From IMG/VR virus record IMGVR_UViG_3300002835_000018: DNA of 64,000 bases; one strand, 5' to 3'. Below are positions 1-64,000 of this stretch, in pieces. The notes beneath the pieces were generated by a model. The model was not told the DNA's origin, did no database searches, and saw only the letters and a list, made by a program, of their open reading frames with translations. Numbering within the stretch: the stretch's first letter is position 1; the number at the start of each line of letters is the position of its first letter. This DNA is from a virus. Made by a program: the position numbers and the translations under genes.

Positions 1-58
1 CTTTCCAACCGTTGATGATTTTGCTCTTGGGATAAGTCTTTTTGTTAGCAATCTTCAT
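1..58 (-). CDS. Partial early ORF running off the window edge (MKIANKKTYPKSKIINGWK...)
   Basis: GGAG RBS and ATG lie downstream of the promoter at 127-154; the frame is open to position 1. Confidence 0.55.
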   Translation of the reverse strand, partial: MKIANKKTYPKSKIINGWK

Positions 59-126
59 TGTCATACTCCATAGGGTAAAACCTTAATAATCCTCGGGAAA
101 AACTAACATTTGTTGTCCTGTGTAAC

Positions 127-154
127 TATTCGGGTATGTGCCATGATTATTTAG
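127..154 (-). promoter_or_regulatory. Early promoter copy 1 (TAAAT-N16-CGAATA)
   Basis: Plus strand TATTCG-16 nt-ATTTAG; one of 20 equally spaced, co-oriented copies. Confidence 0.85.
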
Positions 155-385
155 CCAAAAAAAGAAAATTCTTTCGCTAAATCTTTTGGGTGGTTGTGCG
201 AATGATTAAGTAGAAGCGTGAGGGATACGCAGTAAACCCGATCTGATGCAAGGGCTGAAGGTGTTATGAGTGCGGTACGACTATTTAAAAAAAGTAGTGT
301 GTAGCCAATACTCTGGCGAACCCGCTTGATGTTGGTAAGACAAGCAGGGAGATCATTTCTCAAGTCGCATCGTATTTCTTATACT
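155..385 (-). ncRNA. Putative structured ncRNA with its own promoter
   Basis: Lies behind promoter copy 2 with no RBS. It has several hairpins, one with a UCUUACCA loop and one with an AUCCCUC loop, and ends in a U-tract. Confidence 0.45.
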
Positions 386-389
386 ATCT

Positions 390-417
390 TATTCGTTTGA
401 CTGGCCGAATTATTTAG
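390..417 (-). promoter_or_regulatory. Early promoter copy 2
   Basis: TATTCG-16 nt-ATTTAG. Confidence 0.85.
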
Positions 418-419
418 GA

Positions 420-458
420 AGAAAATAAAAAAAACGCAGGATGCGGTGAAAGGGATTC
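420..458 (-). terminator. Intrinsic terminator after the DUF932-like gene
   Basis: Minus strand GCAGGGUGCGG-loop-CCGCAUCCUGC followed by GUUUUUUUU. Confidence 0.75.
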
Positions 459-558
459 CGCACCCTGCTGATGCTACTGGATAAGAGGTCGAAACCCAGT
501 AGCGTGATTTAGTAGAGGGGATAAGCTGCCCAGTTCCTACCCCCCCTTACAAACCATC

Positions 559-1692
559 TTAGGCGAACATAAGTTCTTTACCTAAGATAGAGTGTACATC
601 TTTGGTTGTCAAGGCGTTTGCCTTATTTCTCAACCCAATAAACTCATCTTCTGAGTAGCTTGCCAAAGCACCACCTACTTCGTTAAGCTTTTCCCAAGAT
701 GCTTCGCCCATGCGTTGACTTCCTCTTGTAAGGCTATTAACCATACCGAACAAAGTCTTGGCGTAGAATGGAGTCTCTTGGCGTTCAATATCCCAACCGC
801 CTTGAACAGCATCAATCTCATTCTTGCTAAACTTATAGGTTTGAGCTACAGAGGCAAACAGAGGGGTCATACTTGCACCTTCTCCGAATACCATCTTCTT
901 CGTACCTAATAGCTTATCAATCATCACAGGGATAGACTGAATGTGTTTGGCAATGCAAGACTGAATTTGATTAGCCAAGTGGCCAAGATCAACCTTGCCA
1001 CGATGCACTACACTTACATCGTCATGCCTTACCCAACCAATCATGCCATTAGAACAAATAGTCCTAAAGACTCCAGCAGAGATATCAAGCCTGTGAGTAC
1101 CAATCTCAGAGTTCTTGATCTTGATTAGACCACCGTAGTCGCTATCATCGTCAGAGCGAAGACTAGCAGGAAGAACTACGCTGAAGTTAATAAAATCATC
1201 GCCAGACTTATCACAAGCCACCGCCTGACCGCATTCTTGTGGCAAGAATTGCTTGGTTTGATCCAAGACCCAATTGTTATCGATGACTGCGTAACGATCA
1301 CTAAGGAACGCCCTGCAACTATCATCTTGATCATTGAATCTGAAAAGCATTTCCTTGCCGAAGTCTTCTTGGAAGGAGATATCTACCAAGTCTTTAAGAA
1401 TAGCTTGGTGCTTGACATTGTTGGAGTTATACAACTTGTTCAAGGTGAAACTACCCCACTTAGTCTTCGAAGCTAATTGACTAAGAAAGTGCTTGGTAGG
1501 TTTGTATAGCTTATTAGCTTGCCTATCCAAGATGTGGAACTTCTCATCTGCGATAACCGCTTTGACTTGAGGTTCCGCACCATTAACGGTGCAGAGTGCA
1601 TCGTGATAGTGGTTCTTGTTTTCGTTATAGCGATTAATAACGCCAGCATACGCACCACCAGTAAAGCCACGGACAGATTTAACAGCATTCAT
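559..1692 (-). CDS. DUF932/DUF945-like protein
   Basis: 377 aa with NSEIG...AGVFRTICSNGMI, resembling the NS..G...G.FR.VC.NG signature; AGGAG RBS. Confidence 0.7.
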   Translation of the reverse strand: MNAVKSVRGFTGGAYAGVINRYNENKNHYHDALCTVNGAEPQVKAVIADEKFHILDRQANKLYKPTKHFLSQLASKTKWGSFTLNKLYNSNNVKHQAILKDLVDISFQEDFGKEMLFRFNDQDDSCRAFLSDRYAVIDNNWVLDQTKQFLPQECGQAVACDKSGDDFINFSVVLPASLRSDDDSDYGGLIKIKNSEIGTHRLDISAGVFRTICSNGMIGWVRHDDVSVVHRGKVDLGHLANQIQSCIAKHIQSIPVMIDKLLGTKKMVFGEGASMTPLFASVAQTYKFSKNEIDAVQGGWDIERQETPFYAKTLFGMVNSLTRGSQRMGEASWEKLNEVGGALASYSEDEFIGLRNKANALTTKDVHSILGKELMFA

Positions 1693-1751
1693 TAGAAACT
1701 CCTTGTGACTGTGTCACTATAGTAAAAAAATTAAAACCCCTTACATTACTT

Positions 1752-1779
1752 CATTCGTACAACTACAACTTTTATTTAG
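1752..1779 (-). promoter_or_regulatory. Early promoter copy 3
   Basis: CATTCG-16 nt-ATTTAG; its -35 box contains the TAA stop of the upstream ORF. Confidence 0.8.
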
Positions 1780-1976
1780 GAACATTTAAGAAATCTTGGT
1801 TCTTTAGTTACAAGATTGCCATTCTTCCAAGTCTTGCCCATAGGCACTACTTGCCATTCTTGGCCATCTACTGTAAATGTACCGCCAAAGATTGACCATG
1901 CCCCCTCATCTTTGCTTTCTTGCCAAAGCTTTAACAGCTTAACTTTAGTATCTTCGCTCATGTTAGTTGTCTCCAT
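1776..1976 (-). CDS. Hypothetical protein
   Basis: 66-aa ORF overlapping the end of the upstream gene; stop falls in the next -35 box. Confidence 0.7.
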   Translation of the reverse strand: METTNMSEDTKVKLLKLWQESKDEGAWSIFGGTFTVDGQEWQVVPMGKTWKNGNLVTKEPRFLKCS

Positions 1977-2310
1977 AGTTATCCCCCCAAGTTACATAAC
2001 CATCGTTCTTTAACATTTGGAAGACTTCAGCATAATGGTAGTTGTGCCAATTGAAATCCATATCGCCACAAGCTTCAATATACTCTTCGTAAAGTTCGGT
2101 CATATCTATATGATCATATACTGAATCATAGATAGTACCCTTAAGAGCGACATTATCGCTATCAATTTTGCGAAGTGTCTCCAAACCGTACTTTCTCTCA
2201 AGTCTCTGCCCGAAGTGAACAGCAAGGCACTCTAAATCGCCCTCCTGTGGTTTTTCGTATGGCTTATCCTTGACCTCTGGTAAACACCCTAACTTATCAT
2301 TGCTCTTCAT
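1963..2310 (-). CDS. Hypothetical acidic protein (start revised to MKSNDK)
   Basis: The track start (2352) lies inside promoter copy 4; a GAGAGG RBS precedes the ATG at 2310. Confidence 0.75.
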   Translation of the reverse strand: MKSNDKLGCLPEVKDKPYEKPQEGDLECLAVHFGQRLERKYGLETLRKIDSDNVALKGTIYDSVYDHIDMTELYEEYIEACGDMDFNWHNYHYAEVFQMLKNDGYVTWGDNYGDN

Positions 2311-2333
2311 ATCGACCTCTCTTTCTATATACT

Positions 2334-2361
2334 TATTCGTTTCACACCCCAAAAGATTTAC
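2334..2361 (-). promoter_or_regulatory. Early promoter copy 4
   Basis: TATTCG-16 nt-ATTTAC. Confidence 0.85.
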
Positions 2362-2628
2362 CTATTTTGTAAAAATAAATAAAGCATCGTCACCTATCCA
2401 ACTACCAATCATATCCCCTTCCCATTTTAACTTTTCTGCAAACTGGCGAGCAGCAGCAGCAAAGTTTTCCTTATATTCCAACTCGTAATCCCAACCAATG
2501 GTCAGGTTAGGTTGACGATTTTGCATTTTACCGTTACCCAGTCTACACTTAAGGCGTTTGCCCTTTGTGTCGGTAATAGGTAGAACTTTCACAAAAATCG
2601 TAGCACCACCAACAAATTTAATAGTCAT
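2362..2628 (-). CDS. Hypothetical protein (start revised to MTIKFV)
   Basis: AAGGAGA RBS; the TAG stop abuts the next -35 box. Confidence 0.75.
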   Translation of the reverse strand: MTIKFVGGATIFVKVLPITDTKGKRLKCRLGNGKMQNRQPNLTIGWDYELEYKENFAAAARQFAEKLKWEGDMIGSWIGDDALFIFTK

Positions 2629-2649
2629 AACATTCTCCTTGTATATAGT

Positions 2650-2677
2650 TATTCGTTTCACACACCAAATTATTTAC
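2650..2677 (-). promoter_or_regulatory. Early promoter copy 5
   Basis: TATTCG-16 nt-ATTTAC; contains the upstream stop codon. Confidence 0.85.
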
Positions 2678-2814
2678 CGAAATCCAAACTTTTCTTTTAA
2701 TTCTTTGTACAGTAGATCGTACTCATCTTGCCTCATTAGGCTTGTTGCAAACAGTTTGTCCAGCCTATCAACTGCTCGCTCGAACTGGATTTCATTTCTT
2801 TCTTGCTCACTCAT
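2674..2814 (-). CDS. Small hypothetical protein, 46 aa (MSEQERNEIQFERAVDRLDK...), not in the ORF track
   Basis: Hand-translated; AAAGGGG RBS, own promoter, stop inside the next -35 box. Confidence 0.7.
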   Translation of the reverse strand: MSEQERNEIQFERAVDRLDKLFATSLMRQDEYDLLYKELKEKFGFR

Positions 2815-2856
2815 TTCTTTCCCCTTTGTTTATGTTACTTACTTCCCATGTATTTC

Positions 2857-2884
2857 TATTCGTATGAGTATGCTTTTTATTTAA
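2857..2884 (-). promoter_or_regulatory. Early promoter copy 6
   Basis: TATTCG-16 nt-ATTTAA. Confidence 0.85.
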
Positions 2885-2919
2885 TGGAATATGAAAAGAT
2901 TTTTAGTATTACCAAGTAT

Positions 2920-3042
2920 AACCAAAAAAGCAATGTGCGTTCCGCATCCCCGATCCCTCTCCCGATTCCAGAGAGGCGGGTTGTTTTATATCGGCCCTCC
3001 CGATTGTTTCAGATTTTTGATTCTTCCTCTCCTTTCTATATT
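2920..3042 (-). ncRNA. Putative G-rich sRNA, family A copy 1
   Basis: Behind promoter copy 7, with no start codon after the SD-like 5' end, 8 GGA motifs, hairpins and a U-tract; homologous to 5075-5188 and 6690-6765. Confidence 0.55.
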
Positions 3043-3046
3043 TATC

Positions 3047-3074
3047 TATTCGTGCGAGTGGGTTAATTATTTAG
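3047..3074 (-). promoter_or_regulatory. Early promoter copy 7
   Basis: TATTCG-16 nt-ATTTAG. Confidence 0.85.
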
Positions 3075-3107
3075 CCAAAATAAAAAAATATTTTAAATTT
3101 ATTTTAT

Positions 3108-3178
3108 AAGTCCAGCCCCCGCCCATCCCCGCTTTTTTAGCAGGAGGATTTTTAGGTTAATCCCCAACCTCTCTGTAT
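3108..3178 (-). ncRNA. Putative G-rich sRNA, family A copy 2 (short)
   Basis: Behind promoter copy 8; AGGUU-GGGGAUU-AACCU hairpin; shares GGGGAUG and CUGGACU with the other copies; no ORF. Confidence 0.45.
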
Positions 3179-3181
3179 ATC

Positions 3182-3209
3182 TATTCGTTTAAGATGCCAA
3201 ATTATTTAG
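3182..3209 (-). promoter_or_regulatory. Early promoter copy 8
   Basis: TATTCG-16 nt-ATTTAG. Confidence 0.85.
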
Positions 3210-3329
3210 AAAAATTTTTAAAATAAATGGTATAACAAAGTATAATTTTTGATTTTGATAGTGTTGATAATACACTTTTTGTTCATTGGAAAAGTGTGAA
3301 ACCAATTTCGAAATCTCTGAAGAATTCTC

Positions 3330-3359
3330 TTGACAGGTTTTTAACCCCATGTGTAAAAT
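3330..3359 (+). promoter_or_regulatory. Possible sigma70-type promoter, antisense to the early array
   Basis: TTGACA-18 nt-TAAAAT. Confidence 0.35.
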
Positions 3360-3474
3360 CGTCTTGCAGGGGGATATGTTTAACACATTTTAAAATCCTA
3401 TCTTATCTCCAAATAGGTTAAATACTATCTGCATTTGATAGAGTTCATAATTTGAGCAGAGAAATACATAAAGA

Positions 3475-3669
3475 CTAATCATTGTAACTTTCCTCCAAAG
3501 TAAAAAATTCTGGTACTGGTTCAAGTTCATGCTTACCAAAGTGGAGTTTAATCCACAATTCTTTGATGTCTGATTCTTTATAGAATGGGCCATCTTGTTT
3601 ATCTAAGCTTAGTATGATCAAAGCATGTTCAATCAATCGTTTTTCTTCTTTGGTTACATTAATAAGCAT
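3475..3669 (-). CDS. Hypothetical protein
   Basis: 64 aa; GGGAGG RBS; start overlaps the upstream stop. Confidence 0.7.
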   Translation of the reverse strand: MLINVTKEEKRLIEHALIILSLDKQDGPFYKESDIKELWIKLHFGKHELEPVPEFFTLEESYND

Positions 3670-3821
3670 TACATTACCTCCCTGCTAAGTTTTAGTTTTT
3701 CGCCCTGTCTACCACCTTTGGGAGACTTCTTCTTGCTCTTGAATACCACCATGCCCCTTGGAGTTTCCCCTCTGCGTTCAAAGGGGGTGTTTACCAATAC
3801 AAATCTGATAGTCCTGCTCAT
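3669..3821 (-). CDS. Small basic protein, 50 aa (MSRTIRFVLVNTPFERRGETPRGMVVFKSKKKSPKGGRQGEKLKLSREVM), not in the track
   Basis: Hand-translated; AAGGAGA RBS behind promoter copy 9. Confidence 0.7.
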   Translation of the reverse strand: MSRTIRFVLVNTPFERRGETPRGMVVFKSKKKSPKGGRQGEKLKLSREVM

Positions 3822-3844
3822 GTTACATTCTCCTTGTAAAGTTC

Positions 3845-3872
3845 TATTCGTTTAACCACACATTTAATTTAG
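3845..3872 (-). promoter_or_regulatory. Early promoter copy 9
   Basis: TATTCG-16 nt-ATTTAG; contains the upstream stop codon. Confidence 0.85.
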
Positions 3873-4210
3873 CGATCATACCTACTTGGTTTACGCATAG
3901 CATTGCCATTCTCATGAATGAAGTCATCGATACCTAACGCCTCTTCATTCTCCAACTCTCTTGCCTCAAGCATTTGGTGTAGTGCTTGGCAACCGTCTAA
4001 GATTCTGCAATGCAAATACTCAGGATATTTGCCATCTACTGTTTGTATCCAACCATGATCAAACTCTTCTTCGAAGCTGGTTACAACAAAGGTATTAGAC
4101 TTTGGGTTGTAGTTTACTCCGATTATGTAAGCATGGCCGTTGTTCAAGACTTCTGGCATATGCTTAAGAAACTCTGCGTACTCATGACATTCTAAAATCA
4201 AATCGTTCAT
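3869..4210 (-). CDS. Hypothetical protein
   Basis: 113 aa; AAAGGGG RBS. Confidence 0.75.
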   Translation of the reverse strand: MNDLILECHEYAEFLKHMPEVLNNGHAYIIGVNYNPKSNTFVVTSFEEEFDHGWIQTVDGKYPEYLHCRILDGCQALHQMLEARELENEEALGIDDFIHENGNAMRKPSRYDR

Positions 4211-4234
4211 AGCTAACCCCTTTCAAGGATTGTG

Positions 4235-4390
4235 TTACTCTTCGCCTTCCCAACCGTGACGATCCCAACCACCACAATTTTCGTTATCGTCATCATCTTC
4301 GGTATCATCGATTTCGCATCGCTCATCGTAGTTACCATCGAAACAATCTTCGAAAGACTCAAATTCCCACTCATCGTTAGTCCAGTCCAT
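4235..4390 (-). CDS. Very acidic 51-aa protein (MDWTNDEWEFESFEDCFDG...), not in the track
   Basis: Hand-translated; AAGGAG RBS behind promoter copy 10; 23 of 51 residues are D/E. Confidence 0.7.
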   Translation of the reverse strand: MDWTNDEWEFESFEDCFDGNYDERCEIDDTEDDDDNENCGGWDRHGWEGEE

Positions 4391-4426
4391 TTCCATCTCC
4401 TTGGTTAGTGTTACTTACTACTTACT

Positions 4427-4454
4427 TATTCGTATGACTATACTTTTTATTTAG
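4427..4454 (-). promoter_or_regulatory. Early promoter copy 10
   Basis: TATTCG-16 nt-ATTTAG. Confidence 0.85.
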
Positions 4455-4471
4455 AAAAATCTTTTTTATTT

Positions 4472-4669
4472 TTACCACCCTTGGCACTCTTCAGATCGAT
4501 CTTGAATGATCTTGCAATACTGTTGAGCTTCCTCAAGTGTCTTGAACTCTTCTTTAATCTCATCAAGTGTCATCGTTTCAACAATCCAATGACCACCCTC
4601 ATCATAATTATCCTTTGCCCAATTTAATATTTGTCTAGGTACTACCAATCTTTCATCAGGTATCCACAT
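4472..4669 (-). CDS. Hypothetical protein
   Basis: 65 aa; AAGGA RBS; own promoter. Confidence 0.75.
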   Translation of the reverse strand: MWIPDERLVVPRQILNWAKDNYDEGGHWIVETMTLDEIKEEFKTLEEAQQYCKIIQDRSEECQGW

Positions 4670-4709
4670 GGCACTTTTCCTTTTTGTTGGTGTTATCTTC
4701 CTGTAATCC

Positions 4710-4737
4710 TATTCGTACAACTATACTTTTTATTTAG
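4710..4737 (-). promoter_or_regulatory. Early promoter copy 11
   Basis: TATTCG-16 nt-ATTTAG; contains the upstream stop codon. Confidence 0.85.
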
Positions 4738-4952
4738 CTAACTTTTCGAGCAAATAAACTTTTCTCATCTCCGTTATTCGCCCAATCTGTTAAAACCCCT
4801 AAAGCACCAATCGAATCTAAGGCACTTCGAAGATGTCCAAAATAAATCTTAGCATCCTCAGTTCTTTGCCAATCCTCAGCTAGATAAGTATCAGCTAGAT
4901 TAGCTTGCTTAACCAATGTCATCAAAGTGTTTACTGTTGTTTCATAATCCAT
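4734..4952 (-). CDS. Hypothetical protein
   Basis: 72 aa; RBS; own promoter. Confidence 0.75.
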   Translation of the reverse strand: MDYETTVNTLMTLVKQANLADTYLAEDWQRTEDAKIYFGHLRSALDSIGALGVLTDWANNGDEKSLFARKVS

Positions 4953-5000
4953 TTTTCCATCCCCTTTGTTTTAGTTATCGTTACTGCTTCCGTACTATTC

Positions 5001-5028
5001 TATTCGTACAAGTAAGCTTTTTATTTAG
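5001..5028 (-). promoter_or_regulatory. Early promoter copy 12
   Basis: TATTCG-16 nt-ATTTAG. Confidence 0.85.
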
Positions 5029-5074
5029 TGAAATATAAAAATATTTTAGTAAAATTTTATTATACCAAATTAAA

Positions 5075-5188
5075 TCAGTCCAGGCTCCCCCCATCCCCCC
5101 TGGATTTTTTCCCAGATGGCAAGCTTATTTTTTATCGGCCCTTCCCGATTTTTTCAGATTTTTGTTTGTTTCCCTCCTTTCTATATAT
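5075..5188 (-). ncRNA. Putative G-rich sRNA, family A copy 3
   Basis: The 5' ~60 nt are nearly collinear with 2985-3042 (UAUAGAAAGGAG...CAAAAAUCUGAAA.AAUCGGGA.GGGCCGAUA); 7 GGA motifs; no ORF. Confidence 0.55.
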
Positions 5189-5191
5189 TTA

Positions 5192-5219
5192 TATTCGTGC
5201 AGGGCAGGCAATTATTTAG
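5192..5219 (-). promoter_or_regulatory. Early promoter copy 13
   Basis: TATTCG-16 nt-ATTTAG. Confidence 0.85.
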
Positions 5220-5239
5220 CAGAATTTTAAAAATATTTT

Positions 5240-5430
5240 AAAAAGATAATAGGATAAGAATATCCATTTTTGAATTTATTGGTAGTGGTAAGACATACAA
5301 TCTGGGCATACCGCAGCGAACCTCAGTGGTCTTGGTAAGACACCCTGAGCTTTTTTAAAAAGTCTGCTTTTTTCGTTTTCGGTATCTCACCGTGGTTTGC
5401 ACCTAAAAGCAGAAAACATACCGATCATTT
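5240..5430 (-). ncRNA. Structured element (family B) with a multi-stem junction or pseudoknot
   Basis: Two UGUCUUACCA motifs, a 9-bp stem, a GCAA tetraloop hairpin, a 7-bp crossing pairing and the conserved GGAUA/UAUCC end. Confidence 0.45.
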
Positions 5431-5461
5431 TAACTTAATACATTTTGTTTACCTCTTGTTG

Positions 5462-5707
5462 TTATATATAGTTATTCGTACTAGGGCAGTTATTATTTAG
5501 GTAATAGTTCCAAGTTTTTACAAAATCTGTATGCAAGTATCTAAAACATGTTTGGGCAATGTTTCGGTATCCTGCAATTTTTGCAACAACCTTGATTCTT
5601 TTCATATCGCATACCTTGCAATATTCTTTATTGAACACATTACCATCATCATCGGTATCTTGCCCTAGCCTATGCCATTTATTGTGATTACAATTCTTCA
5701 CTATCAT
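5462..5707 (-). CDS. Small CxH...CxxC (putative Zn-binding) protein
   Basis: AGGAGG RBS before MIVKNCNH; YCKVCD motif. Confidence 0.6.
   Translation of the reverse strand: MIVKNCNHNKWHRLGQDTDDDGNVFNKEYCKVCDMKRIKVVAKIAGYRNIAQTCFRYLHTDFVKTWNYYLNNNCPSTNNYI
5473..5500 (-). promoter_or_regulatory. Early promoter copy 14
   Basis: TATTCG-16 nt-ATTTAG, inside the 3' end of the upstream ORF. Confidence 0.8.
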
Positions 5708-5849
5708 CATCATCCTCCTGTTCAATGTCGTATTCTTTCCAAGAATCATTTTGCGAATCTTTCCACGCCCCAAACAAACTTGATTTATATTCAATTACTT
5801 TTTGCTCAAAAGTTAGTTCGGGATAAAACCAAGTATAGTATGAACACAT
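5688..5849 (-). CDS. 53-aa protein with an acidic tail (MCSYYTWFYPELTFEQKV...EQEDDDDSEEL), not in the track
   Basis: Hand-translated; AAGGGGG RBS directly after the gp88-like stop. Confidence 0.6.
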   Translation of the reverse strand: MCSYYTWFYPELTFEQKVIEYKSSLFGAWKDSQNDSWKEYDIEQEDDDDSEEL

Positions 5850-5861
5850 TTTACTTCCCCC

Positions 5862-6563
5862 TTAGTGGTATATGTATGCTACATTTTTGTAATCTTTATC
5901 CCAACACTTGCGACAATCGTCACAATTAACTTTAGCTTCACCGTTGAATGATCTTAAGCTTGCAGGGCAAACATTCTCATGTCGAATATCTGCATTAACT
6001 GGTGTGCTTATTACTGTACTAGTTGGCAAGCCTAGTCCACTACTTGGAACTTGATCTACCATAAACATACTTGCACGAACAATAAGGTTAGCAGGAAATT
6101 CACCGTATAGAGATTGATACTCACGAATCATGCCATGTTCTTTACTGGGTAGCCAGAACTTGATTTCTGGTACTGCTTTAGCTATGTTAGCTATTGCAAG
6201 CAGCATATCTACCGATTGTAAATCCCCACTAGTGAACCATCGAAAATATCTTTTCTCTTGCTTAAGTCTCTTAAGCTTACCTTGGAAGTATTCGATAAAA
6301 GAATCTTGCCAGTCTTGTAAACTTCCCCCTATTTGTTCCATTCTTGCTAGATCGGCTTTTTTCTTACTGCCGAAGATATATCTACCCTTAAGGGCATAAC
6401 AACCGTTACAGATACTACCTTTAACCTTTACTAACTTACTGCCTGTTTGACATAGCCATGCAGGTAAGTCCCAACTTTCCCAAGGCATTTTTTCCGTTTG
6501 CGAAGTCTTGATCGTTATCCTATTTGGTTTAACATCGTCAATCGTTTGCAATTCCATTCTCAT
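5862..6563 (-). CDS. gp88-like (phage gene product 88 family, radical-SAM-related) protein
   Basis: LPAWLC...SICNGCYA, YFRWFTSGD, WLPSKE and a C-terminal CPA...CDDCRKCW; start revised to MRMELQ (AAGGA RBS). Confidence 0.7.
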   Translation of the reverse strand: MRMELQTIDDVKPNRITIKTSQTEKMPWESWDLPAWLCQTGSKLVKVKGSICNGCYALKGRYIFGSKKKADLARMEQIGGSLQDWQDSFIEYFQGKLKRLKQEKRYFRWFTSGDLQSVDMLLAIANIAKAVPEIKFWLPSKEHGMIREYQSLYGEFPANLIVRASMFMVDQVPSSGLGLPTSTVISTPVNADIRHENVCPASLRSFNGEAKVNCDDCRKCWDKDYKNVAYIYH

Positions 6564-6606
6564 CTTACTTTCCTTTTCCTTAGTGTTAGTTATCCTCATG
6601 CTATCT

Positions 6607-6634
6607 TATTCGTTTAACTATGATTTTTATTTAA
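6607..6634 (-). promoter_or_regulatory. Early promoter copy 15
   Basis: TATTCG-16 nt-ATTTAA. Confidence 0.85.
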
Positions 6635-6689
6635 TAGAATATAGAATTATTTTAAATATATTTTGTTATACTATGTTATATCCATAAAG

Positions 6690-6765
6690 CTATAGGCGTT
6701 CCGCATCCCCTATTCCATACTCATTTGCATGGCGGGTTAAGCATTACCCTCAAGCTTCCTTATAT
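6690..6765 (-). ncRNA. Putative G-rich sRNA, family A copy 4
   Basis: Shares AACCCGCC and GGGGAUGCGGAACGC exactly with copy 1; own promoter; no ORF. Confidence 0.5.
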
Positions 6766-6770
6766 TATAT

Positions 6771-6798
6771 TATTCGTTTATGTACCGATTTTATTTAG
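6771..6798 (-). promoter_or_regulatory. Early promoter copy 16
   Basis: TATTCG-16 nt-ATTTAG. Confidence 0.85.
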
Positions 6799-6866
6799 TA
6801 GAATTTTAAAAATAATTTAAAAAGATAATTGGATAAACATGTCCTATTTCGAACTTGTTAATATGG

Positions 6867-6921
6867 GTAATACTTCGTATTACTTTTCAAGCTTGACAGC
6901 TTAGGTAATACTCCGTATTAC
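6867..6921. repeat. Two perfect palindromes GTAATAC-N3-GTATTAC, 38 nt apart
   Basis: Located at 6867-6883 and 6905-6921, each followed by a T-run on the plus strand. Confidence 0.85.
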
Positions 6922-6929
6922 TTTTTTTT

Positions 6930-6987
6930 GGCCTAAAGGCCCGGCTCACCATCTTGCGATGGCAAGCCATTGCCAGCCTTACGGCTA
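6930..6987 (-). other. Run of three hairpins, two with GNRA loops on the minus strand
   Basis: UAGCC-GUAA-GGCUG, GGCUUGCCAUC-GCAA-GAUGGUGAGCC and GGCC-UUUA-GGCC. Confidence 0.7.
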
Positions 6988-7053
6988 CTATTCAATGTTA
7001 CATACCATTATGGTAACAATGTAAGCAACTAAAGCAGATACCATCATTAGCAT
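6988..7053 (-). CDS. 21-aa hydrophobic peptide (MLMMVSALVAYIVTIMVCNIE)
   Basis: GGAGA RBS; starts 1 nt after the upstream stop. Confidence 0.5.
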   Translation of the reverse strand: MLMMVSALVAYIVTIMVCNIE

Positions 7054-7054
7054 G

Positions 7055-7126
7055 TTAGTATTCTCCAAATAGCACTATAAGTAATCCTACAAACACACCG
7101 GCTATTGCACCTATCATTGCTTCCAT
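7055..7126 (-). CDS. 23-aa hydrophobic peptide (MEAMIGAIAGVFVGLLIVLFGEY)
   Basis: AGGAGG RBS; TAATG stop/start overlap. Confidence 0.6.
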   Translation of the reverse strand: MEAMIGAIAGVFVGLLIVLFGEY

Positions 7127-7227
7127 TATTCGCCCCTCCTGTTATATTCTGGTGGCTTATTGATATAAACAACCATTTGCCAAAAACAGATACAATAAAC
7201 AATAAATCCGATTGTAGCTACTATCAT
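7126..7227 (-). CDS. 33-aa single-TM peptide (MIVATIGFIVYCICFWQMVVYINKPPEYNRRGE)
   Basis: ATGA overlap with the upstream gene; AAGGAAGG RBS. Confidence 0.55.
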   Translation of the reverse strand: MIVATIGFIVYCICFWQMVVYINKPPEYNRRGE

Positions 7228-7424
7228 CTTGACACCTTCCTTCCTTGTAATTCTTTACGATATATCGATATTTGATCTACATACTTGCCATAGGTATCAA
7301 TCCCATTGGCTATACATTCTTGGCAATCAGCTATACTAGCTATTAGCCCTGCAATTGACATTCTCTTAGCCTTGACTATCTCAGTCTCCCAATTGCATAT
7401 GTAAGGATTATATGTATTAAACAT
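7224..7424 (-). CDS. Hypothetical protein
   Basis: 66 aa; AAGGAGAG RBS. Confidence 0.75.
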   Translation of the reverse strand: MFNTYNPYICNWETEIVKAKRMSIAGLIASIADCQECIANGIDTYGKYVDQISIYRKELQGRKVSR

Positions 7425-7566
7425 TCGACTCTCCTTGTGTTAGAATATCCCAATCTACTACTATCGGTGTATCTTCGCATTCTAGCGTGATACTAGGCTC
7501 CCATGCCTCATAACTACCATCTCCCATATCTTCCCAAATAATCATCTCACAATCGTCACTGTCCAT
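7417..7566 (-). CDS. Acidic 49-aa protein (MDSDDCEMIIWEDMGDGSYEAWEP...), not in the track
   Basis: AAGGAGAG RBS behind promoter copy 17; 15 D/E and no K/R. Confidence 0.65.
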   Translation of the reverse strand: MDSDDCEMIIWEDMGDGSYEAWEPSITLECEDTPIVVDWDILTQGESNV

Positions 7567-7603
7567 CGTACTCTCCTTGTTAGTGTTACCTTACCTATAT
7601 ACT

Positions 7604-7631
7604 TATTCGTTTGCCCCCTGCTTTTATTTAG
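7604..7631 (-). promoter_or_regulatory. Early promoter copy 17
   Basis: TATTCG-16 nt-ATTTAG. Confidence 0.85.
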
Positions 7632-7661
7632 GAAAAAACAGGAAAAACTTTTTTTATTTTA

Positions 7662-7913
7662 TTAATCGTGGATTACTCCATCGACTATGTATTTGAGAGA
7701 ATAAGCCGATATCGTTTTTTCTCCATGATGATTACCTTCATTGTACGATACTAAAATATAGTATCCATTTTTAGACTTAGCTATTCGTTCTAGTGTACCG
7801 AATCTAAAACCGTCTACTTTACTATCCGCTTGACTATACTTGTTTATCGATATTTTCTTACCGATATTTTCAGCGAATACACCACTTACCGTACCGTTCT
7901 CAATCTTAATCAT
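7662..7913 (-). CDS. Hypothetical protein
   Basis: 83 aa; AAGGA RBS; own promoter. Confidence 0.7.
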   Translation of the reverse strand: MIKIENGTVSGVFAENIGKKISINKYSQADSKVDGFRFGTLERIAKSKNGYYILVSYNEGNHHGEKTISAYSLKYIVDGVIHD

Positions 7914-7988
7914 TTTACTATCCTTGTGCTAAACTATTGTGATAGTGCTTAATTAGGTGACTATCTTAACCTTGCCCGCCTATCTATC

Positions 7989-8016
7989 TATTCGTTTGAT
8001 AGGCTAAATTATTTAG
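7989..8016 (-). promoter_or_regulatory. Early promoter copy 18
   Basis: TATTCG-16 nt-ATTTAG; contains the upstream stop codon. Confidence 0.85.
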
Positions 8017-8255
8017 TAAGATTCTAAATTATTTTCATATTCTTCCCTAAGACATTCTTCAGCTTCGAATCGTGCAATCATATTTTTCTCCATTGCGATA
8101 AAAGCTTGTGCCTCTCTCTCACTATCTACTGTATTGACTAATGTCGCTAAAATCCTCTTGCTTAATCTTGTGCCATTTTTGAATGTCGTTACAAGTTCAA
8201 TCTTTTCATCCCAAATATCGTACTGGCCTTGGCTATTGCTATTGTATACTAACAT
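8013..8255 (-). CDS. Hypothetical protein
   Basis: 80 aa; AAGGA RBS; own promoter. Confidence 0.75.
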   Translation of the reverse strand: MLVYNSNSQGQYDIWDEKIELVTTFKNGTRLSKRILATLVNTVDSEREAQAFIAMEKNMIARFEAEECLREEYENNLESY

Positions 8256-8314
8256 CGTTTCTTTCCTTGTTTTAATCCCTTAAGGTATAACTCATTGTTT
8301 CCCTTATGCTATTC

Positions 8315-8342
8315 TATTCGCTTAAGCCCATTAATTATTTAG
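8315..8342 (-). promoter_or_regulatory. Early promoter copy 19
   Basis: TATTCG-16 nt-ATTTAG. Confidence 0.85.
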
Positions 8343-8496
8343 TAGAATTTAAAAAGTATTTAAAATAATTTTAAAAAGATAATAGGATAAATATATCCAA
8401 TTTTGAATGGGTATGATTAGGTAATACAATCGGCCCGAACTTAGCCAAACTCCATAGCTTCCCTAAGCCCGCCAGTTTAGGTAATACTGGCAAGTT

Positions 8497-8523
8497 AAAA
8501 TTTGAGGGGAGATCTCTCTCCCC
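8497..8523 (-). terminator. Hairpin/terminator after the sigma gene
   Basis: GGGGAGA-GAGA-UCUCCCC followed by UCAAAUUUU (weak U-tract). Confidence 0.5.
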
Positions 8524-8543
8524 CCCTATCTTTCCTATCTTAC

Positions 8544-9038
8544 TTAATCCTCCCTCTTGAAAGCGTCTTTGAGTTCATTCCAAATTTGGCTTATTCTACC
8601 TTCTGATAATTCCAATTCCTTAGCAATCTCTTGATTAGTAAAGCGACAAGCTTTCATGATAATGATATTGTATTCTTGCAAGGTAATCATAGCATCGTCA
8701 AGCAATTCTTGGGCTTGCGTTTGAACTTGTGCTACTAGATCTTCACTAGTGTTAATAGGATCTTGAATCTTACCTAGACTATCTTCACAAGATAGGGAAG
8801 TAGTGTTTTTTCTTACATATTTCTTGCGAAGTTCATCATTAAGCTTATTCTTATAAACTACCCAAATAAACTTTTCAAAGCTAACATCCGATTGGCTACG
8901 GTCAAAGGTAATATAAGCACTTCCAACAACATCGTGGGCAAGTTCGCTTGCTTGCGACTGATTAAGCTTTTTTGAAGCTACTGCAATCAGCTTAGAAGTT
9001 ACTAGGTTAACATCGCAACCGAAAACTGAATTATCCAT
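8544..9038 (-). CDS. Sigma-70 family (ECF-sized) sigma factor
   Basis: Region 2-like ASELAHDV...FDRSQSDVSFEKFIWVVYKNKLNDELRK and region 4 HTH TNQEIAKELELSEGRISQI; the start is probably one of the ATGs at 9038-9047. Confidence 0.8.
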   Translation of the reverse strand: MDNSVFGCDVNLVTSKLIAVASKKLNQSQASELAHDVVGSAYITFDRSQSDVSFEKFIWVVYKNKLNDELRKKYVRKNTTSLSCEDSLGKIQDPINTSEDLVAQVQTQAQELLDDAMITLQEYNIIIMKACRFTNQEIAKELELSEGRISQIWNELKDAFKRED

Positions 9039-9104
9039 AATCATCATCCTTGTAAAAAGTTTAGTAACTGAGAAGTTCAATTACCATAATATCATTCTAA
9101 TATC

Positions 9105-9132
9105 TATTCGGAATAAGTCTAGATTAATTTAA
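9105..9132 (-). promoter_or_regulatory. Early promoter copy 20 (drives the sigma gene)
   Basis: TATTCG-16 nt-ATTTAA. Confidence 0.85.
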
Positions 9133-9315
9133 GTTAATTTTAAAATATTCCCAAAGTTTGTCATTGTGGCAGGTGACGGGTTTTCCGTCTGTCATATTGG
9201 CGGGGTTTTTTCAAATTGACTGCCATTCTGGCAGGGGGTGTCCAAACCCGGGGGCATGTACACTTAACAAGCCAACTATTATAAAAATGTACTACCCATT
9301 CTAGGCAAATCGGCC

Positions 9316-9501
9316 CTAAAGTTTCTTCTTTCTTCGACCAATTTTGCGTTTTACTTCGGGCATCATGTTGCGAATTGTAGCTACACAAATATCTATAAGG
9401 AGTACTTTCCTCAAGGTGTCAACCATTTCTTGAAGTGACATTCGGTAATAGTTCTTGAGTATGAAATCGCAGATAACTTTTTTGGTAGATTTGTCAATCA
9501 T
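9316..9501 (-). CDS. Small basic HTH-like protein
   Basis: FILKNYYRMSLQEMVDTL resembles the N-terminus of ORF 10992; overlaps the upstream gene's stop. Confidence 0.5.
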   Translation of the reverse strand: MIDKSTKKVICDFILKNYYRMSLQEMVDTLRKVLLIDICVATIRNMMPEVKRKIGRRKKKL

Positions 9502-10249
9502 TTGGTTTACTCGCCCACTGGTCAAACTTGTCTTGTGGTATGAACTCTGTTGTTTCGCATTTCGCCCAACTCATAAATTGTTTGTTTACTAATAGGTAAG
9601 CCTTCGGCTTACTCTCAAAACATCTGCTAGCCCAATAAAATCCAGAGAAGGATGAAACCAAAAGAGAAAGCTTAGGCATCAATGTCGAAATTTGCCTTCG
9701 ATTGAATTCGCCCATATCTACAATCTTCGCTTTGCTCGATGGATAGTTGCCATTGCACAACCATAAAATGTGGTAGTCTTTGCAGTATTTTTTTACTATC
9801 TTATCGCCAAAGTGTTTATCTATATAGCTTTGATGACTTGAAAAATGTGATTCGACCCCAAGCAATGGTTTATCATTAAATCGCCCTACAAATTCTTCTG
9901 CCCAATCTAATTCTTCTTTTGTTGGAAAAAAAGCAGGACCATCTTTTATATAATCATACCCATGTCTTTTTAGGTGCATAGGAACTCTTGCATCTAATTG
10001 ATTAACCTGAGCCGGTATTCCACTTATGGTCGTGTCTATTATTTTATATTTTTCCTCTCTGGCAAAAGCATGAGCAGAGGGGTTATCCATATAGATAAGC
10101 TTTTTAACATTGGGCATGTTTAATAGAGCACAATCAAACTTTCTACTTGTGCATACAATTATTTCTGCATCTCTTATTTGAGATATTGCACCGGCGGAAC
10201 AAAGATTATCTCCAAACCGTTCATAAGCTTGGACTAGCAATTTTTCCAT
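9494..10249 (-). CDS. Glycosyltransferase, GT9/heptosyltransferase-like
   Basis: N-terminal RFGDNLCSAGAISQIR and C-terminal LLVSSFSGFYWAS fit the GT9 pattern. Confidence 0.6.
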   Translation of the reverse strand: MEKLLVQAYERFGDNLCSAGAISQIRDAEIIVCTSRKFDCALLNMPNVKKLIYMDNPSAHAFAREEKYKIIDTTISGIPAQVNQLDARVPMHLKRHGYDYIKDGPAFFPTKEELDWAEEFVGRFNDKPLLGVESHFSSHQSYIDKHFGDKIVKKYCKDYHILWLCNGNYPSSKAKIVDMGEFNRRQISTLMPKLSLLVSSFSGFYWASRCFESKPKAYLLVNKQFMSWAKCETTEFIPQDKFDQWASKPND

Positions 10250-10251
10250 AA

Positions 10252-10270
10252 TGTATTATAATTAATACAC
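10252..10270. promoter_or_regulatory. Bidirectional late-type promoter palindrome TGTATTA-TAAT-TAATACA
   Basis: Sits in the 35-nt gap between divergent genes; each strand carries a near copy of the late box. Confidence 0.6.
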
Positions 10271-10284
10271 AGGAGAAATCAATA

Positions 10285-10479
10285 ATGAATACGCCACAAA
10301 AGATAGAGACAGAATTAAGAATAGTTGCTCACGGAGATATTTTAACTCCAATTGAGCCAGATCCTTCTGAGGATGAAGCATTAATTAGGATAGTCGCAAA
10401 CACTAGTTCTTTGGAAACTAAAACAAATGATCTATCCTCACGGACTGACGGAAAAGCAAGTGATGACGGCAATGGATAA
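10285..10479 (+). CDS. Hypothetical protein
   Basis: 64 aa; AGGAG RBS. Confidence 0.6.
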   Translation: MNTPQKIETELRIVAHGDILTPIEPDPSEDEALIRIVANTSSLETKTNDLSSRTDGKASDDGNG

Positions 10480-11014
10480 GGCAATCGCCCTCCTTGCTAC
10501 AACATTTATGTTTGGTTATTATGATAGTGATGACATAAGACAAGAAGCTTATATTTTTGGTTTAGAAGCTTTACCTCGTTATGACCCATCTCGCCCACTG
10601 GAAAATTTCTTGTACACGCACATAAGAAATCGGCTAATAAATTTCAAGCGTGACAAATACCATCGCACAGACTCTCCCTGCAAAATCTGTTCAGAACACG
10701 GTAGGCATCCAGATGGCTCAGTTTGCCAGAAGTACATCTCTTGGAAAAGAAGAAACTCATCTAAGCAAAACTTGATGCGACCACAAGATATACAGAACAC
10801 TGATGATACAGAAAAGGCTATGAGACTAAATCAATCTGTTGTAGATGATGCAAACATAGCTGAATGTTTAGAGCTTATAGATAATAATCTAGATGTTGAA
10901 CTTAGATCAACTTATATTAGAATGAAGAATGGCGAACCAGTGCCAAAAGCCAAAAGATTTAAAATAGAAGAATCAATTAAGGAGATTATAAGTGGCAGGA
11001 AAAAGGCTGAATAA
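10427..11014 (+). CDS. Sigma-70 family factor (region 2 plus Cys/His insert, no clear region 4); candidate late sigma
   Basis: DDIRQEAYIFGLEALPRYDPSRPLENFLYTHIRNRLINFKRD; CKIC..H..H....C insert. Confidence 0.8.
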   Translation: MIYPHGLTEKQVMTAMDKAIALLATTFMFGYYDSDDIRQEAYIFGLEALPRYDPSRPLENFLYTHIRNRLINFKRDKYHRTDSPCKICSEHGRHPDGSVCQKYISWKRRNSSKQNLMRPQDIQNTDDTEKAMRLNQSVVDDANIAECLELIDNNLDVELRSTYIRMKNGEPVPKAKRFKIEESIKEIISGRKKAE

Positions 11015-11774
11015 AACTGACCGTGATTATATAGCTACGAACCACCAATCAATGTCTCTCTCAGATCTCTCTGCTAAAATAAATAAGTCTGAGGATATGA
11101 TTGTGGATTATATTGCAGATTTGCAATTAAAGGAAAAGGCTGGTGAGCTAAGAAGCAGTAAAGCGTGGAAGCAACTTAGGCAAGAGATGGATGAGGATGA
11201 GCTAGAGTACTTTGAAGAGCAGTATGTAAAGTACATGGCCCAGTTCAGAGAAGATGTGCTCGTAACTGAGGAAACACAAATATTTTTGGTTATCAAGTTT
11301 GAGATAATGATGCATAGGAATGCCAAGGGCAAAAGGAATGCAGCGAAAGATATTGGGCGATTAGTCAGACAACAAGAACAGTACATGGGGCGATTTAGCT
11401 CTCCAGATGAAATGTCTGATACAGACCGCACTTACTTGTTGAACTTGGAAACTCAAATACAAGCAGCTAAAGCATCTGAACAAGCTCGCTCTACAGAGTA
11501 TATAAAACTTGAGGAAAAACATCAGGCACTACTCAAAGATTTAAAGGCGACCAGAGATCAGCGTGTAACAAGGATTGAGTCATCTAAAGAGACATACTTG
11601 TCGATAATCAAGAAGCTTCAGAATGAAGAAGAGCGTGATCTAATAGGTGGCAGTATGGAAACTATGAAGATGGCGACTAAAAAAGAAGAGAAAAAACTAA
11701 CTAGCGTTCATACATTTGAAGATGGTAGTCAGGATCTACCAGTTTTAGCACCAAAGGAAAAAGAAGATGAGTAA
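10992..11774 (+). CDS. Probable terminase small subunit (HTH plus coiled coil)
   Basis: N-terminal HTH-like segment, helical body, and position upstream of the large terminase; positional inference. Confidence 0.4.
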   Translation: MAGKRLNKTDRDYIATNHQSMSLSDLSAKINKSEDMIVDYIADLQLKEKAGELRSSKAWKQLRQEMDEDELEYFEEQYVKYMAQFREDVLVTEETQIFLVIKFEIMMHRNAKGKRNAAKDIGRLVRQQEQYMGRFSSPDEMSDTDRTYLLNLETQIQAAKASEQARSTEYIKLEEKHQALLKDLKATRDQRVTRIESSKETYLSIIKKLQNEEERDLIGGSMETMKMATKKEEKKLTSVHTFEDGSQDLPVLAPKEKEDE

Positions 11775-12816
11775 AACAGCACTAGTGTTCGGAGCAACTG
11801 GACAAGATGGATCTTATCTGTGCGAAATGCTTTTGAGGAAGGGTTATGATGTCTTAGCGATAGCAAGAAGGTCTTCCGTAGATAATACGAATAGACTCGA
11901 AAAATGCTTAAAACACAAACGATTCACTATGGTCAGGGGCGACATATGTGATCAATCTTTCGTTTTCAGCACTATAGCCGAGAGTAATCCAGCGGAAATT
12001 TACAACTTGGCAGCACAGAGTCATGTGGGCGATTCTTTTACGCAACCGAACTACACGATTGATGTAGATTTGATGGGAACATTGAATGTTTTAAATGGAA
12101 TTTTAAACTTTTCAAAATCTTCAAGATTTTATCAGGCTTCTACGAGTGAAATGTATGGTTCCTGTTTCTCTTACTTTAGTCCTATTGATGGTACTAGGGT
12201 TGAGTCTAAAACTGCTATTAGCAGAGAAGATTTTATTGACAAGAATTGTTTTCAAGACGAACTCACTGCAATGATACCTAATTCGCCATATGGGGTTGCG
12301 AAGCTGGCATCCCACAATTTGGTAAAAATATACAGAGAGTCTTATGGCTTATATGCTTGTTCGGGCATACTCTTCAATCATGAATCGCCAAGGCGTGGTG
12401 AATTGTTTGTCACAAGAAAAATAACATCTTGGATAGGAAGATATAAAAATGGGAAGACAAAAGAAAAGTTGCAGCTTGGTAATATAGACTCTTTGCGTGA
12501 TTGGGGTCATGCAAAAGATTATGTTGAAGCAATGTATTTGATGCTTCAATTAAATTCGCCACATGACTTTGTAGTGTCTACTGGGTGTACTTACTCTGTA
12601 GAAGATTTTTTAAACTCTGCTTTTAAACATGCAGATTTGGGAAATTGGAAAAAGCATGTTGCTTTAAATCCAACATTAAAAAGACCATTTGAGGTTGATG
12701 CTCTTCGTGGAATATCAAAAAAGGCAGTAAAAGCCCTTAAGTGGAAACCAGGTTATAATTTTGATCTTCTTGTTAAAGAGATGGTCGAAAGCGATATAGA
12801 TGGACACAAAGTATAA
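11767..12816 (+). CDS. gmd: GDP-mannose 4,6-dehydratase
   Basis: GATGQDGSYL, YNLAAQSHV, FYQASTSEMYG, SPYGVAK, GILFNHESPRRG, FVTRKI and RDWGHAKDYV. Confidence 0.95.
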   Translation: MSKTALVFGATGQDGSYLCEMLLRKGYDVLAIARRSSVDNTNRLEKCLKHKRFTMVRGDICDQSFVFSTIAESNPAEIYNLAAQSHVGDSFTQPNYTIDVDLMGTLNVLNGILNFSKSSRFYQASTSEMYGSCFSYFSPIDGTRVESKTAISREDFIDKNCFQDELTAMIPNSPYGVAKLASHNLVKIYRESYGLYACSGILFNHESPRRGELFVTRKITSWIGRYKNGKTKEKLQLGNIDSLRDWGHAKDYVEAMYLMLQLNSPHDFVVSTGCTYSVEDFLNSAFKHADLGNWKKHVALNPTLKRPFEVDALRGISKKAVKALKWKPGYNFDLLVKEMVESDIDGHKV

Positions 12817-13285
12817 AGTAATTAGAGATACTAGAGAGCAAAATGGCTGGACTTTTATGCCAGCAAAAGCTTGCGATGGAACTGTATCTGGAACACTAAA
12901 GACTGGTGATTATTCCATAGAGGGATATCAAGATATATTAACCATAGAAAGAAAAGGTTCTATTGCAGAATTGGCAACAAATTTAGTTGAAGATAGATTT
13001 GAAAGAGAACTAGAAAGAATGGAGTCTTTTAAATATGCATTTATGATCTTAGAGTTTTCTATGGATGATTTAATTAAATACCCTAAAGGTTCTGGAATAC
13101 CATACTATAAGATGAAGAGTGTAAAATTAAATCCGTTTTTCTTACTTAAAAGATTAATTGAAATAGAACTTAAGCATAAGGTTAAAATTATCTTTGCAGA
13201 AAATCATGGGCAAACTGTTGCTTCATCAATATTTAAAAGAGTGATTGAAAATGAAGGACCAAGAGAAATTAAAGAGCATAATTGA
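12800..13285 (+). CDS. ERCC4/XPF-family nuclease
   Basis: DTREQ, LKTGDYS, IERKG..EL and RFERELERM. Confidence 0.85.
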   Translation: MDTKYKVIRDTREQNGWTFMPAKACDGTVSGTLKTGDYSIEGYQDILTIERKGSIAELATNLVEDRFERELERMESFKYAFMILEFSMDDLIKYPKGSGIPYYKMKSVKLNPFFLLKRLIEIELKHKVKIIFAENHGQTVASSIFKRVIENEGPREIKEHN

Positions 13286-15389
13286 TCGGGCATGGATGCT
13301 ATCTGAGCAAGAAATGCTTGCTGTTAGCCCATTGACTGATATCAACGATATTCAAAAAATAGTTGATTTGCCTTTAACAAATATTCATCCATTAAAAAAC
13401 ATTTCCAAATCGGACATGGAAAGATTAGACATTTACTTGCTAAAAGTTATGAGAAATCCAGACTACTTTCCTTTTACATGCAAGCTTTTGTTTGGGATAG
13501 ACATATTTCCTTTTCAGCACATTATACTTAAAGAGCTTTGGAAAAGGCCATTCCCAATGATCATCGCTGGTCGTGGTGCGGGTAAAAGTTATATTCTTGC
13601 ATTATACTCTATGCTCAGACTTTTGTTTACTCAGGGTTGTAAGATTGCAATCATAGGCAAAGTATTTAGGCAGAGTAAAGTTATATTTGAATACATGGAA
13701 GGTCTATGGGCGAATGGCGTTATCTATAGAGATATATGTGGTGTTGGTAAAGGAAGAAATAATAGAGATCAAGGCCCAAGACGAGATATAGATAGATGTG
13801 AAATGATTGTTGGTGAAAGTGTTGCTATGGCATTGCCATTGGGAACAGGTGAAAAGATTAGAGGTCAAAGAGCTAACTATACAGTTTGTGACGAGTTCGC
13901 TTCTATTAGAGAAGACATTTATCAAAATGTGGTAAGAGGTTTTTCTAGCGTAGCATCTAATCCAAGTGAGAAAGTTCATAGGCAAGCAAAAATAAGATTG
14001 ATGAAACAGCTTGGTGTTTGGACCGATGAAGATGAAGCACAGGAAAGCAAAATACTTAGAAGCAACCAGAACATTGTTGCTGGTACTGCCTACTATTCTT
14101 TTAATCACTTCTATAAAACATGGGCGAATTATAAAAGGATAATTGAAAGCAATGGCGAAAAAAAGGCTCTAGAAGAAATTTTTCAAGGGGCAATACCAAC
14201 TGGGTTTGACTGGAGAGATTATTCTATAATAAGACTTCCAGTAGAAATACTTCCTGTTGGTTTTATGGATGCCAAACAGATAACATCTGCTAGAATAAAT
14301 AGTACGAAAGCGAATTATCTAATCGAGTATGGTGCTACATTTGCTACTGATTCTGATGGTTTTTTTAAACGAAGTTTAATTGAATCTTGTATTGTTGGAA
14401 AGCCAGAAAGCCCAATAAGTTTAGCAGATGGAGAAATAGTCTTCCATGCTTCTTTACTTGGTGATGGCTCTGTACAACATGTTATGGCAATCGATCCAGC
14501 TTCTGAAAGAGATAATTTTGCTGTAATTGTGTTGGCTTTACATGCAGATCATAGAAGAATAGTTTACTGTTGGACAACTAATAGAAGTGCGTTTAAACAA
14601 AAAATGAACAAGGGTATTGCAAAAGAAAAAGATTTTTACAGTTACTGCTGTAGAAAAATCAGGGATTTAACAAAAGCCTTTCCGAATATGGTGAGAATAG
14701 CACTTGATAGTCAAGGTGGCGGTGTTGCCATAGAGGAAGGTTTACAAGACCCAAATAGAATTAATGAGGCAGAATCACCAATATATAGAGTTATAGAAGC
14801 CAACAAATCAAAAGACACAGATGATAAGCGTGGTGAGCATATTCTTCAAATGATTAATTTTGCAGATGGCAATTGGGTTTTAGAGGCTAATCATGGTCTT
14901 CGTAAAGATATGGAAGATAAAGTTTTACTTTTCCCATTCTTTGATCCAGTATCAATAACTCTTGCAGAAGAAGAAGATATTGCTGCTGGAAGAAAAGAAG
15001 ATTTAACAAATTTGTATGATACGCTAGAAGATTGTGTTATGGATATAGAAGAGTTAAAAGACGAATTGGCCAGCATCGTTCATACACAAACTGTTGCTGG
15101 AAGAGATCGTTGGGATACTCCAGAAAGTAGAGATGTTGATGGTAAAAAAAGCAGGATTAGGAAAGATAGGTATTCTGCTCTTTTGATGGCAAACATGGTT
15201 GGAAGAATGTTTCAAAGGATTGAAGTTCAAGAAGAATATATACAAGCTGGTGGTTTTGCATCATCTGTAGAGACTAAGAACAATGGTGGACCTATGTATA
15301 TTGGTCCAGAATGGTTTAAACAAGCTACGAAGAATAGTGCTAGTTATGGTACAGTTATCCCTACAAGGTGTAATAATATTTTAGAGTAA
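13251..15389 (+). CDS. terL: Terminase large subunit
   Basis: Walker A AGRGAGKS, KIRGQRA, Walker B TVCDEFA, nuclease AIDPAS...D and KDRYSAL. Confidence 0.9.
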   Translation: MKDQEKLKSIIDRAWMLSEQEMLAVSPLTDINDIQKIVDLPLTNIHPLKNISKSDMERLDIYLLKVMRNPDYFPFTCKLLFGIDIFPFQHIILKELWKRPFPMIIAGRGAGKSYILALYSMLRLLFTQGCKIAIIGKVFRQSKVIFEYMEGLWANGVIYRDICGVGKGRNNRDQGPRRDIDRCEMIVGESVAMALPLGTGEKIRGQRANYTVCDEFASIREDIYQNVVRGFSSVASNPSEKVHRQAKIRLMKQLGVWTDEDEAQESKILRSNQNIVAGTAYYSFNHFYKTWANYKRIIESNGEKKALEEIFQGAIPTGFDWRDYSIIRLPVEILPVGFMDAKQITSARINSTKANYLIEYGATFATDSDGFFKRSLIESCIVGKPESPISLADGEIVFHASLLGDGSVQHVMAIDPASERDNFAVIVLALHADHRRIVYCWTTNRSAFKQKMNKGIAKEKDFYSYCCRKIRDLTKAFPNMVRIALDSQGGGVAIEEGLQDPNRINEAESPIYRVIEANKSKDTDDKRGEHILQMINFADGNWVLEANHGLRKDMEDKVLLFPFFDPVSITLAEEEDIAAGRKEDLTNLYDTLEDCVMDIEELKDELASIVHTQTVAGRDRWDTPESRDVDGKKSRIRKDRYSALLMANMVGRMFQRIEVQEEYIQAGGFASSVETKNNGGPMYIGPEWFKQATKNSASYGTVIPTRCNNILE
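15367..15377 (+). promoter_or_regulatory. Late promoter box GGTGTAATAAT (portal)
   Basis: Motif recurs just upstream of late genes. Confidence 0.7.
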
Positions 15390-15416
15390 TCAGATTACAA
15401 TCAGATTAGGTGAAAT

Positions 15417-17558
15417 ATGTCAGAAGAAAAACCGTTATTTGTTACTTGGGATGAAAATGATCCAAAATCAAAAGAGGCAGCATTTGCAAAATCTGCGTAT
15501 GTTGATTCACTTCATCATACTTCTAAGGCTGGCACAGCTTTTCAAAATATATTACCCGGAAATGTCTCTATTCGTGAATCATTTGATCGTAGGGATTATG
15601 ACTTTTTTAGACCAGGCGAAAGCATACCTACTTTAGAAAAAGATATTATTTCTGCATGTATGCAAGCATATGAGCGTATAGGCATAGTTCGTAATGTAAT
15701 AGATATGATGGCAGAATTTGCTTGTCAGGGCATTGATCTTGTTCATCCAAATGAAAAGATACAAACTTTTTATAGAGAATGGTTTTCAAAAATAAATGGG
15801 GCAGAAAGAACTGAGCGTATTTTAAATATGCTTTATAGATCTGGTAATGTGATTGTAAAGAGATCAACTGCAAAGTTAAAAAATGCAGATGTTGAAAACC
15901 TACAAAAAGGTTTAGCAGCAGACATACCAGTTGGAGAATCAATATCATCTCCTAAAAATGAAATACCTTGGGGATATACCATATATAACCCAGTGACCAT
16001 AGAAGTTTTTGGCGAAGAATTAGTTCCATTTCTTGGGCCAAATTCATTTAGGTATGGCGTTAGAATTCCAGAATCTTTGCTGAAAAAAATAAAAAATCCA
16101 AAAGATACTATTGAAAAAGATTTGGTTGCTGGAATTTCTTTGCAGAGTTTAACATCTGTATCTCAGGGCGGTAAAGCTTTACCTCTTCCAGCAGATAAGA
16201 CTAGTGCTATTTATTATAAAAGAGATGATTGGCAAGTTTGGGCAAGGCCCATGACATATTGCATACTTGAAGACTTAATGATGCTTAAGAAGATGAAGCT
16301 TGCAGATCTTGCAGCATTAGATGGTGCTGTTAGTCATATTCGTGTGTGGAAATTAGGCTCGCTTGAACACAAGATTTTGCCAACTGAAACAGCCATAGGT
16401 CGTTTGGCAGACATGCTTATGAACAATGTTGGTGGTGGTTCAATAGATTTAATTTGGGGTCCAGAATTAGATTTTAAAGAAACATCAACTGATGTTGCAG
16501 CTTTTTTAGGCGAAGAAAAATACAAGCCAATTTTAAATGCAATATTTGCTGGATTGGGTATACCCCCATCTTTAACTGGTTTACCAGCAGGGCAAGGATT
16601 TTCAAATAATTATATCAGCTTAAGAACGCTGATTGAAAGACTTGATTATGGTCGCTCTTTAATGATTGCGTTTTGGGATAAAGAAATCAAGCTTGTTCAA
16701 CAGGCTATGGGATTTAAAGTTCCAGCCCAAATTGTATTTGACCAACATACACTTTCTGATGAAGCTGCTGAAAAAAGATTGCTTATTGATCTTATGGATC
16801 GTGATCTTATTAGCGAAGAAGCAATTCAAGAAAGGTTTGATCTTATTCCTGAGATTGAAACCGTCAGAAGAAAGCGTGAAATGCGTAAACGAGAAAGTGG
16901 TAAAATACCTAAGAAAGCTGGACCTTGGCATAATCCACAAGTTGAAGATGATCTTAAAAAGATGTGGGTTCAAATGGGTATAATGTCACCAAAAGATTTT
17001 GGTATAGATGTTCAAACTCCAGCACCTGTGATTGATCAACCTAAACCAACTACAGAAGATAATTCTCAAAGTCCAAAAGGAATTTCTGGACAAGGAAGAC
17101 CAGTTGGCGTTAAAGATTCTGAAAAAAGAAAAAAGAAAGTCATTGTTCCAAAAACTGCTGCTAGATTAGTAGATACAATGGCATGGGCAGAGCTTTGTCA
17201 AAAAAATATATCTGAGCATGTTAACGCTGCTTATTTATCTTCTTTAAACAAAAAAAATCTTAGAGAGCTTTCATCTCAAGAATTTGAAAGCTTAGAAAAA
17301 ACAAAGTTCCATATACTCTGCCAAATTGAAGCAGACCAAAAAGTAGACAAGGATTTAATTAAAGGAATAATATCTACAAATATGGAAATACCTTTAAAAA
17401 TAAGAACTATTGTCAGTATAGCAACTAAAAAATACATAGAAAAAGAAGGTACTCAACCAAATACTGAAATGAGAAGAAAGATTGAGGCATCATCAATAGC
17501 GATTTACAGAGTAAATGAGATGCCATATGAAAACGGTGATACTGATAACATTGCATAG
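15417..17558 (+). CDS. Portal protein
   Basis: 713 aa directly after terL; IVRNVIDMMAEF, IFAGLGIP and GRP tail pattern. Confidence 0.8.
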   Translation: MSEEKPLFVTWDENDPKSKEAAFAKSAYVDSLHHTSKAGTAFQNILPGNVSIRESFDRRDYDFFRPGESIPTLEKDIISACMQAYERIGIVRNVIDMMAEFACQGIDLVHPNEKIQTFYREWFSKINGAERTERILNMLYRSGNVIVKRSTAKLKNADVENLQKGLAADIPVGESISSPKNEIPWGYTIYNPVTIEVFGEELVPFLGPNSFRYGVRIPESLLKKIKNPKDTIEKDLVAGISLQSLTSVSQGGKALPLPADKTSAIYYKRDDWQVWARPMTYCILEDLMMLKKMKLADLAALDGAVSHIRVWKLGSLEHKILPTETAIGRLADMLMNNVGGGSIDLIWGPELDFKETSTDVAAFLGEEKYKPILNAIFAGLGIPPSLTGLPAGQGFSNNYISLRTLIERLDYGRSLMIAFWDKEIKLVQQAMGFKVPAQIVFDQHTLSDEAAEKRLLIDLMDRDLISEEAIQERFDLIPEIETVRRKREMRKRESGKIPKKAGPWHNPQVEDDLKKMWVQMGIMSPKDFGIDVQTPAPVIDQPKPTTEDNSQSPKGISGQGRPVGVKDSEKRKKKVIVPKTAARLVDTMAWAELCQKNISEHVNAAYLSSLNKKNLRELSSQEFESLEKTKFHILCQIEADQKVDKDLIKGIISTNMEIPLKIRTIVSIATKKYIEKEGTQPNTEMRRKIEASSIAIYRVNEMPYENGDTDNIA

Positions 17559-18273
17559 AAGGTACTATGAATTTGTTAATTCGATAAAAAATATTAAATC
17601 TAAAAGTATCTTTGCAAATAATTTTCCAAGCATATTTGTAGTTTGGGCAGATCCAGAACCAAGTAGATATTGGTTATTGAATGAATTGATTGAAGATAAA
17701 ATAATAGAATTATTAATAACAAGACATGTTTTACCAAGAGAAAATTTAAAGGTAGCAACAACTTTTTATGAGGCGAATAACATAAGACTTGGTTTAGAAA
17801 ATGTCTTTAGGACTTATCCAAATTCTTTCTGCATAGTTCAAGCATCAGATATAATTATAACTAATTATGGTTTTGATTTAATGATAAATGAAATGAATCG
17901 TGGTGCAAACGGTGTTGTTTTTTATTGGTCGCCAGATGCATTTCACACAAACTGTTTTGCTATATGTAGTAATAAAGATTATTGGCCTCCTTTTGTAAAA
18001 AAAAATGATCCAAACATATTAGAATTAATATGGAAAAGAAGTTTAGCCTCTAAAAAAATAGATAATTTTTTAACAGCAATGTCTAATTATAACAGAATAG
18101 CTTTTGAGCATGATCATATTTCAGAGAACATGATTCCGTTTCCTATAAAATATATTCCAAAAAACACTACAATTAATTGTTATGTTTCTGGTAGTATGAG
18201 TTTTATCAGAATTGTTTTGAATTTTTTTCGGTGTATTATTTTAGGAGATTGTAATGGCAAAAATAATTGTTAA
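17527..18273 (+). CDS. GT-A-fold glycosyltransferase-like protein
   Basis: KTVILITLHRR...IFVVWAD...NNIRLGL...CIVQASDI pattern; lower-GC, insertion-like gene in the head module. Confidence 0.45.
   Translation: MKTVILITLHRRYYEFVNSIKNIKSKSIFANNFPSIFVVWADPEPSRYWLLNELIEDKIIELLITRHVLPRENLKVATTFYEANNIRLGLENVFRTYPNSFCIVQASDIIITNYGFDLMINEMNRGANGVVFYWSPDAFHTNCFAICSNKDYWPPFVKKNDPNILELIWKRSLASKKIDNFLTAMSNYNRIAFEHDHISENMIPFPIKYIPKNTTINCYVSGSMSFIRIVLNFFRCIILGDCNGKNNC
18230..18240 (+). promoter_or_regulatory. Late promoter box GGTGTATTATT
   Basis: Directly before the AGGAG RBS of ORF 18254. Confidence 0.7.
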
Positions 18274-18505
18274 TTATGATACTAAAAAATCTAAATTGGA
18301 ATTTTATTTTAATAATTCTGAAATAGAAGACATATTTTCAATATTTATTTATAGGGATATAACTAACAGTTATAAATACACAATGGAAATTGTGAGCGAT
18401 GATGGAAGACAAACTATAAAAAATGGCGAAATAGTATCACACAAAAATTCTGATTTATTTTTGAAGAAATTTTTAAACGCTATTGAGGTACAGAACAATG
18501 AATAA
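18254..18505 (+). CDS. Hypothetical protein
   Basis: 83 aa; AGGAG RBS. Confidence 0.65.
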   Translation: MAKIIVNYDTKKSKLEFYFNNSEIEDIFSIFIYRDITNSYKYTMEIVSDDGRQTIKNGEIVSHKNSDLFLKKFLNAIEVQNNE

Positions 18506-19934
18506 TATAGCTATTTACAAAGCCGAAATAGAAGATGGTTTAAAAGACAAGATTTCTTCTAGTCTTACAATATCGTCTTGTGTAGCAATAGAAGACTGCA
18601 TTCCTTTTGAGGTTTCAGATTATAAAGCAATTGCTGAAAATAAAGGGCAAGTAGATTTACATTATTTAAAATCTATTCTTGTTACAACTGGTTGGAACAA
18701 AAACGATGATGTTTTTGATCGTGCAGAAGTTTGGGTGGCAAGAACTAGTCCAGAAGATAAGCCTTTCAATTATGAGCATGATCAAAGTCAAATAATCGGC
18801 CATATAACATCTTGCAATGCAATTAATGTTGATGGCAGTAAAATACCTGACGGTATCACAATAGACGAACTGCCTTCTAAATTTCACATTGCAACATCTG
18901 CTGTTCTTTACAAATATTGGGAAGATGCAGAAAAACAACAAAGAATGAATGAGATTCTTTCTGAAATTTCGCAGGGGAAATGGTTTGTTTCAATGGAAGC
19001 TTTATTTACCGCTTTTGACTATGCAATAATCGAAGGTGCAAATTCTAGAGTTGTAGCAAGAAATGAAGAAACAGCATTTTTAACCAAATATCTTAGGTCT
19101 TATGGCGGTAATGGCGTATATAAAGATATGAAAATTGGTAGGCTGTTAAAGAATATTACATTCTCTGGTAATGGTCTTGTTCGCAAGCCAGCTAATCCAG
19201 AAAGTGTTATTTTTCAAGAAACAGAAGCTTTTAAATCAAATTCGGGGTATCATTTAGGTGAGACTATAGTTTCAAAGGAGATAGATCAAATGAAAGATAA
19301 TGAGAATCAATTTGAGGACATGCAAAAACAACTTGAAGACCTCAATGTTTCGTTGGCTGAAGCCAATAAGAAAGTTGAAGATTTTCATGCTGAATCTGGC
19401 ATGTTAAACAAAGAAAAAGAAAACATGGCCAATCAATTGGCAGAAGCTAAAAAGATGCTTGAAGAACTCAAGACTTCTTATGATGCTGTGTCCAATGAAC
19501 TTGGCACTATGAAGAAAGACAAAAAAGCAAATGACCGTCTTTCTATGGTAATGGAAAAGATGGGCATGAATAAAGATGAGGCTATTAATGTAGTCAACTC
19601 TTTAGAATCTCTTGCTGATGAAGCTTTTGCTTCAAGCGTAAGCTATCAGTCAGAGTACATGAACAAAAAAATGTCTGAGTATAAAAAAGCTGGTTCTGAA
19701 GTAGAAGTCGAAATTGAAACTAAAGATCCTTCTGAAAAGAAGGATATGAAGAATCAAGAAGAAGACAATATGGAAGAAGATCCAGCAGCTAGTAAAGCCT
19801 CAATTTCCGTTTTGGATACCGCAGAAGTTAAGAATGATGCTGCTCTTGCAACTTCTGAGGTGGCTAGTGAAGTCAGACAAGTAGCATCGCAAATTGCTTC
19901 GTATTTTGGTTTAGACAAACACGCCACAGCATAA
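18498..19934 (+). CDS. Prohead protease fused to a coiled-coil scaffold
   Basis: NKNDDVF, PFNYEHD...IIGH, VSMEA and GLVRKPANP in the N-half; acidic coiled coil in the C-half; located two genes before the capsid. Confidence 0.75.
   Translation: MNNIAIYKAEIEDGLKDKISSSLTISSCVAIEDCIPFEVSDYKAIAENKGQVDLHYLKSILVTTGWNKNDDVFDRAEVWVARTSPEDKPFNYEHDQSQIIGHITSCNAINVDGSKIPDGITIDELPSKFHIATSAVLYKYWEDAEKQQRMNEILSEISQGKWFVSMEALFTAFDYAIIEGANSRVVARNEETAFLTKYLRSYGGNGVYKDMKIGRLLKNITFSGNGLVRKPANPESVIFQETEAFKSNSGYHLGETIVSKEIDQMKDNENQFEDMQKQLEDLNVSLAEANKKVEDFHAESGMLNKEKENMANQLAEAKKMLEELKTSYDAVSNELGTMKKDKKANDRLSMVMEKMGMNKDEAINVVNSLESLADEAFASSVSYQSEYMNKKMSEYKKAGSEVEVEIETKDPSEKKDMKNQEEDNMEEDPAASKASISVLDTAEVKNDAALATSEVASEVRQVASQIASYFGLDKHATA
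19244..19292 (+). promoter_or_regulatory. Internal late-like box (GGGGTATCATT), AAGGAG RBS and in-frame ATG for a scaffold-only product
   Basis: The ATG at 19290 is in frame and sits at the domain boundary. Confidence 0.55.
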
Positions 19935-19947
19935 GGAGAGAAATCTA

Positions 19948-20418
19948 ATGGCAATTAAACCAGACCGCTTGATTAATGAAACCGACATTTCGTTGGTTTG
20001 TAATGATGTCCACGAAAAAGGCACAGTTCTTATTTATGGAACTGCTGCTTCTGGTGCTGGCATTGTAACCCCAGGTCTTTGCAGCTATCTATCTGGTAGT
20101 CCTTCGGGCTATAAGGTTGCTGGCCTTAGCTTGGCAAACTTTGTTGACATTGATCAAACAAGGGTTCACCGTAACTTTCACAAAGATGAACAAGTAATTG
20201 GCGAAAAAGCACCACTTCTTCGAAAAGGTTATGTTGTTACTGATAAAGTAACTGGTAACCCTACCGTTGGTGACAAGGCTTATTTGACAGTTAGTGGTTT
20301 GTTAACCCCAACTGTTTCCGCTAGTGGTGGTGAAGTTGCCACTCCTAGAGTTGGAACTTTTGCTGGTGCAAAAGACGAAAACGGTTATGTTAAAGTTTAT
20401 GTTGAACTTCCAAACTAA
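19948..20418 (+). CDS. Head decoration / minor capsid protein
   Basis: 156 aa, Gly/Val-rich, between scaffold and capsid; strong RBS. Confidence 0.65.
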   Translation: MAIKPDRLINETDISLVCNDVHEKGTVLIYGTAASGAGIVTPGLCSYLSGSPSGYKVAGLSLANFVDIDQTRVHRNFHKDEQVIGEKAPLLRKGYVVTDKVTGNPTVGDKAYLTVSGLLTPTVSASGGEVATPRVGTFAGAKDENGYVKVYVELPN

Positions 20419-20435
20419 TAAGGAGAGATAAGAAC

Positions 20436-21428
20436 ATGAAAAAGCCAACACCCGAAATGATTGAATTGCTTAAACAGTCTGGAAGCAATCAATTTGAACA
20501 TGCGACTGCTGCTCAAGCCGAACTTGCAAAGGCACTAACCCTTCCTTTGCGACAAGGCGTTCTCAACGGTGACATCATTGGTGGCATCTTTGAACCTATC
20601 AATTTCCAGCCAGGTACATCTATTGAATTCCCATTAGATTTCCTTGCTCCTGGTTCTGAAAAAGATTTCGTTGCTTATACGATTCCTTCTCAGGGCAAGA
20701 TTCCAGAACGACATGTTGAAGGTGACTTCGTAATGGTTCCAACTTTCGAAGTTGGTTCTTCTATCGATTTCTCCTTGCGATATGCTAGGGATGCTCGTTG
20801 GGATCTAGTTGGTCGTGCTCTTCAAGTTCTTGAAGCCTCCTTTGTTCGTAAAATGAACAACGATGGCTGGCACACTATCCTCGCTGCTGGTGTAGGTCGT
20901 GGAATTGGCGTTTATGACGCTGCTGCCACAGATGGCGTTTTCAGCAAGAGGCTTGTAGCTCTTATGAAAACCTCTATGCGTAGGAATGGTGGTGGTAATA
21001 GCACTTCCATTAATCGTGGTAAGCTTACTGACCTATATCTCTCTCCAGAATCTATGGAAGATGTTCGTAGTTGGGATATTGGTGAAGCTGACGATTTCAC
21101 AAGGCGTGAAATCTTCGTAAGTCAAGACTATGGTTTGACCAAAGTTTTTGGCGTAAACCTTCACGACATCGATGAACTCGGTGTTGGTCAAGCTTACAAT
21201 GACTACTATGAAAATGTTCTTAGCGGAACTTTTTCTGACGGCAAATTGGAAATTGCTGTTGGTCTTGATCTTGAAAAATCAGATAGCTTTGTTATGCCTG
21301 TTCGTCAGGATATCGAAGTATTTGAAGACCCAACTTTCCATCGTCAGCGTAGAATGGGCATGTATGGTTTCGGAGAACACGGCTTCGCTGTTCTTGATAA
21401 CCGTAGGGTGCTAATTGGTCAACTCTAA
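20436..21428 (+). CDS. Major capsid protein
   Basis: 330 aa; position, strong RBS, biased codon use and a following terminator. Confidence 0.85.
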   Translation: MKKPTPEMIELLKQSGSNQFEHATAAQAELAKALTLPLRQGVLNGDIIGGIFEPINFQPGTSIEFPLDFLAPGSEKDFVAYTIPSQGKIPERHVEGDFVMVPTFEVGSSIDFSLRYARDARWDLVGRALQVLEASFVRKMNNDGWHTILAAGVGRGIGVYDAAATDGVFSKRLVALMKTSMRRNGGGNSTSINRGKLTDLYLSPESMEDVRSWDIGEADDFTRREIFVSQDYGLTKVFGVNLHDIDELGVGQAYNDYYENVLSGTFSDGKLEIAVGLDLEKSDSFVMPVRQDIEVFEDPTFHRQRRMGMYGFGEHGFAVLDNRRVLIGQL

Positions 21429-21441
21429 GACCATGTTTTTT

Positions 21442-21484
21442 AAAAAAAATAGCGACTCCAGTATTTACTGGGGTCGTTTTTTTT
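21442..21484 (+). terminator. Intrinsic (probably bidirectional) terminator
   Basis: A-run, GCGACTCCAGTA-TT-TACTGGGGTCGT, T-run. Confidence 0.85.
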
Positions 21485-21522
21485 AATACAATAGCACAGG
21501 ATAAAATCTTAAGGAGAGTGCT

Positions 21523-21774
21523 ATGAGTAAAGAACCTAATATTTTTGAAAAAGCTGCCAATTTTGCAAAGGCTGCTGTTAAGCATGTTGCTTCTGGTATG
21601 CCAAAAGTTTCAGACGAGCAATTAAAAATTAGGCTTGATGTTTGTGACACATGTCCAGAAGTTAATAAAGATAGCCCAAATTGGACATGCACAAAGTGTG
21701 GGTGCAACTTGAAGATAAAAGCTAGTTGGGCTACTCAAGATTGCCCCATTAAAAAGTGGCCAGCCATTACTTAA
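21523..21774 (+). CDS. Small Cys-rich (Zn-finger-like) protein
   Basis: RLDVCDTCP...CTKCGC..K......CPIKKW. Confidence 0.7.
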   Translation: MSKEPNIFEKAANFAKAAVKHVASGMPKVSDEQLKIRLDVCDTCPEVNKDSPNWTCTKCGCNLKIKASWATQDCPIKKWPAIT

Positions 21775-21779
21775 AAGAT

Positions 21780-21790
21780 GGTGTATTTAT
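21780..21790 (+). promoter_or_regulatory. Late promoter box GGTGTATTTAT
   Basis: Intergenic, before the GGAG RBS of the fibre gene. Confidence 0.75.
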
Positions 21791-21808
21791 CTTTGGAGAA
21801 AATAAAAT

Positions 21809-24800
21809 ATGCATTTCCAAAGAAACATAACAAGAATACAAGATCAAGACGACTTTTCTGGAGTACCAGCCTCTGGACAAGCCGTTTTTTTTGATGGTGA
21901 AAATTTTATCACATCAGATCTTCTTGGATCGCAAGGTCAACAGGGTTTTCAAGGTTCCCAAGGCTTACAAGGAATGATTGGTGTTCAAGGACATCAAGGA
22001 CAAATGGGTGAACAAGGTCTACAAGGAGATCAAGGTGACCAAGGTAATCAAGGGTCTATTGGTGTTGGGCTTACTTTTCGTGGAGCCTATAACCCTAGTT
22101 CACAATATTATGTAAATGATGTGGTTACATATGGTGGTTCGTCTTGGATTTGCATATCAACTATTGACGGAGTTACCCCTGCGGAAAATAGTTGGTGGAC
22201 AATTTTTGCTGAAAAAGGAACAAATGGATCACAAGGATCACAAGGATTTCAAGGAAGGCAAGGGTTACAAGGTTTACAAGGAAACCAAGGTTTTCAAGGA
22301 AGACAAGGGTTTCAAGGTCATCAGGGAGATCAAGGTTGGCAAGGCCATCAAGGCTTTCAAGGAAGACAAGGTTTTCAAGGCCATCAGGGAGAACAGGGTG
22401 ATCAAGGTCATCAAGGGTTTCAAGGAAGACAAGGTTTTCAAGGTGAACAGGGCAATCAAGGATCACAGGGAGATCAAGGCGATCAAGGATTGCAAGGTGA
22501 ACAAGGCTTACAAGGCTTACAAGGCTTACAAGGCTTACAAGGACACCAAGGCGAACAAGGTTTTCAAGGGGAACAAGGAAATCAAGGTGAACAGGGTTAT
22601 CAAGGCAATCAGGGTGACCAAGGATCACAGGGTGATCAGGGTTTTCAAGGTACAACACCTTTAATTTGCACTACGCAAAACACAGGCGAATATTATTTTC
22701 AAACAGTTGGTGAAAATTATTATCAAAGTCCTATAGCAACAGGTTTATCATTTGGTGCTGGACAAACACTGTCTGTATACGCACCAACTGATAATGTTAT
22801 ACAGTACATGCGAATAACTTCCTATAATCCCACAACAGGGAATATAGTTGCAGTTGTTACGCATTCTTCAAGTCCTGGATTTAAAACATACGACACTCTT
22901 TCAATTTGTCTTGCAGGAAAAGTTGGTGAGCAAGGTAATCAAGGTTACCAAGGACAACAAGGAAACCAAGGACATCAAGGGTTTCAAGGAGAACAAGGTT
23001 TTCAAGGAAATCAGGGTGATCAAGGTTTACAAGGTCACCAAGGTTTTCAAGGTGACCAAGGCTTACAAGGCAATCAAGGATTTCAAGGAGAACAGGGCTT
23101 TCAAGGTAATCAGGGAGAACAAGGTTTCCAAGGCGAACAAGGTAATCAGGGAGATCAAGGAGATCAAGGTTCACAAGGATTTCAAGGAGAACAGGGTGAT
23201 CAGGGTGATCAGGGTTTTCAAGGTGAACAAGGTTTACAAGGAGATCAAGGATCACAGGGAAATCAAGGCGACCAAGGATCGCAGGGCGACCAAGGATTGC
23301 AGGGTGAACAAGGATTTCAAGGAAATCAAGGCGACCAAGGATTTCAAGGAGAACAAGGTCAACAAGGCTCACAAGGAAATCAGGGTGATCAAGGAGATCA
23401 AGGCGACCAAGGTTTTCAAGGAGAACAAGGTGAACAGGGAAATCAAGGAGATCAAGGTAATCAAGGAGAACAGGGTAATCAAGGATCACAAGGGGAACAA
23501 GGTTATCAAGGTTGGCAAGGCGAACAAGGCTCGCAAGGAAATCAGGGAGATCAAGGCGAGCGTGGAATTGCTGCATTGTCTTGGACATACAAGGTAAATA
23601 CAACAACTCTTACAGATCTTGATCCTACTAATGACTATATAAGTTTTAATGCTGATCCTTTTACTTCGGCTACTCAGGTTAAAGTAGATGATAATCCATA
23701 CGGAATAAATACTACCCTACATGATTTATTTTTAAGTATTCAGAGTGGTTATTTAACTTTAACCCATCAAGCCAATCCTTCAACATATGTTACTTATCAA
23801 ATAACTTCTTGCGTAGATGGTACTGCAACAAATGATACTGTAGATGGAAGTTATGTAATATTTAATGTGACACTAGTTAGTACATACGGAGTAATAAATA
23901 ACGAAGATTTTGTTACTCTGTCTATTGGTCTTGTTGGTTCGCAAGGCTATCAGGGTTTTCAAGGGAACCAAGGCTCACAAGGTTATCAAGGATCACAGGG
24001 TAATCAAGGATCACAAGGATCACAAGGAAATCAAGGTGACCAAGGTGACCAAGGTGATCAAGGAGAACAGGGTTCGCAAGGCGATCAAGGTTCACAAGGA
24101 AATCAGGGAGATCAAGGTGGCCAAGGAGAACAAGGTTTTCAAGGTGATCAAGGTGAACAGGGTTTCCAAGGTGATCAAGGATCACAAGGAAATCAGGGAT
24201 TACAAGGTGAACAAGGCAATCAAGGCAATCAAGGCTTTCAAGGTGAACAAGGGTTTCAAGGAAATCAAGGTTATCAAGGTTGGCAGGGTGAACAAGGTTC
24301 TCAAGGTAATCAAGGATCAGATGCATTATGGAATTTCACAGGTGCTTACAGTGGCGGTGCATCGTATGCTATAGGTGATATAGCAACTTATTTAGGGCAA
24401 ACTTGGTATCGCATTCATTCTAATGGTGGCAATCTTGGGGATACGCCCTCAGAAGGAACTTTTTGGACATTGATTGCTCAGAAAGGTGACCAAGGTCAAC
24501 AAGGTTTACAAGGCAATCAGGGTGACCAAGGTTTCCAAGGAGATCAGGGTTTCCAAGGCAATCAAGGTGATCAAGGATTCCAAGGTGAACAGGGATTACA
24601 AGGCGATCAGGGCTATCAAGGGTTTCAAGGAGAACAAGGTTTTCAAGGTGAACAAGGTAATCAGGGAGATCAAGGATTACAAGGTTTTCAAGGCGAACAA
24701 GGCAACCAAGGATTTCAAGGTTTACAAGGATCACAGGGCGATCAAGGATTTCAAGGTGAACAAGGTTTCCAAGGTAATCAGGGCCATCAAGGTTTTCAAG

Positions 24801-27800
24801 GAGAACAGGGAGAACAAGGGATTCAAGGCCATCAAGGATTCCAAGGTTATCAAGGTGAACAAGGTATTCAAGGAGATCAGGGTTATCAAGGTTTTCAAGG
24901 AGAACAAGGGTTTCAAGGTGAACAAGGATTTCAAGGTGAACAAGGTAATCAAGGCGATCAAGGATTCCAAGGAAATCAAGGAGATCAGGGATCACAGGGT
25001 GACCAAGGTTATCAGGGTTATCAAGGCGAGCAAGGCTATCAAGGGGATCAAGGCTACCAAGGTGTTCAAGGACCAAAGAACACGGAAAACGCTCACACAT
25101 CTGCTCGTTTAGCAACAACTACCGCCCTTAATAATTCCCCAACTTACACTGCTGGAAGTGCAGATGCATCTAATGGTACTGGCGTTGGTGCTTATATTCA
25201 AGCCACTACAAATGGGGCTTTGTCTGTTGATAGTGTTGCTGTAGCTGTTGGTGATAGAATATTAGTTAAAAATCAATCTGATGCAAGACAGAATGGTATT
25301 TATACAGTTGATGCCACTGGTGGACCATCTGCTTTATACAAACTCATCAGAGCAACAGACTTTGATAATCATATCGCTGCTCAAGTTGAGTATGGCGATT
25401 ATCTATTTATAGTAGCTGGAACAGTAAATAATAATACTTCTTCTTTGCAAAATAGTGTTGGTTCTAATGTAGATGGAAGTATTCGTATTGGAACTGATGA
25501 TATAACCTTTACACAAGTTGGTGGTATTGGACCACAGGGTTATCAGGGCGTTACTGGTGCTGGTGGTGCTTTAGGTTATTACGGATCTTTCTATTCTGAT
25601 TTAACTCAGACTGCTGCTTCAACAGCTACAGCTTATGCGATGACATTTAACAATACGCCAGATGCTAATGGCGTTTCTATACAATCAAACTCTCAGATTA
25701 AAGTTGCTCATCCTGGAACTTATGATCTACAGTTTTCTGCTCAATTATATTATTCTGGCGGTGGTGGTAATGGACAAACTGTACAGATTTGGTTTAAATT
25801 AAATGGCGTAGATGTTGCTGATTCTGCCACAAAAGTAAATGTTACTTCAAATAACCCATTTAATGTTGCTGCTTGGGATTATCTTTTTACTACCACATCT
25901 GCTAATGAATATATAGAAATAATGTGGAGTACTGATAATACTAATATTCAACTTTTAAGGAACACATCTACATCTCCAGCACCAGCTATACCATCAGTAA
26001 TTGCAACTGTAATGCAAGTGATGTATACACAAGTTGGTCCACAAGGTAATCAGGGGTTGCAGGGATTGCAGGGGTCACAAGGTAATCAAGGTTTACAAGG
26101 TCATCAAGGTTTACAAGGTCTTAAGGGCGATCAAGGATATCAAGGTAATCAAGGATTACAAGGTCACCAAGGCATTCAAGGTCATCAGGGCGTTCAAGGA
26201 TATCAAGGTTATCAAGGGATTTTAGGCGAACAAGGATTTCAAGGTCATCAAGGAAATCAAGGTATACAAGGTCATCAGGGCGAACAGGGTTTCCAAGGTC
26301 ATCAAGGAGAACAGGGCGAACAAGGATTTCAAGGAGAACAGGGTTTTCAAGGAAATCAAGGTGATCAAGGTGATCAAGGATTTCAAGGGGAACAAGGTCA
26401 ACAAGGCCATCAAGGCAATCAGGGTGACCAAGGATTTCAAGGGAATCAAGGAGATCAAGGTTTTCAAGGTGAGCAAGGATTCCAAGGAAATCAAGGAGAA
26501 CAGGGATTTCAAGGTTTTCAAGGAGATCAGGGAAATCAAGGTTCGCAGGGTGAACAAGGTTCACAGGGTGATCAAGGATTCCAAGGAGAACATGGAAATC
26601 AAGGTGATCAGGGATCACAAGGTGATCAGGGATTACAAGGCGATCAAGGCAATTATGGAAATCAAGGCGACCAAGGATATCAGGGAGCAACTGGTAGCTT
26701 TGGTGGTGTAACAGTTGAATATAAAATAGACACAAATAATTATTTTATCAATGATCCAGGCGACAACTACATAAGATTTAACAATGCTTCTCTTGCATCA
26801 GCTACGCATGTTATAATTGATGATAATCCAAATAATGCAAACATAGATCTTTCTCTATTCTTAGCCACAATCTCTGCTTCAACAAGCACTATGAAAGGTC
26901 ATTTCAAATTATCTAAGAAAAATGACTCTACAGTATTTGCACTTTACACTATAAGCAATTCCTCAGAACAAGAGCCTAGCTTCTTTGATGTTACAATTTC
27001 TTATTTATCTGGAAGTGGCTCGTTTTCTAATGATGATGAAGTATTGCTCACCTTTGCAAGAACTGGTGATAAGGGTGATACTGGCTATCAGGGATATCAA
27101 GGGTATCAGGGAGAACAGGGGCAACAGGGTTATCAAGGCATAAATAGGGGTGTCTATACTGCAAGTCCAACTGCTCCATTATCGCCAACTGCTGGCGATC
27201 TTTGGATAGATACATCAACTGGTATTTTTTACATATATGTTGTAGATACAGATAGTTCACAGTGGGTTCAATTTGTAGGTGCAAAAGGCGAACAAGGATT
27301 TCAAGGTGCTGGTTTCCAAGGAAGTCAAGGAACTCAAGGCACACAAGGCGTACAAGGAAATCAAGGAGAACAAGGTTTTCAAGGTGCTGGTTTTCAAGGT
27401 TTTCAAGGAGAACAGGGCGAACAAGGGTTGCAAGGTTTTCAAGGAGAACAGGGAGATCAGGGTGGCATAGGATCGCAGGGAGATCAAGGTTATCAGGGTG
27501 AACAAGGATACCAAGGACAACAAGGATTTCAAGGAAATCAGGGCTATCAGGGAGAACAAGGAAATCAAGGTTATCAAGGATACCAAGGCTATCAGGGAGA
27601 TGTGCCTTATACTTATACTGGCACATGGTCTGCTTTAACTACCTATGTTTTAAATGATGCTGCTACTTATCAAGGATCATTGTATCAATTGACCAATGTT
27701 GGAAGTTGGTCTTTGGGAGCGACACCTCCAAACAACGGATGGACTTTATTGGTTCAAAAGGGTAATCAAGGAGATCAAGGAAATCAAGGAGAACAAGGTT

Positions 27801-30118
27801 TTCAAGGAAATCAAGGTTTCCAAGGATACCAAGGAGAACAAGGATACCAAGGTGAACAAGGGAACCAAGGCGAACAAGGAAATCAAGGTTATCAAGGATA
27901 CCAAGGAGATTTGGGTCTTCAAGGATCTCAAGGGGTTCAAGGAGATCAGGGAGAACAAGGTTATCAAGGCGATCAGGGCTATCAAGGAGAAATTGGCTAT
28001 CAAGGCGATCAAGGTTATCAAGGAGATCAAGGGGATCAAGGATATCAAGGCGATCAAGGTTATCAAGGTTTTCAAGGCGAACAAGGTAATCAAGGACTGC
28101 AAGGTGATCAAGGATTTCAAGGAAATCAAGGAGAACAAGGAGAACAAGGCGAACAAGGTAATCAAGGAGAACAAGGTTATCAAGGAATTAGAGGGTATCA
28201 AGGATTTCAAGGAGATCAAGGAAATCAAGGTGATCAAGGAGAACAAGGCGATCAAGGTTTTCAAGGAAACCAAGGTTTTCAAGGAAATCAAGGATACCAA
28301 GGAGAGCAAGGTGATCAAGGAAATCAAGGCTATCAAGGCTATCAAGGCTATCAAGGAACATCTGGTTCTGGCGTAACCATTCAAGGTTCAGAAACATGGG
28401 AAAACATATTTAACAATGAAACTGCTGGTGCATCTTTAGGTGATATGTGGATTGTCACAAATGTAAATCAAGGAACAGCTACTCAGGCATGTCCTAATCC
28501 AACTGGTGGCACAGCATCTATAGGCGATGGTTTGATTTATACTGGTTCATCTCCAGTATATTGGCAGAATGTGAGTCTTGTAAGAGGACCACAAGGATTT
28601 CAAGGTATTTTAGGAAGTCAAGGAAGTCAAGGAAGTCAAGGAGTTCAAGGATCTATTGGATCTCAAGGTAACCAAGGAAATCAAGGTATTCAAGGTTCTG
28701 TTGGACCTCAAGGAAACCAAGGCAATCAAGGAAGACAGGGTATAACTGGATCTCAAGGTTTTCAAGGAAATCAAGGTAATCAAGGATTTCAAGGAACTGT
28801 TGGAACGATAGGATCTCAAGGAAATCAAGGCTTACAAGGTGATCAAGGTTTTCAAGGCAGACAAGGATTTCAAGGAATACTTGGTAATCAAGGCTACCAA
28901 GGTAATCAGGGTTTATCTGGTGGTACTGGATCACAGGGATCGGCTGGAAATAATGGAAATCAAGGTTTTCAAGGCAATCAAGGCAATCAAGGAAACCAAG
29001 GTTTTCAATCTAGTGGTTCTGTGACTTCTGTATCATTATCTGCACCAGCCATATTCAATGTTTCTGGATCGCCAGTTATAAATGCTGGAACTTTCACAGT
29101 TACATTTGTAAATCAATCTGGAAATACTGTACTTGCTTCCCCAAATGGTTCTACTGGTGTTCCATCTTTTAGATCTTTAGTTCCTGCCGATATACCTACG
29201 CTTAATCAAAATACTACTGGTGTAGCTACAACAGCAATAAATATTTCTGGTGGTTCTATAGGTGGTATTCCATATCAATCTGGAACAAGTTCAACAGCAA
29301 TTTTAGCAGCAGGAACTAGTGATCAAGTTTTAAAATCAAATGGTTCATCTGCTCCATCTTGGATAAATCAAAGTTCAATTACTGCTGGTGGTCTATCGAC
29401 TACTCTTGCTGTTGGTTCTGGTGGAACTGGGCTTACTTCTGCTGGAACAAGTGGGAATGTTCTTACAAGCAATGGCTCTACTTGGACTAGCTCGCCAGCA
29501 GTTAGCTCGAATCCAACAGGATCAATAATTGCTTTTGCTGGTACTACTGCTCCTGCTGGATGGTTATTATGTGATGGTACAAATACTTATTCTAGAACTA
29601 CTTATGCTGCATTATTTACTGTAATTGGAACAACATATAGTGCAGGAAATGGTAGCACATTTGGAGTACCAGACTTAAGAGGCAGAACAATAATTGGTGT
29701 TGGAACTGGTGTTGGTCTTACGAATAGGGGATTGGCTGTTAAAATAGGTACAGAAACAGTCACTTTAAATTCATCTCAAATACCAGCACATACTCATCCT
29801 AATGCTGTATATGGTGGTAGCACTGGTGGTATGTCTGCTAATCAAGTGCATTCACACTCTGCGGTTTGGGTTGCTGGAGGTGGTCAAATAGGAAGAGGTG
29901 CTTATGGATTTGCTAATCTTGGTGGTGGTTATCAAGGAAGACTTATAGTGTCTGGTGGTTCAGAGTATGGACAATACTGTACGGTTGGAGATAGTCCTAG
30001 CATTGATCATACCCATACATTTACGCCATATATAAGCAATGCCAACAATACTGGTGGTGGTTATTCGCATGATAACATGCAACCAAGCATAGCATTAAAC
30101 TACATAATAAAAACTTAG
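21809..30118 (+). CDS. Giant collagen-like fibre protein with CBM-like inserts and a C-terminal tail-collar domain
   Basis: Hundreds of G-X-Q triplets; three (F/Y)xGx(Y/W)...Y..(G/N)D..TYxG..W modules; collar motif PTGSIIAFAGTTAPAGWLLCDG...PDLRGR. Confidence 0.9.
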   Translation: MHFQRNITRIQDQDDFSGVPASGQAVFFDGENFITSDLLGSQGQQGFQGSQGLQGMIGVQGHQGQMGEQGLQGDQGDQGNQGSIGVGLTFRGAYNPSSQYYVNDVVTYGGSSWICISTIDGVTPAENSWWTIFAEKGTNGSQGSQGFQGRQGLQGLQGNQGFQGRQGFQGHQGDQGWQGHQGFQGRQGFQGHQGEQGDQGHQGFQGRQGFQGEQGNQGSQGDQGDQGLQGEQGLQGLQGLQGLQGHQGEQGFQGEQGNQGEQGYQGNQGDQGSQGDQGFQGTTPLICTTQNTGEYYFQTVGENYYQSPIATGLSFGAGQTLSVYAPTDNVIQYMRITSYNPTTGNIVAVVTHSSSPGFKTYDTLSICLAGKVGEQGNQGYQGQQGNQGHQGFQGEQGFQGNQGDQGLQGHQGFQGDQGLQGNQGFQGEQGFQGNQGEQGFQGEQGNQGDQGDQGSQGFQGEQGDQGDQGFQGEQGLQGDQGSQGNQGDQGSQGDQGLQGEQGFQGNQGDQGFQGEQGQQGSQGNQGDQGDQGDQGFQGEQGEQGNQGDQGNQGEQGNQGSQGEQGYQGWQGEQGSQGNQGDQGERGIAALSWTYKVNTTTLTDLDPTNDYISFNADPFTSATQVKVDDNPYGINTTLHDLFLSIQSGYLTLTHQANPSTYVTYQITSCVDGTATNDTVDGSYVIFNVTLVSTYGVINNEDFVTLSIGLVGSQGYQGFQGNQGSQGYQGSQGNQGSQGSQGNQGDQGDQGDQGEQGSQGDQGSQGNQGDQGGQGEQGFQGDQGEQGFQGDQGSQGNQGLQGEQGNQGNQGFQGEQGFQGNQGYQGWQGEQGSQGNQGSDALWNFTGAYSGGASYAIGDIATYLGQTWYRIHSNGGNLGDTPSEGTFWTLIAQKGDQGQQGLQGNQGDQGFQGDQGFQGNQGDQGFQGEQGLQGDQGYQGFQGEQGFQGEQGNQGDQGLQGFQGEQGNQGFQGLQGSQGDQGFQGEQGFQGNQGHQGFQGEQGEQGIQGHQGFQGYQGEQGIQGDQGYQGFQGEQGFQGEQGFQGEQGNQGDQGFQGNQGDQGSQGDQGYQGYQGEQGYQGDQGYQGVQGPKNTENAHTSARLATTTALNNSPTYTAGSADASNGTGVGAYIQATTNGALSVDSVAVAVGDRILVKNQSDARQNGIYTVDATGGPSALYKLIRATDFDNHIAAQVEYGDYLFIVAGTVNNNTSSLQNSVGSNVDGSIRIGTDDITFTQVGGIGPQGYQGVTGAGGALGYYGSFYSDLTQTAASTATAYAMTFNNTPDANGVSIQSNSQIKVAHPGTYDLQFSAQLYYSGGGGNGQTVQIWFKLNGVDVADSATKVNVTSNNPFNVAAWDYLFTTTSANEYIEIMWSTDNTNIQLLRNTSTSPAPAIPSVIATVMQVMYTQVGPQGNQGLQGLQGSQGNQGLQGHQGLQGLKGDQGYQGNQGLQGHQGIQGHQGVQGYQGYQGILGEQGFQGHQGNQGIQGHQGEQGFQGHQGEQGEQGFQGEQGFQGNQGDQGDQGFQGEQGQQGHQGNQGDQGFQGNQGDQGFQGEQGFQGNQGEQGFQGFQGDQGNQGSQGEQGSQGDQGFQGEHGNQGDQGSQGDQGLQGDQGNYGNQGDQGYQGATGSFGGVTVEYKIDTNNYFINDPGDNYIRFNNASLASATHVIIDDNPNNANIDLSLFLATISASTSTMKGHFKLSKKNDSTVFALYTISNSSEQEPSFFDVTISYLSGSGSFSNDDEVLLTFARTGDKGDTGYQGYQGYQGEQGQQGYQGINRGVYTASPTAPLSPTAGDLWIDTSTGIFYIYVVDTDSSQWVQFVGAKGEQGFQGAGFQGSQGTQGTQGVQGNQGEQGFQGAGFQGFQGEQGEQGLQGFQGEQGDQGGIGSQGDQGYQGEQGYQGQQGFQGNQGYQGEQGNQGYQGYQGYQGDVPYTYTGTWSALTTYVLNDAATYQGSLYQLTNVGSWSLGATPPNNGWTLLVQKGNQGDQGNQGEQGFQGNQGFQGYQGEQGYQGEQGNQGEQGNQGYQGYQGDLGLQGSQGVQGDQGEQGYQGDQGYQGEIGYQGDQGYQGDQGDQGYQGDQGYQGFQGEQGNQGLQGDQGFQGNQGEQGEQGEQGNQGEQGYQGIRGYQGFQGDQGNQGDQGEQGDQGFQGNQGFQGNQGYQGEQGDQGNQGYQGYQGYQGTSGSGVTIQGSETWENIFNNETAGASLGDMWIVTNVNQGTATQACPNPTGGTASIGDGLIYTGSSPVYWQNVSLVRGPQGFQGILGSQGSQGSQGVQGSIGSQGNQGNQGIQGSVGPQGNQGNQGRQGITGSQGFQGNQGNQGFQGTVGTIGSQGNQGLQGDQGFQGRQGFQGILGNQGYQGNQGLSGGTGSQGSAGNNGNQGFQGNQGNQGNQGFQSSGSVTSVSLSAPAIFNVSGSPVINAGTFTVTFVNQSGNTVLASPNGSTGVPSFRSLVPADIPTLNQNTTGVATTAINISGGSIGGIPYQSGTSSTAILAAGTSDQVLKSNGSSAPSWINQSSITAGGLSTTLAVGSGGTGLTSAGTSGNVLTSNGSTWTSSPAVSSNPTGSIIAFAGTTAPAGWLLCDGTNTYSRTTYAALFTVIGTTYSAGNGSTFGVPDLRGRTIIGVGTGVGLTNRGLAVKIGTETVTLNSSQIPAHTHPNAVYGGSTGGMSANQVHSHSAVWVAGGGQIGRGAYGFANLGGGYQGRLIVSGGSEYGQYCTVGDSPSIDHTHTFTPYISNANNTGGGYSHDNMQPSIALNYIIKT

Positions 30119-30130
30119 GATATATGCAAT

Positions 30131-32515
30131 ATGCCAATAAATTTTCCTATTAATCCCGATAATAATGACACTTATACATTCGATGGTAAGACATGGGTTT
30201 ACAACGATACTGGTTGGGTTGGACTAGGTGTTGCTGGACCACAAGGATTGCAAGGATTGCAGGGTAATCAAGGTGATCAAGGTTTTCAAGGAATTGTTGG
30301 GGAACAAGGATTTCAAGGAAATCAAGGTGATCAAGGATTTCAAGGTGAACAAGGACAACAGGGCGATCAGGGCAATCAAGGTTTTCAAGGAGAAATAGGT
30401 TTAACTGGTTTTCAAGGTTTTCAAGGATATCAAGGAAGTCAAGGGGATCAAGGCGATCAAGGCGATCAAGGTGATCAAGGGTCGCAAGGTAACCAAGGAG
30501 AACAAGGAGATCAAGGATCGCAGGGTAATCAAGGATTTTATGGAGATCAAGGCAATCAGGGCGACCAAGGATATCAAGGCAATCAAGGCAATCAAGGTTA
30601 TCAGGGAAGTCAAGGAGATCAAGGAAATCAAGGAAACCAAGGAGATCAAGGAGATGTAGGTTCACAAGGATTTCAAGGCAATCAAGGAGTTGTTGGAGCA
30701 ACAGGAAATCAAGGCGATCAAGGTTTATCTGGAAGTACTGGAAATCAAGGCAGACAAGGTTTTCAAGGATCAATAGGGAATCAAGGATTTCAAGGCAGAC
30801 AGGGTTTTCAAGGTTTAACAGGCAATCAAGGCAATCAAGGTTCTCAAGGTAGACAAGGTTTTCAAGGTTTAACTGGAACTGGAAATCAAGGCTTTCAAGG
30901 CTTTCAAGGATCTCAAGGATATCAAGGATCTCAAGGATCTCAAGGATATCAAGGCTTTAGGGGCTATCAAGGTTATCAAGGCAATCAAGGTAATCAAGGA
31001 TTTCAAGGAGAACAAGGAGTTCAAGGATCTCAAGGATCTCAAGGATTTCAAGGTTTTCAAGGAAGACAAGGTTTTCAAGGAATTGTTGGCAATCAAGGCT
31101 TTCAAGGAGAACAAGGATATCAAGGAAGACAAGGTTTCCAAGGAAATCAGGGGTTACAAGGCATTATTGGAAATCAAGGTAACCAAGGTTTTCAAGGAAG
31201 ACAAGGTTTTCAAGGTGTAACTGGAACAGGAAACCAAGGAAATCAAGGAGAACAAGGTTCACAAGGCGAACAAGGAAATCAAGGTAATTATGGTAATCAG
31301 GGTGATCAAGGAAATCAAGGTGATCAAGGAAATTATGGATGGCAAGGTGAACAAGGATTACAAGGAAATCAAGGTGATCAAGGCAACTATGGATGGCAGG
31401 GTTATCAAGGAAATCAAGGCGATCAAGGTATGTATGGCTGGCAAGGATGGCAAGGGTCACAAGGTGATCAAGGTATGTATGGCTGGCAAGGTTATCAGGG
31501 ATACCAAGGAGAACAGGGCGACCAAGGTCATCAGGGCAATCAAGGTTGGCAGGGTGAACAGGGCGATCAAGGGCATCAAGGTTGGCAAGGTCATCAGGGA
31601 GATCAGGGATGGCAGGGAGATCAAGGTTACCAAGGCTCGCAAGGTGATCAAGGTCAAGGGAATCAAGGAGATCAAGGTTCTCAAGGAAACCAAGGACTAC
31701 AAGGTTTAACTGGCCCAGTTGCTGGATCAGCAAATCAGGTTGTCTACAAAGACGGAAGCAATGCTGCTGCTGGATCTTCAAGCTTTACTTTTAATGGCAC
31801 AACAGTAACTACTCCAGTGCTTGCTATAAGTCCTACTGTTGGCACAGGAACACAGCCTTCTTCAGTTACAGTTACTGCTCCTAATCATACTGCTTTGACA
31901 GCAGCTACAGAATATAGCGATGTTTTTCTAAATCTTAATAGAACCGTTCAATTTTCCGCTGGTTTTTTAAGTTCTCAAAGAGCAATAAAAATATCTGCCC
32001 CAACTTATAGTGCGGTAAGTGCGAGTACATTTACAAATGCTGCAACAATACAGATTGATTCTGCTCCTATTGCTGGAACTAATCTAACTTTAACTAACGC
32101 CTATGCACTTCGTGTTCTAACAGGAACCGATGCTGGCGTTGGTATAGTTATACGAGGCTCTTCTTCTCAGTCAGGAGATCTATTCAGAATACAAAACTTT
32201 GGTGAAACTAAGCTACTTTATGTTGATAGTAACTACTCACTATATTTAGCAAGGTCTTTAAATCTAACTCCTTTTAATACTTCTGCTGGCAATACAAGCG
32301 AATTAAGGTTCTATGAACTAGCAGCTAATGGAACAAACTATGTAGGATTTAAAGCTGGAGATAATATAGCAAGTAATGTAATATGGACTTTGCCAACTAC
32401 AGATGGTGCTAATGGTGGAGTAATAATTACTAGTGGTGCTGGCGTATTGTCTTGGTCAACCGCCCCATCAGCAGCAAGCAATGTTTTCTTAGCTAACAAC
32501 TTTGGAGGTTTATAA
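30131..32515 (+). CDS. Second collagen-like fibre protein
   Basis: About 500 aa of G-X-Q repeats; N-terminal INFPINP..NDTYTFDGKTWVYN module; beta-rich C-terminus. Confidence 0.85.
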   Translation: MPINFPINPDNNDTYTFDGKTWVYNDTGWVGLGVAGPQGLQGLQGNQGDQGFQGIVGEQGFQGNQGDQGFQGEQGQQGDQGNQGFQGEIGLTGFQGFQGYQGSQGDQGDQGDQGDQGSQGNQGEQGDQGSQGNQGFYGDQGNQGDQGYQGNQGNQGYQGSQGDQGNQGNQGDQGDVGSQGFQGNQGVVGATGNQGDQGLSGSTGNQGRQGFQGSIGNQGFQGRQGFQGLTGNQGNQGSQGRQGFQGLTGTGNQGFQGFQGSQGYQGSQGSQGYQGFRGYQGYQGNQGNQGFQGEQGVQGSQGSQGFQGFQGRQGFQGIVGNQGFQGEQGYQGRQGFQGNQGLQGIIGNQGNQGFQGRQGFQGVTGTGNQGNQGEQGSQGEQGNQGNYGNQGDQGNQGDQGNYGWQGEQGLQGNQGDQGNYGWQGYQGNQGDQGMYGWQGWQGSQGDQGMYGWQGYQGYQGEQGDQGHQGNQGWQGEQGDQGHQGWQGHQGDQGWQGDQGYQGSQGDQGQGNQGDQGSQGNQGLQGLTGPVAGSANQVVYKDGSNAAAGSSSFTFNGTTVTTPVLAISPTVGTGTQPSSVTVTAPNHTALTAATEYSDVFLNLNRTVQFSAGFLSSQRAIKISAPTYSAVSASTFTNAATIQIDSAPIAGTNLTLTNAYALRVLTGTDAGVGIVIRGSSSQSGDLFRIQNFGETKLLYVDSNYSLYLARSLNLTPFNTSAGNTSELRFYELAANGTNYVGFKAGDNIASNVIWTLPTTDGANGGVIITSGAGVLSWSTAPSAASNVFLANNFGGL

Positions 32516-32961
32516 TGCCAGTCACATCAACGCCTATCTTTGCTCAAGCACCATACTTTGTTGCAAAAACTCTTGCAGCACAAACAGCTTGTACCACTAG
32601 AGGCCCAACAGCAACTGCTAGTCTTGCAGCAGCAAATATTGTAGAGGTTGTACCAACTTCTACTAATGGATTAAGAATTGATTCAATTCAAGTTAATGCT
32701 TGCTCCACCTCTTTTACTTCTGCGACTGCTGGCAATATCGTAGGCATATGGGTATGGGATGGAACTACAGCTTATTTGTTTACAGAAATACTTGTGACTG
32801 CTGTAACTCCATCCACTACTGTAGCTGGATTTACAACTACTTTGACTTTTGCCAACCCTCTTGTTTTACCATCTACATTTAAGCTTTTTGCCTCTGTTAG
32901 TGTTACTACTACTGCTAGTACTACCGCATTGCAAGTTTGTGTAATGGGGGGAAGCTATTAA
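32515..32961 (+). CDS. Virion-associated hypothetical protein
   Basis: 148 aa, T/A/V-rich, translationally coupled on both sides. Confidence 0.65.
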   Translation: MPVTSTPIFAQAPYFVAKTLAAQTACTTRGPTATASLAAANIVEVVPTSTNGLRIDSIQVNACSTSFTSATAGNIVGIWVWDGTTAYLFTEILVTAVTPSTTVAGFTTTLTFANPLVLPSTFKLFASVSVTTTASTTALQVCVMGGSY

Positions 32962-33647
32962 TGGCTGGAGCGTTTAACTATGGCATGATACCAAGTAATT
33001 CGCCAAAGGGTTCTGCGTTTCAAGCAGTTCAAGACACTTTTATATCATCTGGTATCATTCAAATGTTTGCTGGTTCTACTGCTCCAAATGGCTGGCTAAT
33101 ATGTGACGGAAGTACTGTTAGTAGAAGGACTTATGACGACTTATTTAAAGTAATAGGAACTACATATGGGGCTGGTAATTCTAATACTACATTTACATTA
33201 CCAGATATGAGAGGGCGATTACCTATCGGTGCTGGAACAGGCACATCGCTTACCACTAGAACTTTAGGGGCGAATTTGGGTGCAGAGACAGTAACATTAG
33301 CACAAACAAATCTTCCACCACATACCCATACCGCTACAGTTGGAACACAAAGTGCTAATCATACTCACACAGGAACAAGCGGTGATCAAAGCGTAAATCA
33401 TACACATAGTTATAACAAACCTATAGGAACTACTGGTTCACAAGTTGGGATTATAGATTCGCTTACTGCTAGTAGTTCGGGAACACCACAAACAGGTGGG
33501 AATTCTGTTGGTCACACTCATTCAACCACATTTGGAACTCAAAGTGCTACACATACACATAGTGTTACTAATTCAAACACAGGTAGTGGAACACCATTTG
33601 GTATTATGCCACCATCAATAGCCGTTAATTTTATTATTAAAATATAG
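32961..33647 (+). CDS. Tail-collar domain protein, paralogue 1
   Basis: GIIQMFAGSTAPNGWLICDG...LPDMRGR; several HxH motifs. Confidence 0.85.
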   Translation: MAGAFNYGMIPSNSPKGSAFQAVQDTFISSGIIQMFAGSTAPNGWLICDGSTVSRRTYDDLFKVIGTTYGAGNSNTTFTLPDMRGRLPIGAGTGTSLTTRTLGANLGAETVTLAQTNLPPHTHTATVGTQSANHTHTGTSGDQSVNHTHSYNKPIGTTGSQVGIIDSLTASSSGTPQTGGNSVGHTHSTTFGTQSATHTHSVTNSNTGSGTPFGIMPPSIAVNFIIKI

Positions 33648-33655
33648 GTGAAAAA

Positions 33656-34339
33656 TTGGCTGGATCTTTTTCTTATAATTCGATGCCTACTAACTCTCCA
33701 AAGGGAAGTTCATTTGAGCCTATAAAAACACCAATCATACCGACTGGTATAATAGAAATGTTTGCTGGTTCTGTTGCTCCAATCGGATGGTTAATTTGTG
33801 ATGGAAGTATTGTTAGTAGGGTAGCTTTTAGTGATTTGTTTAAAGTCATAGGCACTACTTATGGCGTTGGTAATTCTAATAGCACATTTACTTTACCAGA
33901 CATGAGAGGAAGACTACCTATTGGTGTTGGTTCTGGTTCTAGTTTAACCACAAGGACATTAGCAGCAACTTTTGGTGCAGAAACAGCTACATTGGCCGAA
34001 ACTAACTTGCCTTCTCACACACATGCAACTACGGTTGGAACAGAAAGTGTTACGCATACACACACAGGAACAAGTGGTGGTGAAAGTGCAAATCATGTAC
34101 ACAACTTTAGTCATACTGCGGGTACATCTGGCTCTTACGGATTAATGGACTCAGGAACAGCTAGTAGTTCTGGTCAACCTAGTACTGGTGGCATTCAGCA
34201 AAATCATACTCATGCTACTACAACAGGAACAGAAAGTGCTAATCACACACACTCAGTAACAAACTCAAATACTGGAAGTGGAACAGCTTTTGGAATTATG
34301 CCTCCGTCAATAGTTGTTAATTTCATTATTAAAATATAG
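33656..34339 (+). CDS. Tail-collar domain protein, paralogue 2 (TTG start)
   Basis: Same architecture; N-terminus collinear with paralogue 1. Confidence 0.85.
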   Translation: MAGSFSYNSMPTNSPKGSSFEPIKTPIIPTGIIEMFAGSVAPIGWLICDGSIVSRVAFSDLFKVIGTTYGVGNSNSTFTLPDMRGRLPIGVGSGSSLTTRTLAATFGAETATLAETNLPSHTHATTVGTESVTHTHTGTSGGESANHVHNFSHTAGTSGSYGLMDSGTASSSGQPSTGGIQQNHTHATTTGTESANHTHSVTNSNTGSGTAFGIMPPSIVVNFIIKI

Positions 34340-34347
34340 GTGAGCAA

Positions 34348-35031
34348 TTGGCTGGATCTTTTTCTTACAGCATGATACCAACCAACTCCCCAAAAGGAAG
34401 TTCGTTTCAAGGCTTGCAATCATCTTTTACTCCTATTGGTGTTATAAGATTTTTTGCTGGATCTGTAGTTCCTAACGGATGGCTTTTATGCAATGGAAGT
34501 GCTATTAGCAGAAAGACTTATGGCGATTTATTTAAAGTAATTGGAACTACTTATGGTTCTGGAAATTCTAACGATACTTTTACTTTGCCTGATATGAGAG
34601 GTAGAATTCCAATTTGTGCAGGAACAGGAACTTCTTTAACTACTAGAACTTTGGGTTCAAATGTAGGAGCAGAAACAGTTACTTTATCTGAAGCTAACAT
34701 GGCTTCTCATACTCATGCTACAACAGTAGGAACACAAACTGCAAATCATACACACTCAGGAACAAGTGGTACAGTATCTGTTGACCACACGCATGGTTGG
34801 GGAAGAAATGTTGGTTCATCTGGATCATATGGTTTAAGGGATGGTGCTAACAGAAGTGCTAACGGAACTCCTAATACGCAAGGTGCTCATCAAGGTCATA
34901 TTCATGGTACTACTACTGGTGTTGAAAGTTCCAATCATAATCATACAGTTACTAATTCTAGTACTGGAGGTGGAACTGCATTCGGGATTATTCCACCAGC
35001 GATAGTTGTTAATTTCATCATAAAAGCATAG
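34348..35031 (+). CDS. Tail-collar domain protein, paralogue 3 (TTG start)
   Basis: Same architecture. Confidence 0.85.
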   Translation: MAGSFSYSMIPTNSPKGSSFQGLQSSFTPIGVIRFFAGSVVPNGWLLCNGSAISRKTYGDLFKVIGTTYGSGNSNDTFTLPDMRGRIPICAGTGTSLTTRTLGSNVGAETVTLSEANMASHTHATTVGTQTANHTHSGTSGTVSVDHTHGWGRNVGSSGSYGLRDGANRSANGTPNTQGAHQGHIHGTTTGVESSNHNHTVTNSSTGGGTAFGIIPPAIVVNFIIKA

Positions 35032-35039
35032 GAGCAAAA

Positions 35040-35600
35040 ATGTTAAGCTTAAGTATCATACTGACAAATAGGATAGATAACTCTGGAATAGCAACAGAGG
35101 ACATATACAACATTAATCTAATTAAAACAAATTCAGATGGTGTTTCAAGAAATATAACCATGCCAGTTTTACTTGACTCAGAAATTGGCAAATTTATAAC
35201 TAAACTATCTGATCAAACATGGGATTATATAGCTGCTGCACCTCCAGATGCTCTATCTCAAGCAAAGGCATGGTCATTCCAAAATATAGATAATGAATGG
35301 GCAGCTTTAGAAAAAGTTGGTTGGGATTCTGGTCGTGGCTATCGTTTAGGCATTTCTCCCTCTGATGTTGCACTTCTTGTGGGCGTGTTTTCTCTTGCAA
35401 AAGAGGCAGCAGCATTGGGCCTAGAACTTCCACACCTAATTAGCATGGATAATACACCTGTTATTTTCTCGTCTATAGAAGAAATGACTGGTGTTCTACT
35501 AGAATATGGACAAGCTCGCTCAGTTTTAGCTGGTATATATGCAGAAAAAAGAAAGGTGGTAGAGAATGCCACAGAAGTTGGTGTCACAGGTGTAATTTAA
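35040..35600 (+). CDS. Probable tail-fibre assembly / DUF4376-like protein
   Basis: Follows the fibre genes; helical C-terminal pattern; weak resemblance only. Confidence 0.4.
   Translation: MLSLSIILTNRIDNSGIATEDIYNINLIKTNSDGVSRNITMPVLLDSEIGKFITKLSDQTWDYIAAAPPDALSQAKAWSFQNIDNEWAALEKVGWDSGRGYRLGISPSDVALLVGVFSLAKEAAALGLELPHLISMDNTPVIFSSIEEMTGVLLEYGQARSVLAGIYAEKRKVVENATEVGVTGVI
35589..35599 (+). promoter_or_regulatory. Late promoter box GGTGTAATTTA
   Basis: Upstream of the holin-like gene; followed by a TAATGTAG/CTACATTA hairpin. Confidence 0.6.
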
Positions 35601-35635
35601 TGTAGGCACAACTACATTATTTGGGGGTTAGAACA

Positions 35636-35923
35636 ATGGATGAAAAAGAAATTGTCCTATTAGTTGAACGATTGGGTGTTTCTTGTAGTTTCTTAATATT
35701 CTTTGTTTGGACAACCTATAAAGCAGCAAATTGGTTAGGCGAAAAGATTATCCTCCCTTTGCATGATAGACACATTAAATTTATAGATAGATTAGAAAAT
35801 GGACTAGAAAGTGTGGTTAAAAGCCAAGAAAATACTATGGGCATACTTAATCAGATATTGTTGAACACTAGAGAGCTACATGAACTTAAAAGGAATAAAA
35901 AGGAAACAACTAATGCAGAATGA
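35636..35923 (+). CDS. Holin-like membrane protein
   Basis: One N-terminal TM segment (LGVSCSFLIFFVW), a coiled coil and a charged C-terminus. Confidence 0.5.
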   Translation: MDEKEIVLLVERLGVSCSFLIFFVWTTYKAANWLGEKIILPLHDRHIKFIDRLENGLESVVKSQENTMGILNQILLNTRELHELKRNKKETTNAE

Positions 35924-36038
35924 AATTATTTACACAAATGACACTATTGTTGCTGTTGAATATACTGTATTAAATAGCAACGAGTGTACTTACATATACA
36001 CAAATGGGTTTGTACAAAATGAATTTCTTTCAATCTAA
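35913..36038 (+). CDS. 41-aa hypothetical protein, not in the track
   Basis: AAGGA RBS; overlaps the holin-like stop. Confidence 0.35.
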   Translation: MQNEIIYTNDTIVAVEYTVLNSNECTYIYTNGFVQNEFLSI

Positions 36039-36068
36039 AAACAATAACCCAATTCTTAAGGGTTAAAA

Positions 36069-39000
36069 ATGCCTAATTGTATTGATCCACTAAGTTTGGG
36101 CATTAATCCATCTTATGAAGGTGAGATTTTTCTTTTTGGTGATTGTTCTTATACGGCAATAGAAAAAGATGGAAGTTTAAATTGGGAAACAAATGAAGAA
36201 TTAAAGGTTTATGGAGATTTTAGTACATGCACATCATCTTCTTGTAGTTGGACCTGGAATTTGGGCTACGGAGAACCAGGCTACTTTACATCATGGAGAA
36301 AGACATCTTCGTGCCCACAAGATGGCACATGTCTTTGTTCATATGAAGGATTTCCTAGTTTTAACGGAACGGAAAATCAAGTCGTATCTTATCCTTGTAT
36401 ATACCCAACTACAACTCAAGAACCAACAACTAGTACTTCTTCTACCACTAGTACTTCTTCTACCACTGGTACTTCTTCTACCACTGGTACTTCTTCTACC
36501 ACTGGTACTTCTTCTACCACTGGAACACCACTTACATCAGAACCTCCAGATCCAACCACACCACAACCCACTACTACTAATACCACTACTACAACTACAA
36601 CTACTTCAAATCCTTGTGCTCCTGGAGAATGGAATTGTTCTGGATATTGTAGACCTAAAGATCGATATAATTGTAGCGGGTGTGGAGATGCATGTTTAGA
36701 AGCACCTTTTGAAGATTGTTGTCCTAATCTTACTGGTGGTGGATTATCATGCACAGATTTGCTTTCTAACAATAATAATTGTGGTGGTTGTGGAATAATT
36801 TGTGCAGAAGGGGAAGTTTGTTGTTATGGAAATTGTATTACATTAGGAACAAATGAAAACTGTGCATCTTGTGGCGATTCAGTGCCAGAAGGTACGGTCT
36901 GTTGCGATCTTAATAATGATGGTATTTATGGATCAATTTCTCTTGACTATTGGAATCTAGGAAACCCTGGATCGTCTGATGATAATAATTGTGGATCATG
37001 TGGGAATGTGTGTGTTGCACCATATAGATGTAAAGACGGTGTGTGTACTGAAACAACAACATGTTTTGGTGGTTGTACTTGGGAATGGTTGGGGCCAGGA
37101 GGCTATTGGTATCAACTTAGTGATTGTAACCCATCATGTATTTGTGATTCTCCTACTGATGATGGAACTGAGTTTTATGAGTTTTTTGAATCTCCTTGTT
37201 ATTCTTTTGTAACAACGACTTCAGAACCAACTACAACGACTTCAGCACCAACCACAACGACTACAACCGCTAGTCCAACGACAACGACTACTACAACAAC
37301 AACCGATAGTCCAACGACTACTACGACTACTTCAGCACCGACTACAACGACTACAACCGATAGTCCAACGACTACTACGACTACTACGACTACTTCAGCA
37401 CCGACTACAACGACTACAACCGATAGTCCAACGACTACTACGACTACTACGACTACTTCAGCACCGACTACAACGACTACAACCGATAGTCCAACGACTA
37501 CTACGACTACTACGACTACTTCAGCACCGACTACAACGACTACAACCGATAGTCCAACGACTACTACGACTACTTCAGCACCGACTACAACGACTACAAC
37601 CGCTAGTCCAACGACAACGACTACAACCGCTAGTCCAACGACAACGACTACTTCAGCACCGACTACTACAACAACAACCGCAAGTCCAACGACTACAACG
37701 ACTACTACAACTACAACCACTACAACCACAAATCCTGATCCATGTTATGGGGTTTTTTGTGGTTTTGAACCAGGTTGGGATTGTTGTGGTGGAAATTGTT
37801 ATAACATATTTGGCGTTGATCAAATGATTTGTTGTGATGGACAACTAGTGTCTGGTAGATCTGGATCAACTTGTGGTTCATGTGAAAATGCTTGCCCAAG
37901 CGGTCAAGATTGTTGTACGCAAAACGGAGATGTTTTTACAAATTATTGTGCAGATTTAGAGTCAGATCCACTTAACTGTGGTTCATGTGGCAGTTATTGT
38001 GCTTCACCAAGTGTTTGTTGCCAAGGTCAATGTCTTCCAGATCCATCTCTTGTTACTAGTTTTCAAAAATGTTGCAATGGAACAATAATAGATTTTAAAG
38101 ATGACACAAATAATTGTGGTGATTGTGGAATAGTTTGTGGTGCAGGAGAAGCATGTTGCAATGGAATATGTATAGATATACTAAGCGACAAATATAATTG
38201 TGGATCATGTGGTTATAATTGTCCTCCAGAGTCTTATCCAGATTGCGTAAATGGTGTTTGCGTTACTGCTTCAACAACTACCACAACTACCACAACTACA
38301 ACGACTACCACAACTACAACTACAACTACAACTAGTACAACATCAAATCCACAATGCGATTATTCTTTAGCTCATTGGGTAGATCCAAACAACTTTGATC
38401 AAGATGAAATTCCACCTAAAACATCCTTTACTATAGGTATTTCAGAAACATTAGAGCTTAAATTTAGGGTTAGGGATATATATCAAGTAAATATAAATAG
38501 TGAAAATTTTAGTACTGTTACTCAGTGGCCTTGGTATCCATTGCCTTCGCCAGAAAATACATATGGCATATATGAAAAGGTAAATAATCAATATGCCTTA
38601 ATGGAGTTTGTTACTACTGGTACAATCGGAAGTAAATTCTATCTTTTAAATGAACAAGAATATCCATGTGTATCTGATAATTTTGCTTATTATAAATTCA
38701 TATCGCCTCCAGTTGGAACATATGTAATAAATTTTTACATGAATGATGGTTCATCTTTTGCACTTACGATTGATGTTATTGAAGGAACTACAACAACTAC
38801 AGATCCAAATACTACTACAACCACTACCACAACTGCTGCACCAACTACTACAACGACTGCAAGTCCAACGACTACGACTACAAGCACAACCGCAAGTCCA
38901 ACCACAACGACTACAACGACTACAACCGCTAGTCCAACCACAACGACAATAGCACCAACTACCACCACCACAACAACTACAAGTCCAACCACTACTACTA

Positions 39001-39404
39001 CAACGGTAAGTCCAACAACGACTACTTCTGCACCAGTTACTACAACTACTACAACATTAGCCCCAAATATAAATTCAATAAAATATAATTCTGGAGAAAC
39101 CTTAGAATTAAGGGCTACTGATGATTACTACGATGTAGATGGAAGAGCTATAGATTTTATATCTAATGATTATCCAGTATTAAATAACATAACAATTTTA
39201 TTTTTTGTAGATGGCAAAATAAATTTTGTAAAAACTTGTTTAGCTATAAATGCAACCACAATTAGATTAGAACTTGACCATCTTGAATTATCTGCTATTG
39301 GTGCTGGAAGATGGTCTTACGAAATAAGAGCAGTTTTTCTAAGTGGACATATTGTGACATTGGCTATTGGTAATTTAATTATAACTCCTGCTTTTGGAGA
39401 TTAA
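36069..39404 (+). CDS. Cys-rich / Thr-rich mucin-like surface protein with a C-terminal Ig-like (BppU-N-like) domain
   Basis: Repeated D/N..NCG.CG..C units (Stig1-like); four poly-Thr tracts; C-terminal domain paralogous to the next gene. Confidence 0.75.
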   Translation: MPNCIDPLSLGINPSYEGEIFLFGDCSYTAIEKDGSLNWETNEELKVYGDFSTCTSSSCSWTWNLGYGEPGYFTSWRKTSSCPQDGTCLCSYEGFPSFNGTENQVVSYPCIYPTTTQEPTTSTSSTTSTSSTTGTSSTTGTSSTTGTSSTTGTPLTSEPPDPTTPQPTTTNTTTTTTTTSNPCAPGEWNCSGYCRPKDRYNCSGCGDACLEAPFEDCCPNLTGGGLSCTDLLSNNNNCGGCGIICAEGEVCCYGNCITLGTNENCASCGDSVPEGTVCCDLNNDGIYGSISLDYWNLGNPGSSDDNNCGSCGNVCVAPYRCKDGVCTETTTCFGGCTWEWLGPGGYWYQLSDCNPSCICDSPTDDGTEFYEFFESPCYSFVTTTSEPTTTTSAPTTTTTTASPTTTTTTTTTDSPTTTTTTSAPTTTTTTDSPTTTTTTTTTSAPTTTTTTDSPTTTTTTTTTSAPTTTTTTDSPTTTTTTTTTSAPTTTTTTDSPTTTTTTSAPTTTTTTASPTTTTTTASPTTTTTSAPTTTTTTASPTTTTTTTTTTTTTTNPDPCYGVFCGFEPGWDCCGGNCYNIFGVDQMICCDGQLVSGRSGSTCGSCENACPSGQDCCTQNGDVFTNYCADLESDPLNCGSCGSYCASPSVCCQGQCLPDPSLVTSFQKCCNGTIIDFKDDTNNCGDCGIVCGAGEACCNGICIDILSDKYNCGSCGYNCPPESYPDCVNGVCVTASTTTTTTTTTTTTTTTTTTTTSTTSNPQCDYSLAHWVDPNNFDQDEIPPKTSFTIGISETLELKFRVRDIYQVNINSENFSTVTQWPWYPLPSPENTYGIYEKVNNQYALMEFVTTGTIGSKFYLLNEQEYPCVSDNFAYYKFISPPVGTYVINFYMNDGSSFALTIDVIEGTTTTTDPNTTTTTTTTAAPTTTTTASPTTTTTSTTASPTTTTTTTTTASPTTTTIAPTTTTTTTTSPTTTTTTVSPTTTTSAPVTTTTTTLAPNINSIKYNSGETLELRATDDYYDVDGRAIDFISNDYPVLNNITILFFVDGKINFVKTCLAINATTIRLELDHLELSAIGAGRWSYEIRAVFLSGHIVTLAIGNLIITPAFGD
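36429..36520 (+). repeat. 18-bp tandem repeat (T[G/S]TSST) x5
   Basis: ACTRGTACTTCTTCTACC units. Confidence 0.85.
37210..37730 (+). repeat. Thr-rich tandem repeat with a 63-bp core period (T9SAP-T6DSP)
   Basis: Near-identical 63-bp units at about 37320-37600. Confidence 0.9.
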
Positions 39405-39405
39405 C

Positions 39406-40050
39406 ATGGCATTTGAAATGGGTATAAGCTTATCTTTTGGTAAAAATTATGAAAATTGCACAACTTTATCTGCACAATTAATAAACGGAGATGGAACAAA
39501 TTACAATACTCCATATACAACTGGATTTGTAAATTTGACCAACGGTTATTTTTTGTTTACTCCAACAATACCAACATCTTTTAGAGGTGCTATCAAATTT
39601 TATTGTGCGACTGAATTTCTTGGTGCTTTAGCTATTAATCCAGAAGAATATGAAAACATAGATGTTAAAATTAGCACAAGGTGTAGTTCTACTGGAACTG
39701 GGGTTCCTACGCTAACAAATCCAATACCAATTAATCCAGCAGATCCTATAGAATTAAGATTAACTGATGATTATTTAGTAGAAGAGTCTAGATCTATAGA
39801 TATAACTTCTGTAAATTGGCCAGACCTAACTGATTCTTCCACCAGTTTTATAATTGATTCAATGCCAACATTTACTAAGGCAGCAGAATTGCTCAATGCA
39901 ACATCGTTAAGGGTTGAGTTAAGCAATGAAGAACTTCAGCAGATCGGTGCTGGTAGATGGTCTTATGAATTTAGGTCAGTTTTGTCAAATGGTCACATAA
40001 TAACCCTAGTAGTTGGCAATATTATAATCGTTCCACCATTTACTGATTAG
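39406..40050 (+). CDS. Virion protein sharing its C-terminal domain with ORF 36069
   Basis: ELR.TDDY...IGAGRWSYE.R.V...GHI.TL..GN.II.P.F.D occurs in both proteins. Confidence 0.75.
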   Translation: MAFEMGISLSFGKNYENCTTLSAQLINGDGTNYNTPYTTGFVNLTNGYFLFTPTIPTSFRGAIKFYCATEFLGALAINPEEYENIDVKISTRCSSTGTGVPTLTNPIPINPADPIELRLTDDYLVEESRSIDITSVNWPDLTDSSTSFIIDSMPTFTKAAELLNATSLRVELSNEELQQIGAGRWSYEFRSVLSNGHIITLVVGNIIIVPPFTD

Positions 40051-40055
40051 AATAC

Positions 40056-40066
40056 GGTGTATTATT
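40056..40066 (+). promoter_or_regulatory. Late promoter box GGTGTATTATT
   Basis: Intergenic. Confidence 0.75.
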
Positions 40067-40098
40067 AGTTGTAATTATTACTAAATAACGAGGTGATT

Positions 40099-40629
40099 AT
40101 GTACTGGCAAGCAGAATTCATAACACTGTTAAGGGTTTTGATAGACGATCTTTCATCGCCACAAACATATAATGACAAAAGACTTACGCAAGTTTTGGCA
40201 GTAGCTGCTCAATTAGTTACAAATGAATTAAATTTTCCTAGTAAGTTTAGGGTTGATATTCAAGCTTTAACTATTGAACCAAGTCCAGTAGATAGAGAAT
40301 CAACCAGAGATGAAAATTTTATAAATTTAGTTTGTATAAAAGCAGCGTGTTTAATAGATCGTGGAGAAACTAGAAAATCTGTTGGTCAAGGAATTGCTAT
40401 TAGAGATGGTAGTTCTTCTATTGATCTTCGTGGCTCAATGGATGGTAGACTTAGATTGCTTGAAAAGGGCTGGTGTTCAGTATATGATGACACTAAGCTA
40501 GAATATCAGGCAAACAGAAATGGAACAATTGCTGGTGCAGCCATTATGACTCCATTCAGAGTTTTTGCTGGCTTTAGAGATATGGCGTACTATCCTTACA
40601 GTAGAGATGGTAGAAACTTTATTCAATAA
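40099..40629 (+). CDS. Probable head-tail adaptor
   Basis: LLRVLIDD....TYNDKRL N-terminus typical of adaptors; position. Confidence 0.55.
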   Translation: MYWQAEFITLLRVLIDDLSSPQTYNDKRLTQVLAVAAQLVTNELNFPSKFRVDIQALTIEPSPVDRESTRDENFINLVCIKAACLIDRGETRKSVGQGIAIRDGSSSIDLRGSMDGRLRLLEKGWCSVYDDTKLEYQANRNGTIAGAAIMTPFRVFAGFRDMAYYPYSRDGRNFIQ

Positions 40630-40642
40630 CGAGGGTTTTTTC

Positions 40643-41101
40643 ATGGGAACAATTCATATTATTGGTGCTGGCATAGTAAATGGTTATTCAACAATTAATC
40701 CCACTGAAGGAAATCCAAGTGGCCAAATAATCAATTATGTTAGCGAAGGAAGAGCTACGACATCAGATACATTGGATTATCCAGCGATAGAAAGAAGTTT
40801 TGCTATTCCTATCGTTGATATTTCAAGGCCAGCAGTTTTTTCAGATGGTTCTTCAACCATACTTGCTTCTAATACAAGTCAGCAAATATTTTCTCCTAAC
40901 GATGACAGGCATTATTTATATTTTCAAAATGAGTCAGGCAACGATATGTATGTGGATTTTGGAATACCAGCAAACACTACTTCTTCTTTTAAAATACCAG
41001 CAAGTGGCAATTTAGTCTTTGATAGTGCTTTTATTCCAGCCTCCACTGTTAACATTATTTGTGCCACAAGTGGTGCTCGATTTATTGCAAAAGAAGCTTA
41101 A
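40643..41101 (+). CDS. Virion-associated beta-rich hypothetical protein
   Basis: GAGGG RBS; R..LYFQN.S...MYVDFG pattern. Confidence 0.6.
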   Translation: MGTIHIIGAGIVNGYSTINPTEGNPSGQIINYVSEGRATTSDTLDYPAIERSFAIPIVDISRPAVFSDGSSTILASNTSQQIFSPNDDRHYLYFQNESGNDMYVDFGIPANTTSSFKIPASGNLVFDSAFIPASTVNIICATSGARFIAKEA

Positions 41102-41125
41102 TAAAAAGTGTTGATCATCTATATT

Positions 41126-41167
41126 GGCTGTTGTATCATATAAAGGTACAGCAGCCTTTTTGTTTTA
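41126..41167 (+). terminator. Terminator with a late-like box (TTGTATCATAT) in its 5' arm/loop
   Basis: GGCTGTTGTA...TACAGCAGCC followed by TTTTTGTTTT. Confidence 0.7.
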
Positions 41168-41186
41168 GGAAATAGAAGGAGGAAAT

Positions 41187-42974
41187 ATGATTCTTACAAT
41201 TGGCATGGCTACATACGATGATTTTGATGGGGTTTATTTCACTTTAGAAGCATTAAAAGCATATCAGGACTTAGAAGATGTAGAGTTGGTTGTGGTTGAC
41301 ACCAAAAAAGAATCTTGTAAAGACACAGCAAATACTTGCAATGCTCTTGGTGCAAAATACTTTCATAGGCCAGATAAAATTGGAACATCTGCCTCAAGAA
41401 ATCATGTGTTTGAAGTAGCAACTGGCAAATTTGTAATGTGTATTGACTGCCATGTTTTATTAGTTAAGGATGCTGTTAAAAAACTTAAAGAATATATTTA
41501 TGCAAACATTGATACTAAGGATTTAATTCAAGGCCCATTACTCTACGATGATCAAAAAAATATATCGACTCACTTTAAACCTGAGTGGCGTGGACAAATG
41601 TATGGAACTTGGGAAACAGATTCTAGGTATTTAACTCAAGAAAAGTTTGAAATACCTATGCAGGGTCTAGGATTATTTTGCATGAGGAAAGATGCTTGGC
41701 CAAAATTTAATTCCAACTTCCGTGGTTTTGGTGGTGAAGAAGGATACATTCAAGAAAAAACAAGGCAAAATGGTGGAAAAGCCATATGCTTATCTTGGTT
41801 AAAATGGATTCATAGATTTGCAAGACCAAAAGGTGTTCCATACCCATTAGATCTTAAAGACAGAATTATAAATTATTTAATTGGATGGTCTGAGTTGGGT
41901 ATGAATTATCAGGAGGTTTTGGAGTTTTTTAAGAAGTCTTTAAACACAAATCAAATAGGTGGGATACTTAATGAGTTTTCAAAAGCTTTAGGAACACCAA
42001 TGTCAATTTCTCCTGCCAAAGACTATAAAACAAGTAAAGTTGCTTATATATTAGACGATGAAAATAGTGAAACCTATAAAAATTTTAATTGGGCGTACCC
42101 TAAAATAACCTTAGAAGACAAGTCTTTTATTTCAGCTATGACAGACTTTGTTTCTAGAGATGAGGATTATTGTTTAATTGTAAAATCTGGTGAAGTAATT
42201 GATTTAAAAACTATAGAAAAAATCGATGAATGGATTGTTATTAAACAAAAAACTTTAAAAATAGCTTCATTAAATGAAATTGAAAAAAAATCTTTTAAAA
42301 GAAAAAATGAATTTTTCTCATATAGAATTGCAGATAATGTAGACATAGATCAAAGCAAGTCATTAATAATAAGTAAAGATTTTGCAAGATTGATATTAAA
42401 CAAAAATCAAAATTTAAAATTATCGGAATTAGCAAGAATAAATAATGTAATGCCATTTGTTTTAACAAAAAAAGAAATTCCATATAGGGTAAACCCAAAT
42501 TTAAATCATTTAGATAATGTATCTGGTGGTTTAGATTTTTGTGACATTAGAGAAATTGTTTGGGCAGCAAAAGGCAAATGGTGTTTAGATATTTCTTCCA
42601 TATGTCTTCAAACCACATTAGCATTATGCCAAAAAGGTCTTGGTATCGTAAGAGTTTACGACTTTCAAAATCAAGATAAAGAAACCCTTAAAAAAGAACT
42701 TGATGTATTTGGTTATGCTAATTTTATTATTGCAGACTTAGATGAAAACATAGAAGCTCCAGAAAATGGTGAAAGAGTTTTATTAATCAATTACAAAAAT
42801 ATTCCAGATTATTTAAAAGATTTTGCTTATGAAAAACAGGCATCGTTTTTAAGAAGTGGAGATGTTTTAATAATTGTTCATCCAGAAGAAGAAATTAAAG
42901 AAGTTTTTTCTGATGTTGCAGACTACAAGACTCAGTTTATTTCAGATAAGTGTTTAATAGCAGTAAAGTCATAA
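41187..42974 (+). CDS. GT2-family glycosyltransferase with additional C-terminal domains
   Basis: LTIGMATYDD, LVVVD, SASRN...ATGKFVMCIDCH and FRGFGGEE. Confidence 0.8.
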   Translation: MILTIGMATYDDFDGVYFTLEALKAYQDLEDVELVVVDTKKESCKDTANTCNALGAKYFHRPDKIGTSASRNHVFEVATGKFVMCIDCHVLLVKDAVKKLKEYIYANIDTKDLIQGPLLYDDQKNISTHFKPEWRGQMYGTWETDSRYLTQEKFEIPMQGLGLFCMRKDAWPKFNSNFRGFGGEEGYIQEKTRQNGGKAICLSWLKWIHRFARPKGVPYPLDLKDRIINYLIGWSELGMNYQEVLEFFKKSLNTNQIGGILNEFSKALGTPMSISPAKDYKTSKVAYILDDENSETYKNFNWAYPKITLEDKSFISAMTDFVSRDEDYCLIVKSGEVIDLKTIEKIDEWIVIKQKTLKIASLNEIEKKSFKRKNEFFSYRIADNVDIDQSKSLIISKDFARLILNKNQNLKLSELARINNVMPFVLTKKEIPYRVNPNLNHLDNVSGGLDFCDIREIVWAAKGKWCLDISSICLQTTLALCQKGLGIVRVYDFQNQDKETLKKELDVFGYANFIIADLDENIEAPENGERVLLINYKNIPDYLKDFAYEKQASFLRSGDVLIIVHPEEEIKEVFSDVADYKTQFISDKCLIAVKS

Positions 42975-42983
42975 GTTTTTATC

Positions 42984-42994
42984 GGTGTATTTAT
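42984..42994 (+). promoter_or_regulatory. Late promoter box GGTGTATTTAT
   Basis: Intergenic, before the AAGGAG RBS. Confidence 0.75.
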
Positions 42995-43012
42995 TGTAAG
43001 GAGTACACCATC

Positions 43013-43534
43013 ATGGCAAAATTATTTACGCTTTCTGCTGATGTTAAAAAAATCGCCCAAGATGCTATAGATGATCTAATAGATCAGCTTGGCAAAGATT
43101 GTCTTCTTTTATTTCCGGCACTTCCAGAGATATGTGAAAACTGTGTTTTGGACCCAATTGGGAACAAATCATCAAACTACTGGATAAATGGTGGACCTAT
43201 ACCATTTCCAAATGGTTCTATTTGCCCTTCTTGCAATGGTTCTGGCTATCATTTTAAACAAATGACAAAACCTTTAAAGCTTCTTATTGGCAATAGCCCT
43301 TCAGAATGGTTTGTTAAAATGCCTTCTGGACTTCAAGTTCCAGCGGGAATGATACAAACAAAAGGATATATTTCAGATTTACCAGATGTTTTACAATCAA
43401 GGAAGCTAATTGTACAGATAAGCTTAGAACCTATGGTAAGATTCACATATGAACTCTATGGCGAACCTATTGATCAAGGAAACATCGTTCAAAACAGGTA
43501 TTGGGTAGGAATGTGGAGCAGGGTGGGTGCTTAA
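43013..43534 (+). CDS. Probable head-closure / neck protein with a CxxC..CxxC insert
   Basis: Start revised to MAKLF; CENC and CPSCNGSG; position. Confidence 0.5.
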   Translation: MAKLFTLSADVKKIAQDAIDDLIDQLGKDCLLLFPALPEICENCVLDPIGNKSSNYWINGGPIPFPNGSICPSCNGSGYHFKQMTKPLKLLIGNSPSEWFVKMPSGLQVPAGMIQTKGYISDLPDVLQSRKLIVQISLEPMVRFTYELYGEPIDQGNIVQNRYWVGMWSRVGA

Positions 43535-44179
43535 ATGAATAAATATACAGTTAGGATTGATGAAAATGAATTTTATAGTGCTGCAAACAAAGAAATTGTA
43601 AAAGTTGTTGGTGAATCTATTAGCTTTGCTATTAGAAAGACTAGAACTCTCTTTGTGCAAGAAATAAAAACGGCTTTAAGACAAGACATTGTTTATTTAG
43701 AGCTTTTAAATTATATTGATGGCATTCTTTATTATGATGTTGGTTTAGCAAATGCTGGACAAGTGGCAGAACAAATAGTTGAACTAGTGGCAAGCTCAAT
43801 AGAACTTAGAAAACTTCCTGCAAGAAGAAATGATTTGGGTGGAATAGGATTAACTGTTTTAAAAGATGGTATACAACCAATATTGTCTTTGCCAATGGGT
43901 TCTTATCAATCTAAGGGTGGAAAAGTTGATTGGTTAGATTGGCTTCTCACTGCTGGAACATCGGAAGTCATTTCTGGATATAGAGTTATGTACGGATTTT
44001 TTGACACATCAAGGACTGGACAGGCTATTATGGTTAAATCAAAAACTAAGGGATTCAGTATTGACCCTGATTATGCTGGAACAGAAAATGACAACTGGAT
44101 AACAAGATCTCTTAAAAGAGTTGAAGGAAATATATCAAATTTATTTCAAAAAGTTATAAAAGACTACATAAATATATAG
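43535..44179 (+). CDS. Probable neck / tail-completion protein
   Basis: Positional inference between neck and tail tube genes. Confidence 0.45.
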   Translation: MNKYTVRIDENEFYSAANKEIVKVVGESISFAIRKTRTLFVQEIKTALRQDIVYLELLNYIDGILYYDVGLANAGQVAEQIVELVASSIELRKLPARRNDLGGIGLTVLKDGIQPILSLPMGSYQSKGGKVDWLDWLLTAGTSEVISGYRVMYGFFDTSRTGQAIMVKSKTKGFSIDPDYAGTENDNWITRSLKRVEGNISNLFQKVIKDYINI

Positions 44180-44186
44180 GTGAATA

Positions 44187-45152
44187 ATGGGAACATTGTC
44201 AAAATTTGCTGGAGTTGTTAATTATGGCGACCCATTATTTTCAGACACATTAGAATCGTCTGTTTATATGTTTATGCAAGCAGCTTTTTTGAACATTGGT
44301 GCTTTTACTAATGTTGTTATACCTACTGGAACATACCCATCTGGTGTTGGATCACATTCTTTTGAGCCTTATAAGCTTAGATTGGCAAGAGATCCAAGAT
44401 ATACATCAGGAAAAGCTTGGGAAGGCATCAGGTCTGAATGGGTTTGGGAATCATCTATTGATTATACAACTCAGCCGATATCTATTAGTGGTGTTTTTGT
44501 AAACAATAGCTTTTATGAAAATACTACTACTGGCCCCTCTGGTTTTAAAATAAACTATCCAGAAGGCAAAATAGTATTTAACACAGCACTACCAGCAACT
44601 TCAGTTGTTAAATGTGCTCATTCATATAGAAATGTTAGGGTTGCATCATCAGACACCAATTGGTTTCAATCTGTGCAATTCAACAGTTTTCGTGGGGATG
44701 ATGTTCAATTTTCTCAGAAGGGTTCTGGAACTTGGGATATTTTGGCAATGAATAGGGTGCAGCTTCCTGCTGTTGTTTTAGAGTCATTACCAGCAGTAAA
44801 TATGAAACCATATGAACTTGGTTCAATAAATAGGGTTCATTATCAAGATGTTTTTATGCATGTTATAGCGGAAACACCTTGGGATAGAAAACAAATACAC
44901 GACATAATTGTAAATCAGTATCAAAAAAGGATATCTTTAATAAATAAGAAAAAATTATTGGCAGATAATAAATACCCTCTTAATTTTGAAGGCAATATAG
45001 CACCTTCTGGTATAACTTATGATCAAATGTTGACCACTGGATACAGTTTGCAGCCTGTTTCTTGGGATAAAATTAGATCTCAAGAGCAAATTACTGCACC
45101 ACCAATGTTTGCAGCAACCATTAGGGTTACTTTCTCAATAGATTCTTTATGA
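44187..45152 (+). CDS. Probable tail terminator protein
   Basis: QLPAVVLE...PYELG...DVFMHVIAE...DRKQIHDII pattern; precedes the tube gene. Confidence 0.5.
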   Translation: MGTLSKFAGVVNYGDPLFSDTLESSVYMFMQAAFLNIGAFTNVVIPTGTYPSGVGSHSFEPYKLRLARDPRYTSGKAWEGIRSEWVWESSIDYTTQPISISGVFVNNSFYENTTTGPSGFKINYPEGKIVFNTALPATSVVKCAHSYRNVRVASSDTNWFQSVQFNSFRGDDVQFSQKGSGTWDILAMNRVQLPAVVLESLPAVNMKPYELGSINRVHYQDVFMHVIAETPWDRKQIHDIIVNQYQKRISLINKKKLLADNKYPLNFEGNIAPSGITYDQMLTTGYSLQPVSWDKIRSQEQITAPPMFAATIRVTFSIDSL

Positions 45153-45156
45153 TTTT

Positions 45157-45167
45157 GGTGTATTTGT
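45157..45167 (+). promoter_or_regulatory. Late promoter box GGTGTATTTGT
   Basis: Intergenic, before the major tail gene. Confidence 0.7.
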
Positions 45168-45218
45168 TAGGTGAGGGGCAGTTTTGTTTGGACAGACAAT
45201 ACACTTAGGAGAAAAGAA

Positions 45219-46310
45219 ATGTCAAATAGAAGAATTTTTTATGCTTGCCAAGCTGTAGGTATTGGCGGTGACGGTGTTGAACTTAATAGTGCAAACTTCC
45301 GTGAAATTCGTGGTTTACAAAGCGTTGGTATTAATACCACCTTTAATCTTGAACAAGTTTTTGAAATCGGTATGATTTCAATCTATGAAAACATCGAAAA
45401 TATTCCAGATGTTGAAATAACTCTTGAAAAAGTTCTTGATGGTTTCCCATTGATTTATCATCTTGCTACCAGTGATGGTTCCACTAGTGCTACCCTTGTT
45501 GGTAGATCTAATGCAAAAGCTGGCCTAGCACTTTCTATTGTTGATGATACTTTTGAAGCTGCTTCTGGAACACCAAACACAACTTGCTTTATCTCTGGTT
45601 GTTTTGTTAGCCAAGTTAGCTATAAAGTTGCAGTAGATGGAAATGCTACTGAATCAGTAACTTTGGTTGCCAACAATAAAACTTGGTCAACTGGCACTAC
45701 TTGGACTGCTGATTTCCAACCAGTAGATGTTCCAGGAACAGGTGCTGTTCCAGGAAGTACTTGGGATGCTGATCCATATGATGATGCAACTGCATCTGCT
45801 GGTCAAATTGCCTCTGGTATTGCTCGTAGGCAACATGTTGACATGGCTCAATCATTGTTTCCAAAATGTATTCCTGGTATTGATGGAACAGGTAAAAACA
45901 CTTTGGATAGTATTCTTAAGTGCTATAAAACATCTTTCCAATCTTTTTCGACCTCTGCTAATCTTGGTCGTGAACAGATTCTTGAGCTTGGTCGCAAAGC
46001 ACCATATTTCCGTTATGTTAAATTTCCAGTAGCAGTTACTTGCGAATTGGCAGTTATAAGCAAGAACGGTGATCAAATTGGTGCAACTGAAGATGGTGTT
46101 CTTGGTAACGGTAAAAACCTTAATGATGAAACCATTAAGTTGTATTTAACCGAAGGCACTGTTATTGATCTTGGTGGCAAGAACAAGTTGCAGTCTGCTA
46201 ATTATCAAGGTGGTGGAACTGACGGTGGCAATGCTACTGTTACTTACAGCTTCCAGACCTTTAATGATTTCAAGGTTACGCACACTAAAGATCCTGGTTC
46301 TTTTTCGTAA
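45219..46310 (+). CDS. Major tail (tube) protein
   Basis: Start revised to MSNRRIF; two internally repeated halves (LEQVFEIG / REQILELG); own promoter and terminator. Confidence 0.7.
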   Translation: MSNRRIFYACQAVGIGGDGVELNSANFREIRGLQSVGINTTFNLEQVFEIGMISIYENIENIPDVEITLEKVLDGFPLIYHLATSDGSTSATLVGRSNAKAGLALSIVDDTFEAASGTPNTTCFISGCFVSQVSYKVAVDGNATESVTLVANNKTWSTGTTWTADFQPVDVPGTGAVPGSTWDADPYDDATASAGQIASGIARRQHVDMAQSLFPKCIPGIDGTGKNTLDSILKCYKTSFQSFSTSANLGREQILELGRKAPYFRYVKFPVAVTCELAVISKNGDQIGATEDGVLGNGKNLNDETIKLYLTEGTVIDLGGKNKLQSANYQGGGTDGGNATVTYSFQTFNDFKVTHTKDPGSFS

Positions 46311-46331
46311 CGGTTAATTGATTTAATAAAC

Positions 46332-46367
46332 GAGTCGCAAGTAACCCTTGCGACTCCTTTAATTTTT
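46332..46367 (+). terminator. Intrinsic terminator
   Basis: GAGTCGCAAG-TAACC-CTTGCGACTC followed by CTTTAATTTTT. Confidence 0.8.
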
Positions 46368-46378
46368 AGGAACATTGG

Positions 46379-47425
46379 ATGGAACAGGCAATAAAGGAAC
46401 TCTACATTAGTAGAATCATTTCTGGATTTTTTCGTTGCAAAGTAAACGGAAAAGTTTATCTAATAAAACAACCAGATCGCCATACAAGACATATCGCACA
46501 AGAGATATATTTAGAAGCATTGCGAGATGCTGAATTAGATGGTTTATATAACGACAAAGAAATAAAAGAATTTTTATACGAAAACTCAATTTGGTCTGAA
46601 GAAAAAGAAAACGACTTAAAACAAGTTCAACAAGATATAGAAGACTATAAAGTAAAACTTTTTCAAGCAGCTTTCAAATCTGAAGAAAGAAAAGTTCTTA
46701 GAAAATTTTTAAGTATGGCAAAAGAAAAAATGTCTGAGTTACTACAACAAAAAAATTACTACAATCACCTATCGTGTTCTGGAACAGCCTCAATGATGAG
46801 GATTCGTTATCTAGTTGGTAAAAGCCTATATAATGAAGATGGCACTAGGGTTTGGGAAAACGATGACTTTTGGAAAAATGTAGAACCTTTGCTAGAAGAA
46901 GTTACAACAATTTTTATAGACAGTAGAATAAGCGAAGAAGACTTTAGGGAGATGGCTAGAACAGAGCCTTGGAGATCTACTTGGTCTTGCAAGAAGTGTG
47001 AACGAGAAGTTTTTGGTGTTCCAACCGTAGATTTAACAGAAGATCAAAAATCTTTAGTGATTTGGTCTACTATGTATGATAATATTTATGAACACCCAAG
47101 TTGTCCACAGCAGGAAATAGTTGACGATGATGACTTGATAGATGGATGGATGATTGTGCAAAGGAAAGAAAGACAGAAAAATCAAACAAAATTACAAGTA
47201 GAAGACCTGATATCTAATGATAAGATTAAGAATAGCGGAGAAGTTTTTGTTATAGGGCAATCAAAAAGTGATCGAGAAAGAATTGATTCATTGAATGATG
47301 ATAATGCAAAAAATATAAAAAGACAAAGATTGAAAATGATTCAAGAAAAGGGTTTTTTAAACGAAGTAGACATGCCAGATACAAAACTTGATTTACAGAT
47401 GCAATCTAATAAATTAAGGAGATAA
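46379..47425 (+). CDS. Probable tail assembly chaperone
   Basis: Between tube and TMP; C-terminal YDNIYEHPSCP..EIVDDDDLIDGW. Confidence 0.45.
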   Translation: MEQAIKELYISRIISGFFRCKVNGKVYLIKQPDRHTRHIAQEIYLEALRDAELDGLYNDKEIKEFLYENSIWSEEKENDLKQVQQDIEDYKVKLFQAAFKSEERKVLRKFLSMAKEKMSELLQQKNYYNHLSCSGTASMMRIRYLVGKSLYNEDGTRVWENDDFWKNVEPLLEEVTTIFIDSRISEEDFREMARTEPWRSTWSCKKCEREVFGVPTVDLTEDQKSLVIWSTMYDNIYEHPSCPQQEIVDDDDLIDGWMIVQRKERQKNQTKLQVEDLISNDKIKNSGEVFVIGQSKSDRERIDSLNDDNAKNIKRQRLKMIQEKGFLNEVDMPDTKLDLQMQSNKLRR

Positions 47426-47427
47426 AA

Positions 47428-47811
47428 ATGGATGTTGAAAAACAAATGCAGGATGCGTTAAGATTAAGTCAGGAGGAAAATGAAAAGGGTAAAAAAAAAT
47501 ATCAATCAGATTCAAGAGCTAGGCTTTTTAAAATTACTAGCACAAAAGTTAGGACTGCCTTTATTGGTGCGTTATCTTCTTTTGAGCAAAATTTTGGAGA
47601 GCTTTGGGGGCATCGCTTGCCAGAAAGTGAACTGACAGATGAACAGTTAGAATGGAAGCAATTATGGGAAGAATGTAGAACGGCAGTACTCAACAACGGT
47701 AATCATCAAATAAGAGCAGTAGAAAATGAGATGGGCCAGTATGCGATTTCTTGGAATAGACACCAGACTTTTCTAAAAACAAAGGAGGACAAAGATGAGT
47801 GTCAACGATAA
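47428..47811 (+). CDS. Hypothetical protein
   Basis: 127 aa; AAGGAG RBS. Confidence 0.7.
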   Translation: MDVEKQMQDALRLSQEENEKGKKKYQSDSRARLFKITSTKVRTAFIGALSSFEQNFGELWGHRLPESELTDEQLEWKQLWEECRTAVLNNGNHQIRAVENEMGQYAISWNRHQTFLKTKEDKDECQR

Positions 47812-48658
47812 CAAGAAGGTTTTTAAGGTAACTCTTGATAGCAAAGAGATGGAATTGTGCGTAATTCGCCCTAATGTCAAACAACGACAAGAAGGGCAAA
47901 AGACATACAATAAGGCATTTCGGGATGCAGTCGAATCAGGTGCTATCCTTCGTGCTAAAGTAAACAATGTGATGCGAGAGCAGAACTTGTGGGATGACAA
48001 TAAGGAAGCTCAGTATAAAAAATTAATTGAAAAAATTAATTCTAATGAAAGAAAGATCAAGTCTGGCGGTATTAAACTGTCTGAGGCAAAGGACTTAGCC
48101 CTTCAAATGAAGAAAGACAGGGCTGAACTTAGGTCGCTTACATCTGAGCGTTCTTCGTTAGATTCAAATACTGCTGAAGGTCAAGCAGATAATGCACAAT
48201 TCAATTACTGGGTTAGTGCTTGTACGGTGTATTCAGATACGGGTAAAACTTATTATGCTAGTTATGAAGACTATCTAAATAGGGATGATGACCCAGTAAC
48301 TAATCCAGCAGCAAGTAACCTAGCGTTGATGCTGTATAACCTTGATCCAGACTACGAAAAAAAGCTTCCAGAGAATGAATTTCTTAAGAAGTACAAGTTT
48401 GTAGATCAAGACTTGAATTTTGTTAATAAAAGTGGCCACAGGGTTGATTCCGAAGGAAGATTAGTCAACAAAGATGGCAGATATATCAATGAAAAAGATG
48501 AACTAATTGATATTCATGGCAATCTGGTTGATGAAAAAGGGGAGTATATTGTTGAATTTACTCCATTCTTGGATGATGAAGGCAAGCCCTTGGCTGAAAA
48601 AGCTGAAAAGGTTCAAGCGGTTGAACCTGTTGAAAAGAAAGATATCGAAAGTAAGTAA
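47795..48658 (+). CDS. Probable tail assembly chaperone
   Basis: Directly upstream of the TMP; coiled coil; 7-aa (V/I)(D/N)xxGxx repeats near the C-terminus. Confidence 0.45.
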   Translation: MSVNDNKKVFKVTLDSKEMELCVIRPNVKQRQEGQKTYNKAFRDAVESGAILRAKVNNVMREQNLWDDNKEAQYKKLIEKINSNERKIKSGGIKLSEAKDLALQMKKDRAELRSLTSERSSLDSNTAEGQADNAQFNYWVSACTVYSDTGKTYYASYEDYLNRDDDPVTNPAASNLALMLYNLDPDYEKKLPENEFLKKYKFVDQDLNFVNKSGHRVDSEGRLVNKDGRYINEKDELIDIHGNLVDEKGEYIVEFTPFLDDEGKPLAEKAEKVQAVEPVEKKDIESK

Positions 48659-48681
48659 TAACGGACAGTATCTTCAAAGAT

Positions 48682-48730
48682 GGGTAGTGAGTAATCGTAC
48701 ATTTACGCTTATTCCCTGCCCTTTTTTATT
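48682..48730 (+). terminator. Imperfect hairpin and T-run before the TMP (possible attenuator)
   Basis: GGGTAG...CTGCCC followed by TTTTTTATT. Confidence 0.4.
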
Positions 48731-48741
48731 GGGGTGAAAAA

Positions 48742-51700
48742 ATGGCTTTTAATTTAACGGCACAGTTGAGTGTAGCATTAAATACGGCATCTTTAAAAAA
48801 TGCTGCTAACACTATCAATAGTCAATTGAAAGATGTTGGTGCAGTATCTTTGGGTATACCAAAAAATGATGCAGATAATTTAAGATATATTAAAGTGCAA
48901 GCAGCAGAAGCTAGTACTGCTATGGAACAGTTTGGTAGACAGTCAGGTTTAGCTGCTAAAAGATTTGTTGCTTTTACACTTACTGCTGGAGCTATTATCA
49001 CTTTTACATCTTCTCTAAAGCAAGCATTAACTGCTGCTGTAGAGTTTGATCGTGAAATGGTTAGATTGACTCAGGTTTCTACAGACAGTGTTGGACAAGT
49101 TGGTGCTGTAGGTAATGAAGTAAGTAGACTGTCAAAGAATTATGGCGTTTCCAGCAAAGACCTGCTTACAACGGCAGTGACATTAAAACAAGCTAACTTA
49201 AGTTTAGCAGACACTAAGGTTGCACTTGAAGCATTGGCTCAAGCTGCATTAGCCCCAAGCTTTGACAACCTGAGAGATACTACCGAAGGTGCTATTGCGG
49301 TTATGAATCAGTTTGGCATAAGTGCAAAAGACTTGGGTAATGCTCTCGGTGCAATCAATGCTGTTGCTGCTGAATTTGCTGTTGAAGCTCAAGACTTAAT
49401 TGAAGGTGTTCGTAAAGCTGGTGGTGCTTTTAAATCTGCTGGCGGTGACTTAAATGAATTTTTAGCATTATTCACATCAATTAGGCAAACAACTAGAGAA
49501 AGTGCAGAAAGTATTGGTACTGGCCTTAGAACTATATTTACTAGGGTACAGCGTAATGAAACTGTTGAAGCACTTAAGGATATTGGCGTACAGCTAAGAT
49601 ATACGGCAGACGAAGCTAGGGCTGCTGGCGATTTGGGTCTTGCAAATCAATTTGTTGGACCATATGAGGCTGTTAAAAGGCTTTCTGGTGCTCTTAATGA
49701 GCTTAGATCTACTGATCCAAGGTTTAGTGCCATTATCGAAGAACTTGGTGGATATAGGCAGATCTCCAAGGTTATACCACTTATTCAAGAATTTGGTGTC
49801 GCACAGAAAGCTTTAGGTATCGCCCAAATAGGTGGTGCTTCTCTTGCTCTAAATGCTGCACAAGCACAAGAGGCTTTTGGCGTAAAAATACAAAAGGTTA
49901 AAGAAGAATTTGCAGATTTTATTAGAAATCTTACCAATACATCTTCGTTTAGATCGCTCATAGATTTACTTCTTGGTGCTGCTTCTGCTGGTATTGCACT
50001 TGCTGATTCTTTAAAAGGAATTTTGCCAGTTATAACTGCTATTGCAGCAGTGAAGACGGTTCAAAGTTTAACTAGTTTTACAAAGGGTTTTGCTAGTACG
50101 GCTTTTGCTCCTGCACCAGCAAGTCAACCAAGTACTTTTTCTCCATTTTTGCCAACTGGGGGAAGAAAAGCTTCTGGTGGAATAATTAAAATGGCAAAGG
50201 GTGGAATTGTACCAGGAGTTGGTAGGGGAGATAAGGTTCCTGCATTGTTAGAACCTGGTGAGTTGGTTATTCCAAGAAATCGTTTTGATATGGGTGGAAA
50301 AGTATTAGATGTTATTAAAGAAACTGGTAAAACATCATTAAATGATTTATATGATCCAGAATTAGATGCGTATAAATTTATTGGACAAATAAAAAGAAAT
50401 AAATTAGGCAAATATGATAAATATAGAAAAGATTCGGAAAGAATGTTAAACGCTGGAAAAAATGTTTATGAAAATGAAATGGCTAATCCTAAATCAACTC
50501 CACAAAAAGCTGTTGAAAAAGCTAATTCTGCTGTTACAAAAGCTTTTGGAAGAAAGGTTGTGGGTGGAAGAGATAATTTTTTAGGTCAACTTGGGGAAAA
50601 TTATTTTAAGGTTAAAATCGGAGAAGGTAGTCAAAGTCAATACAATCAAATTGCTGGAGCTTTAGGCGAAGCCGATACTGCTAAAAAATTAAGAAGAAAT
50701 CCACAAACATCTAATTATGTAAAACTTCCAAATCAACAAGGAATGGATTTTATAGGTGACGATAAGTTAATTGAAACAAAGGTAACGAAAAATCAAGTTC
50801 CAGACATAGAAATTATAGCCAAGGCATTATTATATGAGGGAAAACTTGCTAATATAAATCCAAAAAGTTCTTATAAAAATCAAAGAGATGATTCAATTAA
50901 TTTATCTAATTTATCAGTATACGAATCATTTGAAAAAAAATTAGCTCTTGGAGGTTTAGTTCCAGGCGTTGGTAACACTGATAGTGTTCCATTAGATTTG
51001 CCAATTGGTTCTTATGTAATTAAAAAATCTTCAGTTAATAGCATAGGTGCTTCAAACTTATCTCGACTTGGAAGGGCTAGTGGTGGGGTTATTCCATCGT
51101 TGGTTATGCCAGGAGAATACATTTATACTCCAGATGAAACAAAGAAAATTGGAGTTCCTAACTTAGACCATATGAATACGACTGGCAGAAAGAAATTTGC
51201 TAGGGGTGGTTATGGCAGTTTAACAAAAGAAGAAATAAAAATTGCAAAACAGGTTGAAGGACAACTTAGGATACCAACAAATAAAGCAGAAAAAAGACAG
51301 AACAGACAAGAAGCAATAGCTGTTGCAGAAGATGTTACCAATACAACTAAACAAGTAAAAGCACTTGAACCTATTTATAAACAGCAAGCTAATAAGGTTG
51401 CTCAAGGTCAAAAAAATGAGGAAAACATAAATGCTGCAAGAGCAGAAATTCTAAAAACAATGGAAGAAAGAAAGGGAATATTAAAAGATGTTAAAGCAAA
51501 AGAACAAGAAGAAAGAGATATTCAAGCTAGACACATATCAAACGCTAAAGCTAAAGAGCAAGAAATTAGAGGTCTTGAAACTCAAAAAAGAGGTGTTGCT
51601 GTTGGAAGTAGAGAAGAAAAAGCAATTGATAAAAAGATACAAGCTGCAACAAGAGTTAAAACAAACTATGAAAACTTAGCAGCTAATAAGCAAGCAAGTA

Positions 51701-54700
51701 TTGATGCTGCTGCTTCAACAACAGCAGAAGCACAAAAAAATGTTGGTCAAAGTGTAAACAATTTAAAACAAGTAAATCAAAGTGCTGCTAGAAATAAAGC
51801 ATTCGTTGATCAGGCACAAAAAGATCTGGAAAAAACAGGATCAGAAATTAATGCATTAAAGAACAAATATAAAGATAATCCAGATGGAAATATTACAAAA
51901 GATGGAAAAGTAATAACATCAACTTATGGCGATGCTTATAAAAAAGAAATAAGGAAAGAACTTTCTAATTATAAAAAACTTTATGGCGAAGAAGCAACTG
52001 GTGGCACTCGTAAAGAAATTAGAGAAAATACTGCTCAAAGATTGAAGGCTGGTTATTTTAATCAAATAAAATCTTTTTCTGAAGCAAAAGGTTTAGAATT
52101 TGATGAAAAGTTTGCAAATAAGCAAGCTCAACAAATGGCTAGGGAAACCGTTGCTGGAAGAAGAAAGTTTGAAGTTTCATCTAAGGGCGAATTTTATGAT
52201 CCAGTTTTGGCCAATAGGTTAAAAACACAAGGTTATACAGAAACAGGTCAAAAGAAAATACTCAGAAAAGTTACTGATTTTGGAAAAGGTCTTGTTTCAA
52301 AAGAAGGTCTTCAAAATAGTTCTTTTGCTGTTAGTAGCGGTATTGGTCTTATAGCTTCAGCAGTAGGTCCACAAGCAGAAGATTATAAAAAGGCTGTTGC
52401 TGGTGGAGCAGAAGGTGAAAGCATAGTAAAGGCTGGTGCTGGAATTTCTGGTGGTTTAACAGGTGCTGCTACTGGATTGGCGATTGGAAGTTTTGCTGGT
52501 CCTTTTGGTATGGCTGTTGGTGCATTGATTGGTGGATTTACTGGTATAGTATCAGGTTTAACTGATGCTAAAAAACAAATCTCAAGCATAAAATTAGAAG
52601 AAGCTGGCAATAAGTTGAAAAATGCTTTTGAAGTTGCTGCTGCATCATTTGGAAAAATATCACAAGAAAATCTTAATGAAATTACAACCCTTCAATCAAA
52701 AATTGATGACGAAATTTCAACAAAAAGTGCAGCTTCTACTACCTTTTTTAGTAGAAAAAGTTATGCAAGTCAAGAAGCAACAAATACTGCTGTAGAAAGA
52801 AGAAATCAATATGCTGCACAAGCTGGTGGTATAAATGCCCTTTTGTCAAAACAACTTCAAGAGGATATAAAAAGTTCGCCTGTTGTTAGAGATGAGCAGG
52901 GAAAAAGAAAACCATATGAAATTGAAGGGTTTTTTAAAGATAGTGCAAACATAAGTCAGATTGCAAGATTGGCAATTGGTTTAGATCAACCAATAAGTAA
53001 GATTAAAAAACAGCTTGAAACATTTGCAAAAGATTTTGAGAAACAACAAAATGCTGCTAAAAGTCAAGCACAAGCAATTGAGGGGGCACAAAAATTAAGT
53101 ATAGCATTTTCTCTTATTGCTGATGCTTCAACTAATGCTGCTAATACGCTCAACAATTTAACACCAGCTTTTCAAACTATAACTGATTCACTATCTTCAA
53201 ATTTTTCAGTATCGCAAAAACAAAAAATATCAAATGAAATTCAATTGCCTTCCATAGACCCAACTGGGTTTAAGACTAATTTAAAAAATATTACTGGCGG
53301 TCTTGGTTCATCGGGAGAAAATCTACAATCTTCTGGAACAGTATTGGCAGAAATGTCTTCAATACTCCCCAATATTCTTGCGAATATAAGACCAAATGAT
53401 ATGGGTGGTGGTAAAGATCCACAATCAGCATTGCGTAGTGCTTTGACTCAACAATTAAAAGGTGTTGGTGGTCTTGATGAAACCCAAATACAAAGCTATG
53501 TAAATTCAGTCGTTGGAAAAATGGGTGAAGACTTTACAAAAATGCTTTCAGAGTCTGGTGGCGATTATAATGAACTTGCAAAAAAATTAATGTCAAATGT
53601 TTCTGATCCATTCTTAAATGCTTTTAAAACCATAACGGTTAACTTAGAAAAAGCAGCAGACACATATGTTGCTGGAATAAATAAATTAGTTCAAGCAACG
53701 CTTACAACTGTGCAGGAATTTGATAAGCTTTCAAAAATTCAACAGCAAACAAGAAATATTAGGACAAATATAGCTATTGAAGATGAGGTAAAAAGACAAA
53801 AAAAAGCAAGACCATTTTCTGATGTGAATGAAAATGTAATAGGTTTGAATATGACAAATGTGGCAGATCAAACTCAAGCATTTAGAGAACAACAGGCTAG
53901 ATTAGCTGGCGTTAATGTAAATGGTCAACAATTGACACCAGATGAAATACAAGCAAAAATAGAGCAAAATAGAGCCAGAACAGAACAGGCACAAACAAAA
54001 CAAAACAATTCAAAATTAACTGCTACAGAAGGCAGGGGCGATTATGTTGAAGCAACAAATGAATTAGGTAGATTAAAAGTAGAGGCTTCTCTTCTTAACC
54101 AAGCTATGAAAAATCTTGCTGATTCAACCGAAGAGATTTCTGCGATTGAGCAAAGGGTTGGAAAAATAAGACAAGAAATAGCAAAAGAAGAACAAGATAA
54201 TGCAAGAAAACAATCTGAAACAGAAAACAAAGGTGAAAAATTATTAACATCGTCACCAGAACAATTGCAAAGGCTTCAAGCTGGAAGTCAATTAGCAAAT
54301 GTAGCAAAATCAATTGGTGGAAATCTTTTGAGGTTTAATGTTGAACAAAGAAAAGCTATTTTTGAATATTTAGATTTTTCTGGAGATGAAGGCAAAAAAT
54401 TAAAATCTCAATTTTTACAAGCAAGTGGTTTTGTTTCTAAACCAGAAACAGCAATGCAAGATAAGTTTGGTCCACAATTAGCACAATTAAATCAACAGCT
54501 TCTTGCAGTAATGGCGGTAAGAGAACAGGCACAGATAAATATAATAAAAGATCAGCAAACTTTGCAGGGAGAATTTTTTACAAAACTATCTGCACAAAAT
54601 GAAGTTTTCTTTACAAGACTAGGGCAACAATTGTTAATGCCACAAGTGGCTCAACAACAGCAGATTCAATTAGAAAGCAATGCAAAATTAGTAGATATGA

Positions 54701-57700
54701 AAGCTTCAGAAAAGTCTGTTGCATTATTTAATCCATTAGATGCACTTGCTATACAAAATAAAGAGGTTGGTGGTGGTCAAGCTTATTACAACAATAAGAT
54801 AAGGCCAAAAACCAAAGACATAACTTCTTTCTTGCTTGCTGAAGAAGAAAGAAAAAAGATAGCAGAATTACAACCAGGGGTTGGAAAAGATAGTACAGCT
54901 ATAGCAATTAACGCTTTGGCTGGCGGTAATCTTGCTGCTAAGTTACCATCGGCACTTGCTCAAAATAAAGCTGTTCAAACTGCCAATATTGACTTAGGCA
55001 AACTATCTGAAGAAATACAAGCTGCTAATAAAGGTGGTACAGATTCTACACAATTAGCATCAATAATAACTGCTGCTATTGGTAAGAGGCTTGCTACTCT
55101 TCGAGCAGAACAAGAACAAGTTCAAGGAAATTTAGCTGGATCATTAGGTCTTAAAATTACTACTGATCAAAAAGGCAATAGAGATATAGCTAAAGATCAA
55201 GATCCTACTAAGGGTGGTGTTGGTGGTTTTGTAACAGATTTAATTAAAAATAATGTTACTGGTGCTGCTTTTACACAAGCTACTGAAGATGTAAAAAGGC
55301 TTGGCAATGTTATTGGCACACAATTTACTGCTCAAATGGGTATTCTTGAAGCACAAACAACAGCAGCAACAACACAAATAGCAGCATTAAATATTCAAAT
55401 AGCAGCTTTAGGAAAACCAAAACCTCCAGTACCAAATGCTCAAAATGTAAATGCTATTGCACCACCACAAGTGGCAAATCCACCAGTTGCACAAAACAAT
55501 CTTGTTAGACCACAAGGTATACCATTTGCACCAGCGAGATTAAGCACTGGCGGTATGGTAACCCATTCTTCTGCGATAGTTGGTGCAGATCCAAAAGTAT
55601 TTAAGCCAATAGGTCCAGATACAATACCAGCTATGTTGAATGATGGCGAATATGTGGTTAACGCAAAAGCAACATCTGAAAATCTTCCTTTGCTACAAGC
55701 CTTAAATGGCGGTGGAACAGTTAAACCTACAAAAGCAATGAATGATGGCGGTGCTGTTAAATATTTGGCTGGCGGTGCTTTTGTTGGTGGTCCTGCTGGT
55801 GCTGGTGTTGCTGTTAATGCAGTTGAATTAAAAAGAATTATAGATGATGAAAGACAAAGAAGGGTTGATCTTGCTATATTACAAAAATTTGGAAACCTTA
55901 GAGGTTCTTGGAGAAGAAATGCTTTAAATAACTCTTTGAGAATACAAGCTGGAGATAGTAATCTTACGAATATTCCTTATCAGGGTGGACAGTTTATTGC
56001 AAGTGCAATAGTTTCTCCTGCGTTTGATGAACCTTGGACTCCAATTAAAGATATAACAACCGCAGGGTTAAAAACAAATAATTTAAATCCGCAACAAAAA
56101 GAAGCTTTAAATAAAAAAGCTATATTTGGAATGCCATTAAATATTAAACCAGTTCATTATCAGTGGATTACTGGAATTACAGACAAGTACATTCGTGGTG
56201 ATTTAACACAACAACAAAAAAACACTAATATTAATGCTAATCAAAGTGTTTTTGATGTAACAGCAAAAGATGCACAAGGAAATAGCAAAGAATATTATAG
56301 AAGAAGGGCAAAATTAGACCCATTTTTTCAAGGCTTATTAGTATATGGTGCTCCAGTACAGTTTGGAGAAAATAAAAAATTTAGTGATACATTTGGATTT
56401 GATCTTGCGGATGAAAATTTTCCAGTGTTAGGTTTTTCTAAGGGCGGTCAAGCTGGTCGTAAAACTCCAGCTATGGTTCAATCTGGAGAATTTATTGTTG
56501 GTGCAGATAAAGCTAAAAAGAATAAGGGTCTTTTAGATCATATGAATGGCGGGGGTAAGGTTAGTTATTTAAGCTTGGGAGGTATGAGTGAAGCAGATGA
56601 GTTTATGAGAAATTCATCTAAACCAGGTGTTCAAAACATATTACAAACTTTTAGGAATAATGATAGTGGTCCAGGTAATCTTAAAATTAAAAGGATGGAC
56701 CCACTTAACACAACTGGCGTAGCAACAAGGGGCACTGAATATCTTTTAGAAAGAGCAAGACACTACCTTGGAGAACGAATAGCTAATCAATTTTCAAGAA
56801 TTTTAAGTAAACCAGCAGAAGATGTTGGACCAGATAGAAGAGTTATGAAAAAAATGCAGATGTTTCAAGATATTCTGCCTACATTAGAAAAAAATCCAGA
56901 ACAACTTGAGAGCACAAGAGGGTTTTACAATATAAAAAGAGACACAGCAGTAACTTTAATACGAGGTGAAGCTGGACCAGTCCAGCCCCAATCGTCACGA
57001 AAAACCACTAGGCATGAATTTGGTGGTCATGCTCTTACATATGCTGCTGAAAAACCTGGAGCCAAGCTTAAAAATTCAATATTTGGATCTCTTGGATTAG
57101 ACACGCTTGAGAACTTGTTTAAACCAACAAGAACAGTTGCTGAAACACACGCTAGAATTGTTGAAGAAAAAAGTCCAGCAGCTTCATTAAAAAGAATGAT
57201 AAGTTTTTTATCTAATCAAAAAGCAGCCAATGCTTATGGTGCTAACCCAATTTTAGGTAAAGATGCATTAGGATTTCATGCACAAGCCCTTAAAGATTTA
57301 CAAGGAAATAAAGGTCAGATTCCAATAGATGGTCTTTTATCAGGGGCTGGTAAAGGTAAAGAGGCAGAACTTTTTAAAGAATTTTTGACAAGAGCAGGTA
57401 AAAAAACATCATCCATAAGTGAAGTAGCTGGTAAGTCCTACATTAATGCAAAAGCATTTGTTGGTGCTGGTCTTTTAAATCCTAAAAAATCTATAGGTGC
57501 AGGATTAGTTGCAGCAGCATCTTTATTTGGTTCTACTGGAAAATCATATGGACAAGAAGCAATTAAAGCCAAAGATAGTGATTCAATTGTAATACCAGGA
57601 TATGAATCAACAGAAGAACAAATAAAAGCTGATAACGATTTGAAAGCTATACAAGCAAATGAAAAGTTTTGGGAAAATGCTATTATGGCAGGGTATATTG

Positions 57701-60700
57701 CTTCTCCTTTTGCTGCTGTTGGTACTGTTGCTTTAGCATCAAGATATAGAACTAATCAAAAAATAGCTGGTTTATTTCCAGATGATGTAGATGCTCAAAA
57801 AAAATATAGGAAAGGAAGTGCAGCCGACAGAATGATAATGATTAAAAATTTAAAGTATACCGAAGAAGGAAAAAGTTTAGTAAAAACATATGAGTCTTTT
57901 ATAAAAGACACAACTAATAAAGGTATAGTTACTAGAAATGTACCATTTGCTGGATTTTTTGGTCGTCTTGGTAAAGGTATTGGTAAGTTTGGCGTAAATA
58001 CTGTCAAGGGTATTGGTAATATTGTTGGCGATTTTAACAGTGGTGAGCTTCAGTCAAATATTATAAAAAGTATTGGTATTGGCAAATCAGACGAAATACC
58101 AATGAATAAAGCTGGTGGAGTAGATTGGGGTAAAAATATTCCAACCAATCAAATAGAAGCTAGTATAAAAAGTCCAGATACCACTCCACAAATGAGGGCT
58201 GTTTTACAAAAAATATTGGATGAAAGAGCAGGAAAACCAACTTCAGAAGTTTCAACAAATCCAGTTGTTTCAGAAACATCAAATAATCCTATTAAAGTTG
58301 AAAAAGTAATTAATGATCTTTCTAATTTTGAACGAAATAAAAATGTTTCAATGAAACAAATAAAAGATTTAAATTTAAGCGACCTTAAAAAAATATATGA
58401 AAATAAAAATCTTCCTAAAAAATATAGAGAACAAGCACAAACAGAAAGATTTAATAGAATTGTAAACGATAAAACAAATAATAATATTGCTGCAAACAAG
58501 CAAGATTTTGTAAATGAATTTAAAAAATTAAGTCCGCTTGATCAAAACAGATTTGTAACTATGTATGAGGCAGATCAGTTAACAGCACCATTAGATTCAG
58601 AAATACCAAAACCAAAAACAAACGAAGCAAAACCAGTTGTAATAGAAAAACCAATTAAAAATAGTACCAATAATAATATTTACGAATTTTTAAAGAGTAA
58701 AAAAGTTCCAGAAAACATAATAAAAGCCACACTTAAAAAAACCTCAAGATTTTTAGAAAGTCCTATTGCACAACCAATAACTAAAAAAATTGCATTGGAT
58801 ATTGCCAATGACATAAAAACAAGAATGGTTACTGCTTCACAAAAATCTACAGAGGGTAAACCTAATGAGTTACAACTTTCAAAAGAAAAGTATAAGGCAG
58901 ATGCCAACAAGTTTTTACAAAATGAATTGGATGCTAGATATGGTGAAAGAAAATTAATTTCTAAAAATGGGCTTAAACCTCTTAAATTAACTAGAGAAAC
59001 ACCAATTCCTGGTAATGTAATAGCGGAAATTCAATCCAGAAACCCTTATCTTTTAGCAAATCAGATTTACAACGCAAGAGAAAATGCTGCCACTGCTAAT
59101 TTTAGAACAGAAGGATTATCAGTAGAACAAATTCAAGCTAAAAAAATAGAATATGCTAAAAGAGCAGCCATTTTTCGAAACATAAAAAGTGCAGAACAAC
59201 AAAGAGCAATATCGCTTGCTCAAGCAAGAGAGGTCATTAGATTAGAAAATATAGCTTTACAAGAAGTAGAAGGTTTTAAAAGAGCAGAAGGTGCAAGAAA
59301 AAGAATAGAAAATGCTAATAAAGAAATAGAAAGACAAAACGCAGCAAAAAATAAAAATGTAATTGGAATAAAACCAGATGGTGAAGTAAAAGCTGGAAAA
59401 GTTCAAGTGAAAGTGGAAAAAAAAGTTCGGGATGTATTTAATATAAAACCAGATGAAGTAAAAGCCGAAAAAAATCTTGGCATTCCTAAAGAAATTCCAA
59501 AAGAGATATATGGTTTAAAACCAGATCCAGTAAAAACAGATATAACAAATAAAACTGAACCAAGCAAAGTACCACCAAAAGTTGATGTAACAACAGGCAA
59601 TAAACCAAATCTAAATGATGCAGGAAAAGGAACAGTTGTTCCAACAACAACAGAGGGAAGAACTGGTGTTCAACCAAGCAAAGTACCACCATCAGAATTA
59701 GTTGGACCACTACCACCAACACCAGAACAAATAGCAGCAGAAGCAGCAGCAAAAGCTGAAACAGCAAAAGCAACTGAAGCAGCTAAAGCAGAACCAGCAG
59801 CAAAAAACAATGCACCTGTTGAAGCACCAAAAACTGTTAGACAAATTTTAGAAAAAAACGGTGTCACTCCAAGTGAAATGGCTCAAGTACAAAATCAATT
59901 TCCAGATATTGCAAAAGGTAGAAAAATTAATGAAATAATGAAAGCTGTCCAACGAGTAAGAGAAAAAAATAAAGCAAGTTTTGTGGAAACAAACAATCAA
60001 CTAATTAGAGCAAACAATAACTCTAAAACTATAATTGGCAATAGTTCAAAATTCAATATGATCGATGGTGGAAAAACAATACAAAAATATGGCACTTATG
60101 CACAAATAGCATTGCCACTCGTTAAAACATCAATTGTTGATTATATGAATGGTGTTGATCCAAGTGAAATTAAGAAAAAGTTGGGTGCAGAAGCATTAAC
60201 TTCAGCAGCACTTATACCTCTGTTTGAAGGTCTTACAAGAATACCAAAAGTAGCTCCATTTGCTGGACCTTTAGGATTAGCATTTCTGCCTCAAACAGCT
60301 ACTGACTTAGAAAAAATAGGAACGGCTCTGACCACTAACAAAAATCAAGGTCAAATTAAATCTGTTGTTGAAAATTATGGAACAGTTTTTCCAGAAATTG
60401 CAAATCTATACGACAAGAAAAAATATGAAAGTTCAAGTTTAATACTTGGAGAAAGCGATGCTGATACAACACTTGCTGGACAAGGAGCTTCTTATCTTGG
60501 AACAATAGCTGCTGGAGCACTTGCTGGAAGTGCTATTCCTATTCCTGGTGGCACATTACTTGGTGGTGCAGCCGGATTTTTAATTGCTTCTTATAAATTT
60601 TTAAGAGATACATATGCTAGAAATTTAAAACTAAGAAAAAACGATGAGGCTAAAACACTAAGAAAGTATTTACAACCAAGGTTTGATGCTAGAGGTATGG

Positions 60701-63696
60701 GTTCCGACAATGCTGCTTTTTTTGATGACAAGGATGATACATTATACACAAAATTACTCAAAGAAAACCCATCTTTGTTTTTCAACAACTTTTCTGATGA
60801 AATTGAATCTTATGGAATAGTAACGGATAGGAGATATGGAGATTTAAAAAATCAAAGATATCTTAATGAAAACCCCTATACATCAATAGAAGATGCAATA
60901 CTTTTTGAAAAGTTAAAAGATGACAAAGGCAAAGGCGAGAGAGGAATGCCAGAGTCGTTTATCTCAGAAATAACTCCTTTGCAAAAAAGTGGGGCAAGTG
61001 AAGGACAACTTAATAAAATCAGAGAAAAATATGAATCAAAAAATGCAGCCACAGATTTCATTTTGAAAAAACTTGGAAAAGGTGATGTTGAAAAAATAAA
61101 CGACTATGATAAAAGTGCAATATTTGGAAGATTGTTTAAACAAGATAAAAACATATTAAATATTGAAGAGCTTGGACCAAAAATATTGTTTGACGATCAA
61201 AATGAACAAAAAATAGTAGAAATAGCAAAATCACTTGGTGTTAAGATGCCAGATGATCAAGAATATTCTATAAAAGATTTAAATACAAATTATGATGTTT
61301 TTAGAAAAAATTTAAAGCTAGAACAGTTGGCTCAAAATATAAAAACTACTGCAAATCTTGAAAACTTAGAAGGTCAAACAATATTAAGTGCAAGTGAAAA
61401 ACTAAAAAAACAAAAAGGTGGACTTTATGTATTACCAATTCAAAGAAGAAGACTTGATGACTATATAAATCAAACATATAAAGAAGTTTCTAATTTAATG
61501 GAACCAACTTATACAGTTGACGGATTAGAGGGAGCAGAACCAAGAAAAATAGATACAGATAAGGAAAAAAGAAAAAATTTACAAAAAAATATTGAAAACG
61601 AATTATTTAATGGGTCTTATGAGGAAGATGCAACAAAAACAGATTTGCTAAATTATGTTAAATTAATGAAAAATATAAATCAGAAAAAATATTATAAAGA
61701 TAGAAATTATGGTGTGGAAGAAATAAAATATGCTGGCCTATTGCCACAATATCAAAATATTGAAATTGAAAAAAGACAAAAAGAAAATGCTTTAATATTA
61801 GAACAATTTAGCAAAGACTTTGGTAAAAAACTTACTGCAATAGTTCCATTCTTCAACAACAATTTATTCAACACAAAATTTGATGCATTGCAATATAGTT
61901 CTAATGATGGAAATGTACAAACCAAAGAGGACTTCTTTAAATATGATAAAGATAAAATAAAAAAAGATTTAAATATTCCAGAGAAAGAAGAAGTGGTTTC
62001 AAAAAACATATATGACTATTTTGAAAAAAACAAGAGTATAAAATACAATTGGATTGGTGCTAAAGAAAATAATTTAGATCAACCAATAGCTATGGCCTCT
62101 GGCGGTATTGTTCCAAGCAGTGCTCCAAACCCTGACCCATCCTTCTTTGTCGCAAAGGGCAGTGATACTGTACCAGCAATACTATCTCCTGGTGAGTATG
62201 TAGTTAATGCTAGGGCAACTGCTGCTAATCTCCCTCTCTTGCAAAATCTTAACAGTGGTGGGGCGGTAAAGTACTTATATCGTGGTGGTGATCTTCAAGC
62301 TATAAACCCATACTATGCTAGGCTTTCTGGACAATCTCCAGGCAGAGGATACATTAACTCTCGTGGAAGACAAAGGACAGACTTTGATATAGGGGCACAG
62401 GGTTATTTAGCCTCTAAAAACTTTAACCCTAGAAGTAACGCAAACACTCTTAATAATTTGGCTAATTATGCAGCAGATAGATCAGGATTTTTAAACAAGC
62501 CAGGATATGGAAGATACACTTACAATAGTTTCTATGGACCAAAACACTCAAAAGAATTTGGTGGTGATGGCTATGGTTCTACTTCTTTTAGCGGTAGAAA
62601 TGCAATTCCTGATTATCTTGGTGGACTAAATGCGTTATCTGATTCTCGATATGGCTCACCAAAAATGGCTGGTGTTACAAAATTCGCACTCGAAGATTGG
62701 GCTTTCGAAGATATTCTTAACAATAGAGAAATTTCCAGAGGGCCAATTGGTGGTTATCAAATGTCCGATGTTGGAAGCAGATACATATCTGGATTAATTG
62801 GTGGACCACCCGCTGATAAAGTAAGTCTTAAAGACTATATGAATGAACTTGGTTTTAGTAAGGCTGGAAATCAAACATTCCAAGGCGTTAGTGCTAACAA
62901 AGCATTAGCAATGGGAAGCCTTGCTGATACTCCAGGAAGTAATGTGGGCATAGCTCAACAGGCAATATCTTCAATACAAACTAAAGGTTTAGGAAACCTA
63001 TCGGTAAACAATACAGATGTGGCAGCAGCTACAGCTTTAGATACTATTAAAAATGCAAGAATGTCGCACTATAATCAGCCAAGAAGATTTTTTGCCAACG
63101 GTGGCTCAACCACTGATACTCAACCAGCTATGTTAACACCAGGAGAGTTTGTTGTAAGTAAACCAGCAGTAGATAGAGTTGGAACTGCATTTTTAGATAG
63201 AGTAAACAATTATGCTAAAGGTGGAAAAGTTGGTTATTATCAAAATGGAACTGGTAGTTCTAATTCTGGAAGTGGACCAATTTTAGGTGTTGATTTTAAA
63301 ATACTTCAATCTGCATCCGAAAATTTACAAGGTGTAGCAGGACTTGTGAGTTCGGCTGTAATACAATTAGGAACATCTTTTGGACAAGCTGCTGGTACAA
63401 TAACATCATCAATGTCATTAATTGATAAAGTTGGATCACTAATGAATAGCTCATCATCAGCAATGTACTCTAGTAGTCTTGCTTTTGAAAGAGCAGTCAA
63501 CAATCTAGCATCTGCACTAGATCGTGTACCAAAAACAATAAACTTGGCTATTGCACCATTATCATTGAATGTAAGCTTTAATACCCCAAGCGTACTAGCA
63601 GCAATACAACAATCATTGTCTGGTATAACAACTAATGTTGCAGGAATGATTCGTTCAGCAATTGAAGACAACAATAATGATCAAATGAGGGCATAA
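48742..63696 (+). CDS. Giant tape measure protein (4,984 aa) with repeated modules and embedded enzyme-like domains
   Basis: TP901-type core at the N-terminus (AVEFDREMVRLTQVS...RESAESIGTGLRTIFTR); G/A-rich TM-like segments; position after the tail chaperones. Confidence 0.9.
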   Translation: MAFNLTAQLSVALNTASLKNAANTINSQLKDVGAVSLGIPKNDADNLRYIKVQAAEASTAMEQFGRQSGLAAKRFVAFTLTAGAIITFTSSLKQALTAAVEFDREMVRLTQVSTDSVGQVGAVGNEVSRLSKNYGVSSKDLLTTAVTLKQANLSLADTKVALEALAQAALAPSFDNLRDTTEGAIAVMNQFGISAKDLGNALGAINAVAAEFAVEAQDLIEGVRKAGGAFKSAGGDLNEFLALFTSIRQTTRESAESIGTGLRTIFTRVQRNETVEALKDIGVQLRYTADEARAAGDLGLANQFVGPYEAVKRLSGALNELRSTDPRFSAIIEELGGYRQISKVIPLIQEFGVAQKALGIAQIGGASLALNAAQAQEAFGVKIQKVKEEFADFIRNLTNTSSFRSLIDLLLGAASAGIALADSLKGILPVITAIAAVKTVQSLTSFTKGFASTAFAPAPASQPSTFSPFLPTGGRKASGGIIKMAKGGIVPGVGRGDKVPALLEPGELVIPRNRFDMGGKVLDVIKETGKTSLNDLYDPELDAYKFIGQIKRNKLGKYDKYRKDSERMLNAGKNVYENEMANPKSTPQKAVEKANSAVTKAFGRKVVGGRDNFLGQLGENYFKVKIGEGSQSQYNQIAGALGEADTAKKLRRNPQTSNYVKLPNQQGMDFIGDDKLIETKVTKNQVPDIEIIAKALLYEGKLANINPKSSYKNQRDDSINLSNLSVYESFEKKLALGGLVPGVGNTDSVPLDLPIGSYVIKKSSVNSIGASNLSRLGRASGGVIPSLVMPGEYIYTPDETKKIGVPNLDHMNTTGRKKFARGGYGSLTKEEIKIAKQVEGQLRIPTNKAEKRQNRQEAIAVAEDVTNTTKQVKALEPIYKQQANKVAQGQKNEENINAARAEILKTMEERKGILKDVKAKEQEERDIQARHISNAKAKEQEIRGLETQKRGVAVGSREEKAIDKKIQAATRVKTNYENLAANKQASIDAAASTTAEAQKNVGQSVNNLKQVNQSAARNKAFVDQAQKDLEKTGSEINALKNKYKDNPDGNITKDGKVITSTYGDAYKKEIRKELSNYKKLYGEEATGGTRKEIRENTAQRLKAGYFNQIKSFSEAKGLEFDEKFANKQAQQMARETVAGRRKFEVSSKGEFYDPVLANRLKTQGYTETGQKKILRKVTDFGKGLVSKEGLQNSSFAVSSGIGLIASAVGPQAEDYKKAVAGGAEGESIVKAGAGISGGLTGAATGLAIGSFAGPFGMAVGALIGGFTGIVSGLTDAKKQISSIKLEEAGNKLKNAFEVAAASFGKISQENLNEITTLQSKIDDEISTKSAASTTFFSRKSYASQEATNTAVERRNQYAAQAGGINALLSKQLQEDIKSSPVVRDEQGKRKPYEIEGFFKDSANISQIARLAIGLDQPISKIKKQLETFAKDFEKQQNAAKSQAQAIEGAQKLSIAFSLIADASTNAANTLNNLTPAFQTITDSLSSNFSVSQKQKISNEIQLPSIDPTGFKTNLKNITGGLGSSGENLQSSGTVLAEMSSILPNILANIRPNDMGGGKDPQSALRSALTQQLKGVGGLDETQIQSYVNSVVGKMGEDFTKMLSESGGDYNELAKKLMSNVSDPFLNAFKTITVNLEKAADTYVAGINKLVQATLTTVQEFDKLSKIQQQTRNIRTNIAIEDEVKRQKKARPFSDVNENVIGLNMTNVADQTQAFREQQARLAGVNVNGQQLTPDEIQAKIEQNRARTEQAQTKQNNSKLTATEGRGDYVEATNELGRLKVEASLLNQAMKNLADSTEEISAIEQRVGKIRQEIAKEEQDNARKQSETENKGEKLLTSSPEQLQRLQAGSQLANVAKSIGGNLLRFNVEQRKAIFEYLDFSGDEGKKLKSQFLQASGFVSKPETAMQDKFGPQLAQLNQQLLAVMAVREQAQINIIKDQQTLQGEFFTKLSAQNEVFFTRLGQQLLMPQVAQQQQIQLESNAKLVDMKASEKSVALFNPLDALAIQNKEVGGGQAYYNNKIRPKTKDITSFLLAEEERKKIAELQPGVGKDSTAIAINALAGGNLAAKLPSALAQNKAVQTANIDLGKLSEEIQAANKGGTDSTQLASIITAAIGKRLATLRAEQEQVQGNLAGSLGLKITTDQKGNRDIAKDQDPTKGGVGGFVTDLIKNNVTGAAFTQATEDVKRLGNVIGTQFTAQMGILEAQTTAATTQIAALNIQIAALGKPKPPVPNAQNVNAIAPPQVANPPVAQNNLVRPQGIPFAPARLSTGGMVTHSSAIVGADPKVFKPIGPDTIPAMLNDGEYVVNAKATSENLPLLQALNGGGTVKPTKAMNDGGAVKYLAGGAFVGGPAGAGVAVNAVELKRIIDDERQRRVDLAILQKFGNLRGSWRRNALNNSLRIQAGDSNLTNIPYQGGQFIASAIVSPAFDEPWTPIKDITTAGLKTNNLNPQQKEALNKKAIFGMPLNIKPVHYQWITGITDKYIRGDLTQQQKNTNINANQSVFDVTAKDAQGNSKEYYRRRAKLDPFFQGLLVYGAPVQFGENKKFSDTFGFDLADENFPVLGFSKGGQAGRKTPAMVQSGEFIVGADKAKKNKGLLDHMNGGGKVSYLSLGGMSEADEFMRNSSKPGVQNILQTFRNNDSGPGNLKIKRMDPLNTTGVATRGTEYLLERARHYLGERIANQFSRILSKPAEDVGPDRRVMKKMQMFQDILPTLEKNPEQLESTRGFYNIKRDTAVTLIRGEAGPVQPQSSRKTTRHEFGGHALTYAAEKPGAKLKNSIFGSLGLDTLENLFKPTRTVAETHARIVEEKSPAASLKRMISFLSNQKAANAYGANPILGKDALGFHAQALKDLQGNKGQIPIDGLLSGAGKGKEAELFKEFLTRAGKKTSSISEVAGKSYINAKAFVGAGLLNPKKSIGAGLVAAASLFGSTGKSYGQEAIKAKDSDSIVIPGYESTEEQIKADNDLKAIQANEKFWENAIMAGYIASPFAAVGTVALASRYRTNQKIAGLFPDDVDAQKKYRKGSAADRMIMIKNLKYTEEGKSLVKTYESFIKDTTNKGIVTRNVPFAGFFGRLGKGIGKFGVNTVKGIGNIVGDFNSGELQSNIIKSIGIGKSDEIPMNKAGGVDWGKNIPTNQIEASIKSPDTTPQMRAVLQKILDERAGKPTSEVSTNPVVSETSNNPIKVEKVINDLSNFERNKNVSMKQIKDLNLSDLKKIYENKNLPKKYREQAQTERFNRIVNDKTNNNIAANKQDFVNEFKKLSPLDQNRFVTMYEADQLTAPLDSEIPKPKTNEAKPVVIEKPIKNSTNNNIYEFLKSKKVPENIIKATLKKTSRFLESPIAQPITKKIALDIANDIKTRMVTASQKSTEGKPNELQLSKEKYKADANKFLQNELDARYGERKLISKNGLKPLKLTRETPIPGNVIAEIQSRNPYLLANQIYNARENAATANFRTEGLSVEQIQAKKIEYAKRAAIFRNIKSAEQQRAISLAQAREVIRLENIALQEVEGFKRAEGARKRIENANKEIERQNAAKNKNVIGIKPDGEVKAGKVQVKVEKKVRDVFNIKPDEVKAEKNLGIPKEIPKEIYGLKPDPVKTDITNKTEPSKVPPKVDVTTGNKPNLNDAGKGTVVPTTTEGRTGVQPSKVPPSELVGPLPPTPEQIAAEAAAKAETAKATEAAKAEPAAKNNAPVEAPKTVRQILEKNGVTPSEMAQVQNQFPDIAKGRKINEIMKAVQRVREKNKASFVETNNQLIRANNNSKTIIGNSSKFNMIDGGKTIQKYGTYAQIALPLVKTSIVDYMNGVDPSEIKKKLGAEALTSAALIPLFEGLTRIPKVAPFAGPLGLAFLPQTATDLEKIGTALTTNKNQGQIKSVVENYGTVFPEIANLYDKKKYESSSLILGESDADTTLAGQGASYLGTIAAGALAGSAIPIPGGTLLGGAAGFLIASYKFLRDTYARNLKLRKNDEAKTLRKYLQPRFDARGMGSDNAAFFDDKDDTLYTKLLKENPSLFFNNFSDEIESYGIVTDRRYGDLKNQRYLNENPYTSIEDAILFEKLKDDKGKGERGMPESFISEITPLQKSGASEGQLNKIREKYESKNAATDFILKKLGKGDVEKINDYDKSAIFGRLFKQDKNILNIEELGPKILFDDQNEQKIVEIAKSLGVKMPDDQEYSIKDLNTNYDVFRKNLKLEQLAQNIKTTANLENLEGQTILSASEKLKKQKGGLYVLPIQRRRLDDYINQTYKEVSNLMEPTYTVDGLEGAEPRKIDTDKEKRKNLQKNIENELFNGSYEEDATKTDLLNYVKLMKNINQKKYYKDRNYGVEEIKYAGLLPQYQNIEIEKRQKENALILEQFSKDFGKKLTAIVPFFNNNLFNTKFDALQYSSNDGNVQTKEDFFKYDKDKIKKDLNIPEKEEVVSKNIYDYFEKNKSIKYNWIGAKENNLDQPIAMASGGIVPSSAPNPDPSFFVAKGSDTVPAILSPGEYVVNARATAANLPLLQNLNSGGAVKYLYRGGDLQAINPYYARLSGQSPGRGYINSRGRQRTDFDIGAQGYLASKNFNPRSNANTLNNLANYAADRSGFLNKPGYGRYTYNSFYGPKHSKEFGGDGYGSTSFSGRNAIPDYLGGLNALSDSRYGSPKMAGVTKFALEDWAFEDILNNREISRGPIGGYQMSDVGSRYISGLIGGPPADKVSLKDYMNELGFSKAGNQTFQGVSANKALAMGSLADTPGSNVGIAQQAISSIQTKGLGNLSVNNTDVAAATALDTIKNARMSHYNQPRRFFANGGSTTDTQPAMLTPGEFVVSKPAVDRVGTAFLDRVNNYAKGGKVGYYQNGTGSSNSGSGPILGVDFKILQSASENLQGVAGLVSSAVIQLGTSFGQAAGTITSSMSLIDKVGSLMNSSSSAMYSSSLAFERAVNNLASALDRVPKTINLAIAPLSLNVSFNTPSVLAAIQQSLSGITTNVAGMIRSAIEDNNNDQMRA

Positions 63697-63697
63697 A

Positions 63698-64000
63698 ATG
63701 CCATTAACGCATCAGTGGAAATTCAATGGCGACTTGAATGATAGTATAGGAAACTTAGATTTTTCTAATACTAGAGGTCTTGTCACATTTGTTGATGGGC
63801 TAGTTCAAAAATGTTTAAACTTTCAAGATGGCTATCATGGCCCATTAACTAGTGGTGTGTTTACACAATCAAACCCATTACCATCAACTGTAGATGCTCC
63901 TTGGACAATATCTTTTTGGGTAAAAAGTGTTGAAGAAGACATTATATTTCAGATATACGGTGGTGGAGATACAAGATTTTACATTTCAATAAAAACATCA
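63698..64000 (+). CDS. Partial LamG/ConA-like domain protein
   Basis: HQWKFNGDLNDSIG...CLNF...WTISFWVK; runs off the window edge. Confidence 0.7.
   Translation, partial: MPLTHQWKFNGDLNDSIGNLDFSNTRGLVTFVDGLVQKCLNFQDGYHGPLTSGVFTQSNPLPSTVDAPWTISFWVKSVEEDIIFQIYGGGDTRFYISIKTS

What the first reader, a model, noticed from the sequence alone, without database searches (positions are those of the whole stretch)
127..9132. Array of 20 identical-geometry promoter cassettes, with stop codons fused to the next -35 box
Seen: the minus-strand motif (C/G/T)TAAAT-N16-CGAAT(A) occurs 20 times in 9 kb (127, 390, 1752, 2334, 2650, 2857, 3047, 3182, 3845, 4427, 4710, 5001, 5192, 5473, 6607, 6771, 7604, 7989, 8315, 9105). 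All copies have the same orientation and a spacer of exactly 16 nt, and I saw none after 9.13 kb. In five units the upstream gene's TAA stop is the TAA of the next -35 box (1776, 2674, 3869, 4734, 8013), and a sixth stop abuts it (2362). Spacers of distant copies are near-identical (tacaactacaactttt / tacaactatacttttt / tatgactatacttttt), and a leader like GTAACACTAACAAGGAG recurs. Inference: each gene is a self-contained promoter-RBS-ORF cassette, gained, lost or shuffled by recombination at the promoter, like an integron without an integrase. The nearest known precedent is the repeated early-promoter (PeSL) elements of T4-like phages, but the motif and the stop-codon fusion differ.
Basis: partly seen in the sequence, partly recalled or inferred. 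Interest (0 to 1): 0.85.

Follow-up and report, generated by a model that had tools for sequence, protein, structure and literature searches.

The report
Phage sigma-factor promoter array, mosaic genes
An uncultured lake phage expresses about twenty small early genes and RNAs from repeated copies of one two-part promoter that its own small sigma factor most likely reads; it is a clear new example of known phage strategies, not a new kind of system.

Summary
TAAAT-N16-CGAAT occurs 20 times on the minus strand between 127 and 9131, against 0.19 expected. All copies share one orientation, and five upstream stop codons lie inside the first box.

The window is a freshwater siphophage-like genome. 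The array is its leftward early arm and runs off the window's left end. Its first gene (8544-9044) is a two-domain sigma factor of ECF architecture. The motif (TAAA-N17-CGA) has the boxes and spacing of sigma-28/FliA and PvdS promoters.

Across relatives, every genome whose sigma has the helix GRISQIW carries xTAAAT boxes (103:0). Every genome with a GSAHG helix carries xTGAAT at the same sites (79:1). This holds although single genes are exchanged freely between the two groups.

I read the motif as a private promoter of the phage sigma (about 0.7; inferred, no start sites mapped).

The cassette idea is partly right. The arm is a gene-by-gene mosaic, and homology breaks cluster within 80 nt of promoters. 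One deletion crosses over inside two promoter copies. Breaks are not enriched in the core motif, gene order is largely conserved, six units have no ORF, and nothing is integron-like.

This scan has found similar arrays on other phage DNA.

The parts
9105..9131 (-). P1, the promoter copy in front of the sigma gene. It is a deviant version (TTAAAT-N16-CCGAATA).
   Evidence: Conserved in close relatives.
8544..9044 (-). Phage sigma factor, two domains (sigma2 + sigma4), 164-166 aa. The start is at 9044 or 9038. It is the first gene of the array.
   Evidence: TIGR02937 scores 46.0 bits against a cut-off of 42.9, over residues 19-161. The AF2 model has two helical domains and a disordered linker. 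Foldseek's best hits are ECF sigmas, with weak E-values. The sigma4 helix LSEGRISQIW resembles WhiG LTEGRISQIL.
8315..8341 (-). P2, followed by an 80-aa ORFan (8013-8255).
7989..8015 (-). P3, followed by an 83-aa ORFan (7662-7913). The TAA of the box is the stop of the upstream ORF.
7604..7630 (-). P4, followed by a small operon of 49-, 66- and 33-aa ORFs (7566-7126).
6771..6797 (-). P5, followed by an ORF-less unit (6634-6771).
   Evidence: Fold z-score -2.9.
6607..6633 (-). P6, followed by the GP88-family gene (5862-6563) and one more ORF.
   Evidence: (PF17338, E = 5e-23).
5473..5499 (-). P7, followed by the two-codon mini-ORF ATG-TAT-TAA (5435-5443) and about 200 nt of non-coding sequence.
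   Evidence: The mini-ORF is conserved in both clades.
5192..5218 (-). P8, followed by an ORF-less structured RNA unit (5028-5192).
5001..5027 (-). P9, followed by a 72-aa ORFan (4734-4952).
   Evidence: This gene is absent from L010.
4710..4736 (-). P10, followed by a 65-aa ORFan (4472-4669). The TAA of the box is the upstream stop.
   Evidence: The unit is absent from L001, with the crossover inside the promoter, and absent from the RNA-library contigs.
4427..4453 (-). P11, followed by 53-aa and 113-aa ORFs (4374-3869).
3845..3871 (-). P12, followed by 50-, 64-, 30- and 65-aa ORFs. The TAA of the box is the upstream stop.
3182..3208 (-). P13, followed by an ORF-less unit (3074-3182).
3047..3073 (-). 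P14, followed by an ORF-less structured RNA unit (2884-3047), a paralogue of the P8 unit.
   Evidence: repeat D8. Compensatory changes.
2857..2883 (-). P15, followed by a 46-aa ORF (2674-2814).
2650..2676 (-). P16 (GTAAAT variant), followed by an 88-aa ORF (2362-2628). The TAA of the box is the upstream stop.
   Evidence: The orthologue in clade B is GTGAAT.
2334..2360 (-). P17 (GTAAAT variant), followed by 115-aa and 66-aa ORFs. The upstream TAG abuts the box.
1752..1778 (-). P18 (CGAATG variant), followed by the DUF932 gene (559-1692). The TAA of the box is the upstream stop.
390..416 (-). P19, preceded by the only clear intrinsic terminator in the array (about 430-470). The unit it drives has no ORF.
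127..153 (-). P20, followed by an ORF that starts at 58 and runs off the window.
   Evidence: L010 shows a 129-aa gene here.
178..203 (+). A 21st copy in the opposite orientation. It is back-to-back with P20 and convergent with P19, so it is a candidate antisense promoter.
   Evidence: The same site is on the opposite strand in L010, and in clade B it carries the clade's own TGAAT box (G001 7987-8013 +).
9094..9164 (-). Candidate host-type (sigma-70-like) ignition promoters for the sigma gene: ATGACA-N16-TAAAAT (9164-9137) and TAGACT-N16-TAGAAT (9121-9094).
   Evidence: The second aligns with a near-consensus TTGACT-N16-TATAAT in L021. Inferred only.

Best explanation
The repeats are promoters of a phage-private transcription circuit.

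1. After injection, host RNA polymerase with its primary sigma transcribes the first gene of the leftward arm, a minimal two-domain sigma factor (8544-9044), from weak host-type promoters around 9094-9164. This step is inferred.
2. The phage sigma then binds host core polymerase and directs it to more than 20 copies of the promoter cTAAATAA-N14-ACGAATA. Sigma4 reads xTAAAT and sigma2 reads CGAATA. Transcription probably starts at the conserved A about 8 nt further on. This step is also inferred.
3. The result is simultaneous expression of about 30 small ORFan genes and at least four to six small structured RNAs. The copy P1 in front of the sigma gene gives positive feedback.
4. A second sigma-like gene (10427-11014) and a different box serve the rightward late genes.

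The promoter, its AT-rich upstream tract and its leader are the only sequences shared between otherwise unrelated neighbouring genes. They therefore act as homology patches. Ordinary homologous recombination within and between co-circulating phages deletes, inserts and swaps single genes there. This produces a gene-by-gene mosaic, while selection keeps every promoter matched to the resident sigma.

The stop codons inside the first box come from tight packing and from the two in-frame TAAs that the box contains.
For: What the sequence and tools show:
- 20 same-strand copies against 0.19 expected.
- 14 of the 20 copies lie 21-75 nt upstream of an SD-ATG (P20 read).
- The two boxes are fixed, the spacer varies, and the upstream tract is 82% A+T.
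- Sigma-70-type promoters are not enriched in the arm: 37 found, 37.1 expected.
- The first gene passes the sigma70-ECF superfamily model and folds as sigma2 + linker + sigma4.
- The motif equals TAAA-N17-CGA. That is the geometry of the sigma-28 consensus TAAAGTTT-n11-GCCGATAA (PMC2859248; PMC8325347) and of the PvdS box TAAAT-N16-CGT (PMC2235872).
- The sigma4 helix resembles that of WhiG.

Co-variation:
- Genomes whose sigma has the GRISQIW helix (57-93% identical to the window's) carry 103 TAAAT and 0 TGAAT copies.
- Genomes with the GSAHG helix (26-30% identical) carry 79 TGAAT and 1 TAAAT.
- The change is in situ at orthologous promoters, for example GTAAAT against GTGAAT with the same leader.
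- The prediction that two newly fetched lineages with a GRISQIW sigma would carry TAAAT held.
- Promoter type stays pure although single genes cross between the groups. Gene 7662-7913 is 96% identical to the clade-B copy but 71% to L001.

Distribution and recombination:
- In the complete 141.8-kb clade-B genome, 22 of 25 copies lie in one 14-kb arm next to the sigma gene, and the control pattern gives 0.
Against: - No transcription start, polymerase binding or expression timing has been measured. The RNA libraries are held only as contigs, which cannot show starts and may contain DNA.
- The two sigma/box types amount to one evolutionary switch, so the co-variation is a single event even though many promoters carry it.
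- The TAAA / CGA boxes resemble sigma-28 promoters, so a host FliA-type sigma could read the clade-A version.
- The host is unknown.
- Structural matches to solved sigmas are weak (best Foldseek E = 5e-3, TM about 0.4).
- Homology breaks are not enriched inside the 28-nt core. The promoter may mark gene borders rather than cause the recombination.
Confidence: 0.7

Rival explanations
1. The motif is a promoter read by a host alternative sigma factor (a sigma-28/FliA-type or a host ECF sigma). The phage sigma would then serve other targets.
For: The boxes and spacing match the sigma-28 consensus and the PvdS box (PMC2859248, PMC2235872).
Against: Clade B lacks TAAA in all 79 copies yet keeps the array and the CGAATA box. 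Box type follows the phage's own sigma4 helix despite frequent gene exchange between the clades. Every relative whose fetched locus spans the head of the array has the sigma gene there.
Confidence: 0.15
2. The mosaic arises from ordinary recombination at gene borders plus selection. The promoter copies are bystanders and not the recombination substrate.
For: Breaks are not enriched inside the core motif (13 observed, 10-13 expected). One junction lies at a start codon. One inter-clade exchange covers only the ORF and its SD (window 7925-7643). Backbone order is conserved.
Against: Breaks are enriched within 80 nt of promoters even against a null matched for coding and non-coding position (109 against 76, p < 0.0005). 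One deletion has its crossover within 18 nt shared by P10 and P11, and that joint recurs in two RNA-library assemblies. Longer repeated modules lie upstream of P2, P5 and P8 (D5).
Confidence: 0.35
3. An integron-like, site-specific cassette system that uses the motif as its recombination site.
For: Cassette-like units in a single orientation, with presence or absence varying between relatives.
Against: No integrase or other recombinase appeared among about 30 ORFs tested against Pfam or PHROGs. The motif is not an inverted repeat. Every unit has its own promoter. Junctions are scattered.
Confidence: 0.02
4. The motif is not a promoter. It could be an operator for a DNA-binding protein, or a packaging or replication signal.
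For: No start sites have been mapped.
Against: The motif sits at a fixed distance and orientation in front of SD-ATG. It has a two-box architecture with a variable spacer of exact length, an AT-rich upstream tract, and a match to known sigma promoter geometry.
Confidence: 0.04

Closest known systems
PeSLs (promoter-early stem-loops) of T4-type phages RB49 and phi1 (Arbiol et al. 2010, PMC2839356)
   Same: Both have many copies of one strong promoter with an AT-rich upstream tract, placed in front of ORFans in a hyperplastic arm. In both, the upstream stop codon lies at the start of the module and SD-ATG at its end. Recombination between copies deletes and swaps genes.
   Different: PeSL promoters match the host sigma-70 consensus and include a stem-loop terminator. 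Here the boxes are TAAAT / CGAATA, a phage sigma is the likely reader, and only 2-3 of 20 copies follow a terminator-like hairpin. Mini-circles were not tested.
Phage-encoded minimal sigma factors with private promoters: phage 7-11 gp47 (GTAAtg-N16-aCTA) and phiEco32 gp36 (PMC8948821)
   Same: In both cases a small phage sigma binds host core polymerase, and a two-box promoter with a 16-nt spacer is repeated in the phage genome. Related phages differ in promoter type.
   Different: Those sigmas drive eight late (7-11) or middle/late (phiEco32) promoters, and this has been shown biochemically. Here more than 20 copies head an early-arm array of ORFans and RNAs, and nothing has been shown biochemically. 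No sequence match to cultured phages was found.
Sigma-28 (FliA/WhiG/SigD) promoter class, TAAAGTTT-n11-GCCGATAA (PMC2859248, PMC8325347)
   Same: The first box is TAAA, 17 nt separate TAAA from CGA, and CGA forms the core of the second box. The sigma4 helix is similar to that of WhiG.
   Different: The second box is aACGAATA, not GCCGATAA. The phage protein has no sigma3 region and scores 21 bits against a cut-off of 190 on the FliA/WhiG model. Clade B uses TGAAT.
PvdS iron-starvation box of Pseudomonas, TAAAT-N16-CGT (PMC2235872)
   Same: The first box and the spacer length are identical, and the second box starts with CG. PvdS is an ECF-type reader.
   Different: The resemblance is in the motif only. 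No relationship between the proteins was tested or implied.
T7, T3 and SP6 RNA polymerases with their promoters (own knowledge, not checked here)
   Same: Sister phages carry many promoter copies that differ at one or two specificity positions, matched to changes in the protein that reads them.
   Different: Those phages use single-subunit polymerases and one continuous promoter, not a sigma factor with two boxes.
Integrons
   Same: Arrays of small cassettes in one orientation, whose content varies.
   Different: Integrons have an integrase, attC inverted repeats, one common promoter and promoterless cassettes. None of these applies here.

Membership tests
Sigma-70 family, two-domain (ECF-architecture) sigma factor: protein 8544-9044 | Sigma2 and sigma4 domains joined by a linker, with no sigma1.1 or sigma3 | tested here: met
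   TIGR02937 scores 46.0 bits (cut-off 42.9) over residues 19-161 of 166. The AF2 model has helices 12-80 and 99-164 with a disordered stretch at 80-98. The top Foldseek hits are sigmaE, SigL and SigH, with weak E-values.
Sigma-70 family, two-domain (ECF-architecture) sigma factor: protein 8544-9044 | Binds core RNA polymerase and initiates at cognate promoters | not testable with these tools
   Needs biochemistry.
Sigma-70 family, two-domain (ECF-architecture) sigma factor: protein 8544-9044 | Cognate promoter with two boxes, a rigid 16-17 nt spacer, and CG at the start of the second box | tested here: met
   All 20 copies have exactly 16 nt between TAAAT and CGAAT.
Sigma-28 / FliA-WhiG class (protein and promoter) | Protein belongs to the FliA/WhiG subfamily, with sigma2, sigma3 and sigma4 | tested here: not met
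   TIGR02479 scores 21.4 bits against a cut-off of 189.6, and only sigma4 aligns. The protein is 166 aa long.
Sigma-28 / FliA-WhiG class (protein and promoter) | Promoter TAAA-N15-GCCGATAA | tested here: inconclusive
   TAAA, the spacing and CGA match. GC before the box and TAA after it do not (consensus aACGAATA). Clade B has TGAA instead.
PeSL regulatory cassettes | Promoter matching the host sigma-70 consensus | tested here: not met
   The boxes are cTAAAT / CGAATA. The sigma-70 scan shows no enrichment in the arm (37 against 37.1).
PeSL regulatory cassettes | Stem-loop terminator within the module | tested here: not met
   A terminator-like hairpin followed by a T-run lies within 110 nt upstream of only 3 of 20 promoters, and only the one before P19 is clear.
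PeSL regulatory cassettes | Concentrated in a hyperplastic region in front of ORFans | tested here: met
   22 of 25 copies lie in one 14-kb arm of a complete 141.8-kb genome. Most ORFs have no Pfam or PHROG match.
PeSL regulatory cassettes | Recombination between copies causes insertions, deletions and replacements | tested here: met
   There is one clean crossover inside P10/P11, and the same joint occurs in two RNA-library assemblies. Breaks are enriched within 80 nt of promoters but not inside the core.
PeSL regulatory cassettes | Excised mini-circles | not testable with these tools
   Only contigs of four RNA runs were laid, and these showed no back-joints. Raw DNA reads are needed.
Integron | Tyrosine-recombinase integrase next to the array | tested here: not met
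   No recombinase family was found among the ORFs tested in the window and in L010. Not every small ORF was scanned.
Integron | attC-type imperfect inverted repeats, and promoterless cassettes behind one common promoter | tested here: not met
   The motif is asymmetric and has two boxes. Each unit has its own copy.
Phage-private sigma/promoter regulon (phiEco32 gp36, 7-11 gp47 type) | A phage-encoded sigma plus a conserved motif that is repeated in the phage and changes together with the sigma in relatives | tested here: met
   The counts are 103:0 and 1:79.
Phage-private sigma/promoter regulon (phiEco32 gp36, 7-11 gp47 type) | Sequence homology to gp36 or gp47 | tested here: not met
   tblastn of the sigma against 50,697 phage records found no match at E <= 1e-3. 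The gp79-dependent complex 9m7y_F is only rank 18 in Foldseek, with E = 0.09.

The most novel reading that the evidence does not exclude
The one-base switch in the first box (xTAAAT against xTGAAT at more than 20 orthologous promoters), together with replacement of the sigma4 helix, may be an adaptive 'orthogonalisation'. Two co-circulating phage lineages still exchange ORFs freely but cannot use each other's sigma. Each would then keep private control of its early arm during co-infection. The promoter modules would serve both as expression signals and as the recombination linkers that let ORFs, but not promoters, cross the boundary.
Probability: 0.2. Interest if true: 0.6.

Novelty: new member of a known kind. 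Interest (0 to 1): 0.4.

Why it matters
This is a clean natural pair of sigma/promoter variants. They differ at a single diagnostic base in the first box across about 100 and about 80 promoter instances, in phages that otherwise exchange genes.

That makes it a ready test case for how sigma4 reads the -35 element, and a source of orthogonal parts for synthetic circuits.

It also extends the PeSL idea, in which promoter modules act as linkers for gene shuffling, from host-sigma-70 promoters in T4-type phages to a phage-private sigma regulon in an uncultured freshwater siphophage.

It does not reveal a new mechanism.

Tried and rejected
- No whole genome is held for the window. I used a complete relative, G001, for the genome-wide count instead.
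- Megablast of 1-12000 against cultured phages found nothing. tblastn of the sigma also found nothing. The terminase and DUF932 genes hit only distant Bacillus phages at 23-29%. The host stays unknown.
- Rfam found no family in 1-12000 at E <= 1. No tRNAs were found.
- Pfam and PHROGs gave almost nothing for the cassette ORFs.
I used the search for homologous proteins and the look-up of encoding contigs instead.
- The RNA evidence does not help. Four river and estuary metatranscriptome runs hold 11-17% of the sampled words, but only as contigs. They cannot show starts, ends, strand or level, and they may include DNA. I draw no expression claim from them and use only the structural joint 4419/4710.
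- Foldseek against PDB gave no match below E = 1e-3. I treat it as supportive only.
- The idea that the arm is driven by sigma-70-type promoters is rejected (37 found, 37.1 expected).
- The integron reading is rejected.
- The recurring GTAACACTAACAAGGAG leader is only weakly repeated.

Full report
**1. Observation**

The pattern TAAAT-N16-CGAAT occurs 21 times in the window against 0.19 expected. One is on the plus strand at 178-203.

With CGAATA and one mismatch allowed, only one more hit appears in the other 55 kb.

The five stop-codon fusions and the abutting sixth are correct.

The extended consensus has four parts:
- an AT-rich tract (82% A+T);
- cTAAATAA;
- a spacer with one conserved T;
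- aaACGAATA, followed by a conserved A about 8 nt downstream.

Fourteen copies lie 21-75 nt upstream of an SD-ATG. Six are followed by no ORF before the next copy (P20 read).

**2. Context**

The window is part of a large tailed phage. It holds the following genes:
- large terminase, 13245-15389;
- a 2,769-aa collagen-like fibre;
- a 4,984-aa tape-measure protein.

Late genes run rightwards from about 10.4 kb. The array is the leftward arm.

No whole genome is held for the window. Relatives show that the arm continues beyond the window's left end, with at least 9 further copies in L010.

A complete relative of 141,809 bp with terminal repeats has 25 exact copies of its own motif version. Twenty-two lie in one 14-kb arm that ends at the sigma gene, and the control pattern gives none.

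The DNA occurs in lake and freshwater metagenomes. No cultured relative was found.

**3. The reader of the motif**

The first gene of the arm (8544-9044) passes the sigma70-ECF superfamily model over nearly its whole length. It is predicted as two helical domains joined by a disordered linker. Its best, though weak, structural matches are ECF sigma factors in initiation complexes.

Its sigma4 helix LSEGRISQIW resembles WhiG LTEGRISQIL.

The motif can be written as TAAA-N17-CGA. That is the geometry of two known promoter classes:
- the flagellar sigma-28 consensus TAAAGTTT-n11-GCCGATAA (PMC2859248; PMC8325347);
- the PvdS box TAAAT-N16-CGT (PMC2235872).

Sigma-70-type promoters are not enriched in the arm.

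**4. Co-variation**

IMG/VR and metagenome relatives fall into two groups.

| Sigma4 helix | Identity to the window's sigma | Genomes | First box |
|---|---|---|---|
| GRISQIW | 57-93% | window, L001, L017, L019, L020 | xTAAAT |
| GSAHG | 26-30% | L008, L009, L011, L014, L016 | xTGAAT |

The second box, ACGAATA, is unchanged in both groups.

The counts on the array strand are 103:0 in the first group and 1:79 in the second.

The change is in situ. Orthologous promoters keep their spacer and leader, for example GTAAAT against GTGAAT in front of the same gene.

I predicted that two newly fetched GRISQIW lineages would carry TAAAT, and they do.

Single genes cross between the two groups. Gene 7662-7913 is 96% identical to the clade-B copy but 71% to L001. 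The DUF932 gene is 93-96% identical everywhere, while sigma identity ranges from 26% to 93%. Promoter type stays pure despite this recombination, which argues that box and sigma are functionally coupled.

This remains one evolutionary switch, and no biochemistry exists.

**5. Ignition**

Two weak sigma-70-like promoters lie upstream of the sigma gene. One aligns with a near-consensus TTGACT-N16-TATAAT in relative L021.

P1 itself is a deviant copy (TTAAAT...CCGAATA). That fits positive feedback. Both points are inferred.

**6. The cassette hypothesis**

Gene-family strings show a conserved backbone order with single units present, absent or replaced.

I collected 184 de-duplicated ends of homology blocks among close relatives:

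| Position of block end | Observed | Uniform null | Coding-matched null | p |
|---|---|---|---|---|
| Within 80 nt of a promoter | 109 | 65 | 76 | < 0.0005 |
| Inside the 28-nt core | 13 | 10 | 13 | not significant |

Three junctions could be placed at nucleotide resolution:
- **Inside the promoter.** L001 lacks window 4710-4454, with the crossover in the 18 nt shared by P10 and P11. The same joint appears in contigs of two RNA libraries.
- **At a start codon.** L010 joins the P9 leader and its ATG directly to gene 4669-4472.
- **Around one ORF.** The inter-clade exchange of gene 7662-7913 covers only the SD and the ORF.

The promoter modules are therefore preferred borders and sometimes the substrate of recombination. 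They are not specific recombination sites.

No recombinase was found.

Terminator-like hairpins precede only 2-3 promoters, so the modules are not PeSLs in the strict sense.

**7. Comparison and verdict**

The system works like two described strategies combined:
- a phage-encoded minimal sigma with private promoters, as in 7-11 gp47 and phiEco32 gp36 (PMC8948821);
- promoter modules that mediate modular shuffling in a hyperplastic arm, as in PeSLs (PMC2839356).

Earlier notes of this scan describe several comparable arrays on other phage DNA (unchecked by me).

I class it as a new member of a known kind. Its distinctive feature is the clean one-base specificity switch at more than 20 orthologous promoters between sister lineages.

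Noticed in passing
window 178-203 (+), between P20 (127-153) and P19 (390-416): One promoter copy points the other way. It is back-to-back with P20 and convergent with the ORF-less P19 transcript, so the two RNAs would overlap as a sense/antisense pair. The site is kept in L010 and in clade B, where it carries the clade's own TGAAT box (G001 7987-8013 +).
   Followed up: partly
window 2884-3047, 5028-5192, 3074-3182, 6634-6771 (-): ORF-less units behind P14, P8, P13 and P5 are conserved across both clades. They show compensatory changes in two stems (ATCGG/CCGAT against ATCTG/CAGAT; CTCTC/GAGAG against TTACC/GGTAA) and an SD-like AAAGGAG near the 5' end. They look like structured small RNAs.
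   Followed up: partly
window 5435-5443 (-), behind P7: A two-codon mini-ORF, ATG-TAT-TAA, with a strong Shine-Dalgarno site is conserved in clades A and B. About 200 nt of non-coding sequence follows it, containing GTCTTACCAA...GGTTCGC, a motif that recurs behind P19.
   Followed up: no
window 9159-9234 (-), upstream of the sigma gene: There are three copies of gCCAnAATGrCAg, one of them a perfect palindrome (CTGCCAGAATGGCAG, 9220-9234). The number of copies varies among close relatives. They are candidate operator sites that control sigma expression.
   Followed up: no
window 10427-11014 (+) and 15367, 18230, 21780, 40056, 42984 (+): A second sigma-like gene (region 2 only, PF04542) heads the late genes. 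The box GGTGTAWTWWT occurs 5 times on the + strand against 0.49 expected. In the complete clade-B genome it occurs 3 times forward and once in reverse.
   Followed up: partly
window 5212-5294, 6791-6873, 8345-8427: An 83-nt repeat (72-81% identical) lies just upstream of P8, P5 and P2. It gives longer homology patches than the promoter itself.
   Followed up: no
L009:17398-17425; L010 (one copy): These are rare promoters of the 'wrong' type. One CTAAAT copy sits in a genome with a GSAHG-type sigma, and one TGAAT copy sits in L010, which is otherwise all TAAAT. They may be recent imports across the clade boundary.
   Followed up: no
window 9494-10249 (-): A 251-aa ORF with no family match lies between the two sigma genes, behind a sigma-70-like promoter (TTGATT-N16-TATAAT, 10282-10255). 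It is absent from this position in clade B, where the two sigma genes are about 570 nt apart, with a 77-aa ORF and about 350 nt of intergenic sequence between them.
   Followed up: no

Follow-up and report, generated by a model that had tools for sequence, protein, structure and literature searches.

A family of ORF-less elements behind early promoters

The window, meaning the whole 64,000-nt stretch of DNA from a large environmental phage analysed here, contains 19-22 copies of a promoter box, CTAAATAA-N13-ACGAATAR, between positions 1 and 10,300, on the minus strand throughout. Four segments (c1-c4) each lie directly downstream of their own copy of this box, with -10 boxes ending at 3047 (c1), 3182 (c2), 5192 (c3) and 6771 (c4). 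An earlier note had described these segments as promoter-driven and ORF-less, and this description is borne out: all four are on the minus strand behind copies of the early promoter box, and no SD-led ORF of more than 12 codons lies between their -10 boxes and the next promoter. Its statement that they have no usable start codon holds for long SD-led ORFs but is otherwise overstated, as an AUG in the tail of the elements opens frames of 9-37 codons. Three more promoters (5498, 415 and 152) are likewise ORF-less.

The elements share a unit plan that consists of a small purine-loop hairpin (H1), a second hairpin of free sequence (H2) and a nearly invariant G-rich tail. Two types of tail can be distinguished, A (GGGGAUGGGGGGAGSCUGGACU) and B (GGGGAUGCGGAACGC), both 15-20 nt long and predicted to be unpaired. 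H1 has a 5-bp stem, a purine loop of 5-6 nt that starts with GA, and A runs on its flanks. The sequence blocks that the earlier note reported as shared are exact: c1 and c3 have UAUAGAAAGGAG and AUCGG-GA(A)GGG-CCGAU in common, c1 and c4 have AACCCGCC and GGGGAUGCGGAACGC, CUGGACU is common to c2 and c3, and GGGGAUG is found in all four. The features are as follows.

2937-3046, minus strand: c1 RNA module (covariance-model match and 90-92% identity in relatives); 5' UAGAAAGGAG leader; H1 at 3004-2990; linker AACCCGCC; H2 at 2976-2956 with an outer CCCG/CGGG stem; type B tail GGGGAUGCGGAACGC at 2951-2937
3047-3072, minus strand: c1 promoter-like box, CTAAATAA-N13-ACGAATAG, recognised by sequence
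3110-3181, minus strand: c2 RNA module (pairing kept and covariance-model match); GGUU-GGGGAUU-AACC at 3169-3155, with a G-rich segment able to pair with the downstream AAUCCUC; hairpin CCUGC/GCGGG at 3144-3128; type A tail GAUGGGCGGGGGCUGGAC at 3127-3110
3182-3207, minus strand: c2 promoter-like box, recognised by sequence
5078-5191, minus strand: c3 RNA module (covariation in relatives and 16S complementarity); 5' UAGAAAGGAGG leader; H1 AUCGG-GAAGGG-CCGAU at 5149-5134; linker AAGCUUGCC; H2 at 5119-5096; type A tail GAUGGGGGGAGCCUGGACU at 5095-5077
5192-5217, minus strand: c3 promoter-like box, with a long A/T stretch and a GGATA..TATCC inverted repeat upstream
6696-6770, minus strand: c4 RNA module (compensatory change and 89% identity to contig L015); leader with AAGGAAGCUUGAGGG; linker AACCCGCC; hairpin CCAUGC-AAAUGA-GUAUGG at 6732-6715; type B tail GGGGAUGCGGAACGC at 6710-6696
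6771-6796, minus strand: c4 promoter-like box, with the same long A/T element upstream as c3
176-283 (core about 204-283), plus strand: probable fifth family member (alignment with opposite-strand copies of relatives); box CTAAATCT-N13-GCGAATGA at 176-203; hairpin GCG-UGAGGGAUA-CGC; AAACCCG; variable middle; degenerate type B tail AUGAGUGCGGUACGAC

The plus-strand element probably belongs to the family, as it aligns with opposite-strand copies in G002 (L106:7960-8110, plus strand) and in the L003 group (L003:16030-16160, minus strand). A convergent opposite-strand copy is present in three lineages. Complete related genomes contain about four copies each, in the early region only, and 3 or 4 copies are retained in each lineage examined.

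The elements do not stand out in folding energy (z between -0.5 and -1.9). We found no hairpin followed by a U-tract at their 3' ends, and U runs that begin 3-7 nt past weak stems occur only in some type B copies. Because an intrinsic terminator is missing, discrete small RNAs are putative, and transcription probably continues into the next cassette.

Conservation and covariation of the RNA modules

The cores of the elements are 82-92% identical between phages in which a conserved GP88-like gene is only 67-70% identical. For example, identity is 90-92% for c1 against 67% for the GP88-like gene of the same phages, and c4 matches its counterpart in L015 at 89%, against 70% for the neighbouring gene. 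This comparison supports strong purifying selection on c1-c4.

The earlier note had proposed a covariance model, and the pairing does covary. Among c3-type copies, 95% of cells are paired, five pairs have changed on both sides, and the covariation score was reached in 0 of 500 shuffles; slid controls were only 26-53% paired. Within this set the H1 stem covaries while its loop sequence is conserved. The c2 set is fully paired (100% of cells) and has one compensatory change from G-C to A-U; the c1 set contains two compensatory pairs, and the c4 set one (C-G to U-A in the L003 group), with a longer stem in L013. At least 12 different H2 stems occupy one and the same position, and the G·U pairs in the hairpins are workable in the sense RNA only. 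A covariance model built solely from the c3-type copies of relatives and run on the 64 kb recovered c1 (E = 2e-10) and c2 (E = 2e-6) with no other significant match, and c4 is linked to c1 via the common linker and tail. These observations support a genuine family of structured early RNA modules that are promoter-driven, non-coding and rich in purines and GGA.

The genes downstream of the elements vary among relatives, and c2 precedes c1 rather than a gene. With a promoter for each element, a copy on the opposite strand and changing downstream genes, the elements appear to be independent units.

The same evidence bears on two other readings. The earlier note had named decayed gene cassettes as a possibility, and recombination between promoter repeats could in principle leave empty, functionless cassettes behind. 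The repeats do drive rearrangement, as seen in contig L001, where the c2 body is missing together with the promoter and leader of c1. The 5' leader of the elements is moreover the same as in gene cassettes. Such decay is nonetheless disfavoured to the point of being scarcely credible, given cores that outconserve the GP88-like gene (82-92% versus 67-70%), compensatory changes, and 3 or 4 copies in every lineage examined. The rearrangement between L001 and the window resembles a shuffling event of the PeSL (promoter-early stem-loop) cassettes of T4-type phages, reportedly described by Arbiol and colleagues in 2010. In both cases small modules are flanked by near-identical early promoters with stem-loops, arranged in arrays that favour shuffling, whereas the module between the promoters is a conserved non-coding RNA here and a small ORF there.

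Alternatively, a promoter, a G-cluster transcript and an A/T-rich unwinding stretch could together make R-loop type replication origins or primer RNAs. Non-template G clusters do lie close behind strong promoters, with A/T-rich DNA beyond them, and the presence of several copies is reminiscent of T4, which has several replication origins. We consider this very improbable: G clusters are few in type B tails, the A/T stretch is accounted for as the upstream element of the next promoter, and the neighbourhood contains no replication genes. Covariation that includes G·U pairs moreover points to the RNA fold as the selected feature.

GGA content and resemblance to CsrA sponges

CsrB, CsrC and RsmX/Y/Z are small RNAs that sequester CsrA or RsmA, and the elements resemble them in that they are ORF-less, promoter-driven and comprise several small hairpins within 75-120 nt. 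The GGA counts of 8, 3, 7 and 4 given in the earlier note are correct (in 117, 77, 120 and 81 nt for c1-c4). These amount to 3.9-6.8 GGA per 100 nt, against 1.6 for the whole early strand, and the density of CsrB and RsmZ is similar to the 4-7 per 100 nt seen here. The claimed GGA richness thus holds relative to the early strand but does not exceed what each element's own dinucleotide composition yields (p = 0.27, 0.83, 0.50 and 0.09 for c1-c4 against dinucleotide shuffles), so that the counts follow from a G/A-rich composition. The claim that several GGAs sit in loops applies, for GGAs lying entirely within a loop, to about two of the eight in c1; two others are in the 5' single strand and four at helix junctions, and three of the eight fit A(N)GGA. 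H1 loops are mostly GAGGG or GAAGGG and not GGA, with GAAGGA confined to the L186/L152 type.

Further differences from the CsrB class are the lack of a rho-independent terminator, the apparent scarcity of GGAs in A(N)GGA loops, the phage origin, the long, invariant, G-rich single-stranded tail and an unusually strong SD-like sequence ("super-SD") at the 5' ends of c1 and c3. A search of Rfam, also suggested in the earlier note, gave no family match at the gathering score or, with the elements alone as queries, at E values up to 10, the Csr/Rsm families included. The presumed targets have the motif ACAAGGA, which occurs at 9 of the roughly 21 ribosome-binding sites of the early region and in none of the elements; no C-rich trans target of the elements was found. 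The near-invariant tails of 15-20 nt suggest a sequence-specific partner rather than a reader of GGA.

Complementarity to 16S rRNA

The 5' starts of c3 and c1 are perfectly complementary over 11 and 10 nt, respectively, to the 16S 3' end, for which we used GGAUCACCUCCUUUCUA from Gemmataceae 16S. The predicted duplexes (-20.0 kcal/mol for c3 and -16.9 kcal/mol for c1) are stronger than those of gene SDs (-7 to -11 kcal/mol), and no start codon lies 4-15 nt after either super-SD. The purine-rich 5' box is generic in that the same leader serves as the real SD of gene cassettes (L003 12830; window 2334), and GGGG is a real SD elsewhere in the phage (4964, 2814).

The elements could accordingly be 30S-binding (anti-SD) RNAs or cis 5' stabiliser leaders in which CsrA plays no part. 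As stabilisers, UAGAAAGGAGG and the SD-like runs would hold the 16S 3' end without translation and shield the RNA, along with any transcript that reads through into the downstream cassette, from 5' decay. The extent of 16S complementarity, the lack of a start codon at working distance, the use of GGGG as an SD and the likely read-through into the next cassette all fit. There is also precedent in the STAB-SD of cry3A and the polypurine 5' stabiliser of SP82, where 30S binding occurs without translation (PMC4113751). The c1 and c3 modules resemble these through a polypurine, SD-like 5' box with a 10-11 nt 16S match and no usable start nearby; unlike them, the elements have no ORF of their own to stabilise and only the c1 and c3 types have the box. 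The super-SD is missing from c2, c4, L001:3086 and L018:5195, all of which retain the rest of the element. The best-conserved parts, H1 and the tail, are left unexplained along with the remainder of the element, and there is no gene to stabilise for the opposite-strand copy or for the tandem of c2 and c1. Titration of ribosomes by a small RNA is quantitatively implausible, which further counts against an anti-SD role. We therefore regard this as the leading alternative but a doubtful one.

Possible signals for transcription or translation in cis

Conservation of the H1 loop while the stem covaries, together with the invariant tail, could also reflect a phage protein that reads cis signals where early operons begin, either nut/put-like antitermination sites or RNase sites. 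The elements are promoter-proximal like lambda nut (boxA/boxB) and HK022 put, and H1 is boxB-like in its 5-bp stem, its conserved purine loop starting with GA and its A-run flanks; a 50-aa protein with a pI of 11.6 is encoded nearby at 3669-3821. In contrast to nut and put, no boxA-like element (CGCTCTT(T)A-like sequences were sought) precedes H1, and a Pfam search of the early ORFs yielded no N/Q-like protein. Few terminators lie downstream to be read through, and the one reversed copy faces no operon. Because a fresh promoter follows each element, most downstream RNA polymerases would bypass it. On balance, an antitermination or processing role seems unlikely.

The tail AUG raises the question of translation. 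It could be the start of a very short leader peptide (MRNA[H/Y].. or MGG[A/G]WT..), with H2 masking or exposing its SD, and the element would then be a switch or a micro-protein gene. Of 39 distinct copies, 38 have the AUG, behind G runs that act as SDs elsewhere in the phage. Some changes are synonymous (GCA/GCC, CAU/CAC, CGG/AGG, GGG/GGC, GGA/GGG), and the c2 frame, like real genes, stops inside the next -35 box. Yet the G run is just 0-1 nt from the AUG in type A tails, the frames of 9-37 codons have nothing in common past residue 5-6, frame-shifting indels separate close relatives (L127 versus the window), L017 reads AAG where others have AUG, and substitutions show no clear third-position bias. 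Coding is hence improbable.

CsrA in related phages and in the candidate host

The CsrA domain (PF02599) scores above the Pfam cut-off in four of five related contigs, including both complete genomes. The homologue has 76 aa, retains the LVFxRK and APKxIxIxR strands and matches Bacillus/Geobacillus CsrA structures in the PDB. CsrA is known here from the relatives' contigs, among them one 94% identical to the window. An ACGAATA box lies upstream of csrA in a related phage, and because the gene is under the same promoter class, a decoy RNA and the phage CsrA would be co-expressed, which is a point against the decoy reading. A DUF1501 gene neighbours the phage csrA and points to Planctomycetota; the host lineage is probably Planctomycetota/Gemmataceae, genomes of which encode 3-15 CsrA paralogs each. 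The elements thus share with the CsrB class a setting in which CsrA occurs in the phage lineage and in many copies in the candidate host lineage. Together with the ACAAGGA sites of the early region, this setting lends circumstantial support to a link with CsrA.

Phage-encoded CsrA/RsmA homologues are on record (PMC8450108; PMC11879866), and phage CsrA tracks host CsrA (PMC8450108). The present case is similar in that CsrA is found both in the related phages and in the candidate host phylum. The literature searched describes no antagonist RNA of a phage CsrA. To our knowledge, no CsrA-antagonist RNA is known from Planctomycetota either.

A proposed decoy model

Taken together, c1-c4 and the probable fifth copy appear to be genes for small structured early RNAs that are transcribed from the phage's own class of promoter and encode no conserved protein. 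Transcription of the elements, discrete RNA ends and any binding are what we infer from the sequence. Our preferred reading, to which we assign a probability of roughly one in three, is that the RNAs act in trans as decoys that titrate a factor of ribosome-binding sites, most likely of the CsrA family. The two small hairpins would present purine-rich SD-like or GGA sequence in loops, at helix ends and in the unpaired tail, mimicking ribosome-binding sites without a translatable gene and titrating the factor that sits on such sites. This factor would most likely be a CsrA-family protein, whether from the host with its many paralogs, from the phage itself or from both, and its titration would protect or time the translation of early mRNAs, many of which have ACAAGGA(G/U) sites. 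In c1 and c3, a 30S subunit bound by the 5' super-SD would stabilise the RNA as in STAB-SD.

The elements may accordingly soak up CsrA-type regulators or ribosomes early in infection. More tentatively still, early decoys and phage CsrA could form a self-contained, phage-borne Csr-like circuit in phages of Planctomycetota. If so, this circuit would either control when early translation takes place or counteract the 3-15 CsrA paralogs of the host, and the elements would represent the first phage-encoded CsrA sponge.

An early promoter array leads into putative RNAs that lack open reading frames

The window derives from a tailed phage: it encodes a large terminase (13245-15389) and collagen-like fibres, and two of its ORFs reach 2769 and 4984 aa. 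Positions 1-10,250 form an early region read from the minus strand. Here the box CTAAATAA-N13-ACGAATAR occurs 19-22 times (window 1-10300, minus strand), and most copies are followed within 35-50 nt by a Shine-Dalgarno (SD) sequence and a small gene. The box is conserved in relatives, with TTGAATAA as its upstream half in the more distant ones, and its downstream half resembles the ComX/SigH 'TACGAATA' box. The phage also encodes two sigma-like ORFs, 8544-9044 (minus strand; weak Pfam matches) and 10427-11014 (plus strand), and a plus-strand near-consensus sigma-70-like promoter (TTGACA-N18-TAAAAT, 3330-3359) lies within the early region. A tRNA/tmRNA search found none.

The -10 boxes of four promoters end at 3047, 3182, 5192 and 6771. 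Behind each, 107-163 nt run to the next promoter and hold no SD-led ORF of more than 12 codons. The elements behind them, and a probable relative on the other strand, are:

2937-3046, minus strand: element c1
3110-3181, minus strand: element c2
5078-5191, minus strand: element c3
6696-6770, minus strand: element c4
about 204-283, plus strand: probable fifth member of the family

An earlier note had proposed these as GGA-rich decoy RNAs for CsrA-type regulators or ribosomes. Its shared sequence blocks and GGA counts (8, 3, 7 and 4) are exact, and GGA density is 3-4 times that of the whole early strand, though not above the elements' own dinucleotide prediction (p = 0.09-0.83). Its statement that no usable start codon is present needs correcting: an AUG in the tail opens frames of 9-37 codons. 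A tail micro-ORF seems quite unlikely.

The elements form a modular RNA family

Relatives were collected from IMG/VR and metagenomes, with DNA patterns and the GP88-like gene (5862-6599) as queries. Their protein identity spans 99% down to about 59%, and two are complete: G002 (141.8 kb, direct terminal repeats) and G001 (221 kb). Cultured phages (INPHARED) gave no match by blastn. The 15-mer GGGGATGCGGAACGC has 86 matches in IMG/VR, about chance expectation, and only those accompanied by the promoter array were retained. Several 97-180 kb 'MAG' contigs may be phage genomes binned together with their host.

Comparison of 39 distinct copies revealed a plan of five parts. The leader contains UAGAAAGGAG(G) in c1 and c3 types; the 5' UAUAGAAAGGAG is an ordinary leader/SD of gene cassettes elsewhere (relative's stretch L003, 12830; window 2334). 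The first hairpin, H1 (AUCGG-GA(A)GGG-CCGAU), is flanked by A runs and becomes UAUCGA-GAAGGA-UCGAUA in one lineage, with G-C replaced by A-U; H1 may resemble the sarcin-ricin loop (CGAGAGGACCG-like). A linker, AACCCGCC or AAGCUUGCC, leads to the second hairpin, H2, which is fixed in position and free in sequence (at least 12 different stems). The nearly invariant tail is of type A (GGGGAUGGGGGGAGSCUGGACU) or type B (GGGGAUGCGGAACGC). In c2 types, GGUU-GGRGAUU-AACC takes the place of H1 and its G-rich part can pair with a downstream AAUCYUC (all cells paired, one compensatory pair); c4 types lack H1. Because 15-20 nt of the tail are invariant, a specific binding partner is expected. A G-quadruplex reading was dropped, as the G tracts differ between tail types, and folding stability is not distinctive (z-scores -0.5 to -1.9).

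A covariance model built from relatives' c3-type copies only matches c1 (E = 2e-10) and c2 (E = 2e-6) and nothing else significantly in the 64 kb, and c4 has AACCCGCC and a 15-nt tail in common with c1. These matches and shared blocks establish that the RNA family is real.

Evidence that base pairing is under selection

Within the c3 set, 95% of cells pair, compared with 26-53% when partners are slid; both sides have changed in five pairs, and the covariation score was reached by 0 of 500 shuffles. The c1 set adds two further compensatory pairs, and c4 adds one together with a stem extension. In several stems, G·U pairs occur whose opposite-strand counterparts would be C·A, which assigns the fold to the sense RNA. 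We regard an R-loop origin as very improbable. Identity of the element cores is 82-92% between phages that share 67-70% DNA identity in a conserved gene, and complete genomes retain about four copies, all inside 6-7 kb of the early region. Pairing, compensatory changes, core conservation and retained copies together rule out the decayed cassettes that the earlier note had named among its possible refutations, and a reading as junk cassettes is scarcely credible.

The 94%-identical relative L001 lacks the c2 body, the c1 promoter and the c1 leader: at L001:3040-3240, compared with window 2860-3220, a c2-type promoter is joined directly to c1 H1 with ~135 nt missing, which indicates recombination between promoter repeats. 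Overall, we consider the elements to be functional RNA modules (probability roughly 0.8).

The elements are probably independent of downstream genes

A promoter of its own precedes every element, the next unit after c2 is c1 and not a gene, and the genes downstream differ among relatives. An opposite-strand copy, convergent with early transcription, is present in three lineages including the window (about 204-283). These features favour a function independent of any particular downstream gene. Counting against discrete small RNAs, no convincing intrinsic terminator was found at the elements' 3' ends. That the elements are instead cis-acting signals for transcription or processing seems unlikely.

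Other features accompany the elements. Window 150-415 holds convergent ORF-less units, a minus-strand promoter at 415-390 and a plus-strand box at 176-203 driving the fifth family member, whose transcripts would overlap as antisense RNAs. Another conserved structured RNA, an ORF-less predicted transcript from the promoter at 5498-5473, occupies 5220-5473 (minus strand); its long stem UCUGCUUUU/AAAAGCAGA becomes UUACUACUUUU/AAAAGUAGA in L014 and GGUGUUU/AAACACC in L003, with the core GGUGCAAnCC..GUGAGAUACC conserved. Hairpin and T-run sites at 5134-5159 and 6868-6925 read as terminators on the plus strand only, and one plus-strand terminator-like site is the complement of c3 H1. Paired GTWWTAC half-sites (GTTATAC, GTAATAC, GTATAAC) lie between elements and the next promoter (2895-2925, 5040-5070, 6655-6690, 6868-6925), and the c3 and c4 promoters are preceded by GGATA..TATCC inverted repeats; both are likely operators of a DNA-binding protein. 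A possible nucleic-acid binder is encoded at 3669-3821 (minus strand), shortly before c2 and c1: a 50-aa protein of pI 11.6 (MSRTIRFVLVNTPFERRGETPRG...) without a family match.

The ribosome and CsrA as candidate partners

When 8-mers complementary to the tails or H1 were sought on all transcribed strands of the window, the only matches were the opposite strand of the elements themselves and sites expected by chance (for example CCGCAUCC, in a terminator at 446), and tail matches in five Planctomycetota genomes were at control level only.

Gemmataceae genomes have GGAUCACCUCCUUUCUA at the 3' end of 16S, and the 5' starts of c3 (11 nt) and c1 (10 nt) are perfectly complementary to it. Predicted duplex energies are -20.0 (c3) and -16.9 kcal/mol (c1), versus -7 to -11 for gene SDs, and the c1/c3 5' box, UAGAAAGGAGG, has no start codon at a working distance. 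In STAB-SD, RNA is stabilised by 30S binding without translation (PMC4113751); the extended complementarity and missing start codon of c1 and c3 match this principle. A role for the elements as 30S-binding stabilisers or leaders is a minority possibility that we hold with some doubt.

Phages are known to encode CsrA, in correlation with host CsrA (PMC8450108); such homologues are widespread, and knockdown of one weakens a phage (PMC11879866). PF02599 scores above cut-off in four of five related contigs, among them the two complete genomes and the 94%-identical relative. The relatives' 76-aa CsrA retains the conserved strands and weakly matches Bacillus/Geobacillus CsrA structures; its gene follows an ACGAATA box and is coupled to one for a DUF1501 protein:

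L192:164-1668 (relative G005; also L193-L195): operon encoding a coiled-coil protein, the 76-aa CsrA at L192:1438-1668 on the minus strand, and a DUF1501 protein of 425 aa with a Tat signal

The closest cellular relatives of the DUF1501 gene are all Planctomycetota, mostly Gemmataceae (62-73% identity), and five such genomes encode 3-15 CsrA paralogs each. A motif common to the csrA leader and the tails was dropped, since CUGGAC occurs in one relative's leader and is absent from another's.

ACAAGGA, the core of the E. coli CsrA SELEX consensus, occurs at 9 of ~21 early ribosome-binding sites (minus strand: 1700, 2636, 3831, 7242, 7432, 7574, 7921, 8264, 9047), and its 'AC' is not accounted for by 16S pairing. 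The ribosome-binding site of the sigma-like gene is UACAAGGAUGAU, close to the same consensus. This context and the elements' make-up as ribosome-binding-site mimics fit decoys for CsrA, a reading that we advance tentatively, at about one chance in three. Against it, few A(N)GGA motifs are displayed in loops, most H1 loops lack GGA, ACAAGGA is in none of the elements, the invariant tail resembles a sequence-specific site, and the elements would be co-expressed with csrA. Homology also speaks against it: Rfam searches of the whole window, the early region and each element, at gathering score and permissive E-values, returned only noise and no Csr/Rsm homology. Judged from sequence, Csr/Rsm membership is at most a candidate assignment. 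A literature search turned up no phage RNA described as antagonising CsrA. The remaining probability falls to a functional RNA whose partner has yet to be thought of.

The elements represent an undescribed phage RNA family, at most a variant of the sponge or stabiliser kinds. As conserved RNAs that mimic ribosome-binding sites behind predicted promoters, they are a candidate for the missing antagonist or partner of phage CsrA, and they also point towards takeover at the RNA level, in a host phylum with hardly any phages studied so far. Even without CsrA as the partner, they constitute a new, well-defined phage RNA family.

Follow-up and report, generated by a model that had tools for sequence, protein, structure and literature searches.

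The 64,000-nucleotide stretch of viral DNA analyzed here (IMG/VR record IMGVR_UViG_3300002835_000018; the window) contains a single reading frame of 4,984 codons. Its product is a genuine tape measure protein (TMP), from an uncultured siphovirus whose genome measures about 125 kb, in which copies of a short joint module delimit mutually unrelated slots that are swapped among related phages. The modular explanation set out below is, as a whole, probable. Four things were observed at the level of sequence: the architecture of the protein, the homology of its joints to the one in phage lambda gpH, swaps between relatives at these joints, and enzyme domains that relatives carry in the corresponding slot.

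The TMP gene (48742..63696; all features given here lie on the + strand) comprises 4,984 codons plus stop and is open throughout, that is, over 14,952 nt of uninterrupted frame in a genome of 35% G+C. An identical protein is on record from a 124,923-bp contig, and the identical TMP sequence is present in three member sequences. Full-length relatives with 89% protein identity come from contigs of independent origin, in other samples and other data sources, their DNA being 99–100% identical over most of the gene, and relatives at 40–80% identity keep the same order of parts, again on independent contigs. The occurrence of the identical protein and of these relatives on independent contigs indicates that the giant ORF is not an assembly artefact. 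An assembly chimera, or several genes fused by sequencing errors, would be compatible with the metagenomic origin of the sequence, and repetitive modules are a conceivable source of assembly errors. However, the copies of the module in the gene are only 65–75% identical in DNA and long exact repeats are absent, which, together with the long open frame at this G+C content, the identical member sequences and the conserved order of parts in full-length relatives from other samples, makes such an origin highly improbable.

The neighbourhood of the gene fits a tail module, in which tube and chaperone genes precede the TMP and distal tail and hub genes follow it. Two small, overlapping chaperone-like ORFs lie upstream (47428-47811 and 47795-48658), and ORFs of 659, 427, 415 and 1,599 aa lie downstream. 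None of these neighbours matched a tail family in PHROG or Pfam; the only match was a weak one to Laminin_G_3. We also considered a -1 frameshift joining the two upstream ORFs; it is disfavoured, since the second is read in the +1 frame, with an AGGAGG and an ATG of its own. With regard to the host, a scan of genome contigs with the single protein gave no match, and a profile scan of genome contigs recovered relatives only on short MAG contigs assigned to Bacteriovoracaceae, Gemmataceae, Chitinophagia, Rickettsiales and others. These labels most likely represent binning noise.

The N-terminal part of the protein is a TP901-type TMP core (aa 1-469; 48742..50148) with hydrophobic stretches at aa 403-437. 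Within it, PF10145 covers aa 126-337 (E 4e-24; 86 bits, cut-off 33.2), TIGR01760 aa 87-298 (77.3 bits, cut-off 28.8) and phrog_4211 aa 20-393; the PHROG TMP families 167 and 28 match as well. The first-pass annotation of this DNA had described the product as a 4,984-aa TMP with a core of about 470 aa, and both the open frame and the extent of the PF10145 and TIGR01760 matches agree with this description. The core has a mean identity of 92% across 15 relatives and is common to at least 1,499 shorter and at least 146 longer proteins. Further downstream, segment B (aa 837-2260; 51250..55521) is a charged, helix-type backbone as judged by composition and hydropathy. It contains a glycine-zipper hydrophobic stretch (aa 1236-1288; nt 52447-52605), to which a weak Pfam match of glycine-zipper type was found, and about 52 of the 121 giant relatives share conserved sequence with it over residues 1300-2000. 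The C-terminal tail (aa 4845-4984; 63274..63693), a putative helical hairpin, is conserved in 48 relatives. Hydropathy peaks of the protein fall at aa 403-437, 1245-1274, 2980-2999 and 3931-3949, and AlphaFold (AF2) models of aa 3751-4440 and aa 4845-4940 were helical at low confidence. The TMP hence combines the hydrophobic or glycine-zipper segments and the largely helical body of TP901-type proteins. In the mechanism we propose, these parts, i.e. the TP901-type N-terminal core, the helical and hydrophobic middle and the C-terminal helical hairpin, would form the fixed backbone.

A family profile identified seven modules of 50-85 aa in the TMP, with i-Evalues from 6e-7 to 2e-23. Module 1 (aa 475-522; 50164..50307; ASGG..AKGGIVPGVGRGDKVPALLEPGELVIP) scored 34.8 bits with the family HMM (E 1e-10). 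It is followed by module 2 (aa 719-783; 50896-51090; 22.6 bits), which is degenerate in having GS for GE, and module 3 (aa 778-836; 51073-51249; 47.7 bits); these two stand in tandem (50896..51249) and are near invariant in 15 relatives. The remaining copies are module 4 (aa 2261-2348; 55522..55785; 70.7 bits, E 9e-22), module 5 (aa 2561-2619; 56422..56598; 49.7 bits), module 6 (aa 4443-4520; 62068..62301; 70.4 bits), which is almost invariant across 15 relatives, and module 7 (aa 4774-4844; 63061..63273; 76.1 bits, E 2e-23). The joint consensus reads [FY]A-x-GG ... G-x-D-[ST]-[VI]-P-A-x-L-x-P-G-E-[FY]-V-[VI] ... L-L-x-x-[LI]-N-x-GG, with invariant GG pairs at both ends, and the modules are the best-conserved parts of the TMP after the core. 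About seven copies had been proposed in the first-pass annotation, and the profile recovered seven at the very places listed there. The strict motif P[AS]x[LVIM]xxGE occurs six times (aa 500, 785, 2296, 2576, 4478 and 4795), compared to 0.04 occurrences expected from 5,000 shuffles. The earlier count of about 15 xGG motifs was likewise reproduced in that [AS]xGG was found 14 times versus 5.8 +/- 2.4 in shuffled sequences, a real but modest enrichment. No model in Pfam, NCBIfam or PHROG matched the joint module in the TMP, and no database family was found for the joint.

The protein belongs to a family of at least 1,600 metagenomic proteins found, which range from about 980 to 7,135 aa. All 121 giant relatives (2,742-7,135 aa) carry two to eight modules, and the number of modules scales with protein length (r = 0.78), at roughly one module per 800 aa. 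In these giants, the first module starts near aa 500 and the last one ends about 136 aa (median) before the C-terminus. The minimal complete members, P0230 (983 aa, on a 128-kb contig) and P0145, consist of the core, a module, a slot of about 250 aa, a second module and the C-terminus. PF28597 is listed for some relatives.

Comparison of the relatives revealed that sequence is exchanged at the joints. The gene of P0003 is 99–100% identical in DNA to the gene under study, but the part encoding aa ~519-734 is replaced (43–52% nucleotide identity). Its limits are exact: the 'RFxxGG' with which module 1 ends forms the left breakpoint, and the replaced stretch stops at the 'ALGG' start of module 2, so that the tandem of modules 2 and 3 forms the right one. 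P0003 has one breakpoint, at aa ~4557, that lies outside a module, about 40 aa beyond module 6. In P0007, the modules stand out as islands of 88–95% nucleotide identity from a background of 40–60%. Across relatives, homology is lost at aa 519-540, 726-735, 2609-2628 and 4392-4450; at the third of these positions, located at module 5, it stops for seven relatives. Overall, modules take up 8.9% of the protein but contain 37% of the termini of long HSPs; owing to the common descent of the relatives, these breakpoint counts are not statistically independent. The zincin-like cassette described below resides in a different slot, the first one, in P0019, P0028 and P0029. The inter-module segments themselves are unrelated to one another: hhalign probabilities did not exceed 2.1% in any of the 28 pairs of A, C, D1, D2, D4, D5, E and B5. 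A single-linkage clustering of slot contents lumped nearly everything via residual module flanks and was discarded. Unrelated segments between the modules, and modules that mark insertion boundaries, had both been proposed from this one sequence; the pairwise comparison bears out the former, and the P0003 swap from GG to ALGG and the islands of P0007 the latter. We propose that related phages would exchange slot contents by recombination at the joints.

The contents of the first slot differ strongly between relatives. In the TMP under study, the slot A cassette (aa 519-734; 50296..50943), which is swapped in close relatives, is an orphan: a search against 1.84 billion representatives gave one weak match only, restricted to the first 57 residues. 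It carries the motif G-x-D-F ... E-x-K, which is kept in seven relatives (P0009, P0011, P0014, P0019-21 and P0086). A PD-(D/E)xK fold was not recovered for slot A, as the AF2 model of aa 460-840 (13-row alignment) reached a pLDDT of 48.6 and Foldseek found no PDB match at E <= 0.001. The best match of the whole TMP in a phmmer search against PDB sequences was an SRA domain with an E of 0.34. In P0048, P0054, P0090 and P0112, the same slot, directly after module 1, contains ART-PolyVal (PF18760) or ADPrib_exo_Tox (PF03496) above the Pfam cut-offs. Besides P0048, ART-PolyVal is also found in the first slot of P0049, P0129, P0132 and P0133.

Segment C (aa 2349-2560; 55786..56421), located between modules 4 and 5, is aromatic-rich and recurs in 14 relatives with an average identity of 53%; it had no family match. 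Segment D (aa 2620-4442; 56599..62067) is the most variable region of the protein, with mean identities to relatives of 22–37%, and is largely unalignable among them. It contains, directly after module 5, the zincin-like cassette D1 (RHEFGGH...E...H; aa ~2691-2860; 56812-57321). The D1 motif is conserved in 10 homologues with 27–41% identity, four of which have the canonical (K)HExxH and six, including the TMP under study, RHE(F/L)GGH; a conserved E follows about 40 aa downstream of the motif and a conserved H further on. D1 had no Pfam match, and a four-sequence profile searched against the PDB gave no relevant relative. An assignment of HEFGGH as the motif of a DPP-III-like family was rejected, since it is just a one-residue-longer variant of the HExxH of the homologues. 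The rest of segment D includes a low-complexity stretch rich in Pro, Lys, Ala and Glu (aa ~3540-3760) and the helical D4-D5; AF2 predicts nothing but helix for nearly all of aa 3751-4440, at low confidence (pLDDT 41.8 for the second model). Segment E (aa 4521-4773; 62302..63060), between modules 6 and 7, is 71% conserved in its clade and has a predicted alpha/beta domain at aa ~4562-4665 (AF2 pLDDT 53-75); the best score among its look-alikes in the ESM Atlas, 0.81, was at chance level.

Taken together, none of the inter-module segments of the TMP matched a family in Pfam, NCBIfam, PHROG or PDB, and the signs of enzymes in this protein are at the level of motifs, namely the D...ExK of slot A and, past module 5, RHEFGGH. 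The two AF2 models (pLDDT 48.6 and 41.8) yielded no confident folded cargo, apart from the moderately predicted alpha/beta stretch in segment E. The likeness to polyvalent proteins put forward in the first-pass annotation was therefore upheld only in part: ADP-ribosyltransferases in the slot of four relatives speak for it, the missing family matches in the TMP's own segments against it. The same division applies to the folded domains anticipated between the modules, which the two AlphaFold models did not yield and segment E did at moderate quality, and to the plain helical segments named as a counter-indication, which were predicted for D4-D5 but not for the alpha/beta domain of segment E. In our proposal, the slots of this TMP would carry orphan segments, of which two have enzyme-like motifs (D...ExK and the zincin-like HExxxH...E).

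Alternatively, all 4,984 residues might serve only to set tail length. The joints would then be structural, for example register clamps for three (or six) chains or docking sites for chaperone or tube, and the segments would be spacers, free to drift and to recombine since length would be their one relevant property. Several of the above results are in line with such a role, including the increase of module number with TMP length, the conservation of the modules second only to the core, the predicted helices of D4-D5, and the lack of an enzyme family match in the TMP under study. Published giant TMPs also go with giant tails, and embedded domains count towards length (P23-45 and Nodularia phage 2AV2 for extreme tails; PMC10770324, PMC6293099, PMC1796659). 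However, the first slot of relatives carries bona fide ADP-ribosyltransferase domains, which make no sense as spacers, and the HExxH/HExxxH...E and D...ExK motifs persist in cassettes that are only 27–41% identical. Moreover, segment E has a predicted alpha/beta domain, and the replacement of cassettes by unrelated sequence of another length would alter the ruler. We therefore consider it unlikely that the protein is a ruler and nothing else.

The modular explanation retains the ruler function, since the entire chain, slots included, would set tail length. The first-pass annotation had posed an extreme tail and cargo as alternatives; published giant TMPs combine a giant tail with embedded domains, and this either/or is probably a false choice. 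The TMP of Nodularia phage 2AV2 has 3,404 aa and its tail measures 795 nm (PMC6293099, Table 1), P23-45 gp96 has 5,002 aa, and deletion of the 114-aa mt3 motif shortens the tail of TM4 from 200 to 180 nm (PMC1796659). Judged by published cases, a TMP of 4,984 aa predicts that the tail of this phage should be about 0.75-1.2 µm long, at or above the longest measured.

The joint module is not confined to the metagenomic family. A tblastn search with module 6 gave matches in 96 phage records; among the matches listed, 40 of 40 annotated rows were in TMP genes of isolated phages, labelled as tape measure or minor tail subunit. The family HMM matched lambda gpH at 717-798 (E 1e-11), TM4 gp17 at 699-780 (1e-16), Pan1 (5e-23) and Nodularia TMPs. 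A profile built from the seven copies of the TMP itself found, among PDB sequences, Douge gp16 (E 6e-8), which has two joint modules (973-1011 and 1419-1459), and gpH (719-793) with an E of 0.09. In T5 pb2 and P23-45 gp96, the module was absent according to the profile search. By these matches, the joint is a widespread TMP-specific motif, and the protein under study groups, with a significant profile match, with the TMPs that have a joint of the lambda gpH type. We found no description of the joint module or of slot exchange in the literature searched.

The match to gpH coincides with the region in which gpH is processed. Proteolysis within the glycine-rich C-terminal part of lambda gpH yields gpH* and gpHC of ~14 kDa (PMC12617516); the site and the protease have been sought since 1974. 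A fragment of ~14 kDa would place the cut near aa 710-721 of gpH, at the N-terminal edge of its module (717-798), which, by analogy only, suggests cleavage at the modules of the TMP. A less likely possibility, the one favoured in the first-pass annotation, is that the TMP is a processed polyprotein, in which the joints or the flanking xGG would be maturation sites and the protein would be cut in the tail or on ejection to free effectors. Beyond the cleavage of gpH and the coincidence of the cut with the module edge, this possibility is backed by the invariant GG pairs at both ends of each module and by the P0003 swap, which starts right behind GG and stops right ahead of ALGG. In addition, the zincin-like cassette adjoins module 5 and could in principle act in cis, as has been proposed for metallopeptidase domains of polyvalent proteins (PMC5512222). 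On the other hand, the lambda site was deduced from gel sizes only, and the HExxxH variant is possibly inactive and absent from many relatives. The TMPs of TM4 and Douge have the module yet come without reports of cuts there, the Douge TMP being resolved only at residues 1658-1699 (PMC13033339), whereas T5 pb2 is cleaved yet lacks the module. A ruler cut inside the tube would also require another way to keep register.

TMPs are ejected ahead of the DNA (PMC12617516, PMC13033339). With the TMP leaving the tail before the DNA, slot contents would be delivered as finished proteins to the envelope or the cytoplasm of the host. A more specific scenario, which we regard as doubtful, is that the joint is the maturation site of TMPs in general and that its two to eight copies turn the ruler into a cut polyprotein releasing exchanged effectors ahead of the DNA. 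The effectors in this scenario, to which the same doubt extends, would be lineage-specific ADP-ribosyltransferases, peptidases and nuclease-like domains.

Among known systems, lambda gpH also has a joint module, behind which a C-terminal helix (gpH 818-842) docks in the tail tip (PMC10721106), and it is cut at about the N-terminal edge of the module (PMC12617516). The match in gpH starts 136 aa before the C-terminus, a value that refers to the start of its module; in the TMP family, the median of 136 aa is counted from the end of the last module instead. In contrast to the protein of 4,984 aa with seven modules, gpH has 853 aa and one module, without slots or embedded domains, and its N-terminal core belongs to a different TMP family. 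TM4 gp17 resembles the TMP in that its joint module (699-780) immediately precedes the mt3 hydrolase motif, whose centre is W853 (PMC1796659), and in both gp17 and Douge gp16 the embedded enzyme domain counts towards tail length. Unlike the TMP, these proteins are 1,229-1,699 aa long, contain one or two modules and are known to carry a single class of cargo, namely peptidoglycan hydrolases. The giant TMPs of the isolated Nodularia siphoviruses vB_NpeS-2AV2 and vB_NspS-kac65 (3,404 and 3,312 aa) contain two tandem modules, but this is their only pair, near aa 900-1,100, and the core is different.

P23-45 gp96 and its counterparts in P74-26, G20c and TSP4 are of nearly equal size (5,002 versus 4,984 aa) and likewise combine hydrophobic membrane segments with a metallopeptidase motif; gp96 is the ruler of a long tail, and its fused virion RNA polymerase acts in the host (PMC10770324). 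However, there is no detectable homology to gp96 save for a similarity in composition within the glycine-rich hydrophobic part (blastp E 0.005). Furthermore, gp96 lacks joint modules, its enzyme is N-terminal and fixed rather than placed in exchangeable slots, and P0001, unlike gp96, has no DxDxD motif. Polyvalent proteins, finally, are large virion-borne chains of unrelated, quickly shuffled conflict domains (Iyer et al. 2017; PMC5512222). Zincin-like peptidase motifs are frequent in both, and the ART-PolyVal domain in the first slot of relatives is shared with them (PMC5512222). The TMP and its relatives show extensive domain shuffling (the slot A swap, segment D and the zincin cassette), whereas searches of the TMP under study against Pfam, NCBIfam, PHROGs and PDB did not yield the two or more recognised enzymatic or conflict domains that characterize polyvalent proteins. 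The latter are packaged in the head or transferred by conjugation and are not tail rulers; PMC5512222 neither mentions tape measure proteins nor describes a conserved joint module.

Overall, the coincidence of the joint with the region of the gpH cut provides a sequence handle on the open question of lambda cleavage, and one that can be mutated in a laboratory phage. As of 2024, a TMP carrying an enzyme that acts in the host had been shown for the Thermus phage P23-45 only (PMC10770324). In the large uncultured TMP family described here, the ruler appears to act as a rack: its joints are standard, the domains slotted in between differ, and in relatives they include ADP-ribosyltransferases. If true, this would add a tail-borne route of protein delivery beside the head-packaged polyvalent proteins.

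We found that the open reading frame at 48742-63696 (+ strand) runs through 4,984 codons without interruption, and that the N-terminus of the encoded tape measure protein (TMP) matches PhageMin_Tail (PF10145; aa 126-337, E 4e-24), TIGR01760 (aa 87-298) and three PHROG tape-measure families. The window also encodes a terminase-like protein (13245-15389), collagen-repeat fibre proteins with Tail Collar domains and a glycosyltransferase; judged by this gene content, it is a phage structural region. An identical TMP is encoded on a 124,923-bp metagenomic contig, where none of the four large genes after it has a family match. No close isolated phage was found for the TMP, the core of which (aa 1-469) is only ~24% identical to the cores of SPbeta, Lactococcus phage 949 and Bacillus phage Basilisk. 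Directly upstream, where tail assembly chaperone genes would be expected, lie two ORFs (47428-47811 and 47795-48658) that share 17 nt, neither with a family match. The second starts at a separate ATG with an AGGAGG ahead of it and lies in the +1 and not the -1 frame relative to the first, so that a -1 frameshift of the lambda G/GT type is not evident.

Two collagen-repeat proteins are very long fibres, which may suit a very long-tailed phage. One, of 2,769 aa (21809-30118), matches the Collagen repeat 28 times, with a CBM_5_12 at its N-terminus and a Phage Tail Collar domain at its C-terminus; the other has 794 aa (30131-32515). Local G+C is ~42% at these genes because of the glycine codons. 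Three tandem paralogues of 227-236 aa (32937-33647, 33656-34339 and 34348-35031) each combine a Tail Collar domain with a Gp10_C-like one and with HTH-x repeats rich in His and Thr. Identity between the last two is 64%, their upstream sequences are nearly the same, and the set may provide alternative receptor-binding tips. A 1,111-aa protein (36069-39404) contains three Stig1-like cysteine-rich repeats (PF04885, E 4e-20), whereas the TMP has no cysteine in 4,984 residues. A GDP-mannose 4,6-dehydratase (11767-12816, E 1e-106) upstream of the terminase-like gene and a family-2 glycosyltransferase (41187-42974) among the tail genes are a hint that virion proteins are glycosylated or host sugars modified; a small sigma-70 region-2-like protein is encoded at 10427-11014. 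Shine-Dalgarno-like motifs (AGGAG/GGAGG/AGGTG) precede most + strand starts between 10 and 64 kb by 5-10 nt, which argues against a Bacteroidota host; some relatives carry the MAG labels 'Bacteroidota' or 'Sphingobacteriia', and the labels overall span five unrelated lineages.

Six matches to the strict motif P[AS]x[LVIM]xxGE lie in the TMP, where 0.04 would be expected. With a family-derived profile, seven modules, or joints (E 6e-7 to 2e-23), are detected at aa 475-522 (module 1), 719-783 (module 2, degenerate), 778-836 (3), 2261-2348 (4), 2561-2619 (5), 4443-4520 (6) and 4774-4844 (7), which are the seven places indicated by the first-pass annotation. Each starts with [FYLM]-A/S-x-GG followed by G-x-D-[ST]-[VI]-P-A-x-L-x-P-G-E-[FY]-V-[VI], and has a second part, L-L-x-x-[LM]-N-x-GG, often followed by another xGG. 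AlphaFold, at low confidence, places a short strand at GE[FY]V[VI] and then two short helices. DNA identity between the copies is only 65-75% and long exact repeats are absent, indicating that the copies are old and kept by selection at the protein level. The intervening segments, or slots, are unrelated to one another, as the same annotation had claimed (hhalign probability <=2.1%, eight segments tested).

According to our sequence searches, the module is a general TMP motif without a name. A tblastn search with module 6 gave matches in 96 phage records from Gordonia, Mycobacterium (including TM4), Nodularia, Ralstonia, Brevundimonas, Pseudanabaena and others, and all 40 annotated matches among those listed lie in tape measure or minor tail subunit genes. 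The family profile matches lambda gpH (717-798, E 1e-11), TM4 gp17 (699-780), Pan1 (730-823 of 876) and, as two tandem copies, a 3,312-aa Nodularia TMP, while it finds no module in T5 pb2 or P23-45 gp96. Among PDB sequences, the profile of the window's own modules recovers gpH and Douge gp16 (973-1011 and 1419-1459). The structures resolve only residues outside the modules, namely 1658-1699 of gp16 (PMC13033339) and 818-842 of gpH (PMC10721106). In TM4 gp17, the module directly precedes the mt3 peptidoglycan-hydrolase motif centred on W853 (PMC1796659). None of the Pfam, NCBIfam and PHROG models matches any module of the window TMP, and our literature search turned up no paper describing either the joint or an exchange of slots within TMPs.

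A search for long relatives returned 146 proteins of 2,742-7,135 aa, mainly sharing the first ~10% of the query, and one for shorter relatives at least 1,499 more, mostly of 2,000-2,740 aa. All 121 giant relatives fetched have 2-8 modules, the first beginning near aa 500 and the last ending a median of 136 aa from the C-terminus; spacing between modules is bimodal (100-300 and 1,000-1,500 aa). The basic layout, seen in the smallest complete members P0230 (983 aa, on a 128-kb contig) and P0145 (1,077 aa), is a core, a module, a slot of ~250 aa, a second module and a C-terminus of ~130 aa. The region aa 1300-2000 and the last 140 aa are each common to ~50 of the 121 giant relatives and form a backbone with the core and the modules.

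The proposal that modules act as exchange boundaries is supported by comparison with relatives. Over 15 close relatives, mean identity to the window TMP is 92% in the core and 71-87% in the modules, but 22% in slot A (aa 519-734) and 22-25% in D1-D3 of segment D (aa 2620-4442). In the relative P0003, DNA identity is 99-100% across most of the gene and only 43-52% at aa ~519-734, where an unrelated replacement, 26 aa shorter, begins directly after ...PGELVIPR-x-RF-xx-GG at the end of module 1 and stops directly before ALGGLVPGVG at the start of module 2. A second diverged block extends from ~40 aa past module 6 to the protein end, so that its edge is near the joint and not inside it. In P0007, the modules are islands of 88-95% nucleotide identity, with high third-position identity, on a background of 40-60%, which suggests that joints are not only conserved but also shared through recombination. 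In BLAST comparisons, homology to many relatives stops at aa 519-540, 726-735, 2609-2628 and 4392-4450; 37% of long-HSP ends, which are not independent events, fall within modules, which make up 8.9% of the protein. The zincin-like cassette D1 follows module 5 in the window TMP, whereas it lies between modules 1 and 2 (aa ~860-1010) in P0019, P0028 and P0029. Judged from these positions, cassettes change slots between phages.

The first-pass annotation had further viewed the segments as effector cargo. This holds for relatives, in which ADP-ribosyltransferase domains, all exceeding Pfam cut-offs, occupy the slot directly after module 1: ART-PolyVal in P0048 (534-743; module 1 at 454-498) and ADPrib_exo_Tox in P0054 (600-749; 517-581), P0090 (657-806; 523-582 and 575-624) and P0112 (709-845; 518-603). 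Precomputed Pfam lists give SNase, SHD1 and E3-binding domains in others; the TMP of P0038 has an E3-binding (peripheral-subunit-binding) domain. The polyvalent-protein paper mentions tape measure proteins nowhere (PMC5512222). In the window TMP, cargo is plausible; its segments gave nothing significant in Pfam, PHROG, NCBIfam or PDB, which leaves two motif-level signs. Slot A is an orphan by homology search with an unusable structure model; its motif G-x-D-F ... E-x-K, kept in seven relatives at identities down to 30%, fits a PD-(D/E)xK nuclease. D1 (56812-57321, aa ~2691-2860; also L020:3093-3605 and L021:3069-3581) has no relative in Pfam or PDB and no covering database family. It carries RHE(F/L)GGH in six homologues versus the canonical KHExxH in four, followed after ~40 residues by a conserved Glu and, at a greater distance, by a conserved His. 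The motif resembles that of zincins with one residue inserted, and the cassette could be a muralytic or processing peptidase. Plain helical repeats lacking folded domains, the outcome that the first-pass annotation set as counting against its view, describe part of segment D, as D4-D5 is helical throughout in the AlphaFold model, but not the family as a whole. Segment E (aa 4521-4773) has an alpha/beta stretch at aa ~4562-4665 with moderate confidence, and the final 140 aa form a helical hairpin. A Pro/Lys/Glu/Ala-rich low-complexity stretch at 59350-59850 (aa ~3540-3700) resembles flexible linkers and contains short direct repeats, with PSKVPP present in two copies (repeat families D4 and D17). 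Enzymes embedded in TMPs are already known, namely TM4 mt3, T5 pb2C and the P23-45 vRNAP.

An extreme tail and cargo had been posed as alternatives, which published cases do not require. Thermus phage P23-45, with a tail of ~800 nm, has a gp96 of 5,002 aa. This protein both sets the extraordinarily long tail and contains an N-terminal virion RNA polymerase transcribing pre-early genes (PMC10770324). The module-carrying TMP of Nodularia phage 2AV2 (3,404 aa) corresponds to a 795-nm tail (PMC6293099, Table 1), or 0.23 nm per residue. When TM4 gp17 lacks its 114-aa mt3 enzyme motif, the tail measures 180 nm instead of 200 nm (PMC1796659); hence, embedded domains count towards length. By these ratios, the tail of the window phage should measure 0.75-1.2 µm and is probably extreme in addition to any cargo. 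A compact arrangement within a shorter tail is physically possible, since a rough volume estimate gives at least 160 nm of a 4-nm lumen for a fully packed trimer of 4,984 residues, but it is supported by no published case.

Finally, the joints had been proposed as cleavage boundaries. Lambda gpH loses a ~14-kDa C-terminal piece from a glycine-rich region, and gpHC remains in the virion (PMC12617516). From fragment masses, a 14-kDa cut falls at about aa 710-721, which is GG-rich and forms the N-terminal edge of the lambda module; a hypothetical cut after FATGG (aa 737) would yield 12.2 kDa. By likeness to gpH and its gel sizes, modules are reasonable candidates for cleavage sites. Alternatively, joints might act as clamps keeping the chains aligned along a very long ruler, which fits the scaling of module number with TMP length (r = 0.78).
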